Shown here: positions 1-64,000 of the stretch, one piece after another
Layout: each line of letters begins with the position of its first letter
How positions within the stretch are numbered: the first letter of the stretch is position 1
Assembly (NCBI GenBank): GCA_001795615.1
Contig: MGKI01000014.1
Location: 69,380-133,379, forward strand
Direction of reading: 5' to 3'
DNA length: 64,000 nucleotides
From: Candidatus Yanofskybacteria bacterium RIFCSPLOWO2_01_FULL_42_49
Lineage (GTDB): Bacteria; Patescibacteriota; Minisyncoccia; 2-02-FULL-40-12; GWA2-44-9
Program-made: the position numbers and the translations under genes
Notes under the pieces: generated by a model
What the model was told of the DNA's origin: nothing
What the model saw: the letters and a program-made list of their open reading frames with translations, nothing else
The model's database searches: none

Positions 1-236
1 GTAGGATACTCAAAAGACAAAAAGGAGACGAGCTTATTTCCGATCCTACAGATCCGGCTGTTTATGACAGGTTAAAGACCCTCTGGCAAAATATTGGGGT
101 AGATTTCCAATATCCCGGAGAAGATCATGTCGCTTACCTCCAATTCGACAGCGAAAAAAATAAACTCAAAAGAATTATTCCCAGAAAAGGAATGCGGGAA
201 ATCTTCAACCAAATTGAAAAAACATTGAGGTCATAA
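1..236 (+). CDS. 3' end of an upstream ORF (partial, function unknown)
   Basis: Open frame from the window edge to a TAA stop at 234-236 with no internal stop codons. The translation ends ...FNQIEKTLRS. No family is recognisable. Confidence 0.3.
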   Translation, partial: RILKRQKGDELISDPTDPAVYDRLKTLWQNIGVDFQYPGEDHVAYLQFDSEKNKLKRIIPRKGMREIFNQIEKTLRS

Positions 237-240
237 GAAA

Positions 241-900
241 ATGAACACATCCCTATCTCTCATTAAAGCTGTGGGGTTTGATCTGGACAGAACGCTTTAT
301 CCCAATACTCCGGAAATGAACGAGAGGGTAGCTCAAGAAATTTTTAAAGCCATTTTAAAACTCAAACCGGAATTAGAAACAGTAGAAAAAGTTAGAACAA
401 TTTACAAAAAGAGAGGTGAAGAACTTCGCAGTTGGTCAAGGGTCTTAGAAGAGATCGGGATGAAAAATCCCGGAGAAGTAGTAAAAAATTGTTTAGATTC
501 GGCTGACATTACCGATCTAATTAAAGAAGATAAAAAACTGGTCCGAATCATGGAACAGTTAAGCCAAAAATTTTTTCTTTTTTTGGTCACCAGGTCTACT
601 CAAGATCAGGCCACTAAAAAACTGGCCAAGATAGGGATCCGACCGGAACTTTTCCACCTCTCTTCTTTTGGAGACGACCCTCATTCTTTATCTGAAAAAT
701 TTGGCAAGAATTTCCAATATTTCTTGTTCCAGTCGCCTTATCAACCCTATGAACATATTTATATTGGAGATAACCCCCAAACAGATATAATCCCTCCAAA
801 AAATCTCGGCATGAAAACTATTATTGTCGGAAAATATTTAAAAGAAGCGGATTTTTCCGTCGCCAATATCCATGAAATCGAACAACTATTGCTTCCTTAA
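241..900 (+). CDS. HAD-superfamily hydrolase
   Basis: An N-terminal GFDLDRTLY motif (HAD motif I, DxDxT) is followed later by a GDNPQTD-like motif. Length is 219 aa and the gene is followed by a hairpin terminator. Confidence 0.7.
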   Translation: MNTSLSLIKAVGFDLDRTLYPNTPEMNERVAQEIFKAILKLKPELETVEKVRTIYKKRGEELRSWSRVLEEIGMKNPGEVVKNCLDSADITDLIKEDKKLVRIMEQLSQKFFLFLVTRSTQDQATKKLAKIGIRPELFHLSSFGDDPHSLSEKFGKNFQYFLFQSPYQPYEHIYIGDNPQTDIIPPKNLGMKTIIVGKYLKEADFSVANIHEIEQLLLP

Positions 901-923
901 TCCTCGCCAGACGAGGATTTTTA
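900..923 (+). terminator. Rho-independent terminator after the HAD gene
   Basis: A 7 bp stem ATCCTCG/CGAGGAT with loop CCAGA is followed by TTTTT. It overlaps the TAA stop. Confidence 0.6.
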
Positions 924-998
924 CTTTTATGACCTCATTGACAAAACCTAAATAAATTTATAAGTTTTCACGGGACTTTGAAATTTTGAAGGATTCCG

Positions 999-1952
999 GT
1001 GAAATACAGAAAACTGGGCGAGATAATGGTTTCTGAAATTGGGTTTGGAACTTGGGGCATTGGCGGATTAACGGAGGGTGCTTCCTCTTATGGTCCGACC
1101 GACGATTCTGTCTCTAAATTGGCAATTAGAACTGCCCTAGGTCGAGGAATTAATTTTTTCGAAACTTCTGAACTCTACGGCAATGGCCACAGTGAAGAAC
1201 TGCTCGGAGAAGTAATGCGCCAAGACAACTGTCGAGATTCAGCAGTCATAGCTACCAAAGGAGGCCTGACTAAATACCACGGGGATCGTGATCTTTCCAT
1301 AAAAGGCCTAAGAAATTCTCTAACCGGCAGTTTGAGAAGACTAAAGACTAATTATGTGGACCTTTACCAATTACATGATCCGCCGATTGAAATGATCGAT
1401 AAAGAAGTCATCGATACTTTGCAAGAACTTAGAAAAGAGGGATTGATAAAAGAATTCGGCCTTTCATTAAAATCTCCTAAGGATGGCGCTAGAGCCATCG
1501 CCCTAGGTTTTAAGATCTTGCAAATCAACTTCAATCTGGTTGATCAGAGGGCCTGGGACTGCGGATTGCTGGATGAAGCCAAGAGAAGAGAAGTTAAACT
1601 TATCGCCCGCACTCCTTTTTGTTTCGGTTTTTTAACCGGTAAAATAACCAGTTTGAACTTCCACGCCAGAGATCACCGGTCAAGTTGGCCCAAGGCCCAA
1701 TTAGAAAAGTGGCTTGAGGCCGCTGAAATGTTTGACCGAATTAATGAAAATAAGGACAGAGGACTAAACGTTTTGGCTCTTAAATTCTGCCTTATTTCAG
1801 AAGTGTTTTCTTCTGTAATTCCGGGAATACAAACCCCCGATGAGGCCTTGGAAAACGCCGCCGCTTCCCAATGGCCCGATCTGACCCCCGAAGAAATAAA
1901 AGCCATTCGGAACATTTATCAGAAAAATAATTTCCATATCACGGCGACCTAA
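999..1952 (+). CDS. Aldo/keto reductase family oxidoreductase
   Basis: The translation contains GFGTWGIGG and INFFETSELYGNGHSEELLGEVM, typical AKR N-terminal motifs. The track ORF starts at GTG 999; ATG 1026 (MVSEIGFG) is a more likely start. A TTGACA-N17-TAAGTT promoter-like sequence lies at ~939-967. Confidence 0.85.
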   Translation: MKYRKLGEIMVSEIGFGTWGIGGLTEGASSYGPTDDSVSKLAIRTALGRGINFFETSELYGNGHSEELLGEVMRQDNCRDSAVIATKGGLTKYHGDRDLSIKGLRNSLTGSLRRLKTNYVDLYQLHDPPIEMIDKEVIDTLQELRKEGLIKEFGLSLKSPKDGARAIALGFKILQINFNLVDQRAWDCGLLDEAKRREVKLIARTPFCFGFLTGKITSLNFHARDHRSSWPKAQLEKWLEAAEMFDRINENKDRGLNVLALKFCLISEVFSSVIPGIQTPDEALENAAASQWPDLTPEEIKAIRNIYQKNNFHITAT

Positions 1953-2015
1953 GGGTCGCTTTTGTTTTAATAATCTCATTGCTAATTTAATAAACATACT
2001 GTATGCTCATAAAAA

Positions 2016-2892
2016 TTGAACTTTAAAAATGAGGTTGATATGACAGTCTTGAAAGACAAAGCCAGGCAAATTAGATTGTTGGTTTTGGACATGATTTACC
2101 GCGCTAAAACCAGTCATATTGGAACAGCTTTTTCTTGTGCTGATATTTTAGCCGCCCTTTACTTTGGGAATGTCATGAACATACAACCAGAGTCACCATC
2201 TTGGCCCGAAAGAGACAGATTTATTTTAAGCAAAGGCCATGGCTGCTCCGCTTTTTACGCTGCTTTAGCGTTAAAAGGTTATTTTCCCTTAGAAATACTT
2301 GGACAATTTAGCCAGGATGGTTCAAATATTTCTTGTCATTCTACTCTGGGAGTTCTGCCCGGTATTGAAGCTACTGGCGGATCTGGTGGCCATGGTTTAA
2401 GCATCGGCGCGGGTATGGCTTTAGCGGCAAAATTAGATAGCAGAAGTTCTCAAATATTCGTACTAACCGGAGACGGAGAATGCCAGGAAGGTTCAATTTG
2501 GGAAGCAGCCATGTTTGCCGGGCAACATCAACTAAACAACCTAACCCTTATCGTAGATAACAACCAATTGCAAATTCTCGGTAAAACCAGAGAGATAATC
2601 AATCCGGAGCCGTTGCTAGATAAATTTAATGCTTTTAATTGGCAGATTAAACAAAATAAATATCAGGAAAGCCGTTTTTTCTCTTGAAGAACATAGTATT
2701 TACGGCGGTTTGGGAAGCGCGATTGCCGAAGTTATCAGCGAAGCCGGTTTTGAAGGAAAGCCGCCGGTTTTTAGAATGTTAGACGTCAAGGACAAATTCA
2801 CTTCTGTGATCGGTTCCGTAAGAACGCTTAGAAAAGACAATAATATAGACAGCGACAGTATCGTTAAAGAAATCTTACATTTAACGACCTAG
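2016..2892 (+). pseudogene. Transketolase remnant with an internal deletion and frame change
   Basis: ORF 2016-2687 encodes the N-terminal (TPP-binding) part, with GHGCSAFYAALALKGYF and TGDGECQEGSIWEAAMFAGQHQLNNLTLIVDNN. It stops early after FNAFNWQ. The overlapping ORF 2629-2892 in another frame encodes only the extreme C-terminal ~80 aa of the C-terminal subunit (EEHSIYGGLGSAIAEVISEAG...). The whole pyrimidine-binding domain (~250-300 aa) is missing. The likely original start is ATG 2040, with GAGG 7 nt upstream. Confidence 0.55.
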
Positions 2893-2894
2893 AG

Positions 2895-2918
2895 AGCAGC
2901 TTTTTCAGCTGCTTTTTA
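2895..2918 (+). terminator. Rho-independent terminator
   Basis: Stem GCAGCT/AGCTGC with loop TTTTC followed by TTTTT, immediately after the transketolase remnant stop. Confidence 0.5.
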
Positions 2919-2935
2919 TTTATAGAGCTGATGCC

Positions 2936-4003
2936 CTACCTACTTTCTATAAAATCTTTGACAATTTTATAATCAGCAAAATACTTTGATTCCGGCCTAG
3001 TGACATAGTCGGGGGGGTTGAATTTATAGTAGACCTTTTTAAGAAAGGGCTTATTTGAAGCAAAATGTTTCAGTTTTTTAAGTAGATCTAGTTCTGACCA
3101 AACAGACCCTGGTTTCGCAGAAGAAACGGGCTCTTTCTGCCCAATAGACAACCATGTTTTTTCTATAGAATATTGCTGGGCAAGATAAACAATGAACATC
3201 CCCCTAACGGCGAATCGGCTTTCTTTTTCTGATATGCCTTTTTTCCGTATAATTTCCGAGAATCCTTCTTCGCAAATTCTCCACTGCTCGCCGATAGACG
3301 GATGCATCAGAAAATCTTCCGTGAGACTGTGATCAAAGAAAGGCAGGTCGCTTCTTTGCATAATATATCCTAATTTATCAAGCACCTTGGCTTTGCCAGA
3401 AATTATCAGCATATCAAACAATAAAAATTCGAACATGTCCCCGGCTATGGCAAAGTGCTTTGTAATATTGCGTATTTCTCTCTCTGTTTCGGTTCTTGTG
3501 ACCGCAAAACAAATAAAATATTGGTCGGACCAGAAATTTTTTACCCGGGCAAGCATATTCTCGTCTTCAACTGATCTGCCGAATGGCCGAGTTTGTTTCT
3601 CAATAATACCAAAAGGGTTGTTATAATCCTCGCGTCGAAATCGAATATTGATCTGCTTGCCGGCGCAAGTCCCGTAATCGGGATTTTTTTCCAAAAAATC
3701 CGCGCATTCAGAGATGGTCTTTGGAATAATAATATCATCGTCGCATGACCGCACACAGTATTTTTCCTCTATAAAAGGCATCAGATTATATGTATGATCT
3801 TTCCCCGGAGGAGCCCATTGGTAAATTATCTTAAAATTTTTAAATTTCTTTATGCCATTCTTAAGCTTCTCGGCATTCTCCGGATTACTACTGTCTAGAA
3901 TATAAATCGGGTGAGGACTATTCATCAATTCATAGAACTCAAACTGCCTCAACATAAAATCAGGGCGGTTCATGGTGGAAATTATGATGGCCACTTTAAT
4001 CAT
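2936..4003 (-). CDS. Divergent GT-A fold (GT2-like) glycosyltransferase, paralog 1 of 3
   Basis: N-terminus KVAIIISTMNRPDF...PIYILDSSNPEN and a CDDDIIIP (DxD-like) motif. It shares strong protein and DNA similarity with the adjacent gene 3996-5156. Start and stop overlap that neighbour by 8 bp. Confidence 0.55.
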   Translation of the reverse strand: MIKVAIIISTMNRPDFMLRQFEFYELMNSPHPIYILDSSNPENAEKLKNGIKKFKNFKIIYQWAPPGKDHTYNLMPFIEEKYCVRSCDDDIIIPKTISECADFLEKNPDYGTCAGKQINIRFRREDYNNPFGIIEKQTRPFGRSVEDENMLARVKNFWSDQYFICFAVTRTETEREIRNITKHFAIAGDMFEFLLFDMLIISGKAKVLDKLGYIMQRSDLPFFDHSLTEDFLMHPSIGEQWRICEEGFSEIIRKKGISEKESRFAVRGMFIVYLAQQYSIEKTWLSIGQKEPVSSAKPGSVWSELDLLKKLKHFASNKPFLKKVYYKFNPPDYVTRPESKYFADYKIVKDFIESR

Positions 4004-5156
4004 TATGGTTTTTTTCTAAAAAATCTTTAACTACTTTAAAATCGTTAAAATATTTTGACTCCGGTCTGGTCGCATCGTTGGTGGGATGATATTTATAATA
4101 TATACTTTCAAGAAGCGGCCAGCGCGAAACAAAATATCTTGCTTTTTTAAACAAACCTCGTCCCAGCCGGGCAGATGTTGGCCGAGTAGGGGTAGATTTA
4201 AAATGACCGATCGTTTGGGTAACAGGCGGCCAATCGGTCTCCAAAGTAAACTGGCGCGCAAGATAAAGAACAAATATCCATTTGGCAATTTTTAATCCTT
4301 CTTCCTCTGTATACCCTTTTTCTCTTATGATTTCAGCGAATTCCTTATGGGCTATCGCCCATTGGCTGCTCATATTTGGATCTGTCACGACATCAACCGT
4401 TAAACTATGGGTAAAACTGTAACGGTTACTACTCTTTTGCATGACATACCCTAATTTGTCAAGCACTTTAAATTTACCGGAAATTACCAATATAGAAGTT
4501 GATAAAAATTCCAAGATATGTTCAGTCAAAGAAAAATACTTAGTAACATTTCGAATTGATTTTTCCAACTCAACGCTTCTAACCACGAAACAAATAAAAG
4601 CTACGTTTCTGATGGAAACTTCGGAGTTGTTAATCTTTAGATCAAACCAAAACTCCTTAACCCTGGCCAGCATATTATCATCTTCAAGCGACCTGCCATG
4701 CGGCAGTGTCTGACGCTCAATGATGCCGTAGGGCTTATTATAATTTTTCTTCTGAAAACTAAAATTAATCTGCTTTCCGGCGCAAGTTGCATAATCGGGA
4801 TTTTTTTCCAAAAAATCCGCGCATTCAGACATTGTACTGGGAATAAGAAGGTCGTCATCTCCCATCTGAATGCAGTACTTTTCTTTTACTTGGGGCAAAA
4901 GTTGATACAAACAATCTTTCCCCGGCGGAGCCCATTGATATATTATACTTAACTTCTTAAATTTCTTTATCTCTTTTTTTAACTTATCCGCATTCTCTGG
5001 ATTACTACTATCCAAAACATAAATCGGATGGGGACTATTCATCAATTCATAGAACTCAAACTGCCTCAATATAAAATCGGGACGGTTCATTGTTGGAATT
5101 AGGATGGCTACTTTAGTCATTGTTGAATGGTATAATTTGGGTACGATAAAGTCCAT
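3996..5156 (-). CDS. Divergent GT-A fold (GT2-like) glycosyltransferase, paralog 2 (tandem duplicate of paralog 1)
   Basis: TKVAILIPTMNRPDFILRQFEFYELMNSPHPIYVLDSSNPEN is near-identical to paralog 1, and the C-terminus ...TRPESKYFNDFKVVKDF is also conserved. Probable start is MTKVAIL at ~5120. Long nucleotide stretches are shared with paralog 1, for example around 3895-3990 and 5040-5100. Confidence 0.55.
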   Translation of the reverse strand: MDFIVPKLYHSTMTKVAILIPTMNRPDFILRQFEFYELMNSPHPIYVLDSSNPENADKLKKEIKKFKKLSIIYQWAPPGKDCLYQLLPQVKEKYCIQMGDDDLLIPSTMSECADFLEKNPDYATCAGKQINFSFQKKNYNKPYGIIERQTLPHGRSLEDDNMLARVKEFWFDLKINNSEVSIRNVAFICFVVRSVELEKSIRNVTKYFSLTEHILEFLSTSILVISGKFKVLDKLGYVMQKSSNRYSFTHSLTVDVVTDPNMSSQWAIAHKEFAEIIREKGYTEEEGLKIAKWIFVLYLARQFTLETDWPPVTQTIGHFKSTPTRPTSARLGRGLFKKARYFVSRWPLLESIYYKYHPTNDATRPESKYFNDFKVVKDFLEKNHND

Positions 5157-5175
5157 AGTTCTTGTTTATAACACC

Positions 5176-5206
5176 CGTTGATACCTTCTGACACTTTTTG
5201 ATACTG
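5176..5206 (+). promoter_or_regulatory. Phased TGAYAC direct repeats (x3, 10 bp spacing), a promoter/operator-like motif upstream of the HemN-like gene
   Basis: TGATAC at 5179, TGACAC at 5189 and TGATAC at 5199, separated by T-rich spacers. The region can also be read as TTGATA-N16-GATACT (sigma70-like). A GAGGGG SD precedes ATG 5279. The same motif recurs at 6711-6741 and 18454-18493. Confidence 0.5.
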
Positions 5207-5278
5207 ATACAAAGTACTGGACAATATCTGTTAAATTTATTATGATTTTGTCAAAGCTTCTTAAAAACGAGGGGTAAA

Positions 5279-6664
5279 ATGCTCAAGAATGTGAACCCAA
5301 ATATATTACAAATAACCAATGCCTTTATGTATACCGAATACCCCCACAAGAGTTTTTGGTCAACTGATATGGGAAGTGAAGATTGTCATTCGGCGCTACT
5401 TGAATTATTAACCGATGAGCCCAATGTCCCTCTTTTGCTCTATGTCCATATATTGTACTGCACAAAACTTTGCTGGTTCTGTAATTGTCACATAGGAGAG
5501 ATCACCCAAAGCCAAGACAAGAGAAAAGATTATCTTGAGCTTCTTTATTCAGAAATACGATTGTTTAAGAAACTTTTTGACAAACACTCTTTGGCTCCGA
5601 ATTTTACAGAAATACATCTAGGAGGCGGATCTCCTACGGATCTTAGCATGAATGACTTTAGCCGACTGGTAGAAAATTTGAGTTCAATCGTAGATATCAA
5701 AAACTTGAGTGAATTTTCTATTGAAATAGATCCAAGACACAGCAGCAGAGAAATGCTTAGATTTTACCATAACCAAGGAATAAACCGAATTTCCTTTGGA
5801 ATTCAGGACTTTGACCCTGGTGTCCAAAAAGCCATTAACAGAATCCAGCCGATAGAGCTTGTAGAAAAACTTATGGGGCCGGAAATTAGTGATCTTTTCC
5901 CCAATGGTATAAATTTTGACATTATTTGCGGCCTGCCTCATCAAACAACCGAAACAATCAAGAGAACGATGGATGAATGTGTCCGTCTTTCGCCGGATAG
6001 GATTTGCTTCAATTATCTCCACCAGGCTCCCGAATTTTCAAAACATCAGCGACTTATGTCTGACGGTAAATTTGGAAGACCAGATCATCTTCCGGATTAT
6101 TATGAGAGGAAAAAACTCTTCACTATAGCCATGGAAACATTGATTAAAGCCGGCTATATCCGCACCGGATATGACCATTTTGCCAAACCAACTGATGCCG
6201 TGGCCAAGGCGATGGCAGAAGGTAAAATGCAATGGAATGCATTGGGAGTTACTGCGGGAAGATACACCAGTATTATTGGCGTGGGAATCCAGAGTTTTAG
6301 CACAATCGGCAATTATTATTTTCAGAATTTTTATGACTTGAAAAAATACCGGGAATCTTTGAGACAAGGACAATTTCCGATTTTCCGCGGCCATCGGCAA
6401 AACCAAGATGATCTTATCAGAAGAGATGTTATTCAAACTTTAAGAAGTTTCTTTTCTATAGATTTCAGATGTATTGACGAAAAATACGCTATTAATTTTG
6501 AGGAATATTTCGATCCAGAACTTGTGGCATTAGATGATTATGTAAGGGACGGCCTGATAGAAATAAAAGACAGGTCGATTATTATTACTGAGAAAGGGCA
6601 TCAATTCGCTAATACTGTCTGTTATGTATTTGATAAATATAAAAAAAATCGGCCCAAATTTTAA
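5279..6664 (+). CDS. HemN-like radical SAM enzyme (coproporphyrinogen III oxidase-like / class C radical SAM family)
   Basis: CTKLCWFCNC gives the HemN-type CxxxCxxCxC cluster, and HLGGGSPT matches the HemN GGGTP-like motif. Length is 461 aa and a terminator follows. Confidence 0.8.
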   Translation: MLKNVNPNILQITNAFMYTEYPHKSFWSTDMGSEDCHSALLELLTDEPNVPLLLYVHILYCTKLCWFCNCHIGEITQSQDKRKDYLELLYSEIRLFKKLFDKHSLAPNFTEIHLGGGSPTDLSMNDFSRLVENLSSIVDIKNLSEFSIEIDPRHSSREMLRFYHNQGINRISFGIQDFDPGVQKAINRIQPIELVEKLMGPEISDLFPNGINFDIICGLPHQTTETIKRTMDECVRLSPDRICFNYLHQAPEFSKHQRLMSDGKFGRPDHLPDYYERKKLFTIAMETLIKAGYIRTGYDHFAKPTDAVAKAMAEGKMQWNALGVTAGRYTSIIGVGIQSFSTIGNYYFQNFYDLKKYRESLRQGQFPIFRGHRQNQDDLIRRDVIQTLRSFFSIDFRCIDEKYAINFEEYFDPELVALDDYVRDGLIEIKDRSIIITEKGHQFANTVCYVFDKYKKNRPKF

Positions 6665-6682
6665 AATTTGGGCCTTTTTATT
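6651..6682 (+). terminator. Rho-independent terminator
   Basis: A perfect 12 bp palindromic stem GGCCCAAATTTT/AAAATTTGGGCC is followed by TTTTTATT. An A-tract lies upstream. Confidence 0.6.
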
Positions 6683-6710
6683 AAAACTCGCCTATTCGGT
6701 TTACAGCGTC

Positions 6711-6741
6711 CGTTGACACTTTCTGACACTTTTTGATACTC
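6711..6741 (+). promoter_or_regulatory. Phased TGAYAC direct repeats (x3), a promoter/operator-like motif with very short leader to ATG 6752
   Basis: TTGACAC at 6713, TGACAC at 6724 and TGATAC at 6734 at 10 bp spacing. A TAAAAT -10-like hexamer sits at 6743-6748, only 4 nt before the ATG, so the message is leaderless or nearly so. Confidence 0.5.
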
Positions 6742-6751
6742 TTAAAATATC

Positions 6752-7852
6752 ATGGGCAATGAACAAAATACAAAAGTAGCCATATCAATATCCACAATGA
6801 ACCGGCCGGATTTCTTGGCTCGTACTCTTAATTATTACGCAAAATGTAAATCCCCCCACCCGGTCTATTTGTCCGATTCAAGTAGCCCTGAAAATGTTAA
6901 GATAATTAAATCAATTCTGAAAAAACTAGATAATAAATTAGAGATACATTACAACTGGCTCCCGCCCGGGTTAGAACCCCACGAAAGAACGCTTTCTGTG
7001 GTAAAAGAAAAATACGCCCTCATTAACGGAGACGACGACTACGAAATACCGTCCACTTTAACTAAGTGCGCAGAATTTCTAGAGAATAACCCGGACTATA
7101 CTGCAGCTGGGGGTCATGGCATATCTTTTCGACTTAAAACCAGTGGTCCATACGGAGAAATAAAAAGGTTGGCCGACTATCCTTTTTATCCAATTGAAGC
7201 AAATACGGCCTCTCAAAGATTAAATGATTTTTTAAAAAAATGTTTCGTCGTCACATCCGGAGTAAATCGAGTTGAACATTTGAAGAAGATCTGGGTCATT
7301 CCGTTGCCCATAATAAACACCTGGAGCGAACTATTTCAGATAAGCCATTGCGCCGTGTCCGGTAAAATAAAATTGCTGGACTGCCTGGGCATAGTTCGGC
7401 ACATTCATGACCAGCAATATTACCTGACAAGTATGGTTGATTGGCTGACCGAAAAAGAATTCTATAATTATTATACGATATTCCAAGACCACCTTGCTAA
7501 AACAATCGCAAAAATTGACAATGTTTCCATAGACCAGGCAAAACAAACTGTTAAAAACGCCTTCTGGGAATACCTGCAAGTATATATGGCAAACGAAAAA
7601 AAAGGATTGGGGGCTAACAATGAGGAGTTAAAGACAAGCTCCCCTACTTTAAAAACGTTAAGAGTAACGCTCGGAAAGACTTTTCCTGTTTTAAAAACCG
7701 CTTACCGTCAATACTTAAGACCCTTTATCTCTGATAAACAACAGATGCATTATGACGCGATGAACTCACGCTCTCCATATTTTAAAGAGTTTCAGTTTGT
7801 AATGGATTCGTTCACGGGAAAGGATATAAAAACACATGACCAACAACAATAA
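6752..7852 (+). CDS. Divergent GT-A fold (GT2-like) glycosyltransferase, paralog 3
   Basis: TKVAISISTMNRPDFLARTL...PVYLSDSSSPEN and NGDDDYEIP share the architecture of the two paralogs at 2936-5156. It is the first gene of a long + strand operon. Confidence 0.55.
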   Translation: MGNEQNTKVAISISTMNRPDFLARTLNYYAKCKSPHPVYLSDSSSPENVKIIKSILKKLDNKLEIHYNWLPPGLEPHERTLSVVKEKYALINGDDDYEIPSTLTKCAEFLENNPDYTAAGGHGISFRLKTSGPYGEIKRLADYPFYPIEANTASQRLNDFLKKCFVVTSGVNRVEHLKKIWVIPLPIINTWSELFQISHCAVSGKIKLLDCLGIVRHIHDQQYYLTSMVDWLTEKEFYNYYTIFQDHLAKTIAKIDNVSIDQAKQTVKNAFWEYLQVYMANEKKGLGANNEELKTSSPTLKTLRVTLGKTFPVLKTAYRQYLRPFISDKQQMHYDAMNSRSPYFKEFQFVMDSFTGKDIKTHDQQQ

Positions 7853-8981
7853 ACAAAACAAAAGAAGCGTGGGATTTATCCCCTACGGCCGACAATCAAT
7901 TGATAATGATGATATTAAGGCCGTCGTTAATGTCTTGCGTTCGGACTGGTTGACCCAGGGTCCTGCGGTAAAACAATTTGAAGAGTCGCTGGCTAAATAT
8001 TGCAACGCCAAATATGCCGTAGCCGTTTCAAACGGCACGGCCGCTCTTCATTTAGCGTATTTAGCCGCCGATTTAAGCGCCGGTGATGAAGTTATCACAA
8101 CCCCAAATACATTTGCCGCAACTTCAAACATGCTCCTGGCGGTTGGAGCAAAACCTATTTTCTGTGATATACGGCTTGATAACTATAATCTTGACGAAAC
8201 AAAAATAGAAAAACTTGTCACCTCAAAAACAAAAGCCATAGTTCCGGTCCATTTTGGCGGCCATCCGTGCAATATGGACAAAATATTAAGTATGGCCAAA
8301 AAACACAGCCTGCTCGTAATTGAAGATGCTTGCCATGCTCTAGGCGCCTCATTTAAGAATGAGAAGGTTGGCGGCATCGGTGATATGTCGGTTTTCAGTT
8401 TTCATCCGGTCAAATCAATAACTACCGGTGAGGGTGGGGCAATTCTGACAAATAATCCTAAATTTTATAAAAAACTGGCCCATCTCCGAACACATGGCAT
8501 AACCAAAGATGAGGGTGGATTCAATGTTATGACCGCACTAGGTTATAACTACAGAATTACCGATATTCAGACGGCCTTGGGAATAAGTCAGTTGAAGAAA
8601 CTGGATAAATTTGTAAAAGCTAGGCAGAAGATTTTCGATATCTATAAAAAAGAGCTGGCCGGTGTAAAAGAGGTCTTCACTCCCTCTCTGGCCAAAAACT
8701 CCGTTTCTTCAAATCATCTTTTTGTAATAAGGACAAAAGACCCAACAAAAAGAAATCCTCTTGCTAATTTTCTTAAACAAAACGGCATAGGCGTAAATTT
8801 TCACTATCCAACCGTTTATTCCCACCCTTATTACAGAAAAAATGGCTATAAAGATGTAAAACTAGCCAACGCCGATCTATATCATAACTCCTGTATCACG
8901 CTTCCGCTTTATGTAACACTAGAAAAGAGCCAAATAAAATACATATGCAATAAAATAAAGGAATTCTTTAAAAAAGTTTAA
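7836..8981 (+). CDS. DegT/DnrJ/EryC1/StrS-family PLP-dependent sugar aminotransferase (PseC/LegC-like)
   Basis: Contains DWLTQGP and SNGTAALHLA, the Schiff-base lysine context FHPVKSITTGEGGAI, and YNYRITDIQTALG. The ORF overlaps the upstream gene. Confidence 0.85.
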   Translation: MTNNNKQNKRSVGFIPYGRQSIDNDDIKAVVNVLRSDWLTQGPAVKQFEESLAKYCNAKYAVAVSNGTAALHLAYLAADLSAGDEVITTPNTFAATSNMLLAVGAKPIFCDIRLDNYNLDETKIEKLVTSKTKAIVPVHFGGHPCNMDKILSMAKKHSLLVIEDACHALGASFKNEKVGGIGDMSVFSFHPVKSITTGEGGAILTNNPKFYKKLAHLRTHGITKDEGGFNVMTALGYNYRITDIQTALGISQLKKLDKFVKARQKIFDIYKKELAGVKEVFTPSLAKNSVSSNHLFVIRTKDPTKRNPLANFLKQNGIGVNFHYPTVYSHPYYRKNGYKDVKLANADLYHNSCITLPLYVTLEKSQIKYICNKIKEFFKKV

Positions 8982-9090
8982 AGTAGAGAATTAAAAGTTA
9001 AAAATCAAAGTTACAAGTTAAAATTTTTTATATATAACTTTGAATTTAAAACTTTAACTTTCAACTTTACACTTTTAACTTTTTACTTAT
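8982..9090. repeat. Palindromic AT-rich AAGTTAAAAG / AACTTTCAACTT repeat element filling the intergenic gap (copy A)
   Basis: The left arm (AAAAGTTAAAAATCAAAGTTACAAGTTAAAA) and the right arm (AACTTTGAATTTAAAACTTTAACTTTCAACTTTACACTTTTAACTTTTT) are near reverse complements. It shares the k-mers AAGTTAAAAG, ACTTTCAACT and CTTTTAACTT with copy B at 60874-61005. Confidence 0.7.
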
Positions 9091-10950
9091 ATGCAAACAT
9101 ACCTACTTTTTGAGATAGCCAATTCCTGCGCTGGGTCGAGCAAATTGATAGAAAAGTTGATAGATTCCCTACCGCAAGAGGATAATTTTGGCATTAACCC
9201 CCACACTCACTTTAGATATAGCTCAAAGAGCCAAAAACTAAAGCAAGTTAAAGTGAGTGTGGGGGTAAAATTTCAAGTTTATAAGTATAACGAAATTGCC
9301 TTATCCGACTATGAATGGTATCCGGTTTATAAGCAAACCTTCATAAATGCGCAGAATTGGAAAAAGATTTTTGCTCATGCAAAGAGCAAGGGCTTTGATA
9401 TCTGGATAGATGTTTTTGATCTATATAGCGTAGAAGTTATTAAAGATAATCTGCCGTTGGTAACCGGAATAAAACTCCAGTCTTCTGTTTTGAATAACCT
9501 CAAGGTATTGACTGCATTATCTGAAGTAATAAAAAACGGAAAGATTACGGTGATGTTAAATGTTGCCGGCAGAGACCTATCAAACATCAAAGAGTTGCTT
9601 AAAGATATAAGATCAAATTATTTTGACAATAAAATTATACTTCAAGCCGGTTTTCAGGGATATCCCACCGATAAAGAAGATCTAACCGTAAGTAAGGTCC
9701 GGATCTTAAAATCCGAATTTCCTAGTACAATAATATCTTATGCCGATCATGTTGACGGCAGTTCGCCTCTTGCGTTTGATATTCCGGTTTTTGCCGTATT
9801 GGCCGGCGCCGAGCACATAGAAAAGCATGTCTGCTTAGACAGGAAAAATACAAAATACGACTTCCAATCAGCAATTGAGCCCTATGAATGTGATCTATTA
9901 ATTTACAAGCTTAATGAAGCCGAAAAAATATTGGGAACAAAGTTTATACCAGACAAGGAAGCAAATTACCTCAAAACAACAATAGAGAAACCAATCGCTT
10001 CAGTTCATTTGAGAGCCGGCGATATTATAAATTTCAAAAACTTTGACTTTAGAAGAACCGGGCAGGAGGGGCTGACTGTAGCTGAAATAAAAGAATATAT
10101 GGAAAAAAGGTACGTACTGAAAAATGATATAAAGCCCGGGAAACCGATAACAAAAAATGATCTGAAAAAAGCCAGAGTAGGCGTTATTATCGCCTGCCGA
10201 ATGAAGTCAACCCGCTTAAAACATAAAGCCATATTACCCATTCAAGGACTGGCATCAATCGAAAGATGTATTTTGAACGCTAAAAAAATTAAATCGGCTG
10301 ATGAGATAATTTTGGCAACTTCAACCCTTGAAGAAGATCAAATTCTAAAAAAATACGCCTTAAAGCATAGGATCCGTTTTTTTGCCGGAGACCCCGAGGA
10401 TGTCATACTCCGCTATTTAGGCGTAGCTGAAAAATATAATCTTGATGTTACAATCCGAGTTACCGGTGATTGCCCGATAGTGTCGTATGAGATGGCCAAA
10501 TTTTTACTGAAAAGACATTTTGAAAAAGGTAATGATTATACTGGCCCCAAAGAATATTGTACCGGACAAAATAGCGAAATATACAGTGTAAATACATTAA
10601 AAAGAATTATAAAGTACTTGGGTGATGCCAGACATTCCGAATATATGACTTGGTATATGCTTACTAATAAAGACATCTTCCAAGTAGATATGGCCGAATT
10701 GCCCAAAGAATGGATCCGCGCTTACCGGCTAACCCTGGATGTCCAAGAAGACCTTGATATGTTTAATGCCTTATTTGAAAAATTGGGCAAAAAAGAAGTA
10801 AGCATTAAAAATGTATTCGGGGTAATTGACAAGAATCCCTGGATTCACGAACTTAACGATGCCATGGTTCTTAAATACAAATCGGATAAAAAATTAATAG
10901 ACATGCTGAATAAAGAAACGAGGATAAATCCGCCCAAAATTAAAAAATGA
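9091..10950 (+). CDS. Fusion protein: divergent NeuB-like (sialic/nonulosonic acid synthase-like TIM barrel + SAF domain) fused to an acylneuraminate cytidylyltransferase-like domain (SpsE-SpsF-like)
   Basis: N-terminal ~340 aa: the order of blocks matches NeuB (...GIKLQSSVLNNLKVL..., ...ISYADHVDGSSPLAFDIPVFAVLAGAEHIEKHVCLD...) and is followed by a SAF-like segment (VHLRAGDIINFKNFDF). C-terminal ~250 aa: ARVGVIIACRMKSTRLKHKAILPI...ILATS...IRVTGDCPIV is typical of CMP-sugar cytidylyltransferases (NeuA/PseF/SpsF). Confidence 0.6.
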   Translation: MQTYLLFEIANSCAGSSKLIEKLIDSLPQEDNFGINPHTHFRYSSKSQKLKQVKVSVGVKFQVYKYNEIALSDYEWYPVYKQTFINAQNWKKIFAHAKSKGFDIWIDVFDLYSVEVIKDNLPLVTGIKLQSSVLNNLKVLTALSEVIKNGKITVMLNVAGRDLSNIKELLKDIRSNYFDNKIILQAGFQGYPTDKEDLTVSKVRILKSEFPSTIISYADHVDGSSPLAFDIPVFAVLAGAEHIEKHVCLDRKNTKYDFQSAIEPYECDLLIYKLNEAEKILGTKFIPDKEANYLKTTIEKPIASVHLRAGDIINFKNFDFRRTGQEGLTVAEIKEYMEKRYVLKNDIKPGKPITKNDLKKARVGVIIACRMKSTRLKHKAILPIQGLASIERCILNAKKIKSADEIILATSTLEEDQILKKYALKHRIRFFAGDPEDVILRYLGVAEKYNLDVTIRVTGDCPIVSYEMAKFLLKRHFEKGNDYTGPKEYCTGQNSEIYSVNTLKRIIKYLGDARHSEYMTWYMLTNKDIFQVDMAELPKEWIRAYRLTLDVQEDLDMFNALFEKLGKKEVSIKNVFGVIDKNPWIHELNDAMVLKYKSDKKLIDMLNKETRINPPKIKK

Positions 10951-11516
10951 CAACAATATACATACTGGGCGGATTTTTAAAAAAAAATCGTGACGGAAGC
11001 TACGGCAGTGATCAATTAAGTTACATAAGGGTTCTGGCCGGATATTATCTTTACAAAAAATTATCTGGAAAAAACAAGATCGAACTGATTGTTTCTGGAA
11101 GCAGAGGAATTTATAGAGGAACTCCGGGCATTCCTCGAGTGGCAATAGTAATGAAACGGGAGCTGATAGAATTAGGCCTAAGCCCAAAAGAAATAAAAAT
11201 AGATAAAACGGACTTTACTTACAAGGAACTTATCTGGCTAAAAAAATATATAGCTAAAAAAACTGGGAAAGCATTTATTGTATCTAATGCCTACCACTTA
11301 CCCAGGATTAAAACGATGATCGATATTCTTCCAGAATTGAAGGAATTAAAAAATATAATTAAATTAGTCCCCGCGGATAAAATAGCAATTAAATTCGACG
11401 AAAAATTAAAACCCAGAATTAAAAAAGCCAATAAAAGTTCGGAAATGAAAAAAATAATTTCTTCTGAAAAAGAGGGTATACGCGCATTAAGATCAGGTAA
11501 CTATAAATTCAGGTGA
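10947..11516 (+). CDS. DUF218/YdcF(ElyC)-like domain protein
   Basis: ELIVSGSRG, TDFTYKEL and IVSNAYHLPR match the conserved DUF218 blocks. Length is 189 aa and the ORF overlaps both neighbours. Confidence 0.55.
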   Translation: MTTIYILGGFLKKNRDGSYGSDQLSYIRVLAGYYLYKKLSGKNKIELIVSGSRGIYRGTPGIPRVAIVMKRELIELGLSPKEIKIDKTDFTYKELIWLKKYIAKKTGKAFIVSNAYHLPRIKTMIDILPELKELKNIIKLVPADKIAIKFDEKLKPRIKKANKSSEMKKIISSEKEGIRALRSGNYKFR

Positions 11517-12583
11517 TGGAAAAACTCATAGTAAAAATAGGGAATGAGAAAAGGGAGATCGGCCCTAACCAGCCGGCTTTTATAATTGCCGAAATGTCGG
11601 CTAATCATGGACATAACATCAGGAAAGCGTACAAAATAATCGACGAAGTAGCCAAAGCTGGTGCAGATGCAATAAAACTTCAAACCTATACTCCGGACAC
11701 GATAACCATTGATTCAAATAAAAAATACTTCCAAGTAGAAATAAATGATGCTTGGAAAGGTCAGACTCTTTACAGCTTATATAGCAAAGCATACACACCT
11801 TGGGAGTGGATGCCAAAATTAAAAAAATACGCTGAAGACAAGGGACTGGTATTTTTTTCCTCTGTTTTTGACAATACTTCAGTTGATTTTCTAGAGACAA
11901 TTAACGTACCGATCTATAAGGTGGCATCCTTTGAAGTGGTCGATATTCCCCTTCTTAAAAGAATAGGCAGAACAAAAAAACCAGTTATTATATCCCGAGG
12001 TATGTCTACCCTCTCCGAACTGAAGTTAGCTCTTAAAACGTTAAAAAATGCCGGTACTTCTTCAATCGCAATCCTTCATTGTGTAAGTTCTTATCCGGCT
12101 AAATTCGACGAAATGAATATTTATACAATTACCGATCTAATAAAAAAATTCAATCATGTCGTCGGTCTTTCTGATCATTCTCCCGGAGCAACGGCCTCAA
12201 TAGCTGCCGTGAGCTTGGGAGCAAAAGTTATAGAAAAACACATAATTTTGTCCCGTTCCGAAGGCGGACCGGACGCTGCTTTTTCTCTTGAGCCAAATGA
12301 ATTCAAAAAACTTGTTGACTCTGTCCGAAATACTGAGGCTGCGTTGGGTAAGCCTTTTTACGGCTCAGGAATAAAAGAGTCGGAAAATATTGTTTTTAGA
12401 AAGTCACTTTTTGTCGTTGAAAATATTAAAAAGGGTCAAAAATTTACAGCTCAAAATATCCGTTCAATCCGCCCCGGACATGGTCTTGAACCGAAATATT
12501 ATGAGCGGGTTATTGGAAAACTAGCCAAAGTTGACCTAGAAAAAGGCACACCGCTTAAATTAATCCACATAGAAAATGTCTAA
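11513..12583 (+). CDS. N-acetylneuraminate/pseudaminate/legionaminate synthase family (NeuB/PseI/LegI) with C-terminal SAF domain
   Basis: The N-terminus GPNQPAFIIAEMSANHGHNIRKAYKIIDEVAKAGADAIKLQTY is canonical NeuB. It also contains GLSDHSPG, LGAKVIEKH and GPDAAFSLEP, and ends with a SAF-like tail. Confidence 0.85.
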   Translation: MMEKLIVKIGNEKREIGPNQPAFIIAEMSANHGHNIRKAYKIIDEVAKAGADAIKLQTYTPDTITIDSNKKYFQVEINDAWKGQTLYSLYSKAYTPWEWMPKLKKYAEDKGLVFFSSVFDNTSVDFLETINVPIYKVASFEVVDIPLLKRIGRTKKPVIISRGMSTLSELKLALKTLKNAGTSSIAILHCVSSYPAKFDEMNIYTITDLIKKFNHVVGLSDHSPGATASIAAVSLGAKVIEKHIILSRSEGGPDAAFSLEPNEFKKLVDSVRNTEAALGKPFYGSGIKESENIVFRKSLFVVENIKKGQKFTAQNIRSIRPGHGLEPKYYERVIGKLAKVDLEKGTPLKLIHIENV

Positions 12584-13190
12584 AATTGGGGTAATCAACT
12601 ATGGCGTTGGCAATCTGCAATCCGTGAAAAACTCACTGGATTTTTTAGGCATTCCAAACGAAATTGTCGACAAGTCGCAGGAGATAAGTAGTTTTGACAA
12701 AATAATTCTGCCGGGAGTAGGCGCTTTTGGAGCCGCAATAAAAAAATTAAATGACCTTGGTTTTACTGAAGAAATAAGAAAATTCTCCAGCCAAAATAAG
12801 CCAATCCTCGGTATCTGTCTAGGTATGCAGCTTCTATTTGATGAGAGTTACGAACACGGCCACCACCAAGGTTTAGGATTAATAAAGGGAAGGGTTCTGC
12901 CTTTCAATGAAAAAATAAAAAACCTGCCTCTGCCTCAAATCGGTTGGAATAACATAACTAAAGTAGGCGTATCCCCTATTTTAAAAAATGTCGAGGATAA
13001 TTCTTGTTTTTATTTTGTCCATAGTTTTTATTGCGAACCAGAGAAAAAAACTGCCACAATAGCTAGTTCTGATTATGGCATAAAATTTGCGGCAATTATT
13101 AACGAAAATAATATCTTCGGCTGCCAGTTCCACCCGGAAAAAAGCCAGTCGGCCGGACTTCATATATTAAAGAATTTCTCTAGCCTATGA
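12576..13190 (+). CDS. HisH-like glutamine amidotransferase subunit (glycan-associated, WbuY/PseA-partner type)
   Basis: Class I GATase motifs: ILPGVGAFG, GICLGMQLL and the FHPEKS triad. It sits next to HisF-like and PP-loop amidotransferase genes rather than his genes. Confidence 0.8.
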   Translation: MSKIGVINYGVGNLQSVKNSLDFLGIPNEIVDKSQEISSFDKIILPGVGAFGAAIKKLNDLGFTEEIRKFSSQNKPILGICLGMQLLFDESYEHGHHQGLGLIKGRVLPFNEKIKNLPLPQIGWNNITKVGVSPILKNVEDNSCFYFVHSFYCEPEKKTATIASSDYGIKFAAIINENNIFGCQFHPEKSQSAGLHILKNFSSL

Positions 13191-13972
13191 TTAAACGACG
13201 CTTAATACCAGTACTTTATATTAAGAATGGCCTTATCGTAAGAAGCGAGGGATTTTCTTATCACCACAATATAGGCAACGTGGTAAAAGAAGCTGCTCGC
13301 TATAATAGCTGGGATGTTGACGAGTTAATTTATATAGACATAAGTCGAGAAAAACACTACGATCTCCGCCGTGACGATTATAATGTAAACGCCTACAACT
13401 CAATCGGATCCATCATTAAAGAAATATCCAAGGTTTGCTTTATGCCCTTAACCTTTGGAGGGGGCATACGAACTATTGATGATGTCAGTTTCAGGATACA
13501 AAATGGGGCTGATAAAATAACCTTAAACACCGGCGCACTTGAAAATCCAAAATTAATAACTCAAGCAGCTGAGAGATATGGTTCACAAGCCGTGGTGATA
13601 TCTATTGATTATAAAATTATTGAAAACCAACCAATCGTATTCACTGATTTTGGCCAAAAAAATACGAGCAAATCTGTTTACAACTGGGTCAAAGAATGCG
13701 AAAATCTAGGTGCTGGAGAAATATTTATTAACTCGATTGACCGAGATGGAAAAGCCAACGGCTACGATATTGAAACAATCAATAAAACCGTCGCATCTAC
13801 TAAATTACCCACTATCGCTTGCGGCGGAGCTGGAAATCTTGAAGATTTTGTTGAACTGGCGAAACAAACAAATGTTTCAGCCGTAGCCGCTGGAAACATA
13901 TTTCACTTTACCGAGTTAAGTTATCCAAGATCAAAAATATTGCTTAAAAAAAATAATTTAAATTTCCGTTAA
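13187..13972 (+). CDS. HisF-like cyclase subunit (glycan-associated, WbuZ-type)
   Basis: (beta/alpha)8 HisF-like blocks: RLIPVLYIKNG, LTFGGGIRT and IACGGAGNLEDF. Its position fits the acetamidino-sugar trio. Confidence 0.8.
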   Translation: MIKRRLIPVLYIKNGLIVRSEGFSYHHNIGNVVKEAARYNSWDVDELIYIDISREKHYDLRRDDYNVNAYNSIGSIIKEISKVCFMPLTFGGGIRTIDDVSFRIQNGADKITLNTGALENPKLITQAAERYGSQAVVISIDYKIIENQPIVFTDFGQKNTSKSVYNWVKECENLGAGEIFINSIDRDGKANGYDIETINKTVASTKLPTIACGGAGNLEDFVELAKQTNVSAVAAGNIFHFTELSYPRSKILLKKNNLNFR

Positions 13973-13973
13973 C

Positions 13974-15173
13974 ATGACTAAGATAACATACTGCACAAAG
14001 TGCGTTTATCCCTCAAGTTCTGCTGTTCCCCTTGCCTTTGATGAAAAAGGGTTGTGTTCCGGCTGTAGAACCAGCGGAGAAAAAGCACAGATAGATTGGG
14101 ACGATCGCAAGAAAAAATTTGAGGATATTATTGAAGAATACCGCAATAAAGACGGCACTGGTTATGATCTAATAATTCCAGTTTCCGGAGGCAAGGACAG
14201 TTACTTTCAAGTCCATCTTATGAAAAAAATTTATGGACTTAATCCGCTTCTGGTAACCTACAACGGCAACAACTATACTCCGACCGGAATGGAAAATCTC
14301 ATTAACATGAGAAATGTTTTTGGAGTTGATCATATTTTCTTCACGGCCAACATTGATGTGCTGAAAACATTAAATCGCCTCGGTGTCCAAATTTTGGGTG
14401 ATATGCAGTGGCACTACGCTTCGGGCATCTACACATACCCAATAAGGGTAGCCGTAGAGACCAAGACGCCCTTGATGCTCTGGGGCGAACACGGGCATAT
14501 GGATCTTGGCGGAATGCACTCATATAATGACTTGGTGGAATTTACATACAGATATCGGCACGAACATGTAATTCGAGGATACGAGTGGACTGATTTTTTA
14601 AAAAGAGCGCCAGAATTCGGCGAAAAACTAACTAAACAACAACTAATCCCTTGGATGTATCCTTCAGATGAGGAGATAGCTAGTGTTGGTGTTCGGGGTA
14701 TTTATACCGCTAATTATTTTAAATGGGATGCCAATATCCACGGGCCAATGGTAATGGAAAAATACGGTTTTAAGGTACCCGATGAACCTTTTGAAAGGAC
14801 TTATAGAAAGATGTCAAACTTAGACGATATGCATGAGAATGGCGTACATGATTACCTAAAGTTTATAAAATTTGGCTATGGTCGAGCAACTGACCATGTT
14901 TGCAAAGATATCCGATCGGGCATTATGACCCGTGAACGAGGAATTGAATTAGTTAAAAACATGGACCACCTCAAACCAAAAGATACCCAGCGATGGTTAA
15001 AATATGTCGGTTGGACAGAAGAAAAATTTGATAAAATTGCCGATACTTTCCGCGACCAGCGAGTTTGGTGGATCAAAGACGGCCAGTGGTGGAAAGACAA
15101 TCTTTGGAGGGAACCATCTGCTTACGGAAAGGTCCACTTGGACCCGAAACAACAGAAAAAATACTTATTGTAA
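13974..15173 (+). CDS. N-acetyl sugar amidotransferase (PP-loop ATP pyrophosphatase; PseA/WbpG/WbuX-like)
   Basis: An N-terminal Cys-rich segment CTKCVYPSS...CSGCR is followed by the PP-loop SGGKDS. Length is 399 aa and it follows the HisH/HisF homologs. Confidence 0.8.
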   Translation: MTKITYCTKCVYPSSSAVPLAFDEKGLCSGCRTSGEKAQIDWDDRKKKFEDIIEEYRNKDGTGYDLIIPVSGGKDSYFQVHLMKKIYGLNPLLVTYNGNNYTPTGMENLINMRNVFGVDHIFFTANIDVLKTLNRLGVQILGDMQWHYASGIYTYPIRVAVETKTPLMLWGEHGHMDLGGMHSYNDLVEFTYRYRHEHVIRGYEWTDFLKRAPEFGEKLTKQQLIPWMYPSDEEIASVGVRGIYTANYFKWDANIHGPMVMEKYGFKVPDEPFERTYRKMSNLDDMHENGVHDYLKFIKFGYGRATDHVCKDIRSGIMTRERGIELVKNMDHLKPKDTQRWLKYVGWTEEKFDKIADTFRDQRVWWIKDGQWWKDNLWREPSAYGKVHLDPKQQKKYLL

Positions 15174-15231
15174 ATTTTACTTTTAACTCATTCATGCTAT
15201 CATCCTGTTAGTTTTTCAATACCGAGTAAAC

Positions 15232-15672
15232 ATGGGACTAATCATCAGACCAGCACAACTTGATGACGCACAAAGAATTTGGGAGATTAGGAATGAACCC
15301 CAAGCCAGGGCTGTTGCGGCCAACTCAGACGTAATTCCCCTCGCCCAGCATATTAGCTGGTTCGAGAACAAATATTTTAAACCCGAGGGTGATTCTTGTT
15401 TTGTGGCTGAAATTGACGGGAAAGTTATCGGTTATTGCCGTTTTGATTCGGAAGGAGATCATTACTTAAACTCAATCGCCGTTACTTCATCAATGCATGG
15501 CAAGGGAATCGGCACTATCCTACTCGGCCAATCAATAAAACAACTGAAAACAGACAAGCCGATCCACGCTGAGGTAAGGAGATATAATCTAGCATCTGTG
15601 AAAATATTTGAAAGAAACGGTTTTAAGAAAGTGTCCGAAGACAAAAAAAATATATATTATCAATTAACATAA
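15232..15672 (+). CDS. GNAT-family N-acetyltransferase (PseH-like)
   Basis: 146 aa with the GNAT acetyl-CoA pocket block HGKGIGTILL...RNGFKK. It is located inside the nonulosonate module. Confidence 0.7.
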   Translation: MGLIIRPAQLDDAQRIWEIRNEPQARAVAANSDVIPLAQHISWFENKYFKPEGDSCFVAEIDGKVIGYCRFDSEGDHYLNSIAVTSSMHGKGIGTILLGQSIKQLKTDKPIHAEVRRYNLASVKIFERNGFKKVSEDKKNIYYQLT

Positions 15673-15674
15673 AA

Positions 15675-15691
15675 GACCCCGAGAAGGGGTC
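15675..15691. terminator. Bidirectional hairpin between convergent genes
   Basis: GACCCC-GAGAA-GGGGTC. On the - strand it is followed by TTTTATG. It overlaps the stop codons of both flanking genes. Confidence 0.5.
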
Positions 15692-16761
15692 TATCGCTTA
15701 TAGTAATTTAAGACAGCTTGAGCAACACGCTCACCATTAAGCCCGTCTGCCTGAAAATATTTCTGCTGGGCTTGCAGCATAGCCGCTGTATCGCCGACAA
15801 GTATTCTCTTTAAACAGTTCCTGACTTCTTCTATGCTTTCTGCTTTTAAAGATGCGCCGAGATTAGTAATTGGCCATTCGGTCATAATGTTACTTCTTGC
15901 TTCTGAAAGCAATTGACCGATTTCAGGAGTCCAAATAGTAATTAGTGGTTTCCGTAAATAACACGCCTCAACCGTCATGGTTGAATATATTCCGACAACA
16001 ATGTCCGAGCCTGCCATAATTTCGCCGCTGGTAAGACCGCTGGGATTAACAACCTTGCCCATCCGTAAACAACTTAATTCCTTCCGATATTCTAAATAAA
16101 TCTTTTTAAACTCTTCTGTTGCCCCAGAAGAAACAACAGATGGATGATCTGCTAAGATAAGATAGATCGGATTATCAAAATTATTCACGGCCTCGACAAA
16201 CATTTTGACAGCTTTGGGCATTCCCCAAGCTTGACCGGCAAAAAATACCACCGGCCAGTTTTCTCTAAGCCTCAAAACATCATGTAATGCATATCGTGCA
16301 ATTTCAGTTTCAACTTCGGCATACTTATCAAAAAAAGGCATACCGGTTACATGAATATTAGATTCTGGATAGTTGGGCCACGACCTAAGAATCAGGCATT
16401 TCGCAAATTCATCCACGACGCAAACACCGTCCGGCAAGATATCCCACTTAAACGAAGCATGCCCTCCCCATACCTCCTCGACCAGAACGGTCGGCAGATT
16501 TCTTTGTTTAGCTTCTTTATTTAAACCTATTGGTATAGACCCGCCCTTGATAGCAACCGTTAAAATGACCAATGACGGCCCGAGGGAATTGAGTAAATCA
16601 CTTATTTTTTGTTCAGGAAAGAATAAAAGCTTGTCTTTCAAATATTCGGGCGCCAATCCTTCAGCATAAACAGATACTGGAATTCCTTTATCTTTAAGTA
16701 TGTTTATCACCGATAGACAAGCATTTACAGAACCGGTATCCCGTAACCCGAAAAGAACCAC
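15691..16761 (-). CDS. GT-B fold protein, candidate UDP-sugar hydrolase/2-epimerase of the nonulosonate pathway (PseG/NeuC-like)
   Basis: 356 aa with two Rossmann-like halves and a C-terminal G-rich loop ...AGSDIVVGIYSTMTVEA.... The assignment rests mainly on context and fold-level resemblance. Confidence 0.4.
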   Translation of the reverse strand: MVLFGLRDTGSVNACLSVINILKDKGIPVSVYAEGLAPEYLKDKLLFFPEQKISDLLNSLGPSLVILTVAIKGGSIPIGLNKEAKQRNLPTVLVEEVWGGHASFKWDILPDGVCVVDEFAKCLILRSWPNYPESNIHVTGMPFFDKYAEVETEIARYALHDVLRLRENWPVVFFAGQAWGMPKAVKMFVEAVNNFDNPIYLILADHPSVVSSGATEEFKKIYLEYRKELSCLRMGKVVNPSGLTSGEIMAGSDIVVGIYSTMTVEACYLRKPLITIWTPEIGQLLSEARSNIMTEWPITNLGASLKAESIEEVRNCLKRILVGDTAAMLQAQQKYFQADGLNGERVAQAVLNYYKR

Positions 16762-16829
16762 AAAATACTACCTTTTCAAGGAACTTTGAGCAATAATACC
16801 TCAATCGCCTAAAATAGCAATTTTAGAGA

Positions 16830-17306
16830 TTATCTAGCCTTTACTGACCAAACATCGCCCCATTTGTAAGGGTCGAAGCGCTTGTCATCTTTAAGAGACT
16901 CCTGGGTAGTGGAGGTTGAAGCGCAGATGAGAATTGTATCATCGGAAAGAGAAACCCAGCCATTGGCATAGAATGGGGGTATTATTATGAGATTATTTTT
17001 TCTTACCGAGCTGACGAATTGGAATTTATCGTCTGGTTTATCAGGATCTAATGCGACAAATTTAGCCGAACCGGACACGATAACAAAAAATTTCCATTCT
17101 TTTTCGTGATAATGAAACCCGCGGACAACCTCCTTGCTATCGTTACAAACATAATACATTCTCTTAATAACGCCTGCCTTGGGAGCTATTTCTTCCAAAC
17201 CATTTATAAACGGGGCAAAAGTCCCCCGATCATCGGCAAAAACAGGATATTCAACGGCTCGAGGTTGATTGTGATTCACTTTTTTCATTCTTTTTGTTTG
17301 CTTCAT
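16830..17306 (-). CDS. Cupin-fold sugar-nucleotide isomerase/epimerase (FdtA/WxcM C-terminal domain / RmlC-like)
   Basis: Cupin motif RGFHYHEKEWKFFVIVSGSAKF, of the form G-x-H-x-H...E...G. Length is 158 aa. Confidence 0.5.
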   Translation of the reverse strand: MKQTKRMKKVNHNQPRAVEYPVFADDRGTFAPFINGLEEIAPKAGVIKRMYYVCNDSKEVVRGFHYHEKEWKFFVIVSGSAKFVALDPDKPDDKFQFVSSVRKNNLIIIPPFYANGWVSLSDDTILICASTSTTQESLKDDKRFDPYKWGDVWSVKAR

Positions 17307-17315
17307 GTGGGATTT

Positions 17316-17436
17316 ATCCCGTTAGAGGTCCGACCCGCCTGAAAGGCGTGGTTCTCGGAGTGTGGGCATCCCCACTCCTGGGGAACTCTGTCGGCAGACG
17401 ACCCCGACTTGAGTCGGGGCGTCTTACCTCTAACGG
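17316..17436. ncRNA. GC-rich highly structured intercistronic element (candidate cis-regulatory RNA / sRNA / attenuator)
   Basis: A closing helix of 12 perfect bp (CCCGTTAGAGGT ... ACCTCTAACGGG) encloses CCGAC/GTCGG, a CGCC-TGAAA-GGCG hairpin, a GGAGTG/CACTCC hairpin and an AGACG-[CCCCGAC-TTGA-GTCGGGG]-CGTCT stem. The region is roughly 60% GC against AT-rich flanks. On the - strand it lies between the SDR stop (inside the helix) and the cupin start codon 11 nt away. On the + strand it is followed by ACCATATTTTTTT. Confidence 0.35.
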
Positions 17437-18443
17437 GACCATATTTTTTTATTATCCTTCATCAAACCCGCCAAATGTTTTTCGTTAAAGTGAACTGTCT
17501 CTTCTGAGGATGTTCTATTAAAACTGGCTAAAGATGCCATTTCTTTTATGCCATGGTCTAAATTATACCTCAACCCCTTAAGGAGTCCTGCTCTTTTTGC
17601 CTTATCTGCATTAACATGATAATTGCGCTCGTCTTGAAATGGCTGTTCAGTTGACTCAACTTTACAGTTTGTTAATTTGCTAACTCTGTCCGCCAAGTCC
17701 TTTATTTGAGAATTTTCGGTGACAAGATTGTAAATTCCTTTTGCGCTGTTATCAAGACCGTTAACAAAAGCCATGGCAATATCTTTCACATGAATAAATG
17801 GCCTCCACTGGGTACCGCCAAAGTAAGTTAGCTTACCCTCACCAATGGCCTTAAAACTCAAGAAGTTAACGGCTAGATCCAGACGGACCCTGGAGTGACT
17901 ATCGGAAATACCATAGGCAGTACCGATCCGATACATTAAAACATTCGGATGTTTAATGAGGAACGATTCTACTTCCAGCTTGCTTCTGGCGTAAAGCGAG
18001 AGTGGATTTGTCGGCGATGATTCAGTAAGCATTGAATCGCTCTTGCCATAAACAGAACAAGTTGAAGCAAAAAGTATCCGTCCTTTGTAATTTTTTACCA
18101 GCCACTTAACGGGTTCGACATTGACTGCCCTGGTCATCCATTCATCTATCTGGCAGCCCGGATCGCCGACAATTGCCGCTAGCCAAATAATGTGAGTATA
18201 TTTAGGCAATACGGACTTGAGTTTCTTATAATCCCTAACGTCACCATATACAAAATCAACCGGTTTTAAATACTGATGCTCGTAAACAAGCTTGTCGTAA
18301 ACGCTAAAAGGAATTCTTTTGGCAACCAAAATATCGGTTATAGCACCGCCAATATAACCGGCTCCACCGACAACAAGAACTTTGATTTTGCTGTTGTTTC
18401 CCATATAATTTTTATATAATAACAAAGATAAGCTGTAATGCAA
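17430..18443 (-). CDS. NAD-dependent sugar-nucleotide dehydratase/epimerase (extended SDR; PseB/LegB candidate)
   Basis: Rossmann motif VLVVGGAGYIGG and catalytic YARSK (YxxxK). Probable start is MGNNSKIKVL at ~18404. Confidence 0.8.
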   Translation of the reverse strand: MHYSLSLLLYKNYMGNNSKIKVLVVGGAGYIGGAITDILVAKRIPFSVYDKLVYEHQYLKPVDFVYGDVRDYKKLKSVLPKYTHIIWLAAIVGDPGCQIDEWMTRAVNVEPVKWLVKNYKGRILFASTCSVYGKSDSMLTESSPTNPLSLYARSKLEVESFLIKHPNVLMYRIGTAYGISDSHSRVRLDLAVNFLSFKAIGEGKLTYFGGTQWRPFIHVKDIAMAFVNGLDNSAKGIYNLVTENSQIKDLADRVSKLTNCKVESTEQPFQDERNYHVNADKAKRAGLLKGLRYNLDHGIKEMASLASFNRTSSEETVHFNEKHLAGLMKDNKKIWSR

Positions 18444-18453
18444 TATCTATTAT

Positions 18454-18493
18454 GTTGATATCTGTTGACACCTTTTGACATCTTTTGATACTC
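18454..18493 (+). promoter_or_regulatory. Phased TGAYAY direct repeats (x4, exact 10 bp spacing), promoter/operator-like
   Basis: TGATAT at 18456, TGACAC at 18466, TGACAT at 18476 and TGATAC at 18486, with CTTTT spacers. An AGAGG SD lies ~10 nt before ATG 18521. Confidence 0.5.
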
Positions 18494-18520
18494 TTTATGT
18501 AGGTCAGAGGTCAAAACTTT

Positions 18521-19414
18521 ATGCTAATAAGTACCGTCCAAAAACTCAAAGCCATTCCAAGTTATCTTTACAGGAATTATGCCGCTCCTAAATTTTACAG
18601 TATCCGAGACAGAATGATCCTGTCAAGAAATTTGGAACTTAAAAATAAATATGTCGGCCGGCGTTGTTTTATTCTTGGCGCCGGACCCTCTATAGCTGAC
18701 ACTGATCTTTCGCGGCTGAGACAAGAGCATGTTTTTGTAGTTAACGAGTTTGAGAAGAATAAACAGCATCGCTCTTTAACGCCGACATTTCACATCATAT
18801 CGGAATCAAATTATTTTAACGAAAACGGACCGGAGTATTGGCGCAACCGCTTTAAGGAAAAGAATAAATACATATCTGCCGACACAACTATTATAACCAA
18901 CTTGGCAGCAATACCATTCATTCAGAAACATGACTTGTTTAAAGAGCATAGGATATACTATACAGGCACACAGGGAATTTTCAGCAATAATCTGCCTTTT
19001 AGTATAGATCTTAATCACTATGTTCCCAATCCCAAAAATTCAATTTTAATGTGCATGATTGCGGCCACTTGGATGGGTTTTAATAAAATTTATCTTCTTG
19101 GCTGCGAACACAGTTTCCTGGCTCAACCTTTGGGTAAAAATAAATCTCTCGGGTTCGGTCATAGCTATGAAGATGAAACATCTAGCCTTGATAATGCCGA
19201 CAATGCAACCCTGAAGAAATATATTGATGCCAAAGAACTGAATTTTACCTACGAGATGAGCATCGCCAACATATTGCAATTATTTAAAAATTACCGCTTA
19301 TTTTACTCTAAAGCGCGCAGAATCCATCCAGATTTACAAATATTCAACGCCACGCCTAATAGTTTTCTGGATGTTTTTCCTATGATAAATTTTGAAGATA
19401 TAATGGGACTATGA
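18521..19414 (+). CDS. DUF115 / motility-accessory-factor (Maf)-like protein, candidate nonulosonic acid transferase
   Basis: FILGAGPSIADTDL...VFVVNEF and a C-terminal ...IYLLGCEH... resemble the MptE-like/Maf family. It is the first gene downstream of the shared promoter motif. Confidence 0.4.
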   Translation: MLISTVQKLKAIPSYLYRNYAAPKFYSIRDRMILSRNLELKNKYVGRRCFILGAGPSIADTDLSRLRQEHVFVVNEFEKNKQHRSLTPTFHIISESNYFNENGPEYWRNRFKEKNKYISADTTIITNLAAIPFIQKHDLFKEHRIYYTGTQGIFSNNLPFSIDLNHYVPNPKNSILMCMIAATWMGFNKIYLLGCEHSFLAQPLGKNKSLGFGHSYEDETSSLDNADNATLKKYIDAKELNFTYEMSIANILQLFKNYRLFYSKARRIHPDLQIFNATPNSFLDVFPMINFEDIMGL

Positions 19415-20136
19415 AACATATCCGATATAACAATATAGAGGTTGTATATAAAGAAAAGCTACATGGCGGAGGAATTAGATTCGGACAGCAATTTATTCCC
19501 ATAGTAAAGGAAAGGTTCGGCCATGTTGGCCACATATTTGAATTTTGTGCTGGACCTGGATTCATCGGATTTTCACTGCTTGCAAATAATCTCTGCGATA
19601 AATTAACTGTGGCCGATATAAACCCGGAAGCTGTTAAGGTGTTAAGTGAGACGGTCAAAAAAAATGGCCTAGAGTCAAAGGTTGCCGTCTATCTTTCCGA
19701 CTGTCTGGATAGCATACCTGAGACAGAAAAGTGGGATCTGGTCGTCAGTAACCCACCTCATGTTTTTTGCGCAAATGAAGATGAGCACAAAAAAAATATA
19801 ATTTTATTTGACCCTAATTTTAACATACATAAACGATTCTATAGGGATATCAAAAAATTTTTAAAGCCAACCGGTTCAGTGCTGCTTCAGGAACACACAG
19901 AATCAACAAACATAGACGATTTCAAAAGTATGATAGAAGAGAACGGGCTTAAAATAGTTGATGTTTTTACATATACTTCCCCAGTTAAAGTTATCGGCCC
20001 TAAAAACACTCTCGGTTTTAACTTTCCAACTCTGCGCAAAATTTTTAATCCGTTTAAAGTTTATAGGGCCGCAAAAAGACGGCTCTGGCCGAATAAGCCC
20101 AGGAACTATTATTTTATCCACGCTAAAATAGCATGA
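19411..20136 (+). CDS. Class I SAM-dependent methyltransferase
   Basis: FEFCAGPGFIG (motif I-like), DINPEA and VVSNPPH (NPPY-like motif IV). Confidence 0.7.
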   Translation: MKHIRYNNIEVVYKEKLHGGGIRFGQQFIPIVKERFGHVGHIFEFCAGPGFIGFSLLANNLCDKLTVADINPEAVKVLSETVKKNGLESKVAVYLSDCLDSIPETEKWDLVVSNPPHVFCANEDEHKKNIILFDPNFNIHKRFYRDIKKFLKPTGSVLLQEHTESTNIDDFKSMIEENGLKIVDVFTYTSPVKVIGPKNTLGFNFPTLRKIFNPFKVYRAAKRRLWPNKPRNYYFIHAKIA

Positions 20137-21983
20137 AGATTTTAGGTTTAAAAATTATTGACCACGACACGGGTGCCGCTCTCTTGGTGGATAACCAGGT
20201 AATAGCCATATCTCAAGAACGTCTAGATAGGAAGAAGTATTCCATGGCATTCCCGAAAGAATCTATTGATTACTGTTTGTCTGCGGCTGGCATAAAAAGT
20301 ATCGATGAAATAGATTCAGTCGCAGTTGAGCAAATAGATGCAACGCCTGCATCATTAATAAACCTGCTTAAACAACATGACTTGTGGGATAAGATCGCTC
20401 ACAAAACTATATTTGTTAACCATCATGATGCTCACGCAGCCAGTGCCTTTTTTTGTTCACCATTTGATGACGCGGCGGTTATGGTAGTTGATAGCGCCGG
20501 CCAAAAGGAAAAATTAGCAACGGGATTAATAGGCGTAGAGACGGAAACATTTTACAAAGGTAATAAAAATGGACTGTATCGGATCGTCCGCAATCATGCG
20601 CCAGTTAACCAATTTACCGGCCGGCTCTTGGATTTTTCCGGGATCGGCAATTTGTATTCACAGGTCACTTATTTTCTCGGGTTCGGCAAACATGAAGAGG
20701 GTAAAACAATGGGCCTAGCACCTTACGGAAAAGGTAGGTTAATTTCAGAGATTCCGGAAGAACAGTTCTTAAAAAAGGTAGACCAATTCCGTTATATCTT
20801 CCCTACTCGCCTAGAACCACACTCAGACATGGGCCTAAAATATCTCTTCAAAAAAACATCCTATTCCAGAAAATCTGCCCTAGTCAGAAAAATAAAATTA
20901 ATTATGCATTCTTTTTCTAAAAAGGGCTTGGCTTATGAAAAACCAGCACATTTCCCAAAGACGCCAGAGATTTTCTTTAAACACCCACGCGCAAATAAAA
21001 ATATCAAGCTTCCAGACAACTTTTACCCCCACACCCAGCCAGCGAATATTTATGATCGCCAAGAAGGCAATCGCCGGCTAGGTGTGGGGGTTTATACGGA
21101 ATTGGCTTACTGGGCACAGTTCTATTTAGAAAAAGTTATGACTGACTACGCTATATGTTTACACAATGTCACAAATTCAAAGAATCTTTGTATCGCCGGA
21201 GGCGTAGGCTTAAACAGTGTGGCCAACAAAAAGATCCTGGACAATACTCCTTTTGAAAATATTTTCATCCAACCCGCTTCCGGCGATTCCGGCTTGGCAT
21301 TGGGAGCAGCTTTGTGGGCCAATCACCAGTTCAATAAAAATCCGGTTGAGTGGAAAATGGATAACGCCTATCTTGGCAGAGAATATGGAGAGAAAGAAAT
21401 ATTGAATACCATCCAAGGATATCAATATGAAAAATTATCAAGTCCAGCCCAAACAGCGGCAAAATTACTGGCAGACGGAAAAATAATTGGCTGGTTTCAG
21501 GGTAAAAGTGAGCATGGCCCCAGAGCCTTGGGCAATAGAAGCATCCTATGCTCTCCCATTCCGCCCGGAATGAAAGACAAGCTGAACGCACAAGTAAAGC
21601 ATCGCGAATCATTTCGCCCATTTGCTCCAGCATGCCTCGAAGAATCTGCCGATGAATATTTTGAGCTTGATTGTCCAAGCCCGTTCATGCTTCTTGTTGC
21701 TAAGGTAAAAAAGGATAATATTCCCGCAGTAACCCACATAGACGGGACCGCCCGCGTCCAGACCGTCAATAGTAGTCAAAATCCGAAATTTTATTCGCTT
21801 ATAAAAGAATTCCAAAAACTAACCGGCGTACCAGTTGTATTAAATACATCGTTCAATGACTCTGGCGAACCCATTGTTGAAACGCCTGAAGACGCGATAA
21901 AAACTTTCAAATCCACAAACATTGACGCTCTCATCATCGGCGGCTATCTTCTCTTGCCGAACAATGACAAAATTAATACATAA
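20133..21983 (+). CDS. Carbamoyltransferase (NodU/CmcH family)
   Basis: N-terminal MKILGLKIIDHDTGAALL and FVNHHDAHAASAFF, and a C-terminal HIDGTARVQTV motif. Length is 616 aa. Confidence 0.85.
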   Translation: MKILGLKIIDHDTGAALLVDNQVIAISQERLDRKKYSMAFPKESIDYCLSAAGIKSIDEIDSVAVEQIDATPASLINLLKQHDLWDKIAHKTIFVNHHDAHAASAFFCSPFDDAAVMVVDSAGQKEKLATGLIGVETETFYKGNKNGLYRIVRNHAPVNQFTGRLLDFSGIGNLYSQVTYFLGFGKHEEGKTMGLAPYGKGRLISEIPEEQFLKKVDQFRYIFPTRLEPHSDMGLKYLFKKTSYSRKSALVRKIKLIMHSFSKKGLAYEKPAHFPKTPEIFFKHPRANKNIKLPDNFYPHTQPANIYDRQEGNRRLGVGVYTELAYWAQFYLEKVMTDYAICLHNVTNSKNLCIAGGVGLNSVANKKILDNTPFENIFIQPASGDSGLALGAALWANHQFNKNPVEWKMDNAYLGREYGEKEILNTIQGYQYEKLSSPAQTAAKLLADGKIIGWFQGKSEHGPRALGNRSILCSPIPPGMKDKLNAQVKHRESFRPFAPACLEESADEYFELDCPSPFMLLVAKVKKDNIPAVTHIDGTARVQTVNSSQNPKFYSLIKEFQKLTGVPVVLNTSFNDSGEPIVETPEDAIKTFKSTNIDALIIGGYLLLPNNDKINT

Positions 21984-22818
21984 AACGACTAAGAACCTCT
22001 TGCGCAAACTGCCCATTTTCCTTCCAGCTAAAAAACTGCATTATTTAGCGCGCAGATTCATATTTAAAATTTATAACGCTCTATTCCCAACCGCAACGAT
22101 ACTTCTTTACCATCGGATATCAGATTCAAAAAATGACCCTCATCGGCTTTGCGTATCGCCGGAAAATTTCCGCGAACAGATAAAATTTTTAAAAGAAAAT
22201 TTCCGCGTTATACCCCTGGTCCAGCTTGTCAGGGAAGTTCGTTCTAAAAAATTAAAAAGCAAGACCGTGGTCATTACCTTTGATGACGGCTATTCTGATA
22301 ATCTCCACAATGCCTTACCGGTTCTCCAAGAACTCGACATCCCAGCCACCATATTTTTTACGGCCGGTTATGTTGGCTCGAATAAGCTCTTTTATTGGGA
22401 CTTATATGCACAAACAGGCGAAAATACGCCCCCAGAAGACCAAGGTAGGCCATTGACCCTAGATGAGGCTAAAACCCTCTCTACGGCCCGTATAATCGAA
22501 ATTGGAGGCCATACTATAAACCACCCCAAACTAGCTAAAATACCCCCAAATGAGCAGTTTGTGGAAATATTCAAAGGGAAAATAATCGTTGAAGAAATGC
22601 TTGATATTCCCCTTTTAAGTTTTGCCTATCCGTTTGGAGGCAGGGACAGCTTTGATAAAAACACAATTGAACTGGTCAAAAAAGCCGGATTCCAATACGC
22701 TTGCTCCAACACACACAAAAGAGTGACAAATAATTCTAATATATATGCCTTACCCCGTTATGTGGTAAGAAATTGGAATTTAGAAGAATTTAAGAAAGAA
22801 TTCACTAAATTTATTTAA
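21922..22818 (+). CDS. Polysaccharide deacetylase (NodB-homology domain, CE4)
   Basis: TFDDGY, HTINHP and a later ...YPFGG... block. Likely start is MTKLIHK at ~21964, which overlaps the upstream stop. Confidence 0.8.
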   Translation: MTLSSSAAIFSCRTMTKLIHKTTKNLLRKLPIFLPAKKLHYLARRFIFKIYNALFPTATILLYHRISDSKNDPHRLCVSPENFREQIKFLKENFRVIPLVQLVREVRSKKLKSKTVVITFDDGYSDNLHNALPVLQELDIPATIFFTAGYVGSNKLFYWDLYAQTGENTPPEDQGRPLTLDEAKTLSTARIIEIGGHTINHPKLAKIPPNEQFVEIFKGKIIVEEMLDIPLLSFAYPFGGRDSFDKNTIELVKKAGFQYACSNTHKRVTNNSNIYALPRYVVRNWNLEEFKKEFTKFI

Positions 22819-22830
22819 TATTTACTCGGG

Positions 22831-24027
22831 ATGAATATTATCCAAATCAACACAATAGATAAAAAGGGTGGGGCAGCAATGGTTGCTTATTCTTTACAAC
22901 AAGAACTGGGAAAAAGGGGCCACACAATATCGATGTTTGTCGGGAGAAAGTATTCTGAGGAGAGTAATATTAAATTGCTTAACGACATGCGTTCTATCTC
23001 AGGTAAAGTCCGACGGAAACTTGCTTACTGGCTAGCTAATGACATCGATGTTTTTTCTTCTGACCACATTTTAAAAACTCCGGAATTTAAAAATGCCGAT
23101 ATCGTTCATTGCCACAATCTGCATAGCAACTACTTCAATCTGGGAACCTTGGAAAAAATGTCTCGCCTTAAGCCGGTTGTTTGGACATTCCATGATATGT
23201 GGCCGATTACCGCCCATTGTGGCCACGCTTTTAACGGTAAAATCAACAAGAATGGTTTTTTTACTTGTCCGGCCTTAAATATACCACCGGCTATCGCCTG
23301 GCACAACGAAAAATACCTAGAGAATAAAAAAACAAAAATATACAAAAACTCAAACTTTCACATTGTCACTCCCTCAAAATGGTTGGCGGAAAAAGTGGGT
23401 CAAAGTATTTTAAAAAATAAACCAATATCAATTATTTATAACGGCATTAACACAAACGCATTCAGCCCCTTACCCAAAGAGCAATGCCGCAAAGAACTAA
23501 ACCTGCCCTTGAACAAGAAGATTATTTTATCTGTTATTAAAAAACAAGATGACCAATGGAAAGGATGGGCGTTCGTAGTTGAAACTGCTGAACAATTCAA
23601 AAACAACAAAGATATTGTTTTTATAAACATCGGCAGAATCACCAGCAATAAGAACAATTTATTAGGACTTCCACCCATTAGCGAAGAAGGAGTGTTGAAA
23701 AAATACTATTCCGCCACCGATATTCTTCTCTATCCTTCAATAGCCGACAACTGTCCCTTGGTAGTCTTAGAAGCGATGGCTTGCGGTTTACCGATTGTCT
23801 CATTTAACACCGGCGGCATACCGGAGTTGATAGAACATAAAGCAAACGGATATATAGCCAAACATAAAGACACTGACGATCTCAAAAACGGTATAGAGTA
23901 TTTACTAAACTTGTCTAATCAAGAGTCAGAACAAATGAGACAACATTCAATAAAAAAAATAAAAAATGGATTTACGACGGAGAAAACGACTAACGAATAT
24001 ATTGAGCTTTACAATCACATCTTATAG
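22831..24027 (+). CDS. GT4-family (GT-B) glycosyltransferase
   Basis: C-terminal EAMACGLPIVSFNTGGIPELIE, with an E-x7-E-like donor-binding region. Confidence 0.8.
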   Translation: MNIIQINTIDKKGGAAMVAYSLQQELGKRGHTISMFVGRKYSEESNIKLLNDMRSISGKVRRKLAYWLANDIDVFSSDHILKTPEFKNADIVHCHNLHSNYFNLGTLEKMSRLKPVVWTFHDMWPITAHCGHAFNGKINKNGFFTCPALNIPPAIAWHNEKYLENKKTKIYKNSNFHIVTPSKWLAEKVGQSILKNKPISIIYNGINTNAFSPLPKEQCRKELNLPLNKKIILSVIKKQDDQWKGWAFVVETAEQFKNNKDIVFINIGRITSNKNNLLGLPPISEEGVLKKYYSATDILLYPSIADNCPLVVLEAMACGLPIVSFNTGGIPELIEHKANGYIAKHKDTDDLKNGIEYLLNLSNQESEQMRQHSIKKIKNGFTTEKTTNEYIELYNHIL

Positions 24028-25521
24028 ATTGTGCGGCTGTATTTCTTTAAATTTATATGGTTCTTGAAAAGAGGACCAGTAAATTTTATTGGGCAGTAGT
24101 CCTAATTCGGTTCCGAAATATTGGTCAAAAATAAAACGAAAAGTGTTTACATTAGAAACACTCTTGGACAATATGTTTTTTGACTTCCCCGGCAGATAAA
24201 ACGCGCTGAAATTTGAAACCATGGTCAAGGGGTCAACCGATTCCGGATTAAATCCATGATCGGATTGAATAATAATGACTGGCGGAATTTCCGAGTTTGA
24301 AATTATCAACTCAACAGTCTCCATTATTTTTCTGTTTGTATATTGCAATTGGCCCAGGTAATACTCTTTTTCTTTAACTAAATCCATTTCTTCCGTGTCA
24401 GAAAATTTAGCGGCAACTTTTTCTCCGTTAGGACCGAATAAATACGGCCAGTGCGGAACAGGCAGATGAGCATAAATAAATTTAGGACCCCCCAAATTAA
24501 GTTCCGGCATTTCTCCCAATCTTTTAAAAGCAAGGTCAATAACCGTTCTCATTCTATAATTTAAATAATCCCTAAATATGTTGCGACGATTACTAACCAA
24601 TCTGATCAGGGTTGAGTCTAACAATTTATAACTAAATTCGCCAACAGGCGGTCGTCCTATTTCTGCATCAACGTTAGAGATCGGCCAGCCAACACGAAAA
24701 CTAACTATTTTATAACCCCGCTGTTTCAAAAACCCCACAACCTTGTTTTTTCGTATCATGTCCAACAGAAACCTTGTGTCGGCTTGGGATTCCAGCAACA
24801 TTCCGTCTCCCAAGTATTTCATGTTAAGGACCGAGGGCAAAGAAAGAAGTGTTTGGGAATAGTTGCTCCGGCTTTCATCGGAAATTATAAAACCTTTTTC
24901 TTCAAGAAAGTCCGAAAATTCTTTATTGTCATAGCCGAAAAAATTTTTTAAAATTCCATTGCCCGCATATCTGTCCGGGATAATGTAATAAATATCCGGT
25001 AAATTAGCAGTCGCACTGTTTCCCTTGTCGATAGTTTGTAAAATGTCAGTTTTTATCCCTCCAACCCCACCAATCCCATATATAACTATGCTTATAAGCG
25101 GTATCAGCACAAGAACAACCGATGACAGATTAAGAATTTTTGTAAACGGTAACAGATATTTTTTAGTTTTGAGAACAAAAAACCCACCCGACAAAATCAT
25201 AACGAACCACACCGGAAATAAAAATTTGTGTCTTCCGACCAAAAGATCGGCCATTTTAACGCCATGAAAAATATCGTAAAAAATGCCGTAATAAAGGAAA
25301 AAAACAACGACGAGAGAGCTTATTATGCCAGCTTTATGACAGTCCGGAATTAACATTTTTAAAACAAAAAAGGCCGTGGCCGCAAATAAAAGAGCAACGA
25401 ATATCGGTACTAAAACTACATCAAATGCGATATGATTTCCAAGTTCACTAATGTTGTGAGCAAATAAAAAAACAATGAAAGAAACAGAAAGCAAAAAGGG
25501 GTGGAAAATGTATTTAGCCAC
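24022..25521 (-). CDS. Membrane-anchored sulfatase/alkaline-phosphatase-superfamily protein (LtaS/MdoB-like), tandem paralog A
   Basis: About 5 N-terminal TM helices, then an extracytoplasmic domain with LPDIYYIIPDRYAG and IIIQSDHGF (sulfatase-type metal/substrate motifs). It is paralogous to 25525-27096. Confidence 0.55.
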   Translation of the reverse strand: MAKYIFHPFLLSVSFIVFLFAHNISELGNHIAFDVVLVPIFVALLFAATAFFVLKMLIPDCHKAGIISSLVVVFFLYYGIFYDIFHGVKMADLLVGRHKFLFPVWFVMILSGGFFVLKTKKYLLPFTKILNLSSVVLVLIPLISIVIYGIGGVGGIKTDILQTIDKGNSATANLPDIYYIIPDRYAGNGILKNFFGYDNKEFSDFLEEKGFIISDESRSNYSQTLLSLPSVLNMKYLGDGMLLESQADTRFLLDMIRKNKVVGFLKQRGYKIVSFRVGWPISNVDAEIGRPPVGEFSYKLLDSTLIRLVSNRRNIFRDYLNYRMRTVIDLAFKRLGEMPELNLGGPKFIYAHLPVPHWPYLFGPNGEKVAAKFSDTEEMDLVKEKEYYLGQLQYTNRKIMETVELIISNSEIPPVIIIQSDHGFNPESVDPLTMVSNFSAFYLPGKSKNILSKSVSNVNTFRFIFDQYFGTELGLLPNKIYWSSFQEPYKFKEIQPHNL

Positions 25522-25524
25522 AGT

Positions 25525-27096
25525 TTATAACAGGCCCCATGGAACCTGTTTTATATTTTTAAAATCTGAGTGATTCTTTAAAAGCAAATAATCATAATAC
25601 TTATAAATCTTATCCTCCAAGAGATCATAATCGGCATTAAAATAGTTCTTAAAAATAAAACGGAAAGTGTTTACATTTGTGAGATTATCCGGCAAAAGCG
25701 TCTTTTTGCCGCCCGGTAAATAGAGTGCGCTAAAATTCTTGCCGCTTGCCCTAGTTGCTGTGGTAAATGTTTCTAACTCAAAAAAACGGTCGGACAAATC
25801 GTTCATCCAAAATACATAACCATGATCTGACTGAATTATAATAATAGGTTCCGTTTTAGACTTAGCTAATATCTCGTCAACAACCAAACTCAACTGTTTA
25901 TTTGCAAAGATAAGCTGGTCCAGCCAAAAACGACCATACTCCTCTTCTGTTAAAATAGAGGCCTCTTCAACGTTTACTTCTTCACCGTTACGATCGAATA
26001 AAAACGGCGGATGTGGAAGGAAAAGATGAAGAAAGACAAATTTGGGTCCGCCAACATCCAACTCTGGAATTTCTTTTAACTTCTCAAAACTGTATAAAAT
26101 TCTTTTTCTTTCCTCGTTATTTATGCTAAATCCAAAAAACTGTCTTTTGCTTACAAAGTATTTAAGCAATGAAGTTTCAATTATCCGATGGGAAAAATTA
26201 TTAAGACGACTTGGATTAAATCTTATATCGGCATACTTGTTATAGCTTGTTATGCCTAGGCCGGAATCAAACTGTATAATTTTATAACCCTGTGCCTTGA
26301 GAAATTGCTGAACACGGTTATTGTGGATTAGATTCGCTATGTCGTTCTTCTCTATAGTTTCAGGAAGCAGGTTATCCAAATAATCCATATTCATCGTTGC
26401 GGGTATGGACAGAACGGTATTTTGATAATTTGAATGGTTTTTCGAAAGAACCGAAAACCCTTTTTTCTTTAAAAAATTAATGAACTCACTATTGTCGTAA
26501 TTATGTACTTCTTTAAGTATATCCACGCGAGCATATGAGTCAGGAACAATATAATAAATATCGGGCAAATTTTGGTCTTGATTTAAACCTGTTTGAACCG
26601 CACCATCTTCAAAAACAACACTGCTTCGGCTATTTGAATAAGCGCTGAAACCAATACTTACAAAAGAAAAAGCAATTAACGCAAATCCAGCGGTTCTAAA
26701 AAACTTATATACAGCTCCCAAATCCTTGGATCTCATAATAAAATAGCTGGCCGATATAAAAGAAAAAATTCCCAAAGGATATAAATATTTGTCCCTGACA
26801 ATGCCTATATCTATCAGCCATCCAACAGAAAGAAGCAGTTCTTTAAAATTCCCGTATGACAGAAAAACTATAAAAAACAAAGAAAGAATCAACCCCGACT
26901 TTATATAATCTTTAACAAAGATACTTAAAATAATGGTAAAAACCAGAACTATAAAAGTAACAATGAAAAGAGGCAACCACAGCATCTCATACTTCAATTC
27001 GCTTATATTGTGGGCAAAAAGAAAAAGTATGGGAAAAATTCCATACAATAACGGCAGATATGGGATATTTTTGATAAAATCTTTAATTTTTATCAT
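25525..27096 (-). CDS. Membrane-anchored sulfatase/alkaline-phosphatase-superfamily protein (LtaS/MdoB-like), tandem paralog B
   Basis: Same architecture as paralog A: LPDIYYIVPDSYAR, IIIQSDHGY and N-terminal TM helices. Confidence 0.55.
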   Translation of the reverse strand: MIKIKDFIKNIPYLPLLYGIFPILFLFAHNISELKYEMLWLPLFIVTFIVLVFTIILSIFVKDYIKSGLILSLFFIVFLSYGNFKELLLSVGWLIDIGIVRDKYLYPLGIFSFISASYFIMRSKDLGAVYKFFRTAGFALIAFSFVSIGFSAYSNSRSSVVFEDGAVQTGLNQDQNLPDIYYIVPDSYARVDILKEVHNYDNSEFINFLKKKGFSVLSKNHSNYQNTVLSIPATMNMDYLDNLLPETIEKNDIANLIHNNRVQQFLKAQGYKIIQFDSGLGITSYNKYADIRFNPSRLNNFSHRIIETSLLKYFVSKRQFFGFSINNEERKRILYSFEKLKEIPELDVGGPKFVFLHLFLPHPPFLFDRNGEEVNVEEASILTEEEYGRFWLDQLIFANKQLSLVVDEILAKSKTEPIIIIQSDHGYVFWMNDLSDRFFELETFTTATRASGKNFSALYLPGGKKTLLPDNLTNVNTFRFIFKNYFNADYDLLEDKIYKYYDYLLLKNHSDFKNIKQVPWGLL

Positions 27097-27102
27097 CCTT
27101 AT

Positions 27103-28500
27103 TTATAACCCCTGGATCTTCCTCATAAGATAGAGCACTCTGTTGGAGTCTTCGATCTGATGCACCTTTTCGATTTTAAAATATAGGCTGAATGTTTTTT
27201 CAAACGATTCTTTGTCGTAATTAAAAAATACATCTTTTCGCGTAGAAAGCAATCTCTGAACCTGGGAATCTTCTTTCGACACAAATTCAATAATAAGCGA
27301 GTTGCCTATCCGGCTGAAGAATTCGGCGATAATCGAAAACGGCAAATTATTTGAAATGGCTAAATGGTGAACTAGCGCCAACGCAAAAACAACATCTGCC
27401 GGACCTCTTTCAACCAAAGACATTCTTTCTTTTAGTGCCCAGCCAATGGCAGGCGAGGGATTAAACAAGTCCGCGATAAGAGGCAAAATATTTTTTTCTT
27501 TGTTTTTTCGTAATCCAATATAATTCTGTTCAACTGCCGCAGGATCAATGTCAAATGCTATAGTAAAAATGTTATTGTCGGAAGCGAGACGACTAAACAG
27601 GCCATTATTAGCCCCAAGATCCCAAACCGAATTTGGTTCAATAATCTTCAAAAATTCAGATATCGTCCTTTTCTTATCTTCAAACCCTCTAACGGAGTAA
27701 TTAGTCTTGTCGTAGTAATCAGCCCATTCCGTATTTTTCGCTTCCCATTTAAACCCTTTAATGGCACGCTCCAAGTTATCAATTAGCACCAACAATCTCT
27801 GACGGCTTAAATAAACCTTTTTATCCTTCAGGGTCTTGTTTGAAAAATATTTCTGGGTTTTAGCGTGAAGATGAATGTGAGATAAAATGGAAAGAATAAA
27901 ACGGGTTTTTAGCGGCAATAATGAACTTGCCAAATCCAGAGGAACGCCGTCTATATAAATCCTGAACAGCTGGCTCAGTCGGACATCTCGATAACTCATA
28001 AGGGCAAGCGGGGCAAGAAAGTGCTGGCAGAATTGCTTATAAGCAACCCAGGGCTCTCCTTCCTTATACTTTTCAAAAGAAAGCGTATCAATTAAAATCG
28101 GCTTGCTGTCTTTAAACTGGATATTATAAGCACTGGCATCTTTCAAGGACATACCGAATTCAAGCGCCTTTTTCTGAATTTTAAGAGTTAGCAGGGCCGC
28201 GTCTTTTAACTGACTAAAGCACCACTCGTAGGGATAAGAAATAAAGGGTACTAATTCTGGTTTTATTATTTTATATCCCCCTTTAGACATCGGGACTCCC
28301 TCAGCAATCTCTTCGTGGCCTATTATAAAATCATCATTTAAAAGAGCCCCATAGAGGCCAGAGGATAAAAAATAATCAAAATTATCTTTGTGGGAAAGAT
28401 TAATTTGACGCAAAAGTGTTCTTTCGCTATAAAAAATGAATCCGCTTGGATCCCTAAAAGAGCTAGACAATTTGTCATTGTTAGCTTTATCGTTCTCCAT
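27103..28500 (-). CDS. Protein with C-terminal class I SAM-methyltransferase domain and uncharacterised N-terminal domain
   Basis: The C-terminal half contains VWDLGANNGLFSRLA...IAFDIDPAAV (motif I / post-I). The N-terminal ~250 aa (FRDPSGFIF...) match no family recognisable by eye. Confidence 0.5.
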   Translation of the reverse strand: MENDKANNDKLSSSFRDPSGFIFYSERTLLRQINLSHKDNFDYFLSSGLYGALLNDDFIIGHEEIAEGVPMSKGGYKIIKPELVPFISYPYEWCFSQLKDAALLTLKIQKKALEFGMSLKDASAYNIQFKDSKPILIDTLSFEKYKEGEPWVAYKQFCQHFLAPLALMSYRDVRLSQLFRIYIDGVPLDLASSLLPLKTRFILSILSHIHLHAKTQKYFSNKTLKDKKVYLSRQRLLVLIDNLERAIKGFKWEAKNTEWADYYDKTNYSVRGFEDKKRTISEFLKIIEPNSVWDLGANNGLFSRLASDNNIFTIAFDIDPAAVEQNYIGLRKNKEKNILPLIADLFNPSPAIGWALKERMSLVERGPADVVFALALVHHLAISNNLPFSIIAEFFSRIGNSLIIEFVSKEDSQVQRLLSTRKDVFFNYDKESFEKTFSLYFKIEKVHQIEDSNRVLYLMRKIQGL

Positions 28501-28696
28501 CTTTATTTCGTTTAAAAAACTTGTTCTGAAAATGCTGGATTTTACTTTTAAATTTAGTCCAGTAAATTTTTGTTGAAAATAAAAATCCGGCCATAGTAGC
28601 TATTATTATTTGAATAATAAAACTGCCGGTACCCGGATCAAGATAGGCATGAGTATTAAAGGGAATGATAAGCAACACAATAACTATAATTATCAT
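28487..28696 (-). CDS. Small hydrophobic protein (possible membrane peptide)
   Basis: 69 aa with two predicted hydrophobic segments. It overlaps the start of the downstream gene by 14 bp and a TATAAT sits ~15 nt upstream on the - strand. It could be spurious. Confidence 0.3.
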   Translation of the reverse strand: MIIIVIVLLIIPFNTHAYLDPGTGSFIIQIIIATMAGFLFSTKIYWTKFKSKIQHFQNKFFKRNKDGER

Positions 28697-28758
28697 AAAT
28701 ATAATTTATCATTATAGTCCCATGCATGCAAGGGGTTTCCTGATTAAAATTTGAACAT

Positions 28759-28790
28759 AAAAAAAATAAAAACCCTCTAATCTGAGGGTT
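28759..28790 (-). terminator. Rho-independent terminator of the radical SAM gene 28789-30369
   Basis: On the - strand, AACCCTCAGATTAGAGGGTT is followed by TTTATTTTTTTT. It overlaps the stop codon. Confidence 0.65.
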
Positions 28791-30369
28791 ACATATTCCG
28801 CTGTTTGGGCACCATTGAGCGAATAATATCAATCCTTTCCGGCTTATTTAAATACTCCCAAACTTTTCTGGAAACAAATTCCAGATAATTAGGGTCGACC
28901 CGTGTTTGAATGGATGGGTGCAACCAGTCCAAATCCGCTATATCAATTCCCGGCAGAAGTAAATTATTTTGAATAACATAGTCGTAGAGAACTGTGCCCG
29001 GAAAAGGAGTTACTATGGTAAAATTAACATATTCAGAACCGGCATCCATATGTTTTTTGGCAACCAAGATCGTCATTAGTAATTCTTCATAGGTCTCATC
29101 CGGATAACCAATGAGATAGCAACTGGAGACCAGAATGCCCAACGAATTTGCTTTTTTTATTAAAGCAGATATGTCATAGGTTTCATGGCTAATTTTACCG
29201 GCAGCCCACTTATCTATAATCCTTTGGGAACCGGACTCGACGGGGAATGAAAGCCGATTAAATCCGGCCTCGGCCATTGTTTCCAGCATCTCATCATCTA
29301 TTACTATCCGGCCAGTGCCGTCATTTTTGTGCAGATGTGATAAATTTACTCCATTAACATCGCCCAGCTTGAATCCAAATTTTATAAACATCTTAAAAAT
29401 GGCCAATGCTCTTTTTTTCTTGGCTAAAAGAGAATCGTCTTCAATATAAATATATTTAGCACCAAGCTCTTTAATGGCTAACGCTTCTCTTTCAACACGC
29501 TCGACTGATTGATATCGGAATTTTCCAATATTACCCATGGGCGAACCTTCTATCTCTGTGGAAATATGACAAAAACTGCAATCATAAGGACAACCCCTGG
29601 ATGTCGTTAATGATACATATGGTTGCGGCTTGTTTAGTTGGCCAACCCTGAGAACACTGCCGTGAGGACGATTTATTTCTGCAATACGATCCATGGGTAG
29701 TAAGTCTCTGGCTGGAATTGGTAGCCTATCTAAATCGTTATCAATTAGCCCCATTGGGTTGATTTTAATTCTACCATTACGCATAAAAGCAACGCCTGAT
29801 ATGTTTGAGAAATCGTGGCTTCCCCGGCGAAGAACATTACCAACTTCAACAATCGTTCTTTCCGCTTCTGAAAGACAAATGAGGTTAGCGCCGGCATCAA
29901 AAAATCTCTTCATCTGTGTCCTGGCATTTATGCCGCCCATCATAATAAATTTATCAGGATAGGCTTCCGAAATTGATCTAACCGTTTCTTCAACCATATA
30001 TGTCTGGGGGGTGAAGATAGAGCTTATGCCGATAACATCAAATTCTCGAGCTTCTTTGAGAATCATTTCTGGCGCAAGACCAACCCTCACCTTGCCAGCA
30101 GAAAGAGGAGTAACACGGTTAAAAGCTTCCTCCATCGTGTGGTGTTTACTGCCAATACAACAATCGAGAATATCTACCTCAAAACTATTTTCACGCAAGG
30201 CGGCAGCCAGATAGAGATTACCCAAAGATACTTCCGGTTTAACCGCACCATATTTTGGATCATGGCGTTGAGGCGAATACATCAGAAGAAATTTGGGGTC
30301 TTTGATATTTTTTATCAATGGCGGTGATTCTTGCTTTTTTTGTATCTTAATACCCGTCTGTATTTCCAT
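28789..30369 (-). CDS. B12-binding domain radical SAM protein (class B radical SAM family)
   Basis: The N-terminal Rossmann-like B12-binding region LLMYSPQ...LGNLYLAAAL...ILDCCIGS is followed by CPYDCSFC (CxxxCxxC). Length is 526 aa. Confidence 0.8.
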   Translation of the reverse strand: MEIQTGIKIQKKQESPPLIKNIKDPKFLLMYSPQRHDPKYGAVKPEVSLGNLYLAAALRENSFEVDILDCCIGSKHHTMEEAFNRVTPLSAGKVRVGLAPEMILKEAREFDVIGISSIFTPQTYMVEETVRSISEAYPDKFIMMGGINARTQMKRFFDAGANLICLSEAERTIVEVGNVLRRGSHDFSNISGVAFMRNGRIKINPMGLIDNDLDRLPIPARDLLPMDRIAEINRPHGSVLRVGQLNKPQPYVSLTTSRGCPYDCSFCHISTEIEGSPMGNIGKFRYQSVERVEREALAIKELGAKYIYIEDDSLLAKKKRALAIFKMFIKFGFKLGDVNGVNLSHLHKNDGTGRIVIDDEMLETMAEAGFNRLSFPVESGSQRIIDKWAAGKISHETYDISALIKKANSLGILVSSCYLIGYPDETYEELLMTILVAKKHMDAGSEYVNFTIVTPFPGTVLYDYVIQNNLLLPGIDIADLDWLHPSIQTRVDPNYLEFVSRKVWEYLNKPERIDIIRSMVPKQRNM

Positions 30370-30440
30370 TTTTAAAGAACCCTCTTAAAAATAAGTACTT
30401 GGGTCAAAAATAGCAAAAAGAGCTCTAAATAACAATCCAC

Positions 30441-30465
30441 ATAAAAAGCCCTGATTATAGGGCTT
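30441..30465 (-). terminator. Rho-independent terminator of the radical SAM gene 30485-32614
   Basis: On the - strand, AAGCCCTATAATCAGGGCTT is followed by TTTATGTGG. Confidence 0.6.
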
Positions 30466-30484
30466 GTACGGCCGCCTGTTTAAA

Positions 30485-32614
30485 TTAGTGATGGCCGGCA
30501 ATTTCTATATAAGGATTTTTACTGCCATACAGATATGCTCCGCGGCGGTTACAATACCAAACCATTTTTTGGCACCACTCTTCCCATGAATCCCATCTTT
30601 CGGTCGTACGGTCTATGCAGTAGCTATAATTTCCGGGTTTATAATCAGCAGTTCCGCCAAGTAATACGGTACGATAAACATCCCAAATATTGTAATTCAG
30701 TTCAAGATTTAAATCTTCATTTTTAAAAGGTAACTTAATAAGAGATCGGTTCAACTTCAGTGAGTCAAGGAGAACGTCAACCGGTTTATCGGAAGTCATA
30801 AACTGCATCATTACCATTTCCGCTTCCCGATAAAAAGCTTCCAGCTTATTTTCAGCGCAAAGTTTGATAAGTATATATTCTTCCGGCGGCCAATAAATGT
30901 TGAGCCATTCCTCAGAATGAAAATATTCTCCGGAACATCCCGCCTGTATGTCACGGGCCAAGTTAGCAAAAAATCTGTAAATCTCGGATAAAATGGGTAA
31001 CTCCCCGGAACAACTTGAATTTTTTACAAATGCTTCGAGCGCCTGACCATATGACACACCATAATATTCGTGCAGAGTCATGATGGGTATTTGTAAAAGC
31101 TTGTTAAAGTAGATGAGGCTGGTCATCCAGCAAAATACCCAAGCCTTGATCCATTCTTCTTTGGGCATAGTGTTGGTGGCTACAACCAGTTCCTGATATT
31201 CTTCCACGCCGCTGATAGAATCGTTGCGTTTGCCGTGATGACTGATCATTTTTGTACGAACTATCTCATATCCATAACGTTCCTGATATTCCGGATTACC
31301 CATCTCCGTATTGCGTAGAATGGTGAGAAAGTTGAGTTGGATATGATTATGCTGACCATTAGTGATGAGTGTAGAGGTTCCGTCAACAATGCTTTGATAT
31401 GTTTCTTCAGGCATCGGGAGAATAATATCAGTCATAGTATAAACACCTTCTGCGGCCAGCTGTTTCTGCATTACATAATATTCATCGAGTTTCATATTAT
31501 CCCTGCGCACCGCCTTAAGTGTCGCTGGGTTTAAAGACTGTTGAGACATAACTGTAACCCTGTTTAAACCGGCCTTGGCAAGAATTTTAAGAGCTTCAAT
31601 GGTATGCTTTTTGGGATTCTTGGAATTTTGAGTAGAGACTGCTTCCAGATAACCATACTTCGCCCTTGTTTCGGCGAAATATTCGGCGATCTGAATGTCC
31701 CGCTCAAGAATTCCAAAATTGGCATTACACAGAAATATATACGGAATCCTGTGTTCACCGACCCACATGATATCGCCGTAAATTTGTTCTAGTAAAAACC
31801 TGCTAACCCTGTCTTCGGTGGCTCCTCCCCAATCGCAATATGTACATTGAAAGGGGCAGCCCCGATCAGTTTCATACATCAGAACCCATTTTTGATCAGG
31901 AAAAACAGTCATGAGTTTGTCAAAGACACCGGTTGTAAACGGCGACGGAGCCTGGGCTAGCTCTTTGTCATTCATTCTTTCAACCTTAGGATTGAAATGA
32001 AAAATACCATTAGCGTCAACATAGCTGGCCGAGGGAATTAGACTTTTATCGTGGCAACTATCGATAGCCATCTGTTCAAGAATATATTTGAACACTCTTT
32101 CGCCTTCTCCGTGTACACAAATATCAATTTCCGGATTTAAATGGTGGAAATCCTCAGTGAAATTCATCCGCTTGCGCAGACTTTCCTTGGAACTCAAATC
32201 GACAGTTCTAACTCTTCTGAACTGTTTTTTGCTGTCAGGCACTTGCGGGCCGCCAAAAACAATAACAACCTCCGGTTTTCTCCTCTTTAGCTCCCGGGCA
32301 ATATCTAGAGAGTTCTCAAAATTCCACATGTATATACTGAAACCAACAATATCTGCATCACTGAGAAATTCAGCAGCCTCTTGAATGCGCATGAATGTAT
32401 AAATAGGCGCAAAAAATTCATAATCATCAGAGTGAGTCAAATGCTTTTGGGCATAAGCCTGGAGCATTCCCACCGAAAGAGGCAAATAGCACTGGCCGGA
32501 GAAACTGTTATTGATCTGGACAAAACCTATTTTTATTTTCTTATCAGGTTTTTTTGATTTAAACTCTAGTAAATTATCGTTTATAGTCCTAAGCGAAATT
32601 ATTCCCAAACTCAT
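30485..32614 (-). CDS. B12-binding domain radical SAM protein with long C-terminal extension
   Basis: The N-terminal B12-like region IKIGFVQINNSFSGQCYLPLSVGML is followed by GCPFQCTYC (CxxxCxxC). The protein is 709 aa, with ~300 aa of uncharacterised C-terminal region. Confidence 0.8.
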   Translation of the reverse strand: MSLGIISLRTINDNLLEFKSKKPDKKIKIGFVQINNSFSGQCYLPLSVGMLQAYAQKHLTHSDDYEFFAPIYTFMRIQEAAEFLSDADIVGFSIYMWNFENSLDIARELKRRKPEVVIVFGGPQVPDSKKQFRRVRTVDLSSKESLRKRMNFTEDFHHLNPEIDICVHGEGERVFKYILEQMAIDSCHDKSLIPSASYVDANGIFHFNPKVERMNDKELAQAPSPFTTGVFDKLMTVFPDQKWVLMYETDRGCPFQCTYCDWGGATEDRVSRFLLEQIYGDIMWVGEHRIPYIFLCNANFGILERDIQIAEYFAETRAKYGYLEAVSTQNSKNPKKHTIEALKILAKAGLNRVTVMSQQSLNPATLKAVRRDNMKLDEYYVMQKQLAAEGVYTMTDIILPMPEETYQSIVDGTSTLITNGQHNHIQLNFLTILRNTEMGNPEYQERYGYEIVRTKMISHHGKRNDSISGVEEYQELVVATNTMPKEEWIKAWVFCWMTSLIYFNKLLQIPIMTLHEYYGVSYGQALEAFVKNSSCSGELPILSEIYRFFANLARDIQAGCSGEYFHSEEWLNIYWPPEEYILIKLCAENKLEAFYREAEMVMMQFMTSDKPVDVLLDSLKLNRSLIKLPFKNEDLNLELNYNIWDVYRTVLLGGTADYKPGNYSYCIDRTTERWDSWEEWCQKMVWYCNRRGAYLYGSKNPYIEIAGHH

Positions 32615-32691
32615 ACTGTCATATTTACCTTTTAAGTTTTTAATGTTCTTACTGTTAGTTATAAACTAATAATTTATTTCTTACAATAAAA

Positions 32692-33741
32692 CTATAGTTG
32701 CTTCACCCTGTCTAGTAAATTTTTGGCTAAAATATGAGATTTCAAATAACTTTGATATAGCCTATAACCATTTTCAGCCACCCTTTCAGAGATTGAATAA
32801 TTATTCTTAACCCATAAGATCTTATTGGCTAAAGATCTGAAATCAGCCGGCTTACAAGTAATACAAGTTTCTCCATCCTTTAAAAGCTCGAGAATGCCAG
32901 TATTTGCAGCTGTCAGATATGGCAACTTCATAGCCAACGATTCGTAGGCCTTATGGGGAATAGTCCGCTGAAGACGTTCGTGGTCAGATAATTGGCCTAA
33001 ACTCACATGGCATTTCCCCATTAATATTCTTAGTTCTTCGGTCGGTAAAAAATCAAAAAAATATTCAATGTTATTTGGCCTTAATTCTTCGATCAAAACT
33101 TTTAGCTTACCGACCAGCTGACCGCCTACATGCATGATAAATCTTACGTCTTCTCCTTTAAGTAGTTCGGCTGCTCGAACCACATATTCTGCGCCGGTTT
33201 CAGGCTGTAACGCTCCCCGGAACAAAACTGTGAATTTATCAGGCTTATTTATGATTGGATCATAAAAAAACTTATCTTCATCAACGCCAATCCAACTTCT
33301 AAAAATTTTATTTTTAGAAACCTTAAATAACTTTTTAAAATACTCGGCTTGATTATATGACTCCACAACAGTTAAATTTGCAAAATGTACAGCCGCAAAA
33401 TCAAGCAGCCAATAATAAATAGCTTTCTTCGAAAAAGGGGAAGCTAACTCTCTGGAAACTATTAAACCTTCATATAATGAGCGAAATGCAACATAAATTA
33501 TTTTTTTATTGCAAAATGGGCGCATAAAAATTACCAGCAATGGACTGTCAAAGCCAATAAAAACATAATCTGTATCTGATTTATTTTTTCTAAAAAAACT
33601 TAGGGCCTCAAGATACCCGCGAACACCCCCGGATGCAACTCTGAACGACTCGACCCTGACACCATTCTCCTTCAATCCTTTTATATAAACGACATTTAAA
33701 GACGAGCCAACTCTAGTTCTGCTTATATATAATATTTTCAT
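32692..33741 (-). CDS. GT-B fold glycosyltransferase (GT4-like)
   Basis: The C-terminal block ...HKAYESLAMKLPYLTAANTGILELLKDGETCI is a GT4-type donor-binding region. It overlaps the upstream gene by 4 bp. Confidence 0.6.
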   Translation of the reverse strand: MKILYISRTRVGSSLNVVYIKGLKENGVRVESFRVASGGVRGYLEALSFFRKNKSDTDYVFIGFDSPLLVIFMRPFCNKKIIYVAFRSLYEGLIVSRELASPFSKKAIYYWLLDFAAVHFANLTVVESYNQAEYFKKLFKVSKNKIFRSWIGVDEDKFFYDPIINKPDKFTVLFRGALQPETGAEYVVRAAELLKGEDVRFIMHVGGQLVGKLKVLIEELRPNNIEYFFDFLPTEELRILMGKCHVSLGQLSDHERLQRTIPHKAYESLAMKLPYLTAANTGILELLKDGETCITCKPADFRSLANKILWVKNNYSISERVAENGYRLYQSYLKSHILAKNLLDRVKQL

Positions 33742-34514
33742 CTATTTTGTTTTAACAAACTCAACTCTTTCTGCCAATTATAATCCCCCCAATGTCTATA
33801 TCTCATCTTAATGTCCTCGTTTCTGTGGCCCGGATGACAACCAAGTTCAACAATTTTATCTGAATGTTCTTCGGCTAATTTTTTAGCTTTATCTATGTCT
33901 TTTTTGCCTAATTTACCGGCATTCACAAAACCGACAAAGTAATCGTTGCACTGCAGACCAGCCCTGCGTATCTTGTTCTTCGCCGCCGTTGACAAGAAAT
34001 TTAAAAATAACAGTTGAAGTTTTCTAAACAACTTGCCACCAGACAAATTAAACGGTTCATTAACAACTCTTATATACGGGATATTATACTCTATGGCCAA
34101 TTTTATGCATATATTCATGATCCCCGGCAACAAGTGCAAATGTTGATTGCCGTTTATAAAAGTTGGCTTTATTCCGGCCTGAATAACTTTTTTAATCTGC
34201 GCCTCAAGCTCTTGCCGAATATGATCTTTTTTAACCAGCCCTAAAATATATTTTAGAAAAAAAACACGATGATTTTTATACATTAACCCCCCAGAAACGA
34301 TCGACCTTTGTTCAACTAGATTTAAATGGGCTCCGATATTCTCAAGTCTCGCATCTAGAATTTGTTGGACGGCATCGTCAAACGCTTCCCCGTTAGCCAT
34401 TAAAGATGCCCCGCTGATTTTATTTTCTTTCAATAAAAAAATTATTCCGTCGTTAACGGACTCGTGGAGACCAAGGTCGTCAGCAATAATTTTTAAATTA
34501 GGGGGTTCGATCAT
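33738..34514 (-). CDS. YdjC/ChbG/HpnK-family carbohydrate deacetylase (NaxD-like candidate)
   Basis: N-terminal IIADDLGLHESVNDGI (ADDxG), and later LHLLP and CHPG blocks. Length is 258 aa and it overlaps the GT2 gene upstream. Confidence 0.7.
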   Translation of the reverse strand: MIEPPNLKIIADDLGLHESVNDGIIFLLKENKISGASLMANGEAFDDAVQQILDARLENIGAHLNLVEQRSIVSGGLMYKNHRVFFLKYILGLVKKDHIRQELEAQIKKVIQAGIKPTFINGNQHLHLLPGIMNICIKLAIEYNIPYIRVVNEPFNLSGGKLFRKLQLLFLNFLSTAAKNKIRRAGLQCNDYFVGFVNAGKLGKKDIDKAKKLAEEHSDKIVELGCHPGHRNEDIKMRYRHWGDYNWQKELSLLKQNR

Positions 34515-35484
34515 TCTCTAGATTTTTAGTTTCAGAAACTATATATACCGGGCGGCCTTTTATTTCGTTGAACATTTTATATAAGTACTCACCCATAATA
34601 CCAATGACCATAAGTTGAATACTGCCCAACGCCAGAACAACAATCGTTAAAGAAGAAAGACCCTCAATAAGATGTTCCGGATACAAGTATTTTTCTATAA
34701 CAACGGATAAGCCATAACCGATGCTCCCCAGAAAGATTACCAAACCTATCCAAAAAGAGATTCGGAGAGGAAAGGCGGAAAATGAGGTTACTCCGTTCAA
34801 AATAAAACTAAATAACCTTTTAACGGAGATTGGCTGGCCATATTTGCGGGCCCTTACTGCGTAAGGAACGTATTTTTTCTTAAAACCGACCCATTGAGCC
34901 AATCCTCTGAAAAATTTCTCTCTCTCGGGTAATTTTTTAATCACATCAACAACCCGTCTTTTATACAAAACAAAATCGCTGGCGTTTTTAAATTCAAGTC
35001 CTGTCATAGTGCTTAAAAATTTATAGATAGCCCTGCCCGCGACTTCCCTGAAAAAAGAATTTTGTTCATTGGTTATCCTCTCTCCGATAACAATATCGTG
35101 TCCTGCTTCGGCTTGTTTTATGAATTCTGAAATTACTTGTGGTGGATGCTGTAAATCGCTATCCATAGTTACCACCATTTCTCCGCTTGAAGCATCTATT
35201 CCGGCGCTTAAAGCCGCTTGATGCCTGAAATTCCTTGAAAAACGGATGATCTTGACCCTTGGGTCCTTGTCTGCGTATTCGTTCAAGATTTCCGAGGTTC
35301 TATCGCGAGAACAGTCGTCAACAAAAATTATCTCATAACTTTTACCGATAGAATCGCAAACAGAGTAAAGCTCCTTCATCAATTCCGGAAGGGACTTTTC
35401 TTCATTGAAAATAGGCAAAACTACCGATAAATAGATGGCCTTTGGTTGACTAATCATTTGTATAATTATACATAGCCAACCCAA
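34498..35484 (-). CDS. Polyprenyl-phosphate glycosyltransferase (GT2; ArnC/GtrB/FlmF2/DPM1-like) with C-terminal TM helices
   Basis: LSVVLPIFNEE, FVDDCSRDRT and MDSDLQHPP (DxD / QxxRW-region equivalents), plus two C-terminal hydrophobic helices. Confidence 0.8.
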   Translation of the reverse strand: MGWLCIIIQMISQPKAIYLSVVLPIFNEEKSLPELMKELYSVCDSIGKSYEIIFVDDCSRDRTSEILNEYADKDPRVKIIRFSRNFRHQAALSAGIDASSGEMVVTMDSDLQHPPQVISEFIKQAEAGHDIVIGERITNEQNSFFREVAGRAIYKFLSTMTGLEFKNASDFVLYKRRVVDVIKKLPEREKFFRGLAQWVGFKKKYVPYAVRARKYGQPISVKRLFSFILNGVTSFSAFPLRISFWIGLVIFLGSIGYGLSVVIEKYLYPEHLIEGLSSLTIVVLALGSIQLMVIGIMGEYLYKMFNEIKGRPVYIVSETKNLENDRTP

Positions 35485-35494
35485 GATTGTCTAG

Positions 35495-37192
35495 TCAGTT
35501 TATAGTCAGAGAACGGCAGTCAAAGATGTATGAATCTATATATTTATCAGTGAATTTTTTGTTCAGTTCGCATCTGGATATTAATTTCCAATACAAGCTG
35601 TTTTTGTCAATAGCCGGAAAATCAACTATCATATAGTACCCCCTGTGATAAGTGAGTCTTTGGCTGTAATCACGAGAAGGAGCTGTGTAAAATCTTCCTG
35701 TGTACTTATCTGCTATTTTTAAATAATAGACTCCCGCGTCATAATATGTAACAACATCGTTAATCTCTTCATCATTGACCACGCGCTCAACAGACGCTTT
35801 AGTAATATTGTTTACGCTACCATAAAAAGCGCCCATTAAATTTTCACTTGAAAGCAGGAGATTATAACCAACACCGAAAACAACAAAAAAGGCAATCGCT
35901 AATTTTTTCTTATTAAACAAAAGCCACAGAAAACCCACAGCCCATATCCACAAAACAAACTGCGCTGAAACATAAAATCCTATCGGCCCCGAACCTCCTG
36001 TCATAGGAATAAGAAAGTTAAAGTCCAGATCTTTGACTTTTTGCACATAGGCCTCCTTTGGGTTAAGGGGCACAATGTCGTGAGCGATAAAAAGAGTAAA
36101 GGCCAAAAGAACCGCAAAACCTAATATACTTAATAAAAGTCGTTTCTTGTCCAACCCTGAAAGCAATGAATAAATGACATGGCCGCTTATAATAACCGCC
36201 GGCGCTATTATGAACATAAAGTATCTCTCTATCGGAAGCCGGGCAAAGTCAAAAATTACAAGATAGAAAATAAAATTGAATAAAGTATAGATATACCAAA
36301 TACGATATTTTATGAAAAAATCTTTTTTTCCGCCGACGGAGACCCGGCTATGCACGGGTCCCTCTCCAGGCAAAGCGGATCCGCCTCCAGCAGAGAATAA
36401 TCCATACACCATCGGCAAAAATAAAAGCGGAGAGAACCAGATAAAAAACTTAACTAGGCGGAGAAGCAACTCAAAATAAGCTCTTGATGCAAAATCAAAT
36501 ATCTTAAAGTTGGTAGAATACTCTACAAATCTCGGATCGGTCTTTCCGTAAAATAAATAGAGCCCGGCAATAAAAACTCCTGAAATACCCAGGATCAGAC
36601 CCGCTCTTTTTATCTCCTGTGTAAATTTGCCCTTATCATACAAAGTCCACAGATACTCGATTGCCAACGCTCCGACAAAAATCACAAAACTCAACTTCGT
36701 TAACAAACCGGCAATTATCACCACGGCCAGCGGCAGAATAAATTTTTTATCGCCGTCCTTAACTGTTCTGATGTAAAAATAGTATGTTAAAAGAACAAAA
36801 AACGGCAAAACGGCGCCGTCAATGTCTATCATCAGGTTGGCGATAAGACCATAAACACTGATAACATAAAGACCCGATGAAAGATAAGCGATCTTTCTGT
36901 TATCGGTGATCTTTAGAGAAACCGCATAAATAAGAAGAAGATTTAAAATACCAAAAACAAAAGGTACTACCCTCAAGTTATCATAGCCAAACATCTTGCC
37001 GACCAGCGAAAGAGTACTCTGCATTATCGGCGGATGGGGAGAGTCAACTTCGCCGAATTCTGCCGTATATACTTGAGAAACCCACCTGTATTCATCCTGA
37101 TGATATAACTGGTCCAAGCCCAAAAATCTAGTGGCGATAAACAACAAAACCAACAGCCAAAGCCAGTAATTATTTTTTAGTATTACTGTCAT
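35495..37192 (-). CDS. GT-C fold polytopic membrane glycosyltransferase (ArnT/PMT/FlmK-like)
   Basis: 565 aa with more than 10 predicted TM helices. An acidic DE motif sits in the first extracytoplasmic loop (LYHQDEYRW), as in the GT39/GT83 families. Confidence 0.55.
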   Translation of the reverse strand: MTVILKNNYWLWLLVLLFIATRFLGLDQLYHQDEYRWVSQVYTAEFGEVDSPHPPIMQSTLSLVGKMFGYDNLRVVPFVFGILNLLLIYAVSLKITDNRKIAYLSSGLYVISVYGLIANLMIDIDGAVLPFFVLLTYYFYIRTVKDGDKKFILPLAVVIIAGLLTKLSFVIFVGALAIEYLWTLYDKGKFTQEIKRAGLILGISGVFIAGLYLFYGKTDPRFVEYSTNFKIFDFASRAYFELLLRLVKFFIWFSPLLFLPMVYGLFSAGGGSALPGEGPVHSRVSVGGKKDFFIKYRIWYIYTLFNFIFYLVIFDFARLPIERYFMFIIAPAVIISGHVIYSLLSGLDKKRLLLSILGFAVLLAFTLFIAHDIVPLNPKEAYVQKVKDLDFNFLIPMTGGSGPIGFYVSAQFVLWIWAVGFLWLLFNKKKLAIAFFVVFGVGYNLLLSSENLMGAFYGSVNNITKASVERVVNDEEINDVVTYYDAGVYYLKIADKYTGRFYTAPSRDYSQRLTYHRGYYMIVDFPAIDKNSLYWKLISRCELNKKFTDKYIDSYIFDCRSLTIN

Positions 37193-38093
37193 TTTTTTGG
37201 AGAATCAATTCTAACTCATCTTTAAGATTAGGCATTTTAAGGCCAAGTTTAGCGGCTTTATCAATATTAAACCACATCTCCTTGGGCCGAGCAGCAAAAT
37301 TTCCAGGCATATTATCAACAGAGATTATCTTGGCTTCACCAGAAAAATTAGGAAATTTACTAATAACCACCTGCCCTATTTCAGCTTTGGACAATCGATC
37401 CCTGCTTCCGATATGAAGAATCCCTTTTGACAGAACTTCTGGGACTTTTAACAACAGTCCTGCGAGAGTTTTAGCGCTTATCGCGTTAATATATACATCG
37501 CTAAAAAGGTTGAACGACCTATTGTTGCTAACTGAATCCACAAGCCACTCTATAAAATTAGCTTGGGGTCGGCCAATACTGTGAATACCAATGGGTACGA
37601 CCCTGACCACTATTCCTTGATTGTAAGCTAAAACAGCTTCTTCTCCCAACAACTTGGTCCATGAGTAAAAATTTTTAGGATCCGGCGTGTCGCTTTCTTT
37701 ATAGTTCCCTTTCACTCCAGAAAAAACGGAACCAGTTGATATGTATATTAATTTCGCCCCCTGCTTCTTTGCCAATTCGGTAATATTTCTCGTCCCCACA
37801 ACATTGACTCGCCAACAATCCTCTCTGTTTTTCTCGCACTTATCAATATTTGTCATTGATGCACAATGAAATATCGTATTGATTTTACCTATTTTCTTAT
37901 CTAAAAAATTAACGGCTTTGGCGACACCAATGTCGCATTTTAAGTTTACATAATCCTTATCAGTTAAATTTGGATTCTCGTTATAAGTACCGATCACACC
38001 ATAACCGCTTTTCTTGGCGCAACGAGTCAACTCCAAACCCAAAAGACCGCTTGCTCCGGTTACTAAAATTTTATTTTTTGTTGATCTTTTCAT
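37170..38093 (-). CDS. RmlD-like NAD(P)-dependent sugar-nucleotide reductase (dTDP-4-dehydrorhamnose reductase family), paralog 1
   Basis: KILVTGASGLLG Rossmann motif, length ~300 aa, and a conserved C-terminal block shared with 43949-44845. Confidence 0.6.
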   Translation of the reverse strand: MKRSTKNKILVTGASGLLGLELTRCAKKSGYGVIGTYNENPNLTDKDYVNLKCDIGVAKAVNFLDKKIGKINTIFHCASMTNIDKCEKNREDCWRVNVVGTRNITELAKKQGAKLIYISTGSVFSGVKGNYKESDTPDPKNFYSWTKLLGEEAVLAYNQGIVVRVVPIGIHSIGRPQANFIEWLVDSVSNNRSFNLFSDVYINAISAKTLAGLLLKVPEVLSKGILHIGSRDRLSKAEIGQVVISKFPNFSGEAKIISVDNMPGNFAARPKEMWFNIDKAAKLGLKMPNLKDELELILQKNDSNTKK

Positions 38094-38259
38094 TAAAAAA
38101 GTATTATCCGAATATTACTGTAAAAACTAAATTTTATCAACTGACAGAGAGAGACGCCGCTAAGGTATTGAGCCCGTTAAAGGAGCATGTGACAAATATA
38201 GTTAGTTATGTTAGAGTAATTCGAAATCGTTCTTAAACAACAAGGCGGAAAGGATAGCT

Positions 38260-39273
38260 ATGAAAAAAGACGTTCCGTCAATTTTGCTTGTTGGTGTAGG
38301 GTGGTGGGGCGGAAACCATTTGCGAATTTTGCTCAAGTTGCAAGCCATGAAGCTTTGCCGCTTGGTGGGCGTTCAGGCTAATAATCAGAACGTACTCCAA
38401 TACGTTGGCGGAGAATTTGGGGTCAAGACATTTTGCAATGATCAAGGACTAGAAGAAGCTGACGCTGTTGTTATCGCAACTCCAACGCACAACCACTTTG
38501 CAATAGCAGAGAAAGCGTTATTGGCAGGAAAAGATGTGCTTATAGAAAAACCACTGACCCAAACCCTAGAAGAAGCGTATAAGCTCAAAAAAATTCATGC
38601 CAATTCCTCGCAGATATTTATGGTGGGCCACACCTTTCGCTATAATCCGGCTGTGGATTGTGTCAAGAAACTTCTGTCAGATGGGGAAATAGGAAACATC
38701 CGATTTTTCCGAGGGCATTTCATGGGTCTTAGATCCAAAGAACAAGACGCTGGAATTCTCGCCACGGTTGCAATTCATTTTATTTACACATCAAATTATT
38801 TCATAGGCAGACTTCCAAAAAAGGTGTGGGCAAAAACAAATTACTTTCTGGATTCAAAACTAGAAGACCATTGCCTTGTACGGCTTGATTATAATCCGGA
38901 ATTTAGTCTTATTGAATCGGACTACTTTACTCCGGGCAAGTGGAGAACGTTTGATATCATCGGAACACAGGGAGCCATCTTCCTAGACGCACTTAACCAA
39001 AAAGTAGAATTGCACCAAAAAAGACACATATACACGGAATGTGGGTTTGAAGTATATGACGGAAATACAATGTATCCTAATTTAGAGTTTCAAGAACCCC
39101 TATATTTGGAACTTAGCCACTTCGTGAAATGTGTCCAACAAAGGACAGAACCTCTTACTGGGATTGAAGAGAGTATAAATGTTTTGGAAATTATTGAAGC
39201 AGCTTACGAATCGTCCCGTTCCGACCAAACAGTAATACTTGACACCCGGCCAACAACAGAAAGGAGAAGGTAG
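38260..39273 (+). CDS. Gfo/Idh/MocA-family NAD(P)-dependent oxidoreductase
   Basis: N-terminal ILLVGVGWWGGNHLR Rossmann fold and the EKPL motif (LIEKPLTQT). An AAAGGA SD precedes the start. Confidence 0.75.
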   Translation: MKKDVPSILLVGVGWWGGNHLRILLKLQAMKLCRLVGVQANNQNVLQYVGGEFGVKTFCNDQGLEEADAVVIATPTHNHFAIAEKALLAGKDVLIEKPLTQTLEEAYKLKKIHANSSQIFMVGHTFRYNPAVDCVKKLLSDGEIGNIRFFRGHFMGLRSKEQDAGILATVAIHFIYTSNYFIGRLPKKVWAKTNYFLDSKLEDHCLVRLDYNPEFSLIESDYFTPGKWRTFDIIGTQGAIFLDALNQKVELHQKRHIYTECGFEVYDGNTMYPNLEFQEPLYLELSHFVKCVQQRTEPLTGIEESINVLEIIEAAYESSRSDQTVILDTRPTTERRR

Positions 39274-40506
39274 ATGTCAAAGAAAAGCGTTCGTTGTCAA
39301 ATATGTGAAAGCACCACAAAGCAATTTTTAGACCTAGGCGAACATCCTCCATGCAACTTTCTAAACGAGCACGAACTGCAGCAGGAAATTTTGTACCCCA
39401 TGGTAGTCCATTTTTGCCCAGTGTGCAGTCTCGTACAATTAGGCAAACCTGTTAACCAGGAAGCGCTTTTTTTGCCTCATACTGGCTATCACCATATAGC
39501 CGCATTGTCATCAAGCTTCTCAAAACACCTTGATGTTCTGGCTTCTAAAACAGCAAAGAAATTTAATCTTAAGCCAAAAGATCTGGTAGTTGAGATCGGA
39601 GCAAACGACGGCGCCTTGCTTGAAGCGTTCCAAAAGAAAAATGTAAGAGTACTAGGAGTTGATCCGTCTGATATTGCCGAAATCGCCGCCAATAGAGGAC
39701 TCCCCGTCTTAAAGAAGTTCTTCAATGAGGAAATTGCATCTGAAATAGTCGACACCTGTGGCCAAGCAAGAATTATGACTGCATTAAATGTTTTTGCCCA
39801 CTTATCTTCGCTTCACTCTGTTGTAAGAGGAATTGAAAAATTACTTACCGCTGATGGAGTTTTTGTCAGTGAAAATGGTTACATATTGGATCTGATCAGA
39901 GATATGCAGTATGACTTCATCTATCAAGAACATCTGCGTTATTATTCCTTGCATGCATTAATTTACTTGTTTAACATGTCTGGTATGGATGTGTTTGATG
40001 TAGAACGGATCCCTGAACACGGCGGTTCCATAAGAGTATTTGCCTGCAAAAAAGGTGCTTATCGGATCTCGAATTCGGTAACAGTTCTCCTTAAAGAAGA
40101 GGTGCGATTCGGACTTAATACATTTGACACTTATATGGAATTTTCCAAAAAGGTCAAAGATCATCGAAAAAGTTTAAGAAAGATGTTGGAAAAAATTCGA
40201 GCAGAAGGCGGAACAATTGCCGGTCTTACATTTCCAGCCAGAGCAGAAACGCTTCTTACTTATTGCGGAATTGGTCCAAAAATAATTAGTTATGTTACCG
40301 AGTGGAGCGACATTAAAATTGGCAAGTTCACTCCGGGAACCCACATCAAGGTTGTGGACCAGGACATACTCTTCGGCGACAAAGCACCAGACTATGGCCT
40401 CATGCTATCCTGGCACATTCAAGAAGAGCTTATAGCTCGCTTTAGGAAAAACGGTTTCAAGGGAAAATTCATTATCCCCTTGCCGACACCGGCTATTATA
40501 TCCTGA
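39274..40506 (+). CDS. NDP-hexose C-methyltransferase (TylC3/Methyltransf_13-14 architecture)
   Basis: An N-terminal Cys4 zinc-ribbon CQIC...CNFL...CPVC is followed by the SAM motif VVEIGANDGALL and the family-typical C-terminal domain. Confidence 0.7.
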   Translation: MSKKSVRCQICESTTKQFLDLGEHPPCNFLNEHELQQEILYPMVVHFCPVCSLVQLGKPVNQEALFLPHTGYHHIAALSSSFSKHLDVLASKTAKKFNLKPKDLVVEIGANDGALLEAFQKKNVRVLGVDPSDIAEIAANRGLPVLKKFFNEEIASEIVDTCGQARIMTALNVFAHLSSLHSVVRGIEKLLTADGVFVSENGYILDLIRDMQYDFIYQEHLRYYSLHALIYLFNMSGMDVFDVERIPEHGGSIRVFACKKGAYRISNSVTVLLKEEVRFGLNTFDTYMEFSKKVKDHRKSLRKMLEKIRAEGGTIAGLTFPARAETLLTYCGIGPKIISYVTEWSDIKIGKFTPGTHIKVVDQDILFGDKAPDYGLMLSWHIQEELIARFRKNGFKGKFIIPLPTPAIIS

Positions 40507-40508
40507 TA

Positions 40509-40556
40509 TAAAACATCACCCCCACTCCACGAAACGGATCAGGGGGTTTTATGTTT
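40509..40556. terminator. Bidirectional hairpin between convergent genes
   Basis: AAAAC-ATCA-CCCCC...GGGGG-TTTT. The loop is long, so this is a weaker call. Confidence 0.4.
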
Positions 40557-40572
40557 ATATTGGCTCCGATAT

Positions 40573-41514
40573 TTATTCGCCTGCCGACATCTTCTTTATC
40601 TTCTTTCTTGCAATATCTATGCCATAAGCAAAGAAGTCATATCTCCTGGGGCTTGTAAAATGTTTCATAACTGTGTTTTCACCGGGCCTACCTTTAATTA
40701 TATATGTGTCGACTGGAAAAAAATCAAAATTAACCTGAGATATTAATGACCCCCAACCGGACATACCCACAAGATAGTCTTTAACTTCTCTTTTTGTGTT
40801 TCTAAAATAATTTACGAACATATCCAGCGTAAATTTTTTTCTATTAATTAATATGAGTCCGGAGTTCATAAAATCAGCATGCTTTTCTATTAACTGATGT
40901 CTTTGCTCATATTCCTTACTAACCATTAAATCATAGACCCCCTGACGAGAAACCAGGGCATCAAATTGACTTTTTCCGTTAACAAAATTGATAATCTCAT
41001 CGGGCCTCTTGAAGAAAAGTATATCCGTATCGCATATCATTACTTTTTTAGCGCTACTTAACAAGAAGAGGTCAAAAAACTCCAATATTACCGCATGCCC
41101 ACCACCCCTATACTTTCTTATATCGTCCGGCAAGCCGGGATATTTTTCAATAAGCCGATCCGCCTCAACCTTGAATAAAACCTTCAAATTTCTAAACCTC
41201 TTCTCTAAAACAGAAGCTGATTTTTTATTAAATGACCCGTCGTCGTGGACAATAATATTAGGGCATAATTTAGAAAAATACAAAAAAGATTTCAATGCCC
41301 ACTCCAACATTCTAATATCACTTTTTTGACACAGAACATGGATTTCAAAACCAGGATCAGCGGAACATTCCTGTCCGAGCAACTTGGGCAGAAACAGATG
41401 ACTAAAGAGTTTATTCTTAAAATAGTTGAAATAATCTATGGCATGATATTTCTGACTAAACAACCTCCTTATAAAAAAGAGCTCTATCTTTATTTTTTTA
41501 AATATAGCTAACAT
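40573..41514 (-). CDS. Uncharacterised protein, possibly a GT-A-like nucleotide-sugar transferase
   Basis: 313 aa. The call rests on an IVHDDGS segment resembling a GT2 DxD region. No other family signature was recognised. Confidence 0.3.
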   Translation of the reverse strand: MLAIFKKIKIELFFIRRLFSQKYHAIDYFNYFKNKLFSHLFLPKLLGQECSADPGFEIHVLCQKSDIRMLEWALKSFLYFSKLCPNIIVHDDGSFNKKSASVLEKRFRNLKVLFKVEADRLIEKYPGLPDDIRKYRGGGHAVILEFFDLFLLSSAKKVMICDTDILFFKRPDEIINFVNGKSQFDALVSRQGVYDLMVSKEYEQRHQLIEKHADFMNSGLILINRKKFTLDMFVNYFRNTKREVKDYLVGMSGWGSLISQVNFDFFPVDTYIIKGRPGENTVMKHFTSPRRYDFFAYGIDIARKKIKKMSAGE

Positions 41515-41605
41515 CGTTATTATTATTAAATATTTATTATTTTACTTGATTTGTTGTCTTCCCTTTGATACCATGCCACCATATCACAAGATTACATTTA
41601 AATAA

Positions 41606-42808
41606 ATGACCGGCATTACAACGGCGGGGAATGTCACTAAAATGGTAGATAAACATAAAAAAAACAACGATGTTAAGATCCTTAGAGATAACCCTAAACA
41701 AGTTGTCGGCATTATTGGGGGTGGTATTTTTGGAATTCTAACAGCTCTCGAAGTGGCGAAGAAGGGCTATTCAGTTATTATTTTTGAAAAAGAAAAAGAT
41801 GTCATAACGGGAGCATCGCTTGTCAACCATTGTAGGGTTCATATGGGCTATCATTATCCCAGAGATAAAAAAACTGTCACACAAAGCTTAAAAGCTAAAA
41901 CACCATTTGAAAATTTCTTTGGTAAATCGATAGTAAGAAAAATAAATAATTACTATATGGTCGCGAAGGAAGGAAGCATGACCGACCATAGAGATTTCTT
42001 GTCATTTTGTAAAAAAACAAACTTGCCACATAAAATATCATGGCCTTCTGGCTTAAAAATATCGAAAGAAAAAATAGCCGTTAGCGTCAAGGTGCCGGAA
42101 AAAGTTTTTGATGCTAACAGAAAAAGAGATTTTCTTCTTAAAAAAATATCGAGGGAAAAAAATATCACCCTACTGACAGATGCGGAGGTTGTAGACATCA
42201 AAAAAAGTAACGACGGATTTGTAGTAAGCCACGGATTAGGTGAAAACAAAAAAATTACCAACTGCACAGCCTTGGTAAATGCAACATACAGCGCGATAAA
42301 TCATATTAACAATCTGCTTGGCTTGCCGCTCCAAACATTTCAGTATGAGCTATGTGAATTGCCTGTGGCCCTTGCACCGTGGAAAGGTACCGGTTGGATG
42401 ATTATGGATGGACCGTTTTTCAGTGCAATGCCTTTTGGTTACTCAAAAAACCATCTTTTTTATGATGTTGAACTTTCTGTTTTAGAAAGAACCATCGGCA
42501 AAACTCCAAATTTCAAATTCGGAATAGATTACTATGATACTAAAAAAAGAAGGCTGGAAAGATTCAATAAATACAAAGAAAAGTGGAAATATTGGATTGG
42601 AGAAATTAAGGGTTGCAGATATCTTTATTCCATGTACACCACAAGGGTTGTTTTACCAAAAGTAGAAAAAACAGACATGCGCCCTACCATAATAAAAGAA
42701 CTTATGCCCGGTTTTTGGCAGATTTTTTCTGGAAAAGTTACTACCAGTGTACCAGGATCAATAGAAATTAGTAACAAAATCGATAGATTCCTAAAAAGAA
42801 AGTCCTAG
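41606..42808 (+). CDS. FAD-dependent oxidoreductase
   Basis: N-terminal dinucleotide-binding VVGIIGGGIFGILTALEVAKKGYSVIIFEKE. Length is 400 aa. Confidence 0.6.
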   Translation: MTGITTAGNVTKMVDKHKKNNDVKILRDNPKQVVGIIGGGIFGILTALEVAKKGYSVIIFEKEKDVITGASLVNHCRVHMGYHYPRDKKTVTQSLKAKTPFENFFGKSIVRKINNYYMVAKEGSMTDHRDFLSFCKKTNLPHKISWPSGLKISKEKIAVSVKVPEKVFDANRKRDFLLKKISREKNITLLTDAEVVDIKKSNDGFVVSHGLGENKKITNCTALVNATYSAINHINNLLGLPLQTFQYELCELPVALAPWKGTGWMIMDGPFFSAMPFGYSKNHLFYDVELSVLERTIGKTPNFKFGIDYYDTKKRRLERFNKYKEKWKYWIGEIKGCRYLYSMYTTRVVLPKVEKTDMRPTIIKELMPGFWQIFSGKVTTSVPGSIEISNKIDRFLKRKS

Positions 42809-43945
42809 GTAAGCTCCGATTCTTTCTGCTCTTTTCTGCCAAGTATAATTCTTAACATCTTCAAGCCCTTTGGCAGATATCTGATTACATATATCCTGAT
42901 GTTCTAGAGCCTTTATTATGCCATTGGATAAGTCTAAGTTATCATCCGGTTTTACTAAAATAGCATTGTTTTGATTCAAAATTTCTCCTATCGACTCAAG
43001 GTTAGATGCAACTATTGGTCTCCCTGAAGCCATATATTCGAAAAGTTTAAGCGGCGAGGTGTAGCTTGATATCTTATTACTGGCCGAATTAGGTAGAACC
43101 AAAATGTCGGCTGCTTTCAAAAATAACGGCATCTCTTTGTGTGGTTTCTGTCCCAATATCAAAGTGTTGCTCAGGCCTTCAGCTTTTTTTTTAAATTGTT
43201 TTAGGTCATATTCCGTCCCTCCAACAAAAACGAACAGAATGCCTCCTTTTTTCTCAAAATCAGAAATTCTAAATTCAAAATTACGCGCTACTTCTAGCAG
43301 CACATCAGCCCCCTTCCAATCAAATAAATGTCCGGCATACATAATGATCTTCTGATCTTTTGGTAAATTAGTTTTTGACCGAGCTTCTTCTTTGGGAATG
43401 TCCACATCAAATAAGTCCATATCAACGCCGTCATGGGCAACCAAAATACTTACCGGAAAACCAAACTTAACAAAATCTTTTTTTATTGCTTCTGAGATAA
43501 CTACGACCCTAACGCCTTTTTTCTTAAATCGATTGTAAAAAGATTTTCTCTTTGGTGAAAATCTGTGCGCTTCAAAAATTAAGTTGTTTTTAAAAAAACT
43601 CAAAAAATATATCGGCCATTCATCGCGGGAATAGATAAAATCGGCACCAGAAAATAAACCATAAAAAGCTAGAAAAAGGGCAGAGATAAAACTTTTCACG
43701 ACAACTGAAATTTTATCTAAAGAACCAGACAAATAAAAATCAACGGCCGGAATTACTTTAATTTTAAAATTCTTTTTGATACCATAATAATTAAAAAAAT
43801 CTCTATGGGGATTTTTCCTATAGGGATATGCTAGTAAAACCTCCAAACCGATGCCAGCAAAAGCCGAACACATTTCCGCAATTTGAATGCCATATGCTTT
43901 TTCTGTCGGTAATCGCAAATTTGATAAATAAAGAAGTTTTTTCAC
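42791..43945 (-). CDS. GT4-family glycosyltransferase
   Basis: C-terminal EYMASGRPIVASNLESIGEIL. Confidence 0.75.
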   Translation of the reverse strand: MKKLLYLSNLRLPTEKAYGIQIAEMCSAFAGIGLEVLLAYPYRKNPHRDFFNYYGIKKNFKIKVIPAVDFYLSGSLDKISVVVKSFISALFLAFYGLFSGADFIYSRDEWPIYFLSFFKNNLIFEAHRFSPKRKSFYNRFKKKGVRVVVISEAIKKDFVKFGFPVSILVAHDGVDMDLFDVDIPKEEARSKTNLPKDQKIIMYAGHLFDWKGADVLLEVARNFEFRISDFEKKGGILFVFVGGTEYDLKQFKKKAEGLSNTLILGQKPHKEMPLFLKAADILVLPNSASNKISSYTSPLKLFEYMASGRPIVASNLESIGEILNQNNAILVKPDDNLDLSNGIIKALEHQDICNQISAKGLEDVKNYTWQKRAERIGAYLGLSF

Positions 43946-43948
43946 TTT

Positions 43949-44845
43949 TTAATTATTCGAAATTTCCTTTAAAACTAGCCCCACTTCATCTTTCCAATCT
44001 GGCAAAGAAAAACCCATATCAGTAGCTTTTTGTACATTTAACCACATCTCATGCGGACGCAAAGCAACCTTTCCGGCTTGAGTTTTATTCACGCTTAACC
44101 TAGTTACTTTGCCGGAATAATTTGGAAACAGTTTTACTACCTCTTCCCATATTTGTGCCTTATTAACTCGGTTTTTGCTGCCTAAATGCAAAACGCCAGG
44201 CCTGAAATTATTAATAACATCGCCGATAATCAAAGCCAGAGTTGCAGTACTAATCGGATTTATCACCACATCCGTAAATAAGCTGAATGAGCGATTGTTT
44301 GACGCCATATCAACAAACCACTGCATAAAACTGGGATGAGCGCCCAGTGGTCGTTTGCCTATGGGATTTGCCCTTAAAACAAGGCCCTTTTTATATTTTA
44401 TGACAATTTTCTCCGCTTCATTTTTAGTTTTACCGTAATAGTTAACCGGATCAGTTTTATCATTTTCAACATAGTTGCCTTTTTTCCCAGAAAACACCAT
44501 CGGCGTAGAAATATAAATAAAATGAGCACCTAAAGATTCAGCCAAATCTAACAAATTTTCAGTTCCATAAATATTTACTTTACGGCAAATAGATTTGTTT
44601 AATTCGCAAAAATTAACATCTGTAACTGCGGCGCAGTGAATTATGGTTTGGATATTTTTAAACCAGCGGGGATGTACTTTTTCAGTTATATCAAGGCTAA
44701 CCTTGCTAATGTGTTTGCCGCTAGGAACAAATTCTTCGTTGGAATTATAAGCCGCCAGAACAGGAAATCCTTTTCTGGCTAAAATATCTGAGATTTTAGA
44801 GCCCAGCATTCCGCTGGCCCCGGTAATTAATATTTTTTGTTTCAT
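43949..44845 (-). CDS. RmlD-like sugar-nucleotide reductase, paralog 2
   Basis: KILITGASGMLG. It shares its architecture and a C-terminal block with 37170-38093. Confidence 0.6.
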   Translation of the reverse strand: MKQKILITGASGMLGSKISDILARKGFPVLAAYNSNEEFVPSGKHISKVSLDITEKVHPRWFKNIQTIIHCAAVTDVNFCELNKSICRKVNIYGTENLLDLAESLGAHFIYISTPMVFSGKKGNYVENDKTDPVNYYGKTKNEAEKIVIKYKKGLVLRANPIGKRPLGAHPSFMQWFVDMASNNRSFSLFTDVVINPISTATLALIIGDVINNFRPGVLHLGSKNRVNKAQIWEEVVKLFPNYSGKVTRLSVNKTQAGKVALRPHEMWLNVQKATDMGFSLPDWKDEVGLVLKEISNN

Positions 44846-46023
44846 AAAGAATTAAGGAACTTCTCCATCCGTTCAGCCGTAGAACGATGGCTAAAATGTT
44901 CAACAACATATTTTCTACCCGCCTTACCCATGGTTTCTCTCAAATTATCATCCATAATAATTTTTTTCATCGCTCTATAAATATCATCGGGCTCGCTTTT
45001 TTCCACTAATATTCCTGTCTTACCATCTAAAACAGTTTCTTCTAGTGACCCGGTTTTGCTTGTAATAACCGGGGTGCCGCAAGCTTGTGCTTGAAGCATC
45101 AAAAGCCCCCACTGTTCCTCCCAACCCTCAAAAGGAACTGATGGGTGAACCATTATATCCGATTGGGCATAAATGGGAGCCAATTCATTTAGTGGCTGCC
45201 AAGGTAGCAGTGTAACCCTGTTTTTAATACCAGATTCTTCTATTATCTGCCTGACCCTGGATTCTAATTCGCCGGTTCCTATAATTACTAAATGGGCATC
45301 GATAATCTCTCTAGAAAGCATCTTGAATGCTTCAATGGTTTGTAAAGTTCCCTTCCTAGATGTAAATGTGGCTGAATAGGTAATAACTTTTTTGCCAATT
45401 AGACCGTATTTTACTCTAAAATCATTTTCGGCTTCTGGATTAAAGGTGTCCGTATCCACTCCGGCTTGGTTGAATACAGCAATTTTTATATTTGGATTAT
45501 ATCTTTCGAAATAATCTTTATGTATCTCATACGCTTTCTGCATTCCGCAAACTCCGGCTGCACTTAATTCTATATTCTTTTTTAACAACCACTCTATTAA
45601 TTTCAACTTAAAACCTGATAGCCGGCCGCGATAAGGAACATTCTGCCAAGTAAAAAAAACATGTTTAAGCTTTAAATTTTTAGCAATAAGACCATAAATA
45701 TATGTAACCAGCAGATTTGGCTCATAGGCACTAAAAAAAATATCGCCTGGCCTTGATTCCTTTTTTAATATAAACCAAAGCATCGGCATCCAACCCTTCA
45801 ACTGTCCTCTGATAATCGGGTACTTAGAATGATAAAATAATGTCGAAGCGGAAATAACTTTGATGTTTTTTAATTTTGGAGAAAAGACCGTCTTTTTACT
45901 ACCCTTGGTTGATTTCCATTTTTTAGGCACAACCAAGACAAGGTTGTTTTTGTTTATAAAGTAATCAAAGACTCGGTAATTATGGTCGTATATGTAAGTA
46001 TAGGAAGTAGAAAAAATTCGCAT
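44842..46023 (-). CDS. GT4-family glycosyltransferase
   Basis: C-terminal QAQACGTPVITSKTGSLEETV. Confidence 0.75.
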   Translation of the reverse strand: MRIFSTSYTYIYDHNYRVFDYFINKNNLVLVVPKKWKSTKGSKKTVFSPKLKNIKVISASTLFYHSKYPIIRGQLKGWMPMLWFILKKESRPGDIFFSAYEPNLLVTYIYGLIAKNLKLKHVFFTWQNVPYRGRLSGFKLKLIEWLLKKNIELSAAGVCGMQKAYEIHKDYFERYNPNIKIAVFNQAGVDTDTFNPEAENDFRVKYGLIGKKVITYSATFTSRKGTLQTIEAFKMLSREIIDAHLVIIGTGELESRVRQIIEESGIKNRVTLLPWQPLNELAPIYAQSDIMVHPSVPFEGWEEQWGLLMLQAQACGTPVITSKTGSLEETVLDGKTGILVEKSEPDDIYRAMKKIIMDDNLRETMGKAGRKYVVEHFSHRSTAERMEKFLNSL

Positions 46024-46041
46024 GTGTGTCGAGGATTAATT

Positions 46042-46668
46042 TTAGGACCGCTTTGGTTTTAAATAAAAACAAACCTGAAAACCGAAAAGATTTGGCCAAA
46101 TATCACGCAATATTTTTCTTCCATTGGAAGAACATATCTCTTTTACCTCAAACCCAGAGTTTTCAGCGGTTTTTATAAAATCATTGACTGACCAGTATCT
46201 TAGATGCTCTTCTGGGGCAATTGCCCATTGCTTAGGAAATTTACCCGATAAAAGCTGGAGACGGAATTTCCAATAAGCAATGTTGGGTATTGATATCAGA
46301 ACACCTTTTTTAGCTATTCGGCCAACAACCCTAAGGACTTCCTCTGAATTAGGAATATGTTCAATAAATTCGGACATAATCACAAAATCAAAACTTTCTG
46401 GGTCAAATTTGCTTATATCGCTTGAAGCGTCAAGTTGAATAACTTTCAAACCCCGGCTTCTGGCTGAATTTAGAGCGGTTTCAGAAATATCAGCACCAGT
46501 ATAATCTACTTTTTTGTTACTAACCAAAAATTCCCCGAAATATCCATCGCCACAGCCAATGTCAAGAACTTTTGAACCGGATGGCATCCAATTAGAAAAA
46601 ATATGATAACGGGGTCGATTGCCTGATTTTCCTCTTTTTCGCCAATAATTCTCGTAGAAAATTTTCAT
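46042..46668 (-). CDS. Class I SAM-dependent methyltransferase
   Basis: VLDIGCGDGYFG (motif I). Length is 208 aa. Confidence 0.75.
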   Translation of the reverse strand: MKIFYENYWRKRGKSGNRPRYHIFSNWMPSGSKVLDIGCGDGYFGEFLVSNKKVDYTGADISETALNSARSRGLKVIQLDASSDISKFDPESFDFVIMSEFIEHIPNSEEVLRVVGRIAKKGVLISIPNIAYWKFRLQLLSGKFPKQWAIAPEEHLRYWSVNDFIKTAENSGFEVKEICSSNGRKILRDIWPNLFGFQVCFYLKPKRS

Positions 46669-47708
46669 CAGATTAACTTTTCAGTCCAAGTTTTAGGAGT
46701 TTTAGGGTGTTCAAGCTCTAAACTTTTCAAATAAAAAAACGGTTGCTTGCCTATAGATTTAGCCCATTTCATCATTTTTTCAACTCCATTTGACAAATCG
46801 ACTTTGGGCCTAAATCCTAAGAGTTTCTCAGCCACTTTATGCTCACAATAAGCATATTTAACCTCACGGGGTCGATCGGGTACATTCTTGGGAAGAATCG
46901 TTTTAGGAACATTTTTCATATCGCCATAAAATGTTTTTAATACAATTTCGGCTAATTCCTTTAAGGTTACTGGTTTATCAGAACCAATATTTATAATCTT
47001 GCCTTCGCATTCTTTTTTAAAAGCAGCTTTTACGGTAGCCGGCGCCACATCATCAATATAAGAAAATGCTCTTTTTTGCATCCCGTCACCATAAATATAA
47101 AAATTCCGACCGTGAAGTAAACTGTTAATAAAAATTCCGACAACATTTCTGTAGGGATCGGACAAATTTTGTCTGGGACCATACACATTATGTGGCCTGA
47201 TAATGACATATTTAAAACCATAAACATCAGACAAGACATGAGTCGTCTTTTCCATGGACATTTTAGAAATACCATAAATATCTTCCGGCTGAGGTATCAT
47301 ACTCTCCCTGAATGGAACTTGCTGCGCTCCGTATACACTCATTGAGCTGGTCAATATAATTTTCTTCAAACCGTGTTTGATGGCCGGAACGAGAAGATTT
47401 ATATAAGCGACAATATTTCTATCAATAGCGCTGAATGGGGTAAACTGGCTTCTGCCCTCGGTTGCGTCGGCAGCAAAATGAAAAATGATGTCTGGCTTTA
47501 GTTTTGCAATATAATTTGCAGTTTTTATTCGATCTCGTAAATCAAGTTTCGTGAAGAATTTTTTTTGCGAAACATTTCTCATAAATCCTCCCGAGAGATC
47601 ATCCACTCCATAAACTCGACAACCCATATTAAAAAGCAGATCATAGACATGACTCCCTATAAAACCAGCCGAACCGGTGACTAAAATTTTTGGTTTATTC
47701 AAGCTCAT
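46668..47708 (-). CDS. NAD-dependent sugar-nucleotide epimerase/dehydratase (extended SDR)
   Basis: ILVTGSAGFIGSH and YGISK (YxxxK). Confidence 0.8.
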   Translation of the reverse strand: MSLNKPKILVTGSAGFIGSHVYDLLFNMGCRVYGVDDLSGGFMRNVSQKKFFTKLDLRDRIKTANYIAKLKPDIIFHFAADATEGRSQFTPFSAIDRNIVAYINLLVPAIKHGLKKIILTSSMSVYGAQQVPFRESMIPQPEDIYGISKMSMEKTTHVLSDVYGFKYVIIRPHNVYGPRQNLSDPYRNVVGIFINSLLHGRNFYIYGDGMQKRAFSYIDDVAPATVKAAFKKECEGKIINIGSDKPVTLKELAEIVLKTFYGDMKNVPKTILPKNVPDRPREVKYAYCEHKVAEKLLGFRPKVDLSNGVEKMMKWAKSIGKQPFFYLKSLELEHPKTPKTWTEKLI

Positions 47709-48738
47709 TAATTATATCTTTGAACTTTCCACCCAATATAAGCGGGGAAGCATTATTTTTAAACTTCTCATAACCATTAGCGGCTATTTTATTCATTAGT
47801 GCTGGATCTTGTTTCAGGCGTAAAATAGCATCGGCCAAAGATTCTGGATTTGCCGGTTCCACCAATATTAAATCTCCTTCATTAAACAACTCTCTCACTG
47901 CCGGTGTATTAGCCGTAACAATCGGTTTCTTCATAGCCAAACACTCATAGACTTTATTAGGAATAACTCTCTGCGTTTTTTGAGTATTACCAAATATCCC
48001 TAGACAAACATCGGCCTTGGCAATATTTTCTCTTATCCATTCCTGGCTCATAAAATCCGTGAATTCGACATTTTTTAAACCAAGTTTATCAGACAACTCT
48101 ACCATCTTTTTTTTCTCTTGTCCATCCCCAATAATAAGGAATTCGATGTCGTCTTTTTGGCATATTTTTGCCGCTCTTAAAATATACTCGATCCCCTGCA
48201 GGGGTATAAACGACCCATGAAAAACAATGAGAAATTTACCAGAATTTAACTGTGGCATAGGATAAAACACGCTATCCCTTGCCCCTATCCATATTCTTCT
48301 AAACTTTCTTGTTTTTATTCCAAATTCTTCCGATGCATATTGGATATGCTGATCAGTATCAAATAAAACGATATCAGCCAGTCGCATAGACAGCCAATCT
48401 AAAACCCAATAATAAAAAGCTCTTAGGGAACCCGCCCTTACTGTTTTACGGTCAAAGACATTTGAGTCATAAAGGGATAGGAACGCATCAAAAACAATAG
48501 GCTTTCTTGAGATCAGCTTTGCAAAAGGCACAATTTGCTGCCCTAAAAAACCGACCACCATCACATCATATTTATTTTTTAATCGTCTATGTTTTTGGTA
48601 AAGTTTTATGAATTTACCAATTCCGGGTGAATCATCCCTACACTCAATTACCTCAACATCATTCTGCTTTAAGCCATCTATCAAAACTCTATTTCTGGAA
48701 TAATCCGGATTGTACGATCCAAAATATAAAACTCTCAT
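47695..48738 (-). CDS. GT-B fold glycosyltransferase (GT4-like)
   Basis: The C-terminal block ...NKVYECLAMKKPIVTANTPAVRELF... and overall architecture resemble 32692-33741. Confidence 0.65.
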   Translation of the reverse strand: MRVLYFGSYNPDYSRNRVLIDGLKQNDVEVIECRDDSPGIGKFIKLYQKHRRLKNKYDVMVVGFLGQQIVPFAKLISRKPIVFDAFLSLYDSNVFDRKTVRAGSLRAFYYWVLDWLSMRLADIVLFDTDQHIQYASEEFGIKTRKFRRIWIGARDSVFYPMPQLNSGKFLIVFHGSFIPLQGIEYILRAAKICQKDDIEFLIIGDGQEKKKMVELSDKLGLKNVEFTDFMSQEWIRENIAKADVCLGIFGNTQKTQRVIPNKVYECLAMKKPIVTANTPAVRELFNEGDLILVEPANPESLADAILRLKQDPALMNKIAANGYEKFKNNASPLILGGKFKDIINELE

Positions 48739-49796
48739 GACATTATCATCTCACTGATTTTATCAATTAACTTATAGAGATTATGATTTTCTATAACATA
48801 ATTTCTTAGGTCTGGATTAGCTTGCTGTTTGGCTATAATAACTATTTTATCGGCCAAATCCATCGGATTATTTTCAAATAAAAACAATCCTGTCGACATA
48901 AAAGCTCGAGCAGCGTCACTTGAACTTAGAATTTTCATACCACACGAGATAGCCTCAAGCATAGTTTTGTCTAAACTACCGGTTTTGCTTAAGTGGATAA
49001 ACAAATCATGGGACTGATAATATCGAGGCAAATCGTCATGACCTACTTTACCTAAAAATTTAAAACAGCTTTCCAGTCCCAGACTCTTTATTTTTGATTT
49101 TAAATCTTTTTCATAAGTTTTATCTTCTTCAAGTGCGGGCTCACCAATCATTGTAACTTGAAAATTTATATTCCAACCTTTGAGCAATTTGCATGCATCT
49201 ACTAATATTTCATAATTTTTGACTGGCGCTATTCTACCCACGCTTAGTATTTTGAGTTTTTCAGGTTCTAGTTTTGGCCGATTGCTTGGCTTAAATAATT
49301 CTGTATCAATTCCATGACCAGTAACAATAACTTTATTTGATTTCAAGCGGAAGCTTTCGGGAGAAGCGGTAAAAATAGTATCCGCAAACTTTTCAGCCCA
49401 CCTTAACTGAAATGTCACTCCTCCACTCGTATACCAAAAAAAACTTCTCTTGCCCAATAACTTCCATAACATACCGCCCGCTATCATCCAGATAGGATTC
49501 ATGTGGACAAAGACCGCGTCGTATTCACGACGACGAGTAGAGAGTAGGAAGTATAAAGTATAAAGTTGTCGAATCTTTGAATGGCCTTTATCTTTACCTA
49601 AACTTAGAACTTCAACATTTTCTGGTAAATTAAAACCGCTTTTTTCAAGACAAAAAACGGTCACTTTTTCAAACTTCTTTGAAAATAATCTTATCCACTC
49701 AATGAAAAAACCGAGCAACTGGTCGTTTTCATCGACGGTTTTAGTTGTAATTAAAAGATTCATTGTTGCATTGCCGTATTGCTGAATTGCTAACAA
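48735..49796 (-). CDS. GT-B fold glycosyltransferase (GT4-like)
   Basis: C-terminal ...LEAISCGMKILSS.... The track start is a TTG; ATG at ~49763 (MNLLITTK) is more plausible. The gene contains a degenerate 7-nt periodic tract at 49537-49564. Confidence 0.6.
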   Translation of the reverse strand: MLAIQQYGNATMNLLITTKTVDENDQLLGFFIEWIRLFSKKFEKVTVFCLEKSGFNLPENVEVLSLGKDKGHSKIRQLYTLYFLLSTRRREYDAVFVHMNPIWMIAGGMLWKLLGKRSFFWYTSGGVTFQLRWAEKFADTIFTASPESFRLKSNKVIVTGHGIDTELFKPSNRPKLEPEKLKILSVGRIAPVKNYEILVDACKLLKGWNINFQVTMIGEPALEEDKTYEKDLKSKIKSLGLESCFKFLGKVGHDDLPRYYQSHDLFIHLSKTGSLDKTMLEAISCGMKILSSSDAARAFMSTGLFLFENNPMDLADKIVIIAKQQANPDLRNYVIENHNLYKLIDKISEMIMS

Positions 49797-49830
49797 TGTA
49801 ACAATTTAACAATATAACAATTTTAAGATT
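49764..49830. repeat. Leader region with 8-nt periodic ATTGTTAN x4 and CAATNCNN x3 repeats upstream of gene 48735-49796
   Basis: Read on the - strand: AATTGTTATATTGTTAAATTGTTACATTGTTAGCAATTCAGCAATACGGCAATGCAACAATG. Confidence 0.7.
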
Positions 49831-51018
49831 TCAGTCCTCTAAAATCTTGAAGAGTTTATCAGCATAATTCTTGACCATAATTTTCCTCTCAAACTTACTG
49901 GCAAGTTCGACTCCAGTTGCCGATAACCTCTCTCTTTCTTCGCCATTTTCTAAAAGTTCTCTGGCTTTTTGGGCGATATCTTCGGCATTCCAGTCAATTA
50001 TTTTGGCCACATTCTTTTCGGCAAAATCAGGTATCAAGCCGACATTAGTCGCTAAAACCGGCACGCCACAAGCCATTGCTTCTAAAATAACTCTCGGTCC
50101 GCCTTCGTTGTAGGAGGGCATAATTAGAATTTTGGACTTATTCATAAGTTCGGCTATTTCTTTCTGGTCTTTCGCCCAGCCGTAATTGGTAATTGGTAAT
50201 TGGTAATTGGTAATTTGCGATTGTACCCAATCACGAAGTGCTCCATCCCCAACAACTAAACATTTGATTCTTGATTCTTGATTCTTGAAATTTCTTATCA
50301 CTTCAAGCAATAAGGTGATCCCTTTGTTATTTTCTAGCCGACCAACAAATATCAGATCGTATTCTTTGAATAAACTTAAAGGTTTAAAAATGTCCAAATC
50401 AATATACATTGACGGGATATAAACAATTTTTTCTTTTGGCACACCTGATTTTATAAGAAATTCAGGAACCTGAATTTGATTTACCACCCTAACCGCTAGT
50501 GCCCTTGAAACATCAAATTTTGTAAACCACCTCATTAAATTCCGATAAACGCTTTCTTTAAAACTTGCTGCTTTAGGGTATCCGGGAATGTGATGAATTT
50601 CTAAAACATATGGCACACGGATTTTCCACCACAACAACCTCGCCCCGATACCGTTATAAAACGGGGGGAATTCGTGAACTGTCATCAGGTCAAATTTTTG
50701 TTCTTTGTAAATCTCCAGGCTCTTTTTTAAAAACCAAAACGGATGAAAAATTAACGGCCACGGAGAAATGTGGACATAAACGTTTCCGAATAAGTTTATA
50801 ATTTGAGATTTGGTCCGCCAGTTGGCGGATTGAATTTGTTTAGAGTTTAGAGTTTCGAGTTTAGAGTTTCCCGAATTGATATTATTTGTTTTGGGACAAA
50901 TAATATCAATTCGGGTCCAGTATTTGCTAAACTCTTCCAGAGTATTATAAAATGCCCCTTTCCTGCCGGAAGCTAAGTCTCTCGCACTGCCTAAACCGGT
51001 TATCATGAGCAGTTTCAC
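49831..51018 (-). CDS. GT4-family glycosyltransferase containing three in-frame heptanucleotide tandem-repeat tracts
   Basis: C-terminal EAMACGVPVLATNVGLIPD. The coding sequence contains (GTAATTG)x4, (TTGATTC)x3 and (GTTTAGA/GTTTCGA)x4. Confidence 0.75.
   Translation of the reverse strand: MKLLMITGLGSARDLASGRKGAFYNTLEEFSKYWTRIDIICPKTNNINSGNSKLETLNSKQIQSANWRTKSQIINLFGNVYVHISPWPLIFHPFWFLKKSLEIYKEQKFDLMTVHEFPPFYNGIGARLLWWKIRVPYVLEIHHIPGYPKAASFKESVYRNLMRWFTKFDVSRALAVRVVNQIQVPEFLIKSGVPKEKIVYIPSMYIDLDIFKPLSLFKEYDLIFVGRLENNKGITLLLEVIRNFKNQESRIKCLVVGDGALRDWVQSQITNYQLPITNYGWAKDQKEIAELMNKSKILIMPSYNEGGPRVILEAMACGVPVLATNVGLIPDFAEKNVAKIIDWNAEDIAQKARELLENGEERERLSATGVELASKFERKIMVKNYADKLFKILED
50183..50217. 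repeat. Heptanucleotide tandem repeat (GTAATTG)x4 plus partial unit, inside the GT4 coding sequence
   Basis: Perfect copies at 50183-50210 encode ...ITNYQLPITNY... on the - strand. The unit length is not a multiple of 3. Confidence 0.85.
50264..50284. repeat. Heptanucleotide tandem repeat (TTGATTC)x3 inside the GT4 coding sequence
   Basis: Perfect copies, about 45 nt from the GTAATTG tract. Confidence 0.8.
50838..50868. repeat. Heptanucleotide tandem repeat (GTTTAGA)x4, one variant unit, in the 5' coding region of the GT4 gene
   Basis: GTTTAGA GTTTAGA GTTTCGA GTTTAGA GTTTCCC. Confidence 0.8.
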
Positions 51019-51077
51019 TGCTTAATGTACAATTTACAACATACAATATACAATCTTTTATTGTTGATTGTCGATTG
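51019..51077. repeat. Leader region of GT4 gene 49831-51018 with 7-nt periodic repeats (ATTGTAN x4; CAATCNA x3)
   Basis: On the - strand: ...CGATTAACAATCGACAATCAACAATAAAAGATTGTATATTGTATGTTGTAAATTGTACATT.... Confidence 0.75.
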
Positions 51078-52241
51078 TTAATCGTTAGTTAGTATCTTTA
51101 TTGTTTCCTCTACCATTCTATTCGAACTGAATCTGGCAACGGTGTCTTTGCCTGACTCCGTAAGTCCTTCTTTAAATTCAGGGTTTTGCCAAATTGTTTT
51201 AATCGCCTCCACCAGATTAAATTCGTCATTATATTTAACTAAAAAGCCGTTATCTCCTTGCGTTATTAACTCCCTGTTACCGCCCACCGCAGACGCAATC
51301 ACCGGTATGCCGCAGGTCATTGCTTCCAAAATCTGATGGGAAAAGCCCTCATAGCCGCTATTAAGAACAAACATATCTGCAGCCGCCAGATATGTGGCAA
51401 GTTCCTCTCTTGGTTTTTTTCCGGCCAGAAAAACTTTTTTGTCCAAATTCAAATTGTTAATCATCAAGTTCAGGGATTCCCGATCCGGACCATCACCGAT
51501 AATTACAAGGCGCGCAAATTGATTTAAATTCAGAAGTTGAGGCATTATTTTTATAAGCATCCTGAAACCTTTCCACGGAACCAGCCGACCGACCGAAAGA
51601 ATTATGTTACCATGAATGCCAATCTTGCTCCTTGCTTCTTCTTTTGACAAATCTGACGGCTTAAAATCAACGCCGTTATAAACGATTTTGATTTTGGTTT
51701 CCGGCACCCCCCAGCCCTTCACAATACCGTTTAAATATTTCGAGGGAACAATTACCAAATCCGATTTTTTACAAACCCAACCCTGTAATTTATACAAAAG
51801 GCCAATCCAACCCTTTTTCTTGGATTCCTGGAAATCATCAATAAGAAGCTTCACCTTACCATTCCCCACTCCAACTTCCCAGGCATAATCGCCAACGATC
51901 CTTACAATGAATTTTTTTCTGAGGATTTTAGAAACAACCAGGGACGGAAACCCCGCACTCCAGACATTCAGGGCAAGAATAATATCACTCTTTCGGGCTA
52001 GCCCCAGAAGCTTAATCCCAAAAATAAAATGTTTAATCCAAATCGGCCACTTTCCCCAGACACGAACAATCTTAAATTTGTATTTAGAATCGAAATTGCT
52101 AGTTCTAAATTTTCTTGAATAAGTTAACACGCCAACATTAAATCCCCTGCCATTTAAAGCACCGGCCATAAACCCGGCATAAGACGCCGGACCGCCTATG
52201 TCGGGAGGGAAAATTCCCGTTGTAATTAAAATTTTATTCAT
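51078..52241 (-). CDS. GT4-family glycosyltransferase
   Basis: EAMTCGIPVIASAVGGNRELI. Confidence 0.75.
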   Translation of the reverse strand: MNKILITTGIFPPDIGGPASYAGFMAGALNGRGFNVGVLTYSRKFRTSNFDSKYKFKIVRVWGKWPIWIKHFIFGIKLLGLARKSDIILALNVWSAGFPSLVVSKILRKKFIVRIVGDYAWEVGVGNGKVKLLIDDFQESKKKGWIGLLYKLQGWVCKKSDLVIVPSKYLNGIVKGWGVPETKIKIVYNGVDFKPSDLSKEEARSKIGIHGNIILSVGRLVPWKGFRMLIKIMPQLLNLNQFARLVIIGDGPDRESLNLMINNLNLDKKVFLAGKKPREELATYLAAADMFVLNSGYEGFSHQILEAMTCGIPVIASAVGGNRELITQGDNGFLVKYNDEFNLVEAIKTIWQNPEFKEGLTESGKDTVARFSSNRMVEETIKILTND

Positions 52242-53077
52242 TTTCGGATAAATAAATTGTATCTGATTATATGATAAATCGCCGCAATTCCATCCTTCCA
52301 GTTTATTTTCTTTCCTTCCTCATAAGTCCGACCCTCATAAGAAACAGGTACTTCAACTATTTTTAAATCCAATTTTCCAACCCAAGCGGTCAGCTCCGGA
52401 TCAATACCAAATCTTTTAGAATCAAGGCGGGGATAAATCTGGTTGATTGCCTCTCTGGTAAATACTTTATAGCAAGTATACATGTCTGTTAACCAAATAC
52501 CGCTTAAAAAATTAGACAGCCAATTTAATATCTGACTAACAATATAACCTTGCTTATAAACGATTTTATTCCCCAGCCTTGGATCAAGAAACCGCGAACC
52601 GTAAACGACATCAGCCTTGCCGTCCAAAATCGGTTTTATTAAAGTTGGATAATCTTGCGGATTGTATTCTAAATCAGCGTCCTGAATAAGCACAACATCT
52701 CCTGTCGCCTCCTGAAAGCCTTTTTTAACTGCCACCCCTTTGCCCATATTCTTATCTAAAAACAAAACCATGATCTCTTGTGAGAGGTTGTGTGGAGGGG
52801 CATCCTCCACACTTTTGGAAATGTGTTGTAGTATTTCCCGCGATCCGTCAGTTGAACAATCGTCCACCATTATTATTTCTTTATCCAATGATATTTCAAT
52901 TTTTCTTATTGCGGCCAAAATTGCCGGGATAGTCTTCCTTTCGTTAAATACGGGAATTATTATGCTTAACTTTTTGTGTGATTCACTGTTCATTGTTCGA
53001 AGCCTCCAGATATAATTCTCTAAATTTATCAGATATTTTATCCCAAGTATATTTCGCTTCCACCAGTTTACGACCAT
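52238..53077 (-). CDS. GT2 polyprenyl-phosphate sugar synthase-like (DPM1/Ppm1-like, soluble type)
   Basis: LSIIIPVFNERKTI, MVDDCSTDGSREIL and a later DxD block IQDADLEY. No C-terminal TM helices. Likely start is MNSESHKK at ~52993. Confidence 0.7.
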   Translation of the reverse strand: MVVNWWKRNILGIKYLINLENYIWRLRTMNSESHKKLSIIIPVFNERKTIPAILAAIRKIEISLDKEIIMVDDCSTDGSREILQHISKSVEDAPPHNLSQEIMVLFLDKNMGKGVAVKKGFQEATGDVVLIQDADLEYNPQDYPTLIKPILDGKADVVYGSRFLDPRLGNKIVYKQGYIVSQILNWLSNFLSGIWLTDMYTCYKVFTREAINQIYPRLDSKRFGIDPELTAWVGKLDLKIVEVPVSYEGRTYEEGKKINWKDGIAAIYHIIRYNLFIRK

Positions 53078-54143
53078 TTGTTATTAATCTGTTCCTTAGG
53101 TTGTCATCGGACAATATCGTATTTATTTTTTCTGCGATATCTTCCGGATCGCCTACCTTGCAGAAAAGGCCCGTCTCGCCATCTTTAAGAAAGTCGGGAA
53201 TACCACCGACTGGCGTGGCGACAACCGGTAAACCGGCCGCCATTGCCTCTAAAAATGCTATGCCTAGGCCTTCGGAAAGAGATGGGCGGACAAAAATACT
53301 TGCTTTGGCTAAATACTGGGGCAGTAAGTCATTTGGAACCTCACCTATAAATTCAATGTTGTTTTCTAATCCCAGCAACGACGATTTTGTTTTTAATTCT
53401 TTTGCTTGTTCTCCGCTGCCGACAACAAGAAGTTTAATATCGGGAACTTCTTTTTTAACTACAGCAATCGCGTCAACCAAGTCCCCTATACCGTTCTTTT
53501 TAACCAAACGGGAGCTTGTGATAATAACTTTCGAATTATGCTCACCTTCCGGCTTAAATTTACTAACATCAACTCCGTTTGGAATTATTGATATCGGCAC
53601 CTTTGAATTTTGAGACCTAACATACTGCGCCAAATAGTTGCTGATAACAGTAATGACATCGGCTTTTCTAAAAATAAAATGCCTTAAAAATCTCATAAGC
53701 CACGGCTGCCTGTTTAAATCTTTGCCCTCCTGGATTGTCAGTAAAAAAGGGGTTTTTGGATAAACCCACTTCAATAACCATCCCCCTCCCGCTGCCTGTG
53801 AGGCTTGGTAGGCGTGTATGACATCATAGTGCCCCTGTTTGCGTATCAGTTTTACTGCTTTCAAAAAAACAGAGATGGGAAAGAAGTTTTTGGGCAACAA
53901 AAAAGAAGAGAGGCCCATTATTTCGCCAACGCGATAGACATTTACATCGCCGATCCTTTCATATTCTGGAACGTCTTTAGACAACTGGGATGTTATCAGA
54001 TCAAACTTAATTTCCGGCAAACGATCTGTGGTATTTTTTATAGCAAGTTCTGAACCACCAATCTGGGGCAAATAAGCCGTGGTAAGTATCAAAACCCTTG
54101 TTTTTTCTAGCATTTGTGCTATTATGTTAACAAAAATGGACAC
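52983..54143 (-). CDS. GT4-family glycosyltransferase
   Basis: LEAMAAGLPVVATPVGGIPDFL. The track start is GTG at 54143; ATG at ~54113 (MLEKTRVLIL) is more plausible. Confidence 0.75.
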   Translation of the reverse strand: MSIFVNIIAQMLEKTRVLILTTAYLPQIGGSELAIKNTTDRLPEIKFDLITSQLSKDVPEYERIGDVNVYRVGEIMGLSSFLLPKNFFPISVFLKAVKLIRKQGHYDVIHAYQASQAAGGGWLLKWVYPKTPFLLTIQEGKDLNRQPWLMRFLRHFIFRKADVITVISNYLAQYVRSQNSKVPISIIPNGVDVSKFKPEGEHNSKVIITSSRLVKKNGIGDLVDAIAVVKKEVPDIKLLVVGSGEQAKELKTKSSLLGLENNIEFIGEVPNDLLPQYLAKASIFVRPSLSEGLGIAFLEAMAAGLPVVATPVGGIPDFLKDGETGLFCKVGDPEDIAEKINTILSDDNLRNRLITNGRKLVEAKYTWDKISDKFRELYLEASNNEQ

Positions 54144-55407
54144 TCAAATCAATGCCCCAGAACACAATACTATAGACTCCAAACAAAAGGTTTTATTTGT
54201 GATAACTCAGTCCGAACTCGGAGGTGCTCAAAGGTTTTTGCGCACATTGGTTAATCGTTTAGACAAGAACCAATACAAGCTGCTCGTTGCCGCAGGACCG
54301 ATCTACACAGGACACAGGATACAGGACACAGAACACAAAAGTTACGATTTATTAGATCAACTAGAAACAGAGGGGCTTAAAACAGCCAGATTAAGACACC
54401 TTCACAGAGAAATAAGACCCCTTTCTGACTTAAGAGCCATTTTAGAACTAAGAAAAATAATAAAAGAATTCAAGCCAGACACGCTTTTCCTCTTAAGCTC
54501 CAAGGCCGGCTTCATTGGCTCTCTAGCCGCTCGAAATATCAAAATACCTGTCCGTCCGGCAGGCGAGTCGAAATATCGAAATATCGAGGTCGTCTATCGT
54601 ATCGGCGGCTGGACCTTCAACGACCCGTGGCCGGCATGGAAGAAAAAATTATGGGTATTTTTGGAAAGAATAAGCGCAAAATGGAAAGACGTGATAATCG
54701 TTAACAATAAGCACGACCTAGAACAAGCACACGAATTAAAAATAAAACCGAGAAAAGAAATAAAACTAATTCACAACGGTCTCGATGTTTATAAAATAGA
54801 TTTCCTGCCCAAAGAAGAAGCAAGGCTAAAATTATTCGAAAAAGCATCAAGACAATCCGGAAGAATATTCAACGCCGGAATAATCGTGGGCACTGTCGCA
54901 AATTTTTATCCGACTAAGGGCCTTGAATATCTCATTAGCGCGGCAGAACATTTCAAAAATAATGACGACATTACTTTCGTTGTTATTGGTGACGGAACAG
55001 AACGGTCCCATCTTGAACATTTAATCGCTGACAAGGGCCTTGATAAAAAAGTCCTCTTGTTGGGCCAGTTGCCTGATGCCTACCGGGTTATCCCGGCATT
55101 TGATATTTTCATCCTGTCTTCGGTAAAAGAAGGCTTTCCGTGGGCTGTAATTGAAGCCATGGCTGCGAAAGTGCCGGTTATCGCTACGAGAGTCGGAGCA
55201 ACACCGGAAATCATAGAAGATGATAAAAACGGCATGCTTGTAGAACCAGGCCGGCCAGAACAAATAGCCAAGAAGATACAAGAACTGGTGGCCAACGAAC
55301 ACCTAAGGCAGGAACTGGGCATACAAGCCCACCAAACGGTTTTGTTTAAATTTTCACTCGACAAGATGATAAAAGAAATCGAATCGGCAATGAGCAATAA
55401 TCAATAG
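54079..55407 (+). CDS. GT4-family glycosyltransferase
   Basis: IEAMAAKVPVIATRVGATPEII. Probable start is ATG 54124 or 54136. It diverges from 52983-54143 with almost no spacer. It contains a heptamer tract at 54306-54340. Confidence 0.75.
   Translation: MVSIKTLVFSSICAIMLTKMDTQINAPEHNTIDSKQKVLFVITQSELGGAQRFLRTLVNRLDKNQYKLLVAAGPIYTGHRIQDTEHKSYDLLDQLETEGLKTARLRHLHREIRPLSDLRAILELRKIIKEFKPDTLFLLSSKAGFIGSLAARNIKIPVRPAGESKYRNIEVVYRIGGWTFNDPWPAWKKKLWVFLERISAKWKDVIIVNNKHDLEQAHELKIKPRKEIKLIHNGLDVYKIDFLPKEEARLKLFEKASRQSGRIFNAGIIVGTVANFYPTKGLEYLISAAEHFKNNDDITFVVIGDGTERSHLEHLIADKGLDKKVLLLGQLPDAYRVIPAFDIFILSSVKEGFPWAVIEAMAAKVPVIATRVGATPEIIEDDKNGMLVEPGRPEQIAKKIQELVANEHLRQELGIQAHQTVLFKFSLDKMIKEIESAMSNNQ
54306..54340. 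repeat. Degenerate heptanucleotide tandem repeat (CACAGGA-like x5) in a GT4 coding sequence
   Basis: CACAGGA CACAGGA TACAGGA CACAGAA CACAAAA, encoding ...YTGHRIQDTEHK.... Confidence 0.75.
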
Positions 55408-55462
55408 AAAATCCGCCCCACAAGAGCGGATTTTCTATCTTTATGATTGTCCTGTTTCTTAA

Positions 55463-57724
55463 TTACAATTCTCTCCCCAAACTTCTTAAAAACATCCTGG
55501 CATCCGGTTCAAAAGACGGATCAACTTGAACCGCTTTGCGAGCCATAGCCACCGCGTCATCAATTCTTCCTAAATTGGCATATGCAGCGGCCAGTGAAGC
55601 ATAATGTTGAGGATCTCTCGGATTTACGGCAATAAGTCGTTCAAATGTTCGAGCTATATTAGGACGGTCATTTAATTCGACATAAACAGAAAGCATCCTT
55701 GAATATTCCTGTTCGCTCGGCATGTATCTGTTTTTAACCTCCAGAGACCTCTCCAGGTTCTTAATCCCGCTTTTATCGCCAGCCTGAAGTTTAGCCACCC
55801 CCAAATACCAATGAGATATTCCAGTATCAGGATTTAAGTCAACGGCTCTTTGGAAATATTCTATGGCCTTAACAAGATCTTTCTTGTTAAGATATGCTTG
55901 GGCTATTTCAAAATAAGTCCTGACAAAAGTTGGCGATAGTTCAAGAGCTTTAAGAGAATATTCAAGAGACTTATCGTTATATAATGACTCGGGATCATGC
56001 TGACCAAGCATAATATTTAACCTCGAACCGTATAAATAGGGCAGATAATCAATCGAGTTTTCTCTAATATTTTTGTCGATTTCTTCCAAAACATAAAGAT
56101 AGATCTGTCTGACCTTTTCTTCTTTCACGCTTGGGCCGCCCGCACCAACCAAGTATTGTGCAAGACGGTGTCTATAGTCATATTTACCAGGCACATCATA
56201 TAACAAGGATTCTTTATATTTATTAATAGCTCCATCAAAATCACCCTGCCAGCCCCTAACAATAGCTCTTGTGGTCGCATAGTTGGCTTTGGCTGGCAAA
56301 ATATTCGTTTTATATATCAACCATGGAATAAATATAACCAAAACTATCACAATAGTATTAAATAGGATTTTATTTGGTTTTCTAAGATTTTTAATTCGTT
56401 GCGTCTGCGCATCATTCGTATTATATCCACGCGCAAGCGCGGAAATAAGGCCCAAAATAGTAAAGAAAATAATAAAATTAGCCGAAGTATCGAAGATAAA
56501 AGAGTTATGAATTATATAGGCAACAACCAGCGGTATAAAACCGACCCCATAAATTACAAGTTCCGAATTTCTTAACCATCTGCGCAAATAAATAAACATC
56601 GCCGTGAAAATACCGAGATAAGACAGAAGGCCGGTCAGTCCCATTGTTACAAGAACCTCTACAAACATATTGTGAGCTCTGTCGAACAGTGTCTCCGCTC
56701 CCTGCCCGGCGTAAAATTTGGGGTTAAAGTATTTGGAAAACGGAATATTGAAATTCTCCGGCCCCCAACCGAGAAGAATAGTTTTAGGGCTGTCGGTCCA
56801 ACCCTTGAGTCCCGCTTCCCAGGCCCAAAAACGGGTTTCAGTTGTTTGTGATCTTAAGGACAGATCGGTTATCCTGCTCAAATATTTTGACTTTTCTATA
56901 AATTGGGAGTTCCCAAAAAGAAGCGAAAAAATAATAAAAAGAGCCGCAAAGCCAATTAAATAACTAAATGCCAATCGTCCAAAACGAGATTTCTTGTATA
57001 CTCCCCATAAAAACGCAAAAACCGTGATCCCGACCGCGTAGGCCAAAACAGACCCCCTGACTGCAGTCATTAAAGCGGCGATAGAAGTAACGGCAAAAGC
57101 AAACGCGTAGAATATTTTACGATTCTTGGTATTTTGGGAACTGAAAAATAGCGTAAGAGACAGAAATACCGCGAAAAGCTGGGAACCAGCAAATAAGGCC
57201 GCATTGCCGGTAGTACCGAATATTCTTGTCCTGTTACCGGACCCGACAAAAAACTCAATATCAGTTTTTTGTCCAAACCCATAAAATGCCGACAATACCC
57301 CGGCAACAATGGTAATGTCCAAAATTCTTTGCCAATGCTCCTTTTTTGTTAATACGGAGGTTAAGATTATATAAAATAGAAAATAGTGCCAGAATGTCCA
57401 AAGTCCGCCCATTCTTTCAAGTGTTCCCCAAAAACTAGGATATCTTAAAACACTGGTAGTGGTGGTTAAAGTAAATGCCGCGACAAAAAACAAAAACGCC
57501 CAGAATATCTTATCCCGGCGCGGTAAATAAGACCTGTCTTTCAATATCAGAATAAGATAAGCCGCTCCCAGAATTTCTATTAAACTCCTGAATACGACAA
57601 CTTTCCCGAAATGAAACGGGGAGATAAAATCCTTAAATATCACAAGCGGCACTAAAGCCGTCAGATATATACCAAAACGTAAAAATTTTATTAAACCTGA
57701 TTCTTTTTGATTGCTTCTCTCCAT
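55463..57724 (-). CDS. O-antigen ligase/Wzy_C-like polytopic membrane protein with C-terminal TPR repeats
   Basis: About 12 TM helices with a large external loop in the N-terminal ~450 aa. C-terminal TPR-like repeats follow (AQAYLNKKDLVKAIEYFQRAVDLNP...). Confidence 0.6.
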   Translation of the reverse strand: MERSNQKESGLIKFLRFGIYLTALVPLVIFKDFISPFHFGKVVVFRSLIEILGAAYLILILKDRSYLPRRDKIFWAFLFFVAAFTLTTTTSVLRYPSFWGTLERMGGLWTFWHYFLFYIILTSVLTKKEHWQRILDITIVAGVLSAFYGFGQKTDIEFFVGSGNRTRIFGTTGNAALFAGSQLFAVFLSLTLFFSSQNTKNRKIFYAFAFAVTSIAALMTAVRGSVLAYAVGITVFAFLWGVYKKSRFGRLAFSYLIGFAALFIIFSLLFGNSQFIEKSKYLSRITDLSLRSQTTETRFWAWEAGLKGWTDSPKTILLGWGPENFNIPFSKYFNPKFYAGQGAETLFDRAHNMFVEVLVTMGLTGLLSYLGIFTAMFIYLRRWLRNSELVIYGVGFIPLVVAYIIHNSFIFDTSANFIIFFTILGLISALARGYNTNDAQTQRIKNLRKPNKILFNTIVIVLVIFIPWLIYKTNILPAKANYATTRAIVRGWQGDFDGAINKYKESLLYDVPGKYDYRHRLAQYLVGAGGPSVKEEKVRQIYLYVLEEIDKNIRENSIDYLPYLYGSRLNIMLGQHDPESLYNDKSLEYSLKALELSPTFVRTYFEIAQAYLNKKDLVKAIEYFQRAVDLNPDTGISHWYLGVAKLQAGDKSGIKNLERSLEVKNRYMPSEQEYSRMLSVYVELNDRPNIARTFERLIAVNPRDPQHYASLAAAYANLGRIDDAVAMARKAVQVDPSFEPDARMFLRSLGREL

Positions 57725-57774
57725 TCAAAATATCATACCACTATTTTCCCTTAATTCCTAGAAAATAAATAATA

Positions 57775-59589
57775 CTAAAATTCCCCCAAAATAACCACCT
57801 CAGACCCCTCGAATGTTCTAATAAAATCCTCCATGCTTGTTTTTGGGTCTTTAACTTGCTCAAAATATCTGTACGCTGATTCTTTGTCTCCCTTATTAAA
57901 GTAGGCCCACCCTAAGGCAAATCTAAGCTCTTTCTGCTGAGGGTTATCGCCAAAATGTTTATGAATAAGCTCAATTGCCTCCTCCGGTTTTTCAAGGCTC
58001 ACTTTTGTCAAAGCTAAAAATAAAACTTCCGACCACCGCGGATAAATATCAACGGAATCAACTAAGACATTCTCAGCCGATTCAAAATATCCGTTTTCAT
58101 AATATAAAACTCCTAAACTTAAATAAGCCCTCAGGTAGTCAGCCCTTAACTCTATGGCTTTCTTCCACAATTCTTCCGACTTTTGGAGCTGACCTAATTT
58201 TTTGTAATTCTGTCCGGCAAGATTGAGAGCGGGAACATGTTCCGGGGCCAAATACAGTATCTTGTTTAATATCTCCTCTGCTTCCATGTACTTACCGGCT
58301 TTAAATTCCAAGTAGGCTTTGTTAGTCTGATTTACAATGCTATCAGGAGCCGCGGCATATGCGCTTTCGTATAGATTAGCGTCATTAAGCCAGTCTCGAT
58401 TCCTGTCTAGTATCAAGAACCCATAAAAAACCAAAATTATTGACACACATCCATATAAAACACGGGTATTTTTGACCCTAGGACCCAGCCACACAAAAAC
58501 AGCTCCAATCATAAAAGCAAGGCCAAGCGAGGGCATATAAAGCAACCGTTCCGCCATTATTGTGCCAGTTTTAAAAACCCAGTTGGAGATCACGAAATAA
58601 GAAGACAGGAAAATTATAATCCCGGATCGCATTAAAATATCTTTTCCCCTAAAGAGCAGCAGAACAACCAAACAGAATATAGCGATTCCCAGCATTGCTT
58701 CAAGCGAAGCAACGAGAGTTTTCACTGGTGGTATTTGGCCGAAAGAATAGTCGCTGGAAAGGTGAATCGGGAAAAAGGTCTTCACAAGATATAGATAAAA
58801 AACTTTAAACGATGTCCAAAGTCCGCTGAAAAAAGACGCAAATTTAATAGGATTGTAGACCGCCGTTGCGTCATTCTTCAAAAAATGTTCTCCCAAAGCT
58901 ATATAACGCAGGACGGCATAAAAAATAACAGATGGGATAAAATAATAAATATTTTTTACGGCTTTTTGGAAGCCAGGCTTCCAGCTGGAAGCCTGGCTTC
59001 CGGAACTAAATAATTCTAGGAACAAAAATATCGGCAAAAACGCTACGGCCATTTCCTTGCTCAATAAGCCAAGGAAGAACAAGGTAGAAGCAAAAATATA
59101 CCTTTGTTTAAGAGCAAGCAGCAGCGCTCCGATAACGAAAAGCAGAGAAAGAATCTCGGCCCTGCCTACTATTGATGTCACTGCTTCAGTATGGATCGGC
59201 AGAAACATAAAAAATAAAAAGCCGGCGAAGGCGGCTATTTTTGAAACGCTCAAACGATATAACAGAACAAACGCTAAAAAAGAAGTAAGGGCGTGAAGAA
59301 AAATATTGACAACATGAAAACCGACCGGAGAAGAGCCAAGTACAAAAGCGTTTAGAGAATAACTGGCAATAGTTAATGGCCTATAAAGCCCCGGGTGTGG
59401 CTGATAGGCGAAATAGGGGGTAATAAAAATCTTCCCAAACCCACCAAGCTGTCCGTCAATAAAAGGATTACCGACAATTACAATAGTATCGTCAAAAACA
59501 AAATCACCCCCTATCCCGTTGCCGAAAAGGACAAATGATAAAATAAGAGCCAAAACGGCAGCTAAAATTAGATCCTTAGTTCTGCCCAT
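57775..59589 (-). CDS. TMTC/PMT-like GT-C membrane glycosyltransferase with C-terminal TPR repeats, paralog A
   Basis: N-terminal GNGIGGDFVFDDTIVIVGNPFI (loop-1 acidic DD motif), ~11 TM helices, and a C-terminal TPR array (AYLEFKAGKYMEAEEILNKILYLAP...). Confidence 0.6.
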   Translation of the reverse strand: MGRTKDLILAAVLALILSFVLFGNGIGGDFVFDDTIVIVGNPFIDGQLGGFGKIFITPYFAYQPHPGLYRPLTIASYSLNAFVLGSSPVGFHVVNIFLHALTSFLAFVLLYRLSVSKIAAFAGFLFFMFLPIHTEAVTSIVGRAEILSLLFVIGALLLALKQRYIFASTLFFLGLLSKEMAVAFLPIFLFLELFSSGSQASSWKPGFQKAVKNIYYFIPSVIFYAVLRYIALGEHFLKNDATAVYNPIKFASFFSGLWTSFKVFYLYLVKTFFPIHLSSDYSFGQIPPVKTLVASLEAMLGIAIFCLVVLLLFRGKDILMRSGIIIFLSSYFVISNWVFKTGTIMAERLLYMPSLGLAFMIGAVFVWLGPRVKNTRVLYGCVSIILVFYGFLILDRNRDWLNDANLYESAYAAAPDSIVNQTNKAYLEFKAGKYMEAEEILNKILYLAPEHVPALNLAGQNYKKLGQLQKSEELWKKAIELRADYLRAYLSLGVLYYENGYFESAENVLVDSVDIYPRWSEVLFLALTKVSLEKPEEAIELIHKHFGDNPQQKELRFALGWAYFNKGDKESAYRYFEQVKDPKTSMEDFIRTFEGSEVVILGEF

Positions 59590-59592
59590 CTT

Positions 59593-60180
59593 TTAAAAAC
59601 TGATTCTTACTTCAGCTTGGCCGGAACAGTTGACTTCTTTTACTTTTAAGTCCCCCCCCATAAACTGGCCATAAGTAACCGAAGCAGTAAGCAAATATGT
59701 CTTTGAAACTGGTTTTTCCGGCAAACGAATAGTCAAATTTTCATATTGTCCGTCAGGGACGATTAGATTGGCAAATAGATTCGGCCCGATGATCAAACTG
59801 TCATTCGGGATGATACGCCAATTTATTAAACGGCCTTGACTGTCTACATTCTGCCAGGATATTTTAGTATTAGAGGAATATAATCTGGGTTCAGAGAATT
59901 CAGCTTCGCCACTTACTTGGCAAGTGGCCGGTGACTTTATGCCATTAGGCCCAATGAAGGGTTCCCCTGTCGTAGCTGTTGGTTTTATTGTCATAGCAGG
60001 TGTCAAGGTAGGGATAGGCGCTGAAGAAGAACTTTGAACAACGTTTGGTCCGGTTGTGGGTTCAGCTGTTTGTTCAATATACTCCGCCGGTTTCGCAAAG
60101 TAAACAACCGAAATAATTCCTAGCACAAGGACCGCTACACTCCCCCACAACATAAAATTTCTCTTATTTTCCATCTCCAA
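59593..60180 (-). CDS. Signal-anchored secreted protein with Ser/Thr/Pro-rich linker
   Basis: N-terminal TM (LWGSVAVLVLGIISVVYF), a linker SSSSAPIPTLTPAMTIKPTATTGEP, then a ~130 aa beta-rich domain with 2 Cys. It lies 3 nt from the paralog A GT-C gene. Confidence 0.45.
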   Translation of the reverse strand: MEMENKRNFMLWGSVAVLVLGIISVVYFAKPAEYIEQTAEPTTGPNVVQSSSSAPIPTLTPAMTIKPTATTGEPFIGPNGIKSPATCQVSGEAEFSEPRLYSSNTKISWQNVDSQGRLINWRIIPNDSLIIGPNLFANLIVPDGQYENLTIRLPEKPVSKTYLLTASVTYGQFMGGDLKVKEVNCSGQAEVRISF

Positions 60181-60216
60181 ATACTATCAAATATGACCAA
60201 TTAAATCAACTTCGGC

Positions 60217-62055
60217 TCAGATATCTATGTTAAATATTTTTGTACTCTTTAAGTTCCAAAAGAACGCATCTTCAGACAAAGCCGGATCCTTCAATCCCAA
60301 AAGCAGTTCTCTCGCCCTTAAATCATCGTCTAGCTTTAAATACGCTACACCGAGGATAAATCTTAATTCATATATTTTAGGTTTTATGCCGAATTTTTCT
60401 TCAATCAAACTTATGACTTCACGGTATTCTCCTAAACCAATCTTATTAAAGGACAGGAGAGTGGTCACATTTGGAGTATCGTACATTTCTTTTGCCTTAT
60501 GGAGTATTTCTTTACCAGATCCAAAGTCACCTCTTTTATAATATAATGCCCCCAAACTAAGATACGGATAGAGATAATCCGGTTGAGCTATGGTTGCTTT
60601 CCGCCACCATTCTTCGGCAATTTTATCTTCGCCTATTCTTTTATAAATTTGTCCGCCCAGGTGTAGCGTTGGGCTGTTTTTTGGTTCAATCTCTAGGGCC
60701 TTGTTTATTTTTTCCAACGCTTCTTCGTTTTTGCCCTCTCGAAAAAGTATACTTGCCACATTGGTTATATTTACAACACTATTAGGCGCTACTGCATAGG
60801 CGCTCTCAAAAAGATTCTTTTCATTAAGCCAATCTCTGTTCCGGTCAATAATCACATATCCATACCAAACAAATAAAGTTAAAAGTGGAAAATATAAAGT
60901 TAAAAGTGAAAGTTTTAAGTTAAAAATTTTAAACCTTGAGCTTTGATTTTCCCTCGACCTGAGCTCGGGACGAAGGTTAACTTTTAACTTCAAACTTTCA
61001 ACTCCAGCTGCTATCAGCATAACCAGCCCTAGTGATGGCATATACATCAGCCGTTCGGCCATTATCGTGCCGATTTTGACAAATAAGTTGGAAACGACTA
61101 GATAAGAAAATAGGAAAATCGTTGCTCCTAACCCAACCAAACTATTGTGTTTTGATATGGACAGATAACCAATGGCCACAAAAATGCCAATTCCCGCCAG
61201 CGCTTGCCACGAATCAAATAAATTGTTTACAGCAGTGATCTGGTTGTAGGAGTAATCAGATGAAAAATAGATCGGAAAAATGATCTTCTGAGCATAAAGA
61301 CAGGCGACCTTAAAGGCCGTCCATAAACCTGGCAGAATATCCATCGCCGCAATAGGATTAAAGAAGGAGTAGGTGTTAGTGTTGATAAAGTATTCAAAGC
61401 CCAACGCATTATACCGAAGCACCGCATAAACAGCCAACGACGGAATAAAATACACGATTTTTTTAAACAAACCCATGACCGATTCTTTTCTCTGCACAAA
61501 TTCAAAGAATAAAAATATCGGAATAAAGGCAATGCCGGTTTCTTTGCTCAACAAAGACAGAAAGAAAAAAACGGCAGCTGTCTTATAATAACCCTTCTTG
61601 ATTGATAAAAACGAGGCCAAGAAAAATAAGAACATCAAAAGTTCGCTCCTACCGGCAATCGAAGTCACTGCCTCAACATGAATAGGTAAAAATAAAAACA
61701 ACAACGAACTGACAATGGCCGTCGTTCTGTTTTTAAATCCTGACACGATTAAATAGATTAAAAATGAGGCGACGGCGTGAAGAAATATGTTAACCAAATG
61801 AAAACTTTGAGGTTGTCCGGGGGAAATACGCCAATTTAAAACATAACTGGCTATAGTTAGGGGACGATAAAGCCCTGATTGAAGCCGATCATAGTGATAA
61901 GGATGTAAAAAGGTCTTAAATACTCCAACAGAATCTTCCATTAGCGGATTGTCGGTAACTACCGAATGATCGTCAAACACAAAATCGCCATTAATACCGT
62001 TGCCGAAGAGAACAAGTGACAGAACAATAATAAGCGAGAAAATTAATTTATCCAT
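60217..62055 (-). CDS. TMTC/PMT-like GT-C membrane glycosyltransferase with C-terminal TPR repeats, paralog B
   Basis: GNGINGDFVFDDHSVVTDNPLM, ~11 TM helices and a C-terminal TPR array. It carries an in-frame ~22 aa insertion relative to paralog A, encoded by repeat copy B. Confidence 0.6.
   Translation of the reverse strand: MDKLIFSLIIVLSLVLFGNGINGDFVFDDHSVVTDNPLMEDSVGVFKTFLHPYHYDRLQSGLYRPLTIASYVLNWRISPGQPQSFHLVNIFLHAVASFLIYLIVSGFKNRTTAIVSSLLFLFLPIHVEAVTSIAGRSELLMFLFFLASFLSIKKGYYKTAAVFFFLSLLSKETGIAFIPIFLFFEFVQRKESVMGLFKKIVYFIPSLAVYAVLRYNALGFEYFINTNTYSFFNPIAAMDILPGLWTAFKVACLYAQKIIFPIYFSSDYSYNQITAVNNLFDSWQALAGIGIFVAIGYLSISKHNSLVGLGATIFLFSYLVVSNLFVKIGTIMAERLMYMPSLGLVMLIAAGVESLKLKVNLRPELRSRENQSSRFKIFNLKLSLLTLYFPLLTLFVWYGYVIIDRNRDWLNEKNLFESAYAVAPNSVVNITNVASILFREGKNEEALEKINKALEIEPKNSPTLHLGGQIYKRIGEDKIAEEWWRKATIAQPDYLYPYLSLGALYYKRGDFGSGKEILHKAKEMYDTPNVTTLLSFNKIGLGEYREVISLIEEKFGIKPKIYELRFILGVAYLKLDDDLRARELLLGLKDPALSEDAFFWNLKSTKIFNIDI
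60874..61005. repeat. Palindromic AAGTTAAAAG / ACTTTCAACT repeat element (copy B) located in-frame inside the GT-C gene
   Basis: AAAGTTAAAAGTGGAAAATATAAAGTTAAAAGTGAAAGTTTTAAGTTAAAAA ... GGTTAACTTTTAACTTCAAACTTTCAACTCC, with inverted-repeat arms around a GAGCTC-centred core. It is related to copy A at 8982-9090. Confidence 0.7.
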
Positions 62056-62078
62056 TTAAACAAAATACAAAAAAACAA

Positions 62079-62113
62079 ACTAAAATAAAAGGCTCATCGT
62101 GATAAGCCTTTTA
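62079..62113. terminator. Hairpin terminator downstream of - strand gene 62133-63374
   Basis: AAGGCT-CATCGTGATA-AGCCTT flanked by A-tract/T-tract on both sides. Confidence 0.45.
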
Positions 62114-62132
62114 TTATTCAAATTTTTAGTTT

Positions 62133-63374
62133 TTAGATCTTTTCCAAATAATCACCATGAACCCACCCTTCTTTGCCCTCAAATGTTATCTTGTGCCATA
62201 AACCACTTTTGCCCAAACTCGTTACTTTGTCGCCAGCATCAAGCTGTCCCAAAATTGAACCTGCGGTACTAGCCGATGATCTGACGTTAAGGAACCCAAC
62301 ACTAGAAACAATCTTGTACTGATTGGCTGTTGATACGGTAGTTCCAGAAGATGCAGTTCCAGAAGATGAGGTAGCTTTTCTTGTATAATCGGGTATTTGA
62401 TTTACGGAAGTATAATCAGATCCCTTTGGGTACCAATTAAACTCTTTAGTATTTATACAGAAAACCTTTTTAAAGAAATTGGGATCGTCGGCAACAGCTT
62501 GCGCTCCGGTAGTGTTAACCCAGTGAAGTTTCCCTGTATCTTCGCCGGTGGTTTCCACACCATAAACTTTTACATCATTAGTTTCGCAATTTCTGAAAAG
62601 ACCAGAGGTTACGAACACATCCCTCGTCGTAGATGTAGCGCTTTTAATCTTGGAAAATCCGCCAAGATGGCCATAGAATCCAAATATCGCAGGATTTAAG
62701 AATAACCTTTTATAACCATGCGGGTTAACTATATAAACATCGGGGTCACTTGAACCGGCGGCACTAATGACATCACCGTCTTTTAAGCTTACGGCCGCCA
62801 AGCTGACGAACCCTTGTGAGGCCGGGGTTGGCTTGCTTGTTGAAACAGATGTGGGCGACACAGTCGGGGTCGGCGTCACTGAAACCGCCGGACTCACTGT
62901 CGGAGTTGGAGTCGGAGTTGGAGTTGCCGTAGTCGTGGTCGTGGTTGTAGTTGTGGTCGTTCCGCCTCCACCACCACCTCCACCACCACTATTTCCTGCG
63001 GTACCGCAAGCATTCGAGCTGGGTGTTATTATTACCGTTTTTGTAGAACTAGGAGCTATCGTCAATTCCGACTTATCGCTGAAACATTCGTATTCAAAAG
63101 CGCTGTCATTGGTCAACAATTTCCTATCAGACGATCGAAGCTTAAATGTCTGACCAGAGGTAATCTCAATGGTTATGGTGGTATTGGTAGTTATTATCGA
63201 ATTTACCACGGAACCGTCTACTATCGTCATGTTTCCCACATCAAGAGCAACAGTTGTGTCTCCAGTAGAAGTGGCGGTTGTAGCATTGGTTTTGTTTACT
63301 CCGACCAATAGCAGTCCTGCCATTAAAACAATAACGAGTAACGGCAGAAAAAAGTTAGTTTTTAATAATTTCAT
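62133..63374 (-). CDS. Secreted protein with Gly9-Thr11-(Thr-Pro)n linker and C-terminal SH3b-like domain
   Basis: Signal peptide MKLLKTNFFLPLLVIVLMAGLLLVG, then the linker GGGGGGGGGTTTTTTTTTTTATPTPTPTPTVSPAVSVTPTPTVSPTSVSTSKPTP. The C-terminus ...GFLNVRSSASTAGSILGQLDAGDKVTSLGKSGLWHKITFEGKEGWVHGDYL is SH3_3-like. Confidence 0.6.
   Translation of the reverse strand: MKLLKTNFFLPLLVIVLMAGLLLVGVNKTNATTATSTGDTTVALDVGNMTIVDGSVVNSIITTNTTITIEITSGQTFKLRSSDRKLLTNDSAFEYECFSDKSELTIAPSSTKTVIITPSSNACGTAGNSGGGGGGGGGTTTTTTTTTTTATPTPTPTPTVSPAVSVTPTPTVSPTSVSTSKPTPASQGFVSLAAVSLKDGDVISAAGSSDPDVYIVNPHGYKRLFLNPAIFGFYGHLGGFSKIKSATSTTRDVFVTSGLFRNCETNDVKVYGVETTGEDTGKLHWVNTTGAQAVADDPNFFKKVFCINTKEFNWYPKGSDYTSVNQIPDYTRKATSSSGTASSGTTVSTANQYKIVSSVGFLNVRSSASTAGSILGQLDAGDKVTSLGKSGLWHKITFEGKEGWVHGDYLEKI
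62860..63000. repeat. Low-complexity tandem repeats in DNA encoding the Thr/Pro linker and poly-Gly
   Basis: GTCGGAGTTGGAGTCGGAGTTGGAGTTGCC, GTCGTGGTCGTGGTTGTAGTTGTGGTCGTT and CCGCCTCCACCACCACCTCCACCACC on the + strand. Confidence 0.8.
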
Positions 63375-63394
63375 TTGTGGTGATTAGATTATTT

Positions 63395-63802
63395 TTATTT
63401 TTGTTGCTGAATACTCTGAATCGTTTTGACAACTTGAGAGTCAAGCCTCATATTTTCCCAAAATAGAACTTGATCTTGGTTTACTATCATTTCGTCCTTA
63501 GGGCCATGAGGCTCGCCTACGCCAAGCTTAACAAGTTGGCCAGCGCCACTTTCATTTATCTTAACATAATAAACATCGGATAAGATCAAATAATCTGAAC
63601 TGATATTCTTCAAGCGTCCAAAGTATATCTGGTCATTTGTTAAGAACACTGCTTGGTATGTATCCGAATCAATAAATTTACTTCTATCGTAACTGTCATA
63701 CTTTAACCAATTGGTTAGAAAAGATGATCCAATAACACCGACAACAAATCCGACTACAACCAAACCGACAGTGACAATTGGAACATACTTAATCTTAGGC
63801 AT
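63395..63802 (-). CDS. Small signal-anchored protein of unknown function
   Basis: 135 aa. N-terminal TM helix VPIVTVGLVVVGFVVGVIGSSFL, then a soluble beta-rich domain. Confidence 0.4.
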   Translation of the reverse strand: MPKIKYVPIVTVGLVVVGFVVGVIGSSFLTNWLKYDSYDRSKFIDSDTYQAVFLTNDQIYFGRLKNISSDYLILSDVYYVKINESGAGQLVKLGVGEPHGPKDEMIVNQDQVLFWENMRLDSQVVKTIQSIQQQK

Positions 63803-63820
63803 GGACTATGTTTCAATTAA

Positions 63821-64000
63821 TTAATGGCATCGAACAGTACTGAGGGTCGGCGTGGTAGAACCTTGATTAAAGCGCATATATATCCATGCTCCTGTTGAAG
63901 ATTTCAATTGAAAACAAGTGCCTAGAGTCGCAGTATTCCCGCCGCCGAAGTAAAAACTAGCCGTACCCGTACCAGGACCAACAAACTGCGCAGTATAACC
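63821..64000 (-). CDS. 3' end of a - strand ORF running off the window (partial; Gly/Thr-rich secreted-like C-terminus)
   Basis: Open frame ending at stop TAA (63821-63823 on +). The translation reads ...GYTAQFVGPGTGTASFYFGGGNTATLGTCFQLKSSTGAWIYMRFNQGSTTPTLSTVRCH. Confidence 0.3.
   Translation of the reverse strand, partial: GYTAQFVGPGTGTASFYFGGGNTATLGTCFQLKSSTGAWIYMRFNQGSTTPTLSTVRCH

Follow-up and report, generated by a model that had tools for sequence, protein, structure and literature searches.

The question raised by this locus is how a sugar pathway of a well-known kind might run when it lacks three of the six textbook enzymes and has unusual predicted proteins at their usual places. 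The locus was analysed within a 64-kb stretch of DNA (the window) from Candidatus Yanofskybacteria, a tiny groundwater bacterium of the CPR (Patescibacteria), and the cluster described below sits within a surface-glycan locus of more than 50 kb. Judging from the sequence, it is probably the core of the biosynthesis of an acetamidino-bearing, 5,7-diamino nonulosonic acid (NulO) of the pseudaminic acid (Pse) type, and we favour this reading with moderate confidence.

Gene arrangement and type of nonulosonic acid

All genes listed for this region in an initial annotation were found, and its outer coordinates (7836 and 18443) are exact ORF ends; it was silent on a second synthase fused to a cytidylyltransferase, on a cupin gene, and on DUF218 as a core operon gene. 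The plus-strand operon starts with a gene for a TIGR04440-type glycosyltransferase (6752..7852; NCBIfam, 134.9 bits, cut-off 70), one of three paralogues within the window, and a promoter-like TTGACA-N16-GATACT sequence lies ahead of it at 6713-6740. Related CPR loci carry one to three copies of this type immediately 5' of pseC. The plus-strand genes abut or overlap (by 17, 4, 4, 8 and 4 nt), the 17-nt overlap being between the end of the glycosyltransferase gene and the start of pseC. Between the convergent operons is a GC-rich hairpin (15674..15692; AGACCCCTTCTCGGGGTCT, then a T-run), a probable bidirectional terminator common to plus- and minus-strand genes. About 10 independent contigs, from metagenomes and MAGs, show the matching gene arrangement, so these ORFs have not come together by chance.

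PseC (7836..8981, plus strand), a PLP-dependent UDP-4-keto-sugar C4 aminotransferase, scores 459.9 bits against TIGR03588 (cut-off 423.5) and 267 bits against the LegC model, below the cut-off of 420 (Pfam DegT, 419 bits). PseI (11513..12583, plus strand), the pseudaminic acid synthase that carries out PEP condensation (NeuB and SAF domains), scores 454.7 bits against TIGR03586 (cut-off 340) and 312.8 bits against the NeuB model, below its cut-off of 399.65. Its best PDB relative is 8H2C, the PseI of C. jejuni (281 bits, versus 170 for NeuB), and its NCBI record (OGN00498.1) is already labelled 'pseudaminic acid synthase'. Because both proteins lie above the Pse equivalog cut-offs and below those for Leg or Neu, the pathway is of the Pse type, and these scores decide a choice between Pse and Leg that had been considered beyond judgement by eye. 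Both are 71-83% identical to their counterparts in PseB-carrying relatives, which argues for shared intermediates.

The acetamidino genes

Three plus-strand genes follow pseI. The first (12576..13190) specifies a HisH-like glutaminase of the WbuY type, the presumed ammonia donor (TIGR01855, 233.8 bits; Pfam GATase), with the motifs GICLGMQ (Cys81) and FHPE (His186, Glu188). The second (13187..13972) codes for a HisF-like barrel of the WbuZ or AglZ-HisF2 type, for which WbuZ is the best model (TIGR03572, 255 bits, below the cut-off of 299.7), followed by AglZ/HisF2 (208.6 bits) and hisF (206.9 bits, below its cut-off of 294.55). The third (13974..15173) encodes a member of the WbuX/WbpG/PseA family (NASAT), which converts N-acetyl to N-acetimidoyl groups (TIGR03573, 325 bits, cut-off 203); its closest solved relative is a Legionella NASAT (PDB 8WEX, 150 bits). 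It carries the PP-loop SGGKDS (residues 71-76) and the tetracysteine motif CxxC...GxCxxC (residues 7-31), the two features that define the family (PMC10607449), and the initial proposal of an acetamidino-forming trio in a NulO cluster is thus upheld.

The HisH-like protein does exceed the cut-off of the generic hisH model, as would be expected if the pair served ordinary histidine biosynthesis, but the HisF-like protein fails the hisF model and scores best against WbuZ, the pair always adjoins a NASAT gene in the sampled loci, and no further his genes were found among ORFs of at least 100 aa across the 64 kb. That identity, which the initial annotation had named as one of the findings that would overturn its proposal, is extremely improbable and for practical purposes refuted. 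It is also very unlikely that the target of the trio is not the NulO but a hexosamine of the glycan, as for FucNAm of E. coli O145 or ManNAc3NAmA of P. aeruginosa O5. Hexosamines were the substrates on which the NASAT family was originally defined (PMC10607449), and genes resembling those for a 2-epimerase and for a UDP-GlcNAc 3-dehydrogenase (38260-39273) are present in the window. However, translational coupling ties the trio to pseI in the window, and in many other phyla it lies inside canonical PseB-PseC-...-PseG-PseI operons, between the fusion gene described below and PseG/PseI. The nearest solved NASAT relative, moreover, comes from Legionella, whose O-antigen is Leg5Am7Ac. Among close relatives, two lineages carry the trio, at two positions, and the sister contig L088 lacks it.

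Proteins at the places of PseB, PseG and PseF

The pathway had initially been described as complete, with every step covered, yet canonical PseB, PseG and PseF are all missing across the 64 kb: the models for PseB (TIGR03589) and PseG (TIGR03590) gave no matches, and that for PseF (TIGR03584) reached at best 13.8 bits (cut-off 205.7). This covers 64 kb of a genome of roughly 1 Mb, and pseB or pseG may lie elsewhere.

The place of PseB may be taken by two minus-strand genes. One (17430..18443) specifies an extended short-chain dehydrogenase (SDR; Pfam Epimerase, 92 bits) that had been annotated as a dehydratase. Its active-site motif, S-T-C-S-V-Y-G, lacks the Asp/Glu or Asp/Lys dyad of dehydratases, and the canonical 4,6-dehydratase motif was found in no SDR of the window. 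STCSVYG, Cys97, Tyr151 and Lys155 are invariant in the window protein and 116 homologues (117 sequences). The nearest solved relative, 6VO6 (121 bits; motif T-N-S-G-Y-G), is presumably the C4-dehydrogenase Cj1427, and the SDR is probably a nucleotide-sugar C4-dehydrogenase rather than a 4,6-dehydratase. Were oxidation of C4 its sole activity, the product would retain its 6-OH and would not be the usual substrate of PseC. The other gene (16830..17306), between those for the SDR and a GT-B protein, codes for a cupin of the RmlC/FdtA/QdtA type (Pfam dTDP_sugar_isom, 37 bits; FdtA, 34.5 bits) with the motif RGFHYHEK; its PDB matches, all weak (5BUV, QdtA, FdtA, RmlC and GDP-4-keto-heptose 3,5-epimerase), suggest a keto-sugar epimerase or isomerase.

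SDR and cupin are always paired in the sampled loci. With counts drawn from few related lineages and 6-10 kb of flank per locus, PseB is missing from all of about 11 pair-carrying Pse loci of the CPR, three related loci have PseB and no pair, and 0 of 80 further PseB loci have the pair; such complementary distributions may reflect only one or two evolutionary events. The pair also lies directly 5' of NeuB-DUF218-cytidylyltransferase in a locus of different architecture (L093) and adjoins a NulO/amidotransferase set in another (L092).

These data bear on an unlikely but appreciable alternative, in which the Pse pathway is an ordinary one with pseB and pseG elsewhere in the genome, and the minus-strand SDR-cupin-GT-B module makes another nucleotide sugar of the same glycan, for example an L-HexNAc via C4 oxidation, C3/C5 epimerisation, RmlD-like reduction and 2-epimerisation. 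In locus L094, genes for an RmlD-like reductase and an Epimerase_2 protein come after the pair, and the surroundings are free of NulO genes, so the pair can serve an unrelated sugar. The window contains two RmlD-like reductases (37170-38093 and 43949-44845), the GT-B protein is 2-epimerase-like, the solved relatives of SDR and cupin include the heptose C4-dehydrogenase and 3,5-epimerase system of C. jejuni, and the view of the genome is limited to 64 kb. Set against this, none of about 94 sampled loci has both PseB and the pair, though each always lies beside pseC or NeuB genes; in L093, a compact NeuB-DUF218-cytidylyltransferase-aminotransferase operon begins with the pair; and PseG was seen in no CPR locus examined.

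At the PseF position is a 619-aa fusion protein (9091..10950, plus strand; Pfam NeuB, 80 bits, and CTP_transf_3, 78 bits). Residues ~1-355 form a NeuB-type synthase (TIM barrel and SAF-like domain), and residues ~360-619 an SpsF/6OEW-type cytidylyltransferase, the only one found in the window. In Foldseek searches with its AF2 model (pLDDT 90.4), the N-terminal part matched 3G8R, PseI and NeuB (TM 0.68-0.84) and the C-terminal part 6OEW (TM 0.87-0.89). In 79 of 80 genome loci from many phyla, members of this family take the position of PseF in Pse operons that are otherwise canonical (PseB-PseC-fusion-PseG-(PseH)-PseI; neighbours confirmed by model as PseB, 510 bits, PseG, 193 bits, and Pse methylase, 309 bits), and in 78 of the 80 the fusion is the sole cytidylyltransferase. 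Glu8, Lys60/Gln62, Lys128, Tyr191-Pro192, Asp219-His220, Glu244-Lys245-His246, Asp257 and Arg322 are conserved between PseI and the fusion family, and the active site of the second synthase domain, which coexists with canonical PseI in one operon, is apparently intact. Within the fusion gene is a palindromic in-frame insertion (9198..9265; two perfect 17-bp inverted arms, CCCCCACACTCACTTTA) that is missing from L088 and specifies a loop (residues 34-51, pLDDT < 50).

The fusion synthase domain is about equidistant from NeuB, PseI and SpsE, with substrate-lining positions unlike those of PseI, and this is compatible with a rather improbable second alternative: a related, possibly undescribed NulO, either another stereoisomer or a 9-hydroxy analogue, made with a C4-dehydrogenase and cupin in place of the inverting 4,6-dehydratase and with a second, divergent synthase domain. 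The lack of a canonical dehydratase motif in the SDRs of the window points the same way, as does the divergent 'PseF' of Tannerella forsythia (37 bits to Cj1311), which is inactive on Pse5Ac7Ac (PMC5378307), as would fit a divergent activating enzyme. The equivalog-level scores of PseC and PseI, and their closeness to the proteins of PseB-carrying relatives, speak against it, and a Pse-type product remains the preferred reading.

The place of PseG may be taken by a DUF218 protein (10947..11516, plus strand; Pfam, 38.7 bits), whose gene is a core member of the CPR operon version and adjoins the synthase gene. DUF218 is present in all CPR loci examined, none of them with PseG, and 43 PseG loci lack DUF218, so that the two are mutually exclusive across all loci examined; in the unrelated architecture of L093, it is beside NeuB as well. 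More speculatively, DUF218 is a candidate for the missing step, release of the sugar from the nucleotide, although we know of no hydrolase activity for it. The 356-aa GT-B protein (X356; 15691..16761, minus strand; AF2 pLDDT 92.6) gave no match in sequence searches of Pfam and PDB, while Foldseek returned WecB/MnaA/6VLB (TM 0.63-0.70, E ~1e-12), a UDP-GlcNAc 2-epimerase-like fold, which bears out its initial description as a hydrolase/epimerase candidate; its homologues give faint Epimerase_2 matches. It is present in the window and L085-L087, missing from L001, L004 and L088-L091, and is an accessory gene only.

The GNAT N-acetyltransferase (15232..15672, plus strand) scores 44.7 bits against the PseH model, below the cut-off of 93.1, but in Lentimicrobiaceae (L006) and Geosporobacter (L039), members of its cluster (c23) are found where canonical Pse operons have PseH, and it is a probable PseH equivalent. 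A GT42/Maf-like protein (18521..19414, plus strand; Pfam MptE-like, 26.4 bits, below the cut-off of 34.6) is a candidate CMP-nonulosonate transferase: its family profile matches the sialyltransferase Cst-II (1RO8, E=0.0035 over ~190 residues) and, more weakly, the Kdo transferase WaaZ (E=0.014) and Maf (5MU5, E=0.36). In CPR loci, its gene is a conserved neighbour of the cluster; Bacteroidota loci have a related family alongside. Downstream are plus-strand tailoring genes for a methyltransferase (19411-20136), carbamoyltransferase (20133-21983) and polysaccharide deacetylase (21922-22818), in an order kept in L081, L085, L086 and L091.

Proposed route and comparison with known systems

In the route that we propose, the Cj1427-like SDR may oxidise C4 of a nucleotide-HexNAc and the cupin may epimerise the product to an L-configured 4-keto sugar, the one that PseB supplies in other bacteria; this step is put forward with weak to moderate confidence. 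PseC would then transaminate C4 (strong, from the equivalog model) and the GNAT would acetylate the new amine (moderate). Removal of the nucleotide would most likely fall to DUF218, or to X356 where present, and is speculative. PseI would condense the free hexose with PEP (strong), and the cytidylyltransferase domain of the fusion would form the CMP-sugar in place of PseF, a step held with moderate to strong confidence because of the operon position in 79 genomes. The fused NeuB-type domain is probably a second synthase that passes its product straight to the activating domain. NASAT would adenylate one N-acetyl carbonyl and swap its oxygen for ammonia, which would come from glutamine via HisH and be delivered through the HisF-like barrel (the class of chemistry being strongly indicated). 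Finally, the GT42/Maf-like enzyme may move the sugar onto a glycan or protein (weak to moderate).

The CMP-Pse pathway of C. jejuni and H. pylori (PseB, C, H, G, I and F, with PseA and Cj1314c/Cj1315c leading to Pse5Ac7Am) shares with the window the PseC and PseI orthologues, a GNAT in the PseH role, the NASAT, HisH-like and HisF-like trio, and an adjacent Maf/GT42-like transferase. The window differs in having SDR and cupin, DUF218 and the fusion instead of PseB, PseG and PseF orthologues, and its host is a CPR bacterium with no flagellar genes in the 64 kb. Non-flagellar use of an acetamidino-Pse is known from T. forsythia ATCC 43037, where Pse5Am7Gra is part of the protein O-glycosylation of the S-layer and other surface proteins (PMC5378307, PMC6120980); its gene order, pseB-pseC-...-'pseF'-...-pseG-pseI, resembles that of the fusion-family operons, but unlike the window it has PseB and PseG. 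The NASAT systems of E. coli O145 (WbuX/WbuY/WbuZ), P. aeruginosa (WbpG) and Legionella pneumophila (LpNASAT, 8WEX) have the same SGGKDS motif, Zn tetracysteine, glutaminase and barrel partners, and N-acetyl to N-acetimidoyl chemistry, whereas the trio of the window is embedded in a Pse operon. An SDR, presumably dyad-less, and a cupin also operate in C. jejuni capsular heptose modification (C4-dehydrogenase Cj1427, cupin C3/C5-epimerase Cj1430 and reductase Cj1428; PMC10680097), but the pair in the window has no adjacent reductase and has NulO genes as neighbours. The types structurally closest to the two halves of the fusion, SpsE/SpsF of Bacillus subtilis and NeuB (6NCS) with a cytidylyltransferase (6OEW) of Leptospira borgpetersenii, are separate proteins; in the window and 79 other genomes, both are joined in a single polypeptide, with a canonical PseI encoded alongside.

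Gene organization and pathway type

The plus-strand operon spans positions 6752–15672, with member genes that overlap or abut in the ORF listing. It encodes, in order, a TIGR04440 glycosyltransferase (6752–7852), PseC (7836–8981), a 619 aa NeuB-like/cytidylyltransferase fusion (9091–10950), a DUF218 protein (10947–11516), PseI (11513–12583), HisH-like (12576–13190) and HisF-like (13187–13972) proteins, an N-acetyl sugar amidotransferase (NASAT; 13974–15173) and a GNAT protein (15232–15672). A hairpin at 15674–15692 ends the operon and is common to a convergent minus-strand module of three genes, coding for an SDR protein (17430–18443), a cupin (16830–17306) and a 356 aa protein (15691–16761). 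Beyond these lie, on the plus strand, a GT42/Maf-like gene (18521–19414) and then methyltransferase, carbamoyltransferase and deacetylase genes. All genes named in the initial annotation were confirmed in position by the ORF listing and by Pfam/NCBIfam scans. The window matches a section of JGI contig Ga0209541_10000125 (133.8 kb) exactly. Its proteins are present in NCBI (OGN00496.1, OGN00498.1 and OGN00504.1, from a Candidatus Yanofskybacteria MAG), and the genomes closest to it are other Yanofskybacteria.

A promoter-like sequence, TTGACA-N16-GATACT, is found just upstream of the operon at 6713–6740 (+), and identical ones precede the Maf-like gene (18465–18492, +) and the SDR gene (18626–18599, −). 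The TIGR04440 glycosyltransferase is one of three paralogues (2936–4003 and 3996–5156, both −, and 6752–7852, +) flanking a HemN-like radical SAM gene (5279–6664). In CPR relatives, one to three copies are always found directly upstream of pseC; a single-sequence PDB search with this protein gave no useful match.

The nonulosonic acid (NulO) cluster recognized in the initial annotation was borne out, and the choice it had left open, between pseudaminic (Pse) and legionaminic (Leg) types, falls to Pse by curated models. PseC passes TIGR03588 (459.9 bits, cut-off 423.5) and fails the LegC model (267 bits, cut-off 420), and PseI scores 454.7 bits on TIGR03586 (cut-off 340.25) and fails the NeuB/LegI-type model (312.8 bits, cut-off 399.65). 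Window ORFs reach 125 bits at most on the LegB model (cut-off 475), and no PtmE-like gene for GDP-GlcNAc supply was seen in the window. The best solved relative of PseI in the PDB is the C. jejuni enzyme (8H2C, 281 bits; NeuB, 170 bits), the gene product is already annotated as pseudaminic acid synthase in NCBI, and homologous operons in 79 other genomes are of the canonical Pse kind. Because of the model scores, the 8H2C match and these operons, the cluster is assigned to the Pse type, and the curated cut-offs rule out a Leg-type or Neu-type pathway.

Missing canonical enzymes and the fusion protein

The same annotation had called the pathway complete, a description that does not extend to three of the canonical enzymes. 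Among all ORFs of at least 100 aa in the 64 kb window there was no match to the PseB (TIGR03589) or PseG (TIGR03590) models, and the PseF model (TIGR03584, cut-off 205.7) reached 13.8 bits. For comparison, the PseB model gives 510 bits with a true PseB from related loci, and a PseG HMM made from 44 loci matched nothing relevant. The pathway would thus be complete only if non-orthologous proteins perform these steps. The GNAT protein scores 44.7 bits on the PseH model TIGR03585 (cut-off 93.1), and its cluster occupies the PseH slot of canonical operons in other phyla.

For PseF, the candidate is the fusion. Its family, of about 595 aa, occurs in CPR bacteria, Bacteroidota, Proteobacteria, Firmicutes, Aminicenantes, Omnitrophota, Fusobacterium and Methanospirillum, the gene contexts of the last two lying outside the locus survey. 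When neighbours were clustered across 80 genome loci, the commonest order was PseB-PseC-fusion-PseG-(PseH)-PseI, with PseI present in 71/80, a PseB-containing SDR cluster in 67/80, PseC in 58/80 and PseG in 43/80; NCBIfam identified the cluster representatives as PseB (510 bits), PseG (193 bits) and a Pse-associated methylase (309 bits). The PseF slot is filled by a CTP_transf_3 domain of a different subtype (SpsF/6OEW), the C-terminal domain of the fusion. Since another cytidylyltransferase-like ORF occurs in only two of the 80 loci, this domain is, by position, the predicted functional equivalent of PseF.

The AlphaFold model of the fusion (pLDDT 90.4) superposes over its N-terminal ~355 residues on whole NulO synthases (TM 0.84 with 3G8R, 0.74 with PseI and 0.68 with NeuB), and over its C-terminal domain on 6OEW (TM 0.87–0.89). 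The N-terminal domain passes the Pfam NeuB cut-off and reaches neither the PseI nor the NeuB subfamily cut-off. The fusion family is as strictly conserved as PseI at the columns that do not vary in the latter, among them both metal-binding histidines (His220 and His246 of the fusion), Glu8, Lys60/Gln62, Lys128, Glu244 and Arg322. With its TIM barrel and SAF domains, metal-binding histidines and catalytic Glu, Lys and Arg residues, the domain belongs to the NeuB family of PEP-condensing synthases. Several positions lining the substrate differ systematically from those of PseI (Ser to Asn157, Cys to Gly187, Ser to Gln189 and Ser to Ala218). Most operons keep both proteins, and L007 and L032 are among the few full-length loci with the fusion and without a separate PseI. 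Our interpretation is that the fusion is bifunctional, a combined synthase/activase. The T. forsythia protein Tanf_01200, named 'PseF', which scores 37 bits against Cj1311 and is inactive on Pse5Ac7Ac (PMC5378307), may belong to this family, and such membership may account for the inactivity of that divergent protein in vitro.

Two local features of the window's fusion gene were also seen. Residue 13 is Cys in the window and its closest relatives, and is the His of an N-terminal 'NH' motif in 97% of the family and in all PseI. A perfect 17 bp inverted repeat (CCCCCACACTCACTTTA and its complement, 9198–9265) is part of an insertion of some 72 nt that keeps the reading frame and encodes a disordered loop (residues 34–51, pLDDT < 50). 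The insertion is absent from L088, a sister contig, and at the identical site L001, another comparison locus, carries a shorter and different insert. The window's insertion has the look of a short palindromic element that the coding region can accommodate.

Candidates for the PseB and PseG steps

The protein initially taken for an SDR dehydratase is of another kind. Extended-SDR 4,6-dehydratases use an Asp-Glu or Asp-Lys pair after Thr, and the window protein has neither; its catalytic region, S-T-C-S-V-Y-G...Y151xxxK155, is invariant in 117 sequences (the protein and 116 homologues). Among solved structures, 6VO6 comes nearest (121 bits) and has a corresponding motif, T-N-S-G-Y-G; we take it to be Cj1427, a GDP-heptose C4-dehydrogenase. 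The motif and this relative rule out a PseB-type or RmlB-type dehydratase. The GDP-heptose C4-dehydrogenase of C. jejuni supplies a cupin C3/C5-epimerase (PMC10680097), and the adjacent cupin weakly resembles RmlC, QdtA, FdtA and heptose 3,5-epimerase. The canonical 4,6-dehydratase motif was found in none of the SDRs of the 64 kb window. A second large SDR (46668–47708, −), GalE/TviC-like, was considered as a hidden dehydratase and rejected, its motif SSMSVYG being of the epimerase type. Two RmlD-like 4-reductase genes are also present (37170–38093 and 43949–44845, both −).

All close relatives (L001, L004 and L081–L091) have the SDR-cupin pair beside their Pse genes, and PseB is in none of those loci; in the more distant CPR loci with PseB (L002, L003 and L005) the pair is absent from all three, as it is from all of 80 further metagenome PseB loci. 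At locus L093, the pair heads a compact SDR-cupin-NeuB-DUF218-x-cytidylyltransferase-aminotransferase operon, and at L092 it adjoins a NulO/amidotransferase set. Replacement of PseB by the pair is the favoured reading of this step, at a little short of even odds. A live alternative is that it makes a separate sugar, with pseB elsewhere in the genome: the visible part of the genome is 64 kb, a metagenome scan with a Yanofskybacteria PseB query shows just that the window's contig is absent among the best 80 matches listed, and at L094 the pair accompanies an RmlD-like reductase and an Epimerase_2 gene, with NulO genes absent. Against a separate sugar stand the mutually exclusive distributions of the pair and PseB just described. 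Capsule_synth (KpsC/KpsS-like) genes, of the beta-Kdo transferase family, adjoin the SDR-cupin-NeuB clusters in L092 and L093, both from other Patescibacteria, and may represent a further class of CMP-ulosonate transferase in CPR bacteria.

For the hydrolase step, the initial annotation had proposed the GT-B protein of 356 aa as a hydrolase/epimerase candidate, which held at the level of fold. The protein belongs to no sequence-level family; its AlphaFold model (pLDDT 92.6) has a GT-B fold closest to UDP-GlcNAc 2-epimerases (WecB/MnaA), including those of N. meningitidis (6VLB/6VLC), with TM 0.63–0.70, and it matches LegG/NeuC-type hydrolysing 2-epimerases (Epimerase_2) by fold alone. As a PseG orthologue it was rejected, having no sequence support and a 2-epimerase-like fold. 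It is present in the window and L085–L087, and because it is absent from several otherwise identical loci (L001, L004 and L088–L091), it is an accessory protein and not a core step. DUF218, by comparison, is found in every CPR locus, adjoins the synthase in two unrelated architectures, and never occurs together with PseG in the loci examined. Being core, synthase-adjacent and exclusive with PseG, it is the better, if speculative, candidate for the missing hydrolase.

Acetamidino modification, glycan transfer and comparison with known pathways

The acetamidino-forming trio described initially was upheld. NASAT (399 aa) scores 325 bits on TIGR03573 (cut-off 203), matches the Legionella NASAT structure 8WEX in the PDB, and carries the SGGKDS PP-loop at residues 71–76 and the tetracysteine CxxC...GxCxxC at residues 7–31 (C7xxC10...G-L-C28xxC31). 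An SGGxDS PP-loop and a tetracysteine CxxC...[GN]xCxxC are the family-defining motifs described for 8WEX (PMC10607449). The HisH-like protein keeps the Cys/His/Glu signature, and the adjacent, overlapping glutaminase and HisF-like partner genes are of the WbuY/WbuZ type. The best model for the HisF-like protein is WbuZ (255 bits, under its cut-off of 299.7), and it fails the hisF model (206.9 against 294.55). No other his genes were found among the ORFs of at least 100 aa scanned across the window, and a role in histidine biosynthesis, which the initial annotation had named as what would overturn the assignment, was rejected on both counts. The trio also sits inside Pse operons of Methylophilus, Pusillimonas, Castellaniella, Chryseobacterium and others, which makes a nonulosonate a much more likely target than a hexosamine.

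Among the closest relatives, the trio falls into two lineages at two operon positions, one after pseI (72–88% identical to the window's trio) and one between the fusion and DUF218 (about 40% identity), and it is absent from L088, which comes from the same metagenome as the window. The pattern points to gain, loss and replacement of the trio as a swappable decoration cassette. Both lineages occur among genomes with PseC and fusion proteins about 80% identical (compared in L004, L085, L088, L089 and L091).

The Maf-like protein scores 26.4 bits on the MptE-like PF01973 (cut-off 34.6). In a profile search, its family aligned weakly but coherently with the GT42 sialyltransferase Cst-II over ~190 residues (E = 0.0035), and marginally with Maf 5MU5 (E = 0.36) and the Kdo transferase WaaZ; a single-sequence PDB search gave no useful match. 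A related family adjoins the fusion in 18 Bacteroidota loci. The remainder of the 64 kb is a single large glycan locus with many GT4/GT2 genes, B12-radical SAM enzymes, a PMT_2 protein, at least one Wzy_C+TPR protein and then two more TPR-tailed proteins; no flagellar genes were seen in the window. The PMT_2 GT-C protein is encoded at 35495–37192, and three consecutive large proteins with C-terminal TPRs at 55463–57724, 57775–59589 and 60217–62055 (all −), the first with a Wzy_C (O-antigen ligase/O-oligosaccharyltransferase) domain. The PMT_2 and Wzy_C/TPR proteins are candidates for attaching the glycan, which may be assembled on a lipid carrier before it is passed to a surface protein or polymer. 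Of the B12-binding radical SAM enzymes, two large ones (28789–30369 and 30485–32614, both −), KedN5-like and P-methyltransferase-like and conserved in relatives, may be sugar C-methylases or deoxygenases. A UDP-GlcNAc 3-dehydrogenase-like gene (Gfo/Idh/MocA) followed by a sugar C-methyltransferase gene (Methyltransf_13/14), at 38260–40506 (+), may mean that the glycan contains another unusual sugar, amino or branched.

The region is a real, conserved, Pse-type acetamidino-nonulosonate cluster, for which we infer functions beyond family membership. One unlikely route would dispense with both an inverting 4,6-dehydratase and PseG: a Cj1427-like C4-dehydrogenase and cupin epimerase would generate the PseC substrate, DUF218 would release the free hexose, and the bifunctional fusion, as an unrecognised second class of NulO synthase/activase, would build and activate the sugar. 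The product would be an undescribed acetamidino nonulosonate, for example with the 9-hydroxyl kept or a new stereochemistry.

On bacterial surfaces, pseudaminic acid and other nonulosonic acids are major determinants, acting as phage receptors and in immune evasion and flagellar assembly, and the enzymes that make them are targets for drugs and glyco-engineering. CPR bacteria, which are ultra-small, are regarded as having a minimal metabolism and living attached to host cells. A literature search retrieved no paper tying nonulosonic acids to CPR bacteria, and nothing relevant on DUF218 in NulO clusters or on the fusion. If confirmed, a CPR bacterium would carry a very large locus for a sialic-acid-like, positively charged surface sugar, making CPR cell-surface chemistry testable; an apparently uncharacterised fusion would stand in PseF's place in Bacteroidota, Proteobacteria, Firmicutes and other phyla; and the replacement of PseB by the SDR and cupin, and of PseG by DUF218, would bring new enzyme chemistry to a textbook pathway. 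Compared with known systems, the kind of cluster is familiar and already partly annotated; what is new is the CPR host, the widespread and apparently unstudied fusion in the place of PseF, and the apparent displacement of PseB and PseG by non-orthologous proteins.

What the first reader, a model, noticed from the sequence alone, without database searches (positions are those of the whole stretch)
9091..10950. Fused divergent NeuB-like domain plus cytidylyltransferase, alongside a second canonical NeuB-family synthase
The 619 aa ORF joins a recognisable but strongly diverged NeuB/SAF-like N-terminal region to a CMP-transferase domain; the nearest described arrangement is SpsE next to SpsF. A canonical NeuB-family synthase is encoded 600 bp downstream. 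Two synthase-like domains in one operon suggests either two different nonulosonates or a non-catalytic scaffold domain channelling product to the cytidylyltransferase.
Basis: partly seen in the sequence, partly recalled or inferred. Interest (0 to 1): 0.55.

Follow-up and report, generated by a model that had tools for sequence, protein, structure and literature searches.

The report
NeuB-like domain fused to CMP-pseudaminate synthetase
This gene joins a remodelled copy of a sugar-acid synthase to the enzyme that activates the finished sugar acid; it belongs to a widespread, unstudied family that takes the place of the usual activating enzyme (PseF) in bacterial pseudaminic-acid operons.

Summary
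ORF 9091-10950 (+, 619 aa) is a NeuB-type barrel with a SAF domain, joined to an SpsF-type cytidylyltransferase. A true PseI lies 563 bp downstream, at 11513-12583.

It is not a one-off. At least 284 species genomes and more than 780 protein clusters carry the same architecture, across CPR, Bacteroidota, Proteobacteria, Firmicutes, Fusobacterium and Methanospirillum.

In 85 loci it sits where pseF normally sits (pseB-pseC-[fusion]-pseG-pseH-pseI). Of 56 loci with full flanks, 53 have a canonical NeuB downstream. Only one locus has another cytidylyltransferase.

The N-domain keeps the metal ligands (His215, His236), Glu25, Lys53, Lys129, Glu234, Asp247 and Arg314 without exception. The PEP pocket is changed throughout the family: Thr110 to Asp, Glu134 to Val/Ile, Ser154 to Asn, Asn184 to Gln, Ser213 to Ala. 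Partner PseIs keep the canonical residues.

Most likely PseI makes the nonulosonate and the C-domain makes the CMP-sugar. The N-domain is then neither a second PEP-dependent synthase nor a decayed scaffold. It is probably a conserved nonulosonate-binding or nonulosonate-converting module.

I found no published characterisation. I rate it a new variant of a known kind, of moderate interest.

The parts
9091..10950 (+). Fusion ORF, 619 aa: NeuB-like barrel, SAF domain and SpsF-type cytidylyltransferase
9091..9945 (+). NeuB-like (beta/alpha)8 barrel, aa 1-285. It keeps E8, K60, K128, H220, E244, H246 and D257 (Nm E25, K53, K129, H215, E234, H236, D247). The donor pocket is remodelled: D107, V133, N157, Q189, A218 (Nm T110, E134, S154, N184, S213).
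   Evidence: Pfam NeuB; residue mapping; eight strands in the AF2 model; Foldseek hits to 3g8r, 1xuu and 8h2c
9187..9255 (+). Variable, predicted-disordered insert (aa 33-55) between helix 1 and strand 2. It is absent from the nearest 595-aa relatives.
   Evidence: pLDDT below 50 at aa 34-51; alignment
9982..10170 (+). SAF / antifreeze-like domain (aa 298-360) with invariant R322 (Nm Arg314)
10171..10947 (+). SpsF-type cytidylyltransferase domain (aa 361-619). Invariant R370, K372, S373, R375, K379, D460, D550 and D554.
   Evidence: Pfam CTP_transf_3; 6oew E 9e-22; TM-score (target-normalised) 0.88-0.90; invariant columns
11513..12583 (+). Canonical pseudaminic acid synthase PseI, the partner of the fusion
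   Evidence: TIGR03586 454.7 bits against cutoff 340.25; 8h2c E 1e-82; all canonical residues present
7836..8981 (+). PseC aminotransferase, immediately upstream
   Evidence: TIGR03588 459.9 bits against cutoff 423.5
10947..11516 (+). DUF218 gene between the fusion and PseI, with overlapping (translationally coupled) ends. Among the loci surveyed it occurs only in CPR loci.
12576..15173 (+). HisH, WbuZ (HisF-like) and WbuX amidotransferase trio, the acetamidino-forming module
   Evidence: TIGR01855, TIGR03572 and TIGR03573 hits
15232..15672 (+). GNAT acetyltransferase, weakly PseH-like
6752..7852 (+). TIGR04440 glycosyltransferase, first gene of the coupled operon

Best explanation
The ORF is the CMP-nonulosonate (CMP-pseudaminic acid type) synthetase of this operon, in an alternative two-module form. 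PseI (11513-12583) condenses the 6-deoxy-hexose with PEP to give the pseudaminic-type acid. The C-terminal SpsF-type domain of the fusion then couples that acid to CTP.

The N-terminal domain descends from a NeuB-type synthase. It has kept the metal site, the carboxylate-binding lysines and the residues that hold the N-acyl sugar, but its PEP-phosphate pocket has been rebuilt. It therefore probably no longer performs the PEP condensation. Instead it likely binds the free nonulosonate (possibly the open-chain form) and presents it to the attached cytidylyltransferase.

Shown here: the architecture, the family, the pseF-slot synteny, the dependence on a canonical PseI, and the residue pattern. 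Inferred: loss of PEP use, what the N-domain binds, and the hand-off.
For: 1. Family size. At least 284 species genomes carry it, 780 protein clusters score E <= 1e-100, and all share the architecture.
2. Synteny. The median layout across 85 loci is PseB (-2.3 kb; TIGR03589 502 bits), PseC (-1.2 kb; TIGR03588 566 bits), the fusion, then PseG (+2.2 kb; TIGR03590 172 bits), all above their cutoffs. Ignavibacteria L007 shows the exact pseB-pseC-fusion-pseG-pseH-pseI order.
3. Only cytidylyltransferase. It is the only CTP_transf_3 protein in the whole window, in the five loci that carry precomputed Pfam annotation, and in 84 of 85 loci by my own HMM.
4. Canonical partner. 53 of 56 full-flank loci have a canonical NeuB. 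76 of 78 partners lie downstream on the same strand, at a median of 1.6 kb. 72 of 78 are closest to C. jejuni PseI.
5. Residues. Across 114 family members E25, K53, K129, H215, E234, H236, D247 and R314 are invariant, while T110 is D, E134 is V/I/T, S154 is N, N184 is Q and S213 is A. Partner PseIs keep S132 (77/78), E/D134 (77/78), S154 (75/78) and S213 (78/78).
6. Literature. Ser132, Ser154 and Ser213 bind the PEP phosphate and are described as fully conserved in sialic acid synthases; Asp247, Gln55, Tyr186 and Arg314 bind the sugar; His215 and His236 bind Mn (PMC11339185).
7. Other forms. A split form exists, with the NeuB-like gene directly followed by a separate CTP_transf_3 gene in a pse operon (L088). 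A triple fusion has the order canonical NeuB, NeuB-like, cytidylyltransferase (P0143).
8. Precedent. An SpsF-like domain fused to an aldo-keto reductase after PseC in Vibrionaceae was proposed to replace NeuA (PMC7371886).
Against: No biochemistry exists for any family member that I could find. The pocket substitutions are to polar Asn, Gln and Asp, plus an invariant Q130, so a phosphate or another anion could still be bound in a new way; PEP use is not excluded. Retention of every metal and acid/base residue is more than simple binding would seem to need, which points towards catalysis. Three full-flank loci (L006, L039, L048) show no canonical NeuB within 10 kb, with an unchanged signature. 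The window itself lacks PseB and PseG, so its exact sugar is uncertain. My cytidylyltransferase HMM may miss very distant PseF types.
Confidence: 0.5

Rival explanations
1. The N-domain is a new enzyme acting between the synthase and the cytidylyltransferase. It would be a metal-dependent, PEP-independent reaction on the free nonulosonate, for example retro-aldol/aldol inversion at C4. The fused SpsF-type cytidylyltransferase would then trap the converted sugar.
For: Active-site positions are the most conserved part of the domain: 11 of 16 invariant against 13 of 344 elsewhere, p = 3e-11. Metal, Glu and Lys residues are all retained, while the phosphate serines are not. The domain order in the triple fusion P0143 (synthase, NeuB-like, cytidylyltransferase) would match the reaction order. 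Aldo-keto reductase and short-chain dehydrogenase genes recur next to the module, and an 880-aa NeuB + AKR + cytidylyltransferase protein exists (P0321). The Vibrio cluster with an AKR-SpsF fusion gives a PseAc2 with a different MS/MS pattern, which the authors suggest is an epimer (PMC7371886). F. nucleatum, the source of glycero-L-gluco fusaminic acid, carries the fusion in an O-antigen-like locus (L091).
Against: The evidence is purely circumstantial. No NeuB/KDO8PS/DAHPS-superfamily member is known to me to act without PEP. C4 configuration could equally be set by the synthase itself. The strain and sugar link for F. nucleatum rests on my recollection and was not tested.
Confidence: 0.2
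2. The N-domain is a second, active PEP-dependent synthase, so the operon makes two different nonulosonates.
For: It is NeuB family by HMM and by fold. Metal and sugar ligands are intact. Polar Asn, Gln and Ser residues remain in the donor pocket. Three loci have no canonical NeuB nearby.
Against: The conserved operons carry one precursor set only. Two of the three 'fully conserved' phosphate serines and Glu134 are lost in every one of 114 members, but kept in the partners. 95% of full-flank loci also keep a canonical PseI. One polypeptide carries both a canonical and a NeuB-like domain, so they are not redundant. There is a single cytidylyltransferase for two supposed products.
Confidence: 0.15
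3. The N-domain is an inert structural scaffold. It would be a dimerisation platform, or a pseudo-subunit that pairs with PseI through the NeuB-type domain swap, with no ligand of its own.
For: NeuB enzymes are domain-swapped dimers in which the SAF domain caps the partner's barrel (PMC11339185). The SAF domain and Arg314 are retained. Fusion to, or adjacency with, PseI occurs.
Against: Invariance is concentrated in the ligand pocket, including both metal histidines and new family-specific pocket residues. A pure scaffold would not be expected to hold these fixed across 40% sequence identity and several phyla.
Confidence: 0.1

Closest known systems
Bacillus subtilis SpsE/SpsF pair (legionaminic acid pathway, PMC7439481)
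   Same: A NeuB-family protein sits next to an SpsF-type (CTP_transf_3) cytidylyltransferase in a nonulosonate operon. SpsF is genetically required after the sugar is made.
   Different: SpsE is the pathway's real synthase and keeps T110, S132, E134, S154 and S213. Here the NeuB-like partner has a remodelled donor pocket, is fused to the transferase, and a separate canonical PseI is present as well. The operon context is Pse-type, not Leg-type.
Canonical PseF, CMP-pseudaminic acid synthetase (TIGR03584; H. pylori, C. jejuni, A. baumannii PsaC)
   Same: Same position in the operon (after pseC) and the same inferred reaction. It belongs to the same CTP_transf_3 superfamily.
   Different: There is no match to the PseF equivalog at E <= 1e-3. 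The domain is SpsF/6oew-type and carries an extra 360-aa NeuB-like and SAF module.
NeuB/PseI nonulosonate synthases (N. meningitidis NeuB 1xuu/1xuz; C. jejuni PseI 8h2c)
   Same: Same fold: TIM barrel plus antifreeze-like domain (target-normalised TM-score 0.70-0.78). The Mn ligands His215 and His236 are kept, as are Glu25, Lys53, Lys129, Glu234, Asp247 and Arg314.
   Different: Ser154 is Asn, Ser213 is Ala, Glu134 is Val, Thr110 is Asp and Asn184 is Gln, fixed family-wide. It scores far below the equivalog cutoffs.
Vibrionaceae bifunctional aldo-keto reductase + SpsF-like protein encoded after PseC (PMC7371886)
   Same: An SpsF-type cytidylyltransferase fused to a different TIM-barrel domain, in the pseF/NeuA slot of a Pse-type cluster. 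The authors propose that it replaces NeuA.
   Different: The partner domain is an aldo-keto reductase, not NeuB-like. A Schinkia protein combines all three domains (P0321).
Leptospira borgpetersenii cytidylyltransferase, PDB 6oew
   Same: It is the closest solved structure to the C-domain (E 9e-22; target-normalised TM-score 0.88-0.90, rmsd 2.2-2.5 A).
   Different: It is a stand-alone 250-aa protein from structural genomics, and I found no functional data on it.
CMP-sialic acid synthetases with an accessory second domain (vertebrate CMAS C-terminal phosphatase-like domain; E. coli/GBS NeuA esterase domain). This comparison is from my own knowledge and was not tested here.
   Same: A nonulosonate cytidylyltransferase is joined to a domain derived from another enzyme of the same pathway neighbourhood.
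   Different: The accessory fold is different and sits on the other side (C-terminal). There is no NeuB-type domain.

Membership tests
NeuB-family nonulosonate synthase (PF03102; TIGR03569 / TIGR03586) | Pfam NeuB domain above the gathering score | tested here: met
   79.9 bits against 22.1, aa 60-284
NeuB-family nonulosonate synthase (PF03102; TIGR03569 / TIGR03586) | Equivalog-level score as NeuB or PseI | tested here: not met
   TIGR03569 93.5 against 399.65; TIGR03586 64.4 against 340.25
NeuB-family nonulosonate synthase (PF03102; TIGR03569 / TIGR03586) | TIM barrel plus C-terminal antifreeze-like (SAF) domain | tested here: met
   AF2 model with eight strands plus a SAF domain, pLDDT 91. 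Foldseek hits to 3g8r, 1xuu and 8h2c, E 1e-16 to 1e-20.
NeuB-family nonulosonate synthase (PF03102; TIGR03569 / TIGR03586) | Metal ligands His215 and His236 | tested here: met
   H220 and H246, invariant in 114 of 114 members
NeuB-family nonulosonate synthase (PF03102; TIGR03569 / TIGR03586) | PEP-phosphate serines Ser132, Ser154 and Ser213, described as 'fully conserved' (PMC11339185) | tested here: not met
   The window protein has S, N, A. Family-wide, Ser154 is Asn in 113 of 114, Ser213 is Ala in 112 of 114, and Ser132 varies (S/P/A). Partner PseIs keep all three.
NeuB-family nonulosonate synthase (PF03102; TIGR03569 / TIGR03586) | Sugar-binding Gln55, Tyr186, Asp247 and Arg314 | tested here: met
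   Q62, Y191, D257 and R322. Asp and Arg are invariant; Gln is Q or H; Tyr is mostly Y.
NeuB-family nonulosonate synthase (PF03102; TIGR03569 / TIGR03586) | PEP-dependent condensation activity | not testable with these tools
   Needs an enzyme assay
CMP-nonulosonate / CMP-Kdo synthetase superfamily (PF02348 CTP_transf_3), SpsF type | Pfam CTP_transf_3 above the gathering score, with near-full coverage | tested here: met
   78.1 bits against 22.6, model positions 2-204 of 217
CMP-nonulosonate / CMP-Kdo synthetase superfamily (PF02348 CTP_transf_3), SpsF type | N-terminal Arg/Lys nucleotide-binding loop and acidic motifs | tested here: met
   R370, K372, S373, R375, K379, D460 (TGDCP), D550 and D554 are invariant in 94 sequences. 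Assigning roles to these residues rests on my knowledge of KdsB/NeuA.
CMP-nonulosonate / CMP-Kdo synthetase superfamily (PF02348 CTP_transf_3), SpsF type | Structural match to a solved SpsF-type enzyme | tested here: met
   6oew, target-normalised TM-score 0.88-0.90; sequence E 9e-22
PseF equivalog (TIGR03584) | Match to the PseF equivalog model | tested here: not met
   Not among the NCBIfam hits at E <= 1e-3
PseF equivalog (TIGR03584) | Operon position after pseC, as the sole cytidylyltransferase of a pse operon | tested here: met
PseF equivalog (TIGR03584) | CTP + Pse gives CMP-Pse | not testable with these tools
   Needs an enzyme assay
PseI (downstream gene 11513-12583) | TIGR03586 above cutoff and a full catalytic residue set | tested here: met
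   454.7 against 340.25; signature EKQSKSESSYSHEHDR, identical to C. jejuni PseI
SpsE/SpsF-like pair | The NeuB-family member next to SpsF is the pathway's only synthase, with canonical residues | tested here: not met
   SpsE is canonical. Here a separate PseI is present and the fused domain is remodelled.

The most novel reading that the evidence does not exclude
The NeuB-derived domain is a previously unrecognised PEP-independent enzyme. It would act on the free nonulosonate between the synthase and the cytidylyltransferase. One candidate reaction is a metal-dependent retro-aldol/aldol epimerisation at C4, converting the L-manno (pseudaminic) series to the L-gluco (fusaminic-type) series, with the fused SpsF-type transferase trapping the product. 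That would define a new reaction class in the NeuB/KDO8PS superfamily, and a biosynthetic route to nonulosonate isomers whose pathways are unknown.
Probability: 0.17. Interest if true: 0.8.

Novelty: new variant of a known kind. Interest (0 to 1): 0.45.

Why it matters
Pseudaminic-type sugars decorate flagella, capsules, O-antigens and S-layers, and their pathways are drug and glyco-engineering targets. Annotation pipelines currently call this protein 'N-acetylneuraminate synthase family', 'legionaminate synthase', 'SpsF' or even 'Kdo8N cytidylyltransferase'. Genome-based predictions of nonulosonate type and pathway completeness are therefore wrong or ambiguous for hundreds of species.

Showing that the module replaces PseF would fix those calls. 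Learning what the remodelled NeuB domain does could reveal either a built-in substrate hand-off device or a new sugar-isomer-forming step. It also documents a nonulosonate operon in a CPR (Yanofskybacteria-like) genome. I found no paper on that in the searchable library.

Tried and rejected
1. Assembly or frameshift chimera: rejected, because an identical protein occurs elsewhere, more than 100 homologues are full length, and the model is confident across the junction.
2. PDB 3g8r, the top Foldseek hit, as a solved member of the same clade: rejected, because it keeps T110, S132, S154 and S213.
3. My first 'PseB' cluster, built by single linkage, mixed several SDR families and falsely suggested PseB in the window. 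I replaced it with phmmer and tblastn using a verified PseB, and with NCBIfam; none is present.
4. Stand-alone relatives P0215 and P0196 lie on 2-kb contigs, so their context is uninformative.
5. The afdb50 fold library was not available.
6. Literature searches for the fusion, for SpsF with PseF, for COG1861/COG2089, for nonulosonates in CPR and for fusaminic acid biosynthesis found no characterisation.
7. The three loci without a canonical NeuB do not have a reverted, synthase-like signature.
8. The small six-sequence alignment misplaces K53 and Q55 of the window protein because of the insert. The large alignments are the ones I rely on.
Full report
**Observation.** The ORF at 9091-10950 (+) is real: it has an ATG start and encodes 619 aa. 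Pfam finds three domains:
- NeuB at aa 60-284 (79.9 bits, E 2.6e-22, almost the whole model).
- SAF at aa 303-359, just below threshold.
- CTP_transf_3 at aa 365-560 (78.1 bits).

NCBIfam places the N-part far below the equivalog cutoffs: NeuB 93.5 against 399.65, and PseI 64.4 against 340.25. The C-part matches only Kdo-type cytidylyltransferase models weakly and does not match PseF. The gene 563 bp downstream (11513-12583) is a bona fide PseI: TIGR03586 scores 454.7 against a cutoff of 340.25, and C. jejuni PseI (8h2c) matches at E 1e-82.

An AlphaFold2 model built on 94 homologues is confident (pLDDT 91.3, pTM 0.73). It shows an eight-stranded barrel (aa 4-247), linker helices, a SAF domain (aa 300-360) and a Rossmann-type transferase (aa 363-610). 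Only aa 34-51 are disordered. Foldseek matches the N-part to 3g8r, NeuB (1xuu) and PseI (8h2c), and the C-part to the Leptospira cytidylyltransferase 6oew (target-normalised TM-score 0.88-0.90).

**Surroundings.** The ORF lies in a tightly coupled plus-strand operon, with overlapping stop and start codons:

| Coordinates | Gene |
|---|---|
| 6752-7852 | TIGR04440 glycosyltransferase |
| 7836-8981 | PseC |
| 9091-10950 | the fusion |
| 10947-11516 | DUF218 |
| 11513-12583 | PseI |
| 12576-13190 | HisH |
| 13187-13972 | WbuZ |
| 13974-15173 | WbuX |
| 15232-15672 | GNAT |

The rest of the 64-kb window is a very large glycan island. It holds many GT4 and GT2 transferases, RmlD-like reductases, B12-radical-SAM enzymes, a carbamoyltransferase, and Wzy_C/TPR and PMT_2 membrane proteins. 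Every ORF of 110 aa or more was scanned, and no second cytidylyltransferase is present. No true PseB or PseG is present either. The closest genomic relatives are Candidatus Yanofskybacteria MAGs (84% identity), so the window most likely comes from a CPR bacterium.

**It is a family, not an oddity.**
- The protein search returned 272 hits, and nearly all of the 120 listed are 590-620 aa with both domains.
- A second search seeded from the Fusobacterium member gave 780 clusters at E <= 1e-100.
- The species-genome scan found relatives in 284 genomes. These span CPR, Bacteroidota (Flavobacterium defluvii, Dyadobacter tibetensis, Adhaeribacter), Proteobacteria (Methylophilus, Pusillimonas), Firmicutes (Anaerobacillus, Geosporobacter), Brocadia, Omnitrophota and Arcobacteraceae. 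Fusobacterium and the archaeon Methanospirillum also carry it.
- Source names are inconsistent: 'N-acetylneuraminate synthase family', 'cytidylyltransferase domain-containing', 'legionaminate synthase', 'SpsF/sialic acid synthase', 'Kdo8N cytidylyltransferase'.

**Genomic context of the family.** I called ORFs in 85 non-redundant loci and searched them with HMMs of my own for three things: the canonical NeuB, the fusion N-domain and the fusion C-domain.
- 74 loci have a canonical NeuB. Of the 56 loci with at least 8 kb on both sides, 53 (95%) do.
- 76 of 78 partners are downstream on the same strand, at a median distance of 1.6 kb.
- 72 of 78 partners are most similar to C. jejuni PseI.
- Only one locus has any other cytidylyltransferase-like ORF. 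The five loci, which carry precomputed Pfam annotation, show none.
- Clustering of the neighbours and naming by NCBIfam gives PseB (TIGR03589, 502 bits) at a median of -2.3 kb, PseC (566 bits) at -1.2 kb and PseG (172 bits) at +2.2 kb, all above their cutoffs. PseH-like GNATs and formyltransferases also recur.
- Ignavibacteria L007 reads pseB-pseC-fusion-pseG-pseH-pseI.

The fusion therefore occupies the pseF slot of pseudaminic-acid operons.

**Other forms of the module.**
- A split form exists. In L088 a 342-aa NeuB-like gene is followed directly by a separate 239-aa CTP_transf_3 gene, again between PseC and the PseG/PseH/PseI genes.
- Larger fusions keep the NeuB-like domain immediately N-terminal to the transferase: GNAT + module; module + GT2 glycosyltransferase; canonical NeuB + NeuB-like + transferase (P0143, 963 aa); and NeuB + aldo-keto reductase + transferase (P0321).

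**Active-site comparison.** I aligned 114 family members with N. meningitidis NeuB, C. jejuni PseI, B. subtilis SpsE and the window's PseI (repeated on the 85 locus proteins).

| NmNeuB position | Role (source) | Fusion family | Partner PseIs |
|---|---|---|---|
| Glu25, Lys53, Lys129, Glu234 | role not checked here | invariant | conserved (76-78 of 78) |
| His215, His236 | Mn ligands (PMC11339185) | invariant | 77 of 78 each |
| Asp247, Arg314 | sugar binding (PMC11339185) | invariant | 78 and 76 of 78 |
| Thr110 | near the PEP carboxylate (PMC11339185) | Asp, 114 of 114 | Ser/Thr, 77 of 78 |
| Ser132 | PEP phosphate (PMC11339185) | varies (S/P/A) | Ser, 77 of 78 |
| Glu134 | role not found | Val/Ile/Thr, never Glu | Glu/Asp, 77 of 78 |
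| Ser154 | PEP phosphate (PMC11339185) | Asn, 113 of 114 | Ser, 75 of 78 |
| Asn184 | not conserved in partners | Gln, 114 of 114 | mostly Ser |
| Ser213 | PEP phosphate (PMC11339185) | Ala, 112 of 114 | Ser, 78 of 78 |

According to PMC11339185, Ser132, Ser154 and Ser213 hydrogen-bond the PEP phosphate and are 'fully conserved' in bacterial and mammalian synthases.

The pocket is not decaying. In a 94-sequence alignment at 41-90% identity, 11 of 16 pocket positions are invariant against 13 of 344 others (Fisher p = 3e-11). The new residues D107, Q130, N157 and Q189 are themselves invariant.

A scan of 1.84 billion representative proteins shows that the signature (Asp/Glu110, Gln184, non-Ser213, with an intact metal and sugar set) defines a broad subfamily. 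It includes both fused (about 590 aa) and stand-alone (about 335 aa) members.

**Interpretation.** Three things are well supported:
1. The C-domain is the operon's cytidylyltransferase, standing in for PseF.
2. The canonical PseI is the synthase.
3. The N-domain is a distinct, selected paralogue and not a redundant synthase.

What the N-domain does is inferred. The pattern is sugar, metal and carboxylate contacts kept, and phosphate contacts replaced. That fits a site holding the phosphate-free product (the nonulosonate) rather than PEP. My leading reading is therefore a binding and hand-off module for the attached transferase (confidence 0.5 for the whole statement).

Retention of every metal and acid/base residue also fits a new PEP-independent reaction on the nonulosonate (0.2). 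Leads in that direction:
- The synthase, NeuB-like, transferase order in P0143.
- The recurrent aldo-keto reductase and short-chain dehydrogenase neighbours.
- The suggestion of a Pse epimer from a Vibrio cluster with an AKR-SpsF fusion (PMC7371886).
- An F. nucleatum O-antigen-type locus that carries the fusion but no aminotransferase (L091).

Fusaminic acid is the glycero-L-gluco isomer (PMC7371886). By standard carbohydrate nomenclature it differs from the L-manno series at C4. That it was found in F. nucleatum is my recollection. None of this is tested.

A second active synthase (0.15) is disfavoured by the single precursor set, the lost serines, and coexistence with PseI even within one polypeptide. 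A purely inert scaffold (0.1) is disfavoured by the pocket conservation.

**Comparison with known systems.** The nearest described arrangement is indeed B. subtilis SpsE/SpsF (PMC7439481). However, SpsE is canonical and is the only synthase there. The nearest described replacement of NeuA/PseF by an SpsF-type fusion is the Vibrionaceae AKR-SpsF protein (PMC7371886). I found no paper describing or testing the NeuB-like + SpsF-type module.

**Verdict.**
- I rate it a new variant of a known kind: a CMP-nonulosonate synthetase with a NeuB-derived accessory domain.
- It is widespread, consistently mis-named in databases and biochemically uncharacterised.
- Interest is moderate (0.45). It would be higher if the N-domain proves to be a new enzyme.

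Noticed in passing
window 6752-15672 (+); whole window: The pse-type operon has PseC, PseI and a cytidylyltransferase, but no PseB (inverting 4,6-dehydratase) and no PseG (UDP-sugar hydrolase) anywhere in the 64 kb. Two of the closest Yanofskybacteria loci (L008, L011) also lack PseB, and all CPR loci lack PseG.
   Followed up: partly
window 10947-11516 (+); L005, L008, L009, L011: A DUF218 gene is wedged between the fusion and PseI. Among the loci surveyed it occurs only in the CPR loci, exactly those that lack PseG. It may be a non-orthologous replacement of the hydrolase step. This is untested.
   Followed up: partly
window 2936-4003 (-), 3996-5156 (-), 6752-7852 (+): Three paralogous TIGR04440-type glycosyltransferases (133-135 bits each) flank the operon. 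Homologues occur in 7 of 85 fusion loci.
   Followed up: partly
window 12576-15173 (+): A HisH / WbuZ (HisF-like) / WbuX amidotransferase trio implies an acetamidino-modified nonulosonate. The same trio accompanies the fusion in 13 of 85 loci.
   Followed up: partly
window 9187-9255 (+), aa 33-55 of the fusion: A variable, predicted-disordered insert lies between helix 1 and strand 2 of the barrel. It is present at different lengths in some CPR homologues and absent from the nearest 595-aa relatives.
   Followed up: partly
proteins P0143, P0135, P0175, P0224, P0250, P0321: Larger fusions contain the module: canonical NeuB + NeuB-like + transferase; GNAT + module; transferase + NeuB-like + transferase; module + GT2 glycosyltransferase; NeuB + aldo-keto reductase + transferase (Schinkia azotoformans).
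   Followed up: partly
L091 (F. nucleatum CP056014.1) 7205-15740: An O-antigen-type locus reads PseB-like, aldo-keto reductase, SDR, fusion, RmlD-like reductase, NeuB+SAF, GNAT, flippase, with no DegT aminotransferase. That would fit a 7-hydroxy (trideoxy) nonulosonate. A link to fusaminic acid is possible but was not tested.
   Followed up: no
window 241-2892 (+): A HAD hydrolase, an aldo-keto reductase (999-1952) and a truncated transketolase N-terminal piece (2016-2687, 223 aa, with no C-terminal partner) sit at the edge of the island. Homologues of the reductase occur in 12 of 85 fusion loci.
   Followed up: partly
window 18521-19414 (+): A weak MptE-like / Maf-like protein (26 bits, below the Pfam cutoff) is a candidate nonulosonate transferase. 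Homologues occur in 15 of 85 fusion loci.
   Followed up: partly
window 28789-32614 (-) and 5279-6664 (+): Two B12-binding radical SAM enzymes and a HemN-type radical SAM protein are embedded in the glycan island. Their roles were not examined.
   Followed up: no
window 55463-62055 (-): There is a run of large membrane proteins combining Wzy_C or PMT_2 domains with long TPR arrays, followed by an SH3_3 protein at 62133-63374.
   Followed up: no
L006 (Aminicenantes CP070627.1), L039 (Magasanikbacteria), L048: These three full-flank loci carry the fusion with no canonical NeuB within 10 kb, yet with the same remodelled signature. L006 sits next to FdtA, a polysialyltransferase-like gene and an NTP_transferase.
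   Followed up: partly

Follow-up and report, generated by a model that had tools for sequence, protein, structure and literature searches.

The locus examined here raises the question of which sugar a small transferase-like protein handles, and onto what it transfers it. It comes from Candidatus Yanofskybacteria (CPR), an uncultured and ultrasmall bacterium, and lies in a 64 kb stretch of DNA, which we call the window. A preliminary description had placed a Maf/DUF115-like protein, a methyltransferase, a carbamoyltransferase, a deacetylase and a GT4 at 18521-24027, and our list of open reading frames recovers five forward-strand genes at exactly those coordinates, with family matches that agree. 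The features that bear on the question are as follows.

7836-15672, forward strand: nonulosonate biosynthesis operon with PseC, a NeuB-like/cytidylyltransferase (PseF-type) fusion, DUF218, PseI, a HisH-like/WbuZ/WbuX amidotransferase set and a GNAT (PseH candidate), from Pfam and NCBIfam
15691-18443, reverse strand: divergent three-gene unit of an SDR epimerase/dehydratase (17430-18443), an RmlC/FdtA-like cupin (16830-17306) and a GT-B (15691-16761), from Pfam
18455-18492, forward strand: TTGAYAY repeats of 10 bp, four in tandem, between the two divergent units, including a sigma-70-like TTGACA-16 nt-GATACT match
18521-19414, forward strand: ORF1, 297 aa, short protein of DUF115 / GT42-like / Maf-central-domain type; candidate glycosyltransferase for CMP-pseudaminic acid (nonulosonate)
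19411-20136, forward strand: ORF2, 241 aa, MTS/HemK-type SAM methyltransferase; PF05175, NPPH motif
20133-21983, forward strand: ORF3, 616 aa, NodU/CmcH-family carbamoyltransferase; Carbam_trans_N and Carbam_trans_C
21964-22818 (reading frame opens at TTG 21922), forward strand: ORF4, CE4 (NodB/PgaB-type) deacetylase; Polysacc_deac_1
22831-24027, forward strand: ORF5, 398 aa, GT4; Glycos_transf_1 and Glyco_transf_4

Tight junctions suggest that the five forward-strand genes form one operon. ORF1/ORF2 and ORF2/ORF3 meet in two 4-nt ATGA overlaps, the carbamoyltransferase and CE4 genes overlap by 20 nt if the latter begins at ATG 21964 (the likely start, giving 284 aa), and 12 nt separate the CE4 and GT4 genes. 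None of the five proteins has a predicted transmembrane segment, and the complete five-gene set is found again in a Paceibacterota genome, L039.

The setting is that of a nonulosonate pathway, as described previously: PseC (459.9 bits, cut-off 423.5) and PseI (454.7 bits, cut-off 340.25) pass their NCBIfam equivalog cut-offs, WbuX scores 325 bits against a cut-off of 203, and the PseF-type part of the fusion is a CTP_transf_3 domain. We identified no canonical PseB or PseG in the window, and the SDR, cupin and GT-B trio of the reverse strand may substitute for them; nor did we identify a priming phosphoglycosyltransferase or a Wzx flippase there. The GT-B gene lies 1.8 kb from ORF1 and is a second transferase candidate, absent from the preliminary description.

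Biosynthesis and transfer genes may also be joined in their regulation. The TGAYAY promoter earlier proposed to be shared is borne out by a pattern search of the window, which gave 7 matches to TTGAYAY against 0.08 expected. Tandem 10-bp repeats of this pattern occur at three sites, all intergenic (5178-5204, 6713-6739 and 18455-18491), and the identical tandem element stands 5' of both the biosynthesis unit at 6752 and the operon at 18521, where a promoter scan placed the sigma-70-like match at 18465-18492. On the basis of this common element, the two units are probably co-regulated. Reading the L001 sequence directly, we found the repeat kept, with small changes, upstream of the ORF1 orthologue; the exact long TGAYAY pattern had 0 matches in 85 fetched loci, and in L039 the repeat is absent from the intergenic stretch examined, 7290-7420, which precedes the upstream gene block.

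What kind of protein is ORF1? Its sole Pfam match is PF01973 (MptE-like/DUF115/MAF_flag10), at 26.4 bits (E 6.8e-6), and the gathering score of 34.6 is not reached; because 119 of 120 relatives match PF01973 at E < 1e-3 (best 2.4e-25), ORF1 is a divergent member of this superfamily despite its own sub-threshold score. The top Foldseek match of its AF2 model (pLDDT 86) is Maf 5mu5 (E 1.2e-5, probability 1.0), followed by MptE (8sd5, second), SteA and GT29 sialyltransferases. As modeled, ORF1 thus belongs to the DUF115/Maf/sialyltransferase-like fold, a modified GT-A. The term "Maf-like" used for it previously is right as to this fold and wrong if taken to mean a Maf orthologue, since ORF1 has 297 aa, against 632-666 aa for the 5mu5 Maf chain, lacks both flanking domains and keeps the central catalytic fold only, and has a family profile closer to GT42.

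That last relationship is a distant one. Searching PDB sequences with ORF1 by phmmer gave no match, and the profile built from its close family returned noise alone (Integrin alpha-M, E 0.17), hence no solved relative by sequence. Relationships to Cst-II, Maf and MptE emerged only with a broader profile, built on 120 distant representatives, with E values of 4e-7 for Cst-II, 8e-6 for Cst-I, 0.017 for an LOS alpha-2,3-sialyltransferase, 0.019 for MptE and 0.021 for Maf; GT42 is thereby ahead of Maf by about five orders of magnitude, and the profile covers only residues 275-435 of 5mu5. Pfam CST-I is matched by 4 of the 120 relatives and not by ORF1. By hhalign, the ORF1 family matches Cst-II with 97% probability over the CMP-binding N-terminus, in an alignment of only the N-terminal 32-39 columns, from which catalytic residues of the C-terminal half are not mappable. 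The GT42 CMP-binding loop is present in ORF1 as G53-A54-G55-P56-S57 plus N75: G53, G55, P56, S57 and N75 align with Cst-II G8, G10, P11, S12 and N31, and E196 aligns with D154.

In Cst-II, His188 is reportedly catalytic, and Tyr156 and Tyr162 are said to bind phosphate. These residues have no aligned counterparts in ORF1; hmmalign gives A249, A201 and H214, in a region where the alignment is gapped and unreliable. Because equivalents of His188 and Tyr156/Tyr162 are not aligned, the catalytic machinery of ORF1 is putative. Within the close family, E69 and E196 do not vary; the catalytic acidic residues of the M. magneticum Maf are E324/D415 (bioRxiv 10.1101/2020.06.03.131540).

The GT42 enzymes Cst-I and Cst-II of Campylobacter jejuni (PDB 1ro7, 2p2v) provide the closest model for ORF1 function that we propose. 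Both they and ORF1 are short, single-domain and soluble or peripheral, and they have in common the N-terminal GxGPS...N CMP-binding motif and a central 'G(F/Y)xEIYL-G-x-D/E' strand. In GT42 enzymes the nonulosonate is donated in its CMP-activated form and received by a sugar of a lipid-linked oligosaccharide, the mechanism that ORF1 would follow. Identity between the two is low, in addition to the catalytic residues that do not align, and the donor differs, being presumably Pse for ORF1 and Neu5Ac for GT42.

The wider family of ORF1 is consistent with a nonulosonate function. Short DUF115 relatives are spread over many phyla, with orthologues in Metabacillus and Pseudomonas, and the family of about 290 aa comprises over 7000 clusters at 50% identity, whose members RefSeq names 'MptE-like pyrophosphokinase'. 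Of 80 genome loci, 44 have a NeuB/PseI homologue no more than 10 kb from the DUF115 gene (34 among the 48 full-length loci), at a median distance of 1.9 kb and on the same strand in 43/44, whereas a flagellin homologue lies within 10 kb in just one of the 80. In CPR relatives the DUF115 gene comes after a nonulosonate operon, either Pse-type (L001-3, L007) or Leg-like (L004), and is followed by an ORF of roughly 250 aa (a methyltransferase in L001-L005, L007 and L039) and/or a CE4, plus a GT4. The GT4 is its most constant partner: ORF5 orthologues of 50-61% identity, mostly on the same strand, lie up to about 3.5 kb downstream of DUF115 in L001-L007 and L039, and L070 has a homologue at 30% identity. 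Deacetylase and carbamoyltransferase are variable accessories among these relatives.

Each tailoring enzyme is clear as to family. ORF2 matches PF05175 MTS at 49.7 bits (cut-off 23) and, read from the translation, its motif IV is NPPH (N114-H117), of the (N/D)PP(Y/F/W/H) class typical of amino-nitrogen methyltransferases; it is not a release-factor methyltransferase, because its PrmC/HemK matches are weak and do not reach the equivalog cut-offs. ORF3 exceeds the gathering thresholds of both Carbam_trans_N (149.3 bits) and Carbam_trans_C (239.9 bits), and since it scores 181.6 bits against the NodU model, with an equivalog cut-off of 1000, it is a member of the NodU/CmcH family and not NodU itself. 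ORF4 matches Polysacc_deac_1 above threshold (80 bits) and has the metal-binding motifs TFDDG and HTINH. A natural 832-aa fusion of DUF115, methyltransferase and CE4, P0227, whose CE4 domain is 49.5% identical to ORF4 over 101 aa, ties these enzymes to the DUF115 transferase. Across the family DUF115 is fused to CE4, to a methyltransferase, to a GT29-like domain and, in certain members, to TPR repeats.

The combination recalls rhizobial Nod factors, in which the terminal amino sugar is acted on by the CE4 de-N-acetylase NodB, by NodS, an N-methyltransferase on the freed amine, and by the O-carbamoyltransferase NodU. This trio of chemistries matches ORF4, ORF2 and ORF3. ORF2 is of the MTS/HemK and not the NodS type, however, ORF3 is far below the NodU cut-off, no NodA or NodC accompanies them, and the substrate here would be a nonulosonate-containing glycan rather than a chitooligosaccharide. 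CE4 enzymes usually act on HexNAc residues, and NodB/NodS/NodU-like chemistry is as plausible on a HexNAc as on the nonulosonate. The carbamoylated, methylated, partially de-N-acetylated nonulosonate predicted in the preliminary description therefore goes beyond what can be derived from sequence, the deacetylase and carbamoyltransferase also being variable in relatives.

On balance, we favor a reading in which the operon carries out the transfer and tailoring steps in a pathway to a pseudaminic-acid-type surface glycan, with ORF1 as the enzyme that moves a CMP-nonulosonate onto an acceptor sugar. ORF1 would be a soluble cytoplasmic glycosyltransferase with the modified GT-A, sialyltransferase-like DUF115 fold. 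We infer that its donor is a CMP-activated nonulosonate, probably acetamidino-pseudaminic acid made by the adjoining PseC/PseI/PseF/WbuXYZ genes, and that its acceptor is a sugar of an oligosaccharide under assembly, probably lipid-linked, as for Cst-I/Cst-II on lipooligosaccharide; direct glycosylation of protein in the fashion of Maf is not expected. In the order of steps that we envisage, the co-transcribed GT4 would add a neighboring sugar, which may be the acceptor or the residue that follows, and the CE4, the NPPH methyltransferase and the NodU-type carbamoyltransferase would decorate the product, possibly by de-N-acetylation, N-methylation and O-carbamoylation. Export and attachment of the finished glycan would presumably fall to the polytopic proteins encoded at 55-62 kb, Wzy_C-TPR or PMT_2-TPR.

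A similar role has been described in Tannerella forsythia, where a modified Pse caps a protein-bound O-glycan and the transferase gene lies just downstream of the CMP-Pse genes, beside a methyltransferase (PMC5420450). The role of the Pse/Leg-derivative transferases there (Tanf_01245 / TFUB4_00887) matches the one proposed for our locus, but their fold is unrelated to ORF1: a DUF115 identity for the Pse transferase was considered and dropped, the published enzyme being a TagB-like GT-B of the BFO_1060 family. Its distant relative in the window is the reverse-strand GT-B at 15691-16761. This raises the alternative that the GT-B is the real pseudaminic acid transferase, with ORF1 adding a second nonulosonate or Kdo-like sugar or using some other CMP/NDP substrate, which we consider unlikely. 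All 26 members of the GT-B family match NCBIfam BFO_1060_trans weakly (best 2.2e-9) and 7 match TarB; the GT-B has the invariant His-Pro pair (H206-P207) and homologues in L001-3, L006 and L039, and knock-outs in the BFO_1060 family of T. forsythia lose terminal Pse/Leg (PMC5420450). The GT-B of the window, however, scores 28.6 bits against BFO_1060_trans (NF046086), with a cut-off of 200, its structure model in Foldseek reveals only a generic GT-B fold with UDP-GlcNAc 2-epimerases leading, and the missing UDP-sugar hydrolase of the PseG type is an equally plausible identity for it. Moreover, B. subtilis can transfer Leg without its TagB-like SpsB (PMC7439481), 75 of the other 80 loci lack this GT-B, and the DUF115-NeuB linkage holds without it. 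We read the GT-B as having one of two roles, that of a PseG analogue or that of a second nonulosonate transferase.

Somewhat less probable still is that ORF1 is a Maf-type enzyme that directly O-glycosylates Ser/Thr of a pilin, an S-layer protein or the Thr/Pro-rich SH3 protein encoded at 62133-63374. Maf proteins (Magnetospirillum 5mu5, CbMaf, GkMaf) have the PF01973 domain and fold in common with ORF1, are its top structural match, and likewise adjoin Pse/Leg biosynthesis genes; the product of 62133-63374 is secreted and has a G8-T11-(TP)n linker, and the protein-binding TPR repeats fused to some ORF1 relatives make protein acceptors compatible. Maf proteins are, however, about twice as long as ORF1, act on flagellin Ser/Thr and are encoded near flagellar genes, none of which is true of ORF1, and the Maf N- and C-terminal domains, which ORF1 lacks, are reported to serve flagellin recognition. 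No flagellin gene is seen among the window ORFs scanned, as had been noted before. Furthermore, the window is crowded with GT4/GT2 enzymes and with Wzy_C/PMT_2 membrane proteins, typical of stepwise glycan assembly followed by en bloc transfer. A Maf-type protein glycosyltransferase, as suggested earlier, thus fits poorly with the length of ORF1, with the family profile, and with the linkage to NeuB rather than flagellin.

We reject as scarcely credible an archaeal MptE-type 6-hydroxymethyl-7,8-dihydropterin pyrophosphokinase, a function that the preliminary description had tied to nearby folate genes and to which the name of the Pfam match, the second structural match and the RefSeq name all point, on gene context and alignment extent: there are no folate or pterin genes nearby, the neighbors being nonulosonate and glycan genes, the family profile aligns with MptE 8sd5 over about 23 residues only, around the GxGPS loop, NeuB linkage is strong, and family fusions are to CE4, methyltransferase and GT29-like domains.

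With ORF1 read as a CMP-nonulosonate transferase, we tentatively suggest, at somewhat less than even chances, that the DUF115 family of about 290 aa is the general transferase of pseudaminic and legionaminic acids onto non-flagellar glycans in bacteria and archaea, forming a module with CE4 and methyltransferase that is sometimes fused. Papers of 2017-2020 describe Pse/Leg transferases for non-flagellin acceptors as scarce or unidentified (PMC5420450, PMC6137143, PMC7439481), and the ORF1 family is a compact, soluble candidate with tight and phylogenetically broad NeuB linkage. If the transferase role is true, a misleading database name would be corrected. Our literature search turned up no relevant work on pseudaminic or nonulosonic acids in Patescibacteria. 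The general-transferase reading, if true, would imply a heavily tailored, sialic-acid-like cell surface in CPR bacteria. The locus indicates that, in these ultrasmall episymbionts (CPR/Patescibacteria), no less than the 64 kb of the window is given over to a surface glycan, decorated and sialic-acid-like, which may have a role in host attachment or phage evasion.

Five plus-strand ORFs fill 18521-24027, with exactly the coordinates of the preliminary description, which had read them as a Maf-like nonulosonate transfer and tailoring operon:

18521-19414 (+), ORF1, DUF115-type protein
19411-20136 (+), ORF2, MTS methyltransferase
20133-21983 (+), ORF3, carbamoyltransferase of NodU type (Carbam_trans_N and Carbam_trans_C)
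21922 or 21964-22818 (+), ORF4, CE4 deacetylase (Polysacc_deac_1)
22831-24027 (+), ORF5, GT4 glycosyltransferase

The calls for ORF2 to ORF5, four of the five families, hold well over Pfam threshold. Two junctions are 4-nt ATGA overlaps, taking ATG 21964, rather than TTG 21922 further 5', as the deacetylase start gives a 20-nt overlap of ORF3 and ORF4, and a 12-nt gap precedes ORF5; these junctions suggest a single operon. The shared TGAYAY promoter proposed ahead of it is real and non-random (seven pattern matches against 0.08 expected): tandem, 10-bp-phased TTGAYAY repeats, in three to four copies, occupy three intergenic sites, each ahead of a plus-strand unit:

5178-5204, before the (+) HemN-like radical SAM gene
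6713-6739, before the (+) TIGR04440/PseC biosynthesis unit
18455-18491, before the (+) DUF115 operon

One repeat pair forms a promoter-like TTGACA-16 nt-GATACT in a promoter scan, and the four-repeat element is kept 5' of the ORF1 orthologue at genome locus L001 (9934-9975), whose protein is only 68% identical. The repeats may be a promoter plus operator through which a common regulator acts on units of the glycan island.

ORF1 belongs to the DUF115/sialyltransferase-like superfamily. Its own match to PF01973 (MptE-like/DUF115), at 26.4 bits (E 6.8e-6), lies under the Pfam gathering score of 34.6, and NCBIfam has no model for it. An AlphaFold model built from 48 homologues is confident (pLDDT 86, pTM 0.87). 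Among PDB structures it matches Magnetospirillum Maf glycosyltransferase 5mu5 best (E 1.2e-5), followed by archaeal MptE pyrophosphokinase, SteA and eukaryotic GT29 sialyltransferases; searches by sequence with ORF1 alone or its close family found no solved relatives. An exhaustive profile search revealed a very large family of ~290-aa proteins (7187 50%-identity clusters at E < 1e-3). A wide profile of 120 of its representatives matched the Campylobacter jejuni GT42 enzyme Cst-II (E 4e-7), Cst-I (E 8e-6), an LOS alpha-2,3-sialyltransferase (E 0.017), MptE over the GxGPS loop only (E 0.019) and Maf 5mu5 (E 0.021); PF01973 is matched by 119 of the 120, and Pfam CST-I also by four. Cst-II binds CMP through a loop and an Asn (G8, G10, P11, S12, N31) that align with G53, G55, P56, S57 and N75 of ORF1, and the Cst-II "GID" strand aligns with the invariant "GCEH" (E196); the alignment holds no ORF1 counterparts of the catalytic His188 and Tyr156/162.

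We sampled 80 loci of this family from a species-representative genome collection. In 44 of them (34 of the 48 with full flanks) the DUF115 gene has a NeuB/PseI homologue within 10 kb, at a median distance of 1.9 kb and on the same strand in 43 of the 44; these loci come from Bacillota, Cyanobacteria, Pseudomonas, Verrucomicrobiota, Chloroflexota, methanogens and CPR bacteria. In CPR relatives the nonulosonate operon always ends with the DUF115 gene, whether it is of pseudaminic acid (Pse) type (L001-3, L007) or legionaminic acid (Leg)-like (L004, with an Epimerase_2/Hexapep set). Downstream follow a ~250-aa ORF, which in L001-L005, L007 and L039 is a methyltransferase, or a CE4, or both, then a well-conserved GT4 (50-61% identical). 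The whole five-gene set recurs in L039, a Paceibacterota genome; the deacetylase is absent from L001-3, and the carbamoyltransferase and NPPH methyltransferase from L004, L006, L007 and L070. Metagenomic relatives include natural fusions: P0227 (832 aa) joins DUF115, methyltransferase and a CE4 49.5% identical to that of the window, P0138 (562 aa) joins a GT29-like segment to DUF115, and several others join DUF115 to TPR, one with an added NUDIX. Linkage to NeuB, synteny and fusions thus connect this family with nonulosonate metabolism and couple the tailoring enzymes to the transferase. Leg-like CPR clusters also carry a ~310-aa ORF directly 5' of DUF115 (L004 9054-9998, L006 9061-9999, L039 9072-9998), 52-60% identical among loci and absent from the window.

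The host is a CPR bacterium: the GenBank entries OGN00505.1/OGN22162.1 (Candidatus Yanofskybacteria) are identical to ORF1, and all close homologues derive from metagenome bins of Yanofskybacteria, Paceibacterota or Patescibacteria. The lineage is, to our knowledge, generally non-flagellated. Around the operon, Pfam and NCBIfam searches identified:

7836-15672 (+), nonulosonate biosynthesis operon, 5' of ORF1: PseC (459.9 bits; equivalog cut-off 423.5), PseI (454.7; cut-off 340), DUF218, a HisH-like/WbuZ/WbuX amidotransferase set, a GNAT acetyltransferase
9091-10950 (+), within it, a fusion of a NeuB-like domain with a CTP_transf_3 cytidylyltransferase
15691-18443 (-), SDR, cupin and GT-B, on the strand opposite ORF1 and diverging from its promoter region

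The nonulosonate context proposed earlier is therefore correct, and specifically Pse-like, given the PseC, PseI, cytidylyltransferase and amidotransferase genes, the last of which point to an acetamidino substituent. The searches of the window detected no canonical PseB or PseG. The fusion protein (619 aa) has a divergent NeuB-like TIM-barrel without SAF domain, and is kept in L001 and L007 at 73-88% identity.

The GT-B at 15691-16761 (-) is a genuine competitor as nonulosonate transferase, compatible with ORF1 also being one. Pfam gives it no match; it is a distant relative of TagB/TarB and of the BFO_1060 family, whose Tannerella forsythia Pse/Leg transferases are backed by knock-outs (PMC5420450). 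All 26 of its relatives match the NCBIfam BFO_1060 model weakly, seven match TarB, and a His-Pro pair is invariant; but the BFO_1060 scores fall far under the cut-off, the structural model of the protein matches generic GT-B folds only, and Leg transfer in Bacillus subtilis does not require the TagB-like SpsB (PMC7439481). The protein may instead be the missing PseG-type hydrolase or an analogue of it. Direct, Maf-like protein glycosylation by ORF1 is disfavoured: at 297 aa, with no TM segment found and a match to the Maf central domain only (5mu5 residues ~275-435), ORF1 is not a Maf orthologue; Maf ranks below the GT42 enzymes in the profile search; and NeuB linkage with a flagellin homologue near only 1 of 80 loci sets the family apart from flagellin glycosylation. 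The TPR-fused relatives keep that reading alive for parts of the family. A 6-hydroxymethylpterin pyrophosphokinase is excluded by gene context and the extent of the MptE alignment. Relatives in Pseudomonas, Metabacillus, Neobacillus and cyanobacteria bear the RefSeq/UniRef name "6-hydroxymethylpterin diphosphokinase MptE-like protein," probably misleading given genomic context.

We propose that ORF1 would act as a cytoplasmic CMP-nonulosonate-dependent glycosyltransferase, its donor probably CMP-Pse with an acetamidino group and its acceptor a sugar on a growing glycan, after the manner of GT42 enzymes; the GT4 (ORF5) would add the adjacent sugar. The CE4 keeps an intact metal site (TFDDG/HTINH) and has no signal peptide, and motif IV of ORF2 is NPPH, characteristic of amino-nitrogen methyltransferases. 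Together, the tailoring trio suggests de-N-acetylation, N-methylation and O-carbamoylation, a logic like that of NodB/NodS/NodU in Nod factor tailoring. Nothing in the sequence marks the nonulosonate as the modified residue, and CE4 enzymes usually act on HexNAc; the product first predicted, a carbamoylated, methylated, de-N-acetylated nonulosonate, is therefore one possibility among several. In loci lacking CE4, the methyltransferase could instead act on the acetamidino nitrogen.

Beyond these genes the window forms a single large glycan island, with some ten GT4/GT2 genes, B12-radical SAM enzymes, a C-methyltransferase, RmlD-like reductases, and LtaS-like and polytopic Wzy_C-TPR and PMT_2-TPR membrane proteins:

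2936-4003 (-), 3996-5156 (-), 6752-7852 (+), paralogues sharing a "KVAIxIxTMNRPDF" N-terminus, without Pfam match; the third matches NCBIfam TIGR04440 (TIGR00180-family glycosyltransferase)
24022-25521 (-), 25525-27096 (-), paralogous membrane proteins directly 3' of the operon on the opposite strand, each carrying four to five TM helices at the N-terminus; the first has a weak sulfatase/alkaline-phosphatase-superfamily domain (LtaS/EptA-like), the second a 68% identical homologue in L039
28789-30369 (-), 30485-32614 (-), 5279-6664 (+), two B12-binding and one HemN-like radical SAM enzymes
55463-63374 (-), polytopic Wzy_C-TPR (11 TM-like segments), TPR (9) and PMT_2-TPR (6)
62133-63374 (-), secreted protein adjoining these, with a G8-T11-(TP)n linker and C-terminal SH3 domain

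The radical SAM enzymes may perform unusual C-methylation or other radical sugar tailoring. The polytopic proteins are plausible oligosaccharyltransferase-like machinery, and the SH3 protein a plausible O-glycosylation target; we infer that the Wzy_C-TPR or PMT_2-TPR proteins could export the glycan and attach it, possibly to this Thr/Pro-rich protein.

The superfamily and its chemistry are already known. Non-flagellin Pse/Leg transferases have been described as unidentified (PMC5420450; PMC6137143; PMC7439481), and our literature search found no characterization of a short NeuB-linked DUF115 enzyme. The novelty lies in recognizing, as one widespread family, minimal DUF115 proteins that are not Maf enzymes, are tightly linked to NeuB and, in this case, occur in a CPR bacterium, together with their coupling, at times fusion, to CE4 and methyltransferase domains.
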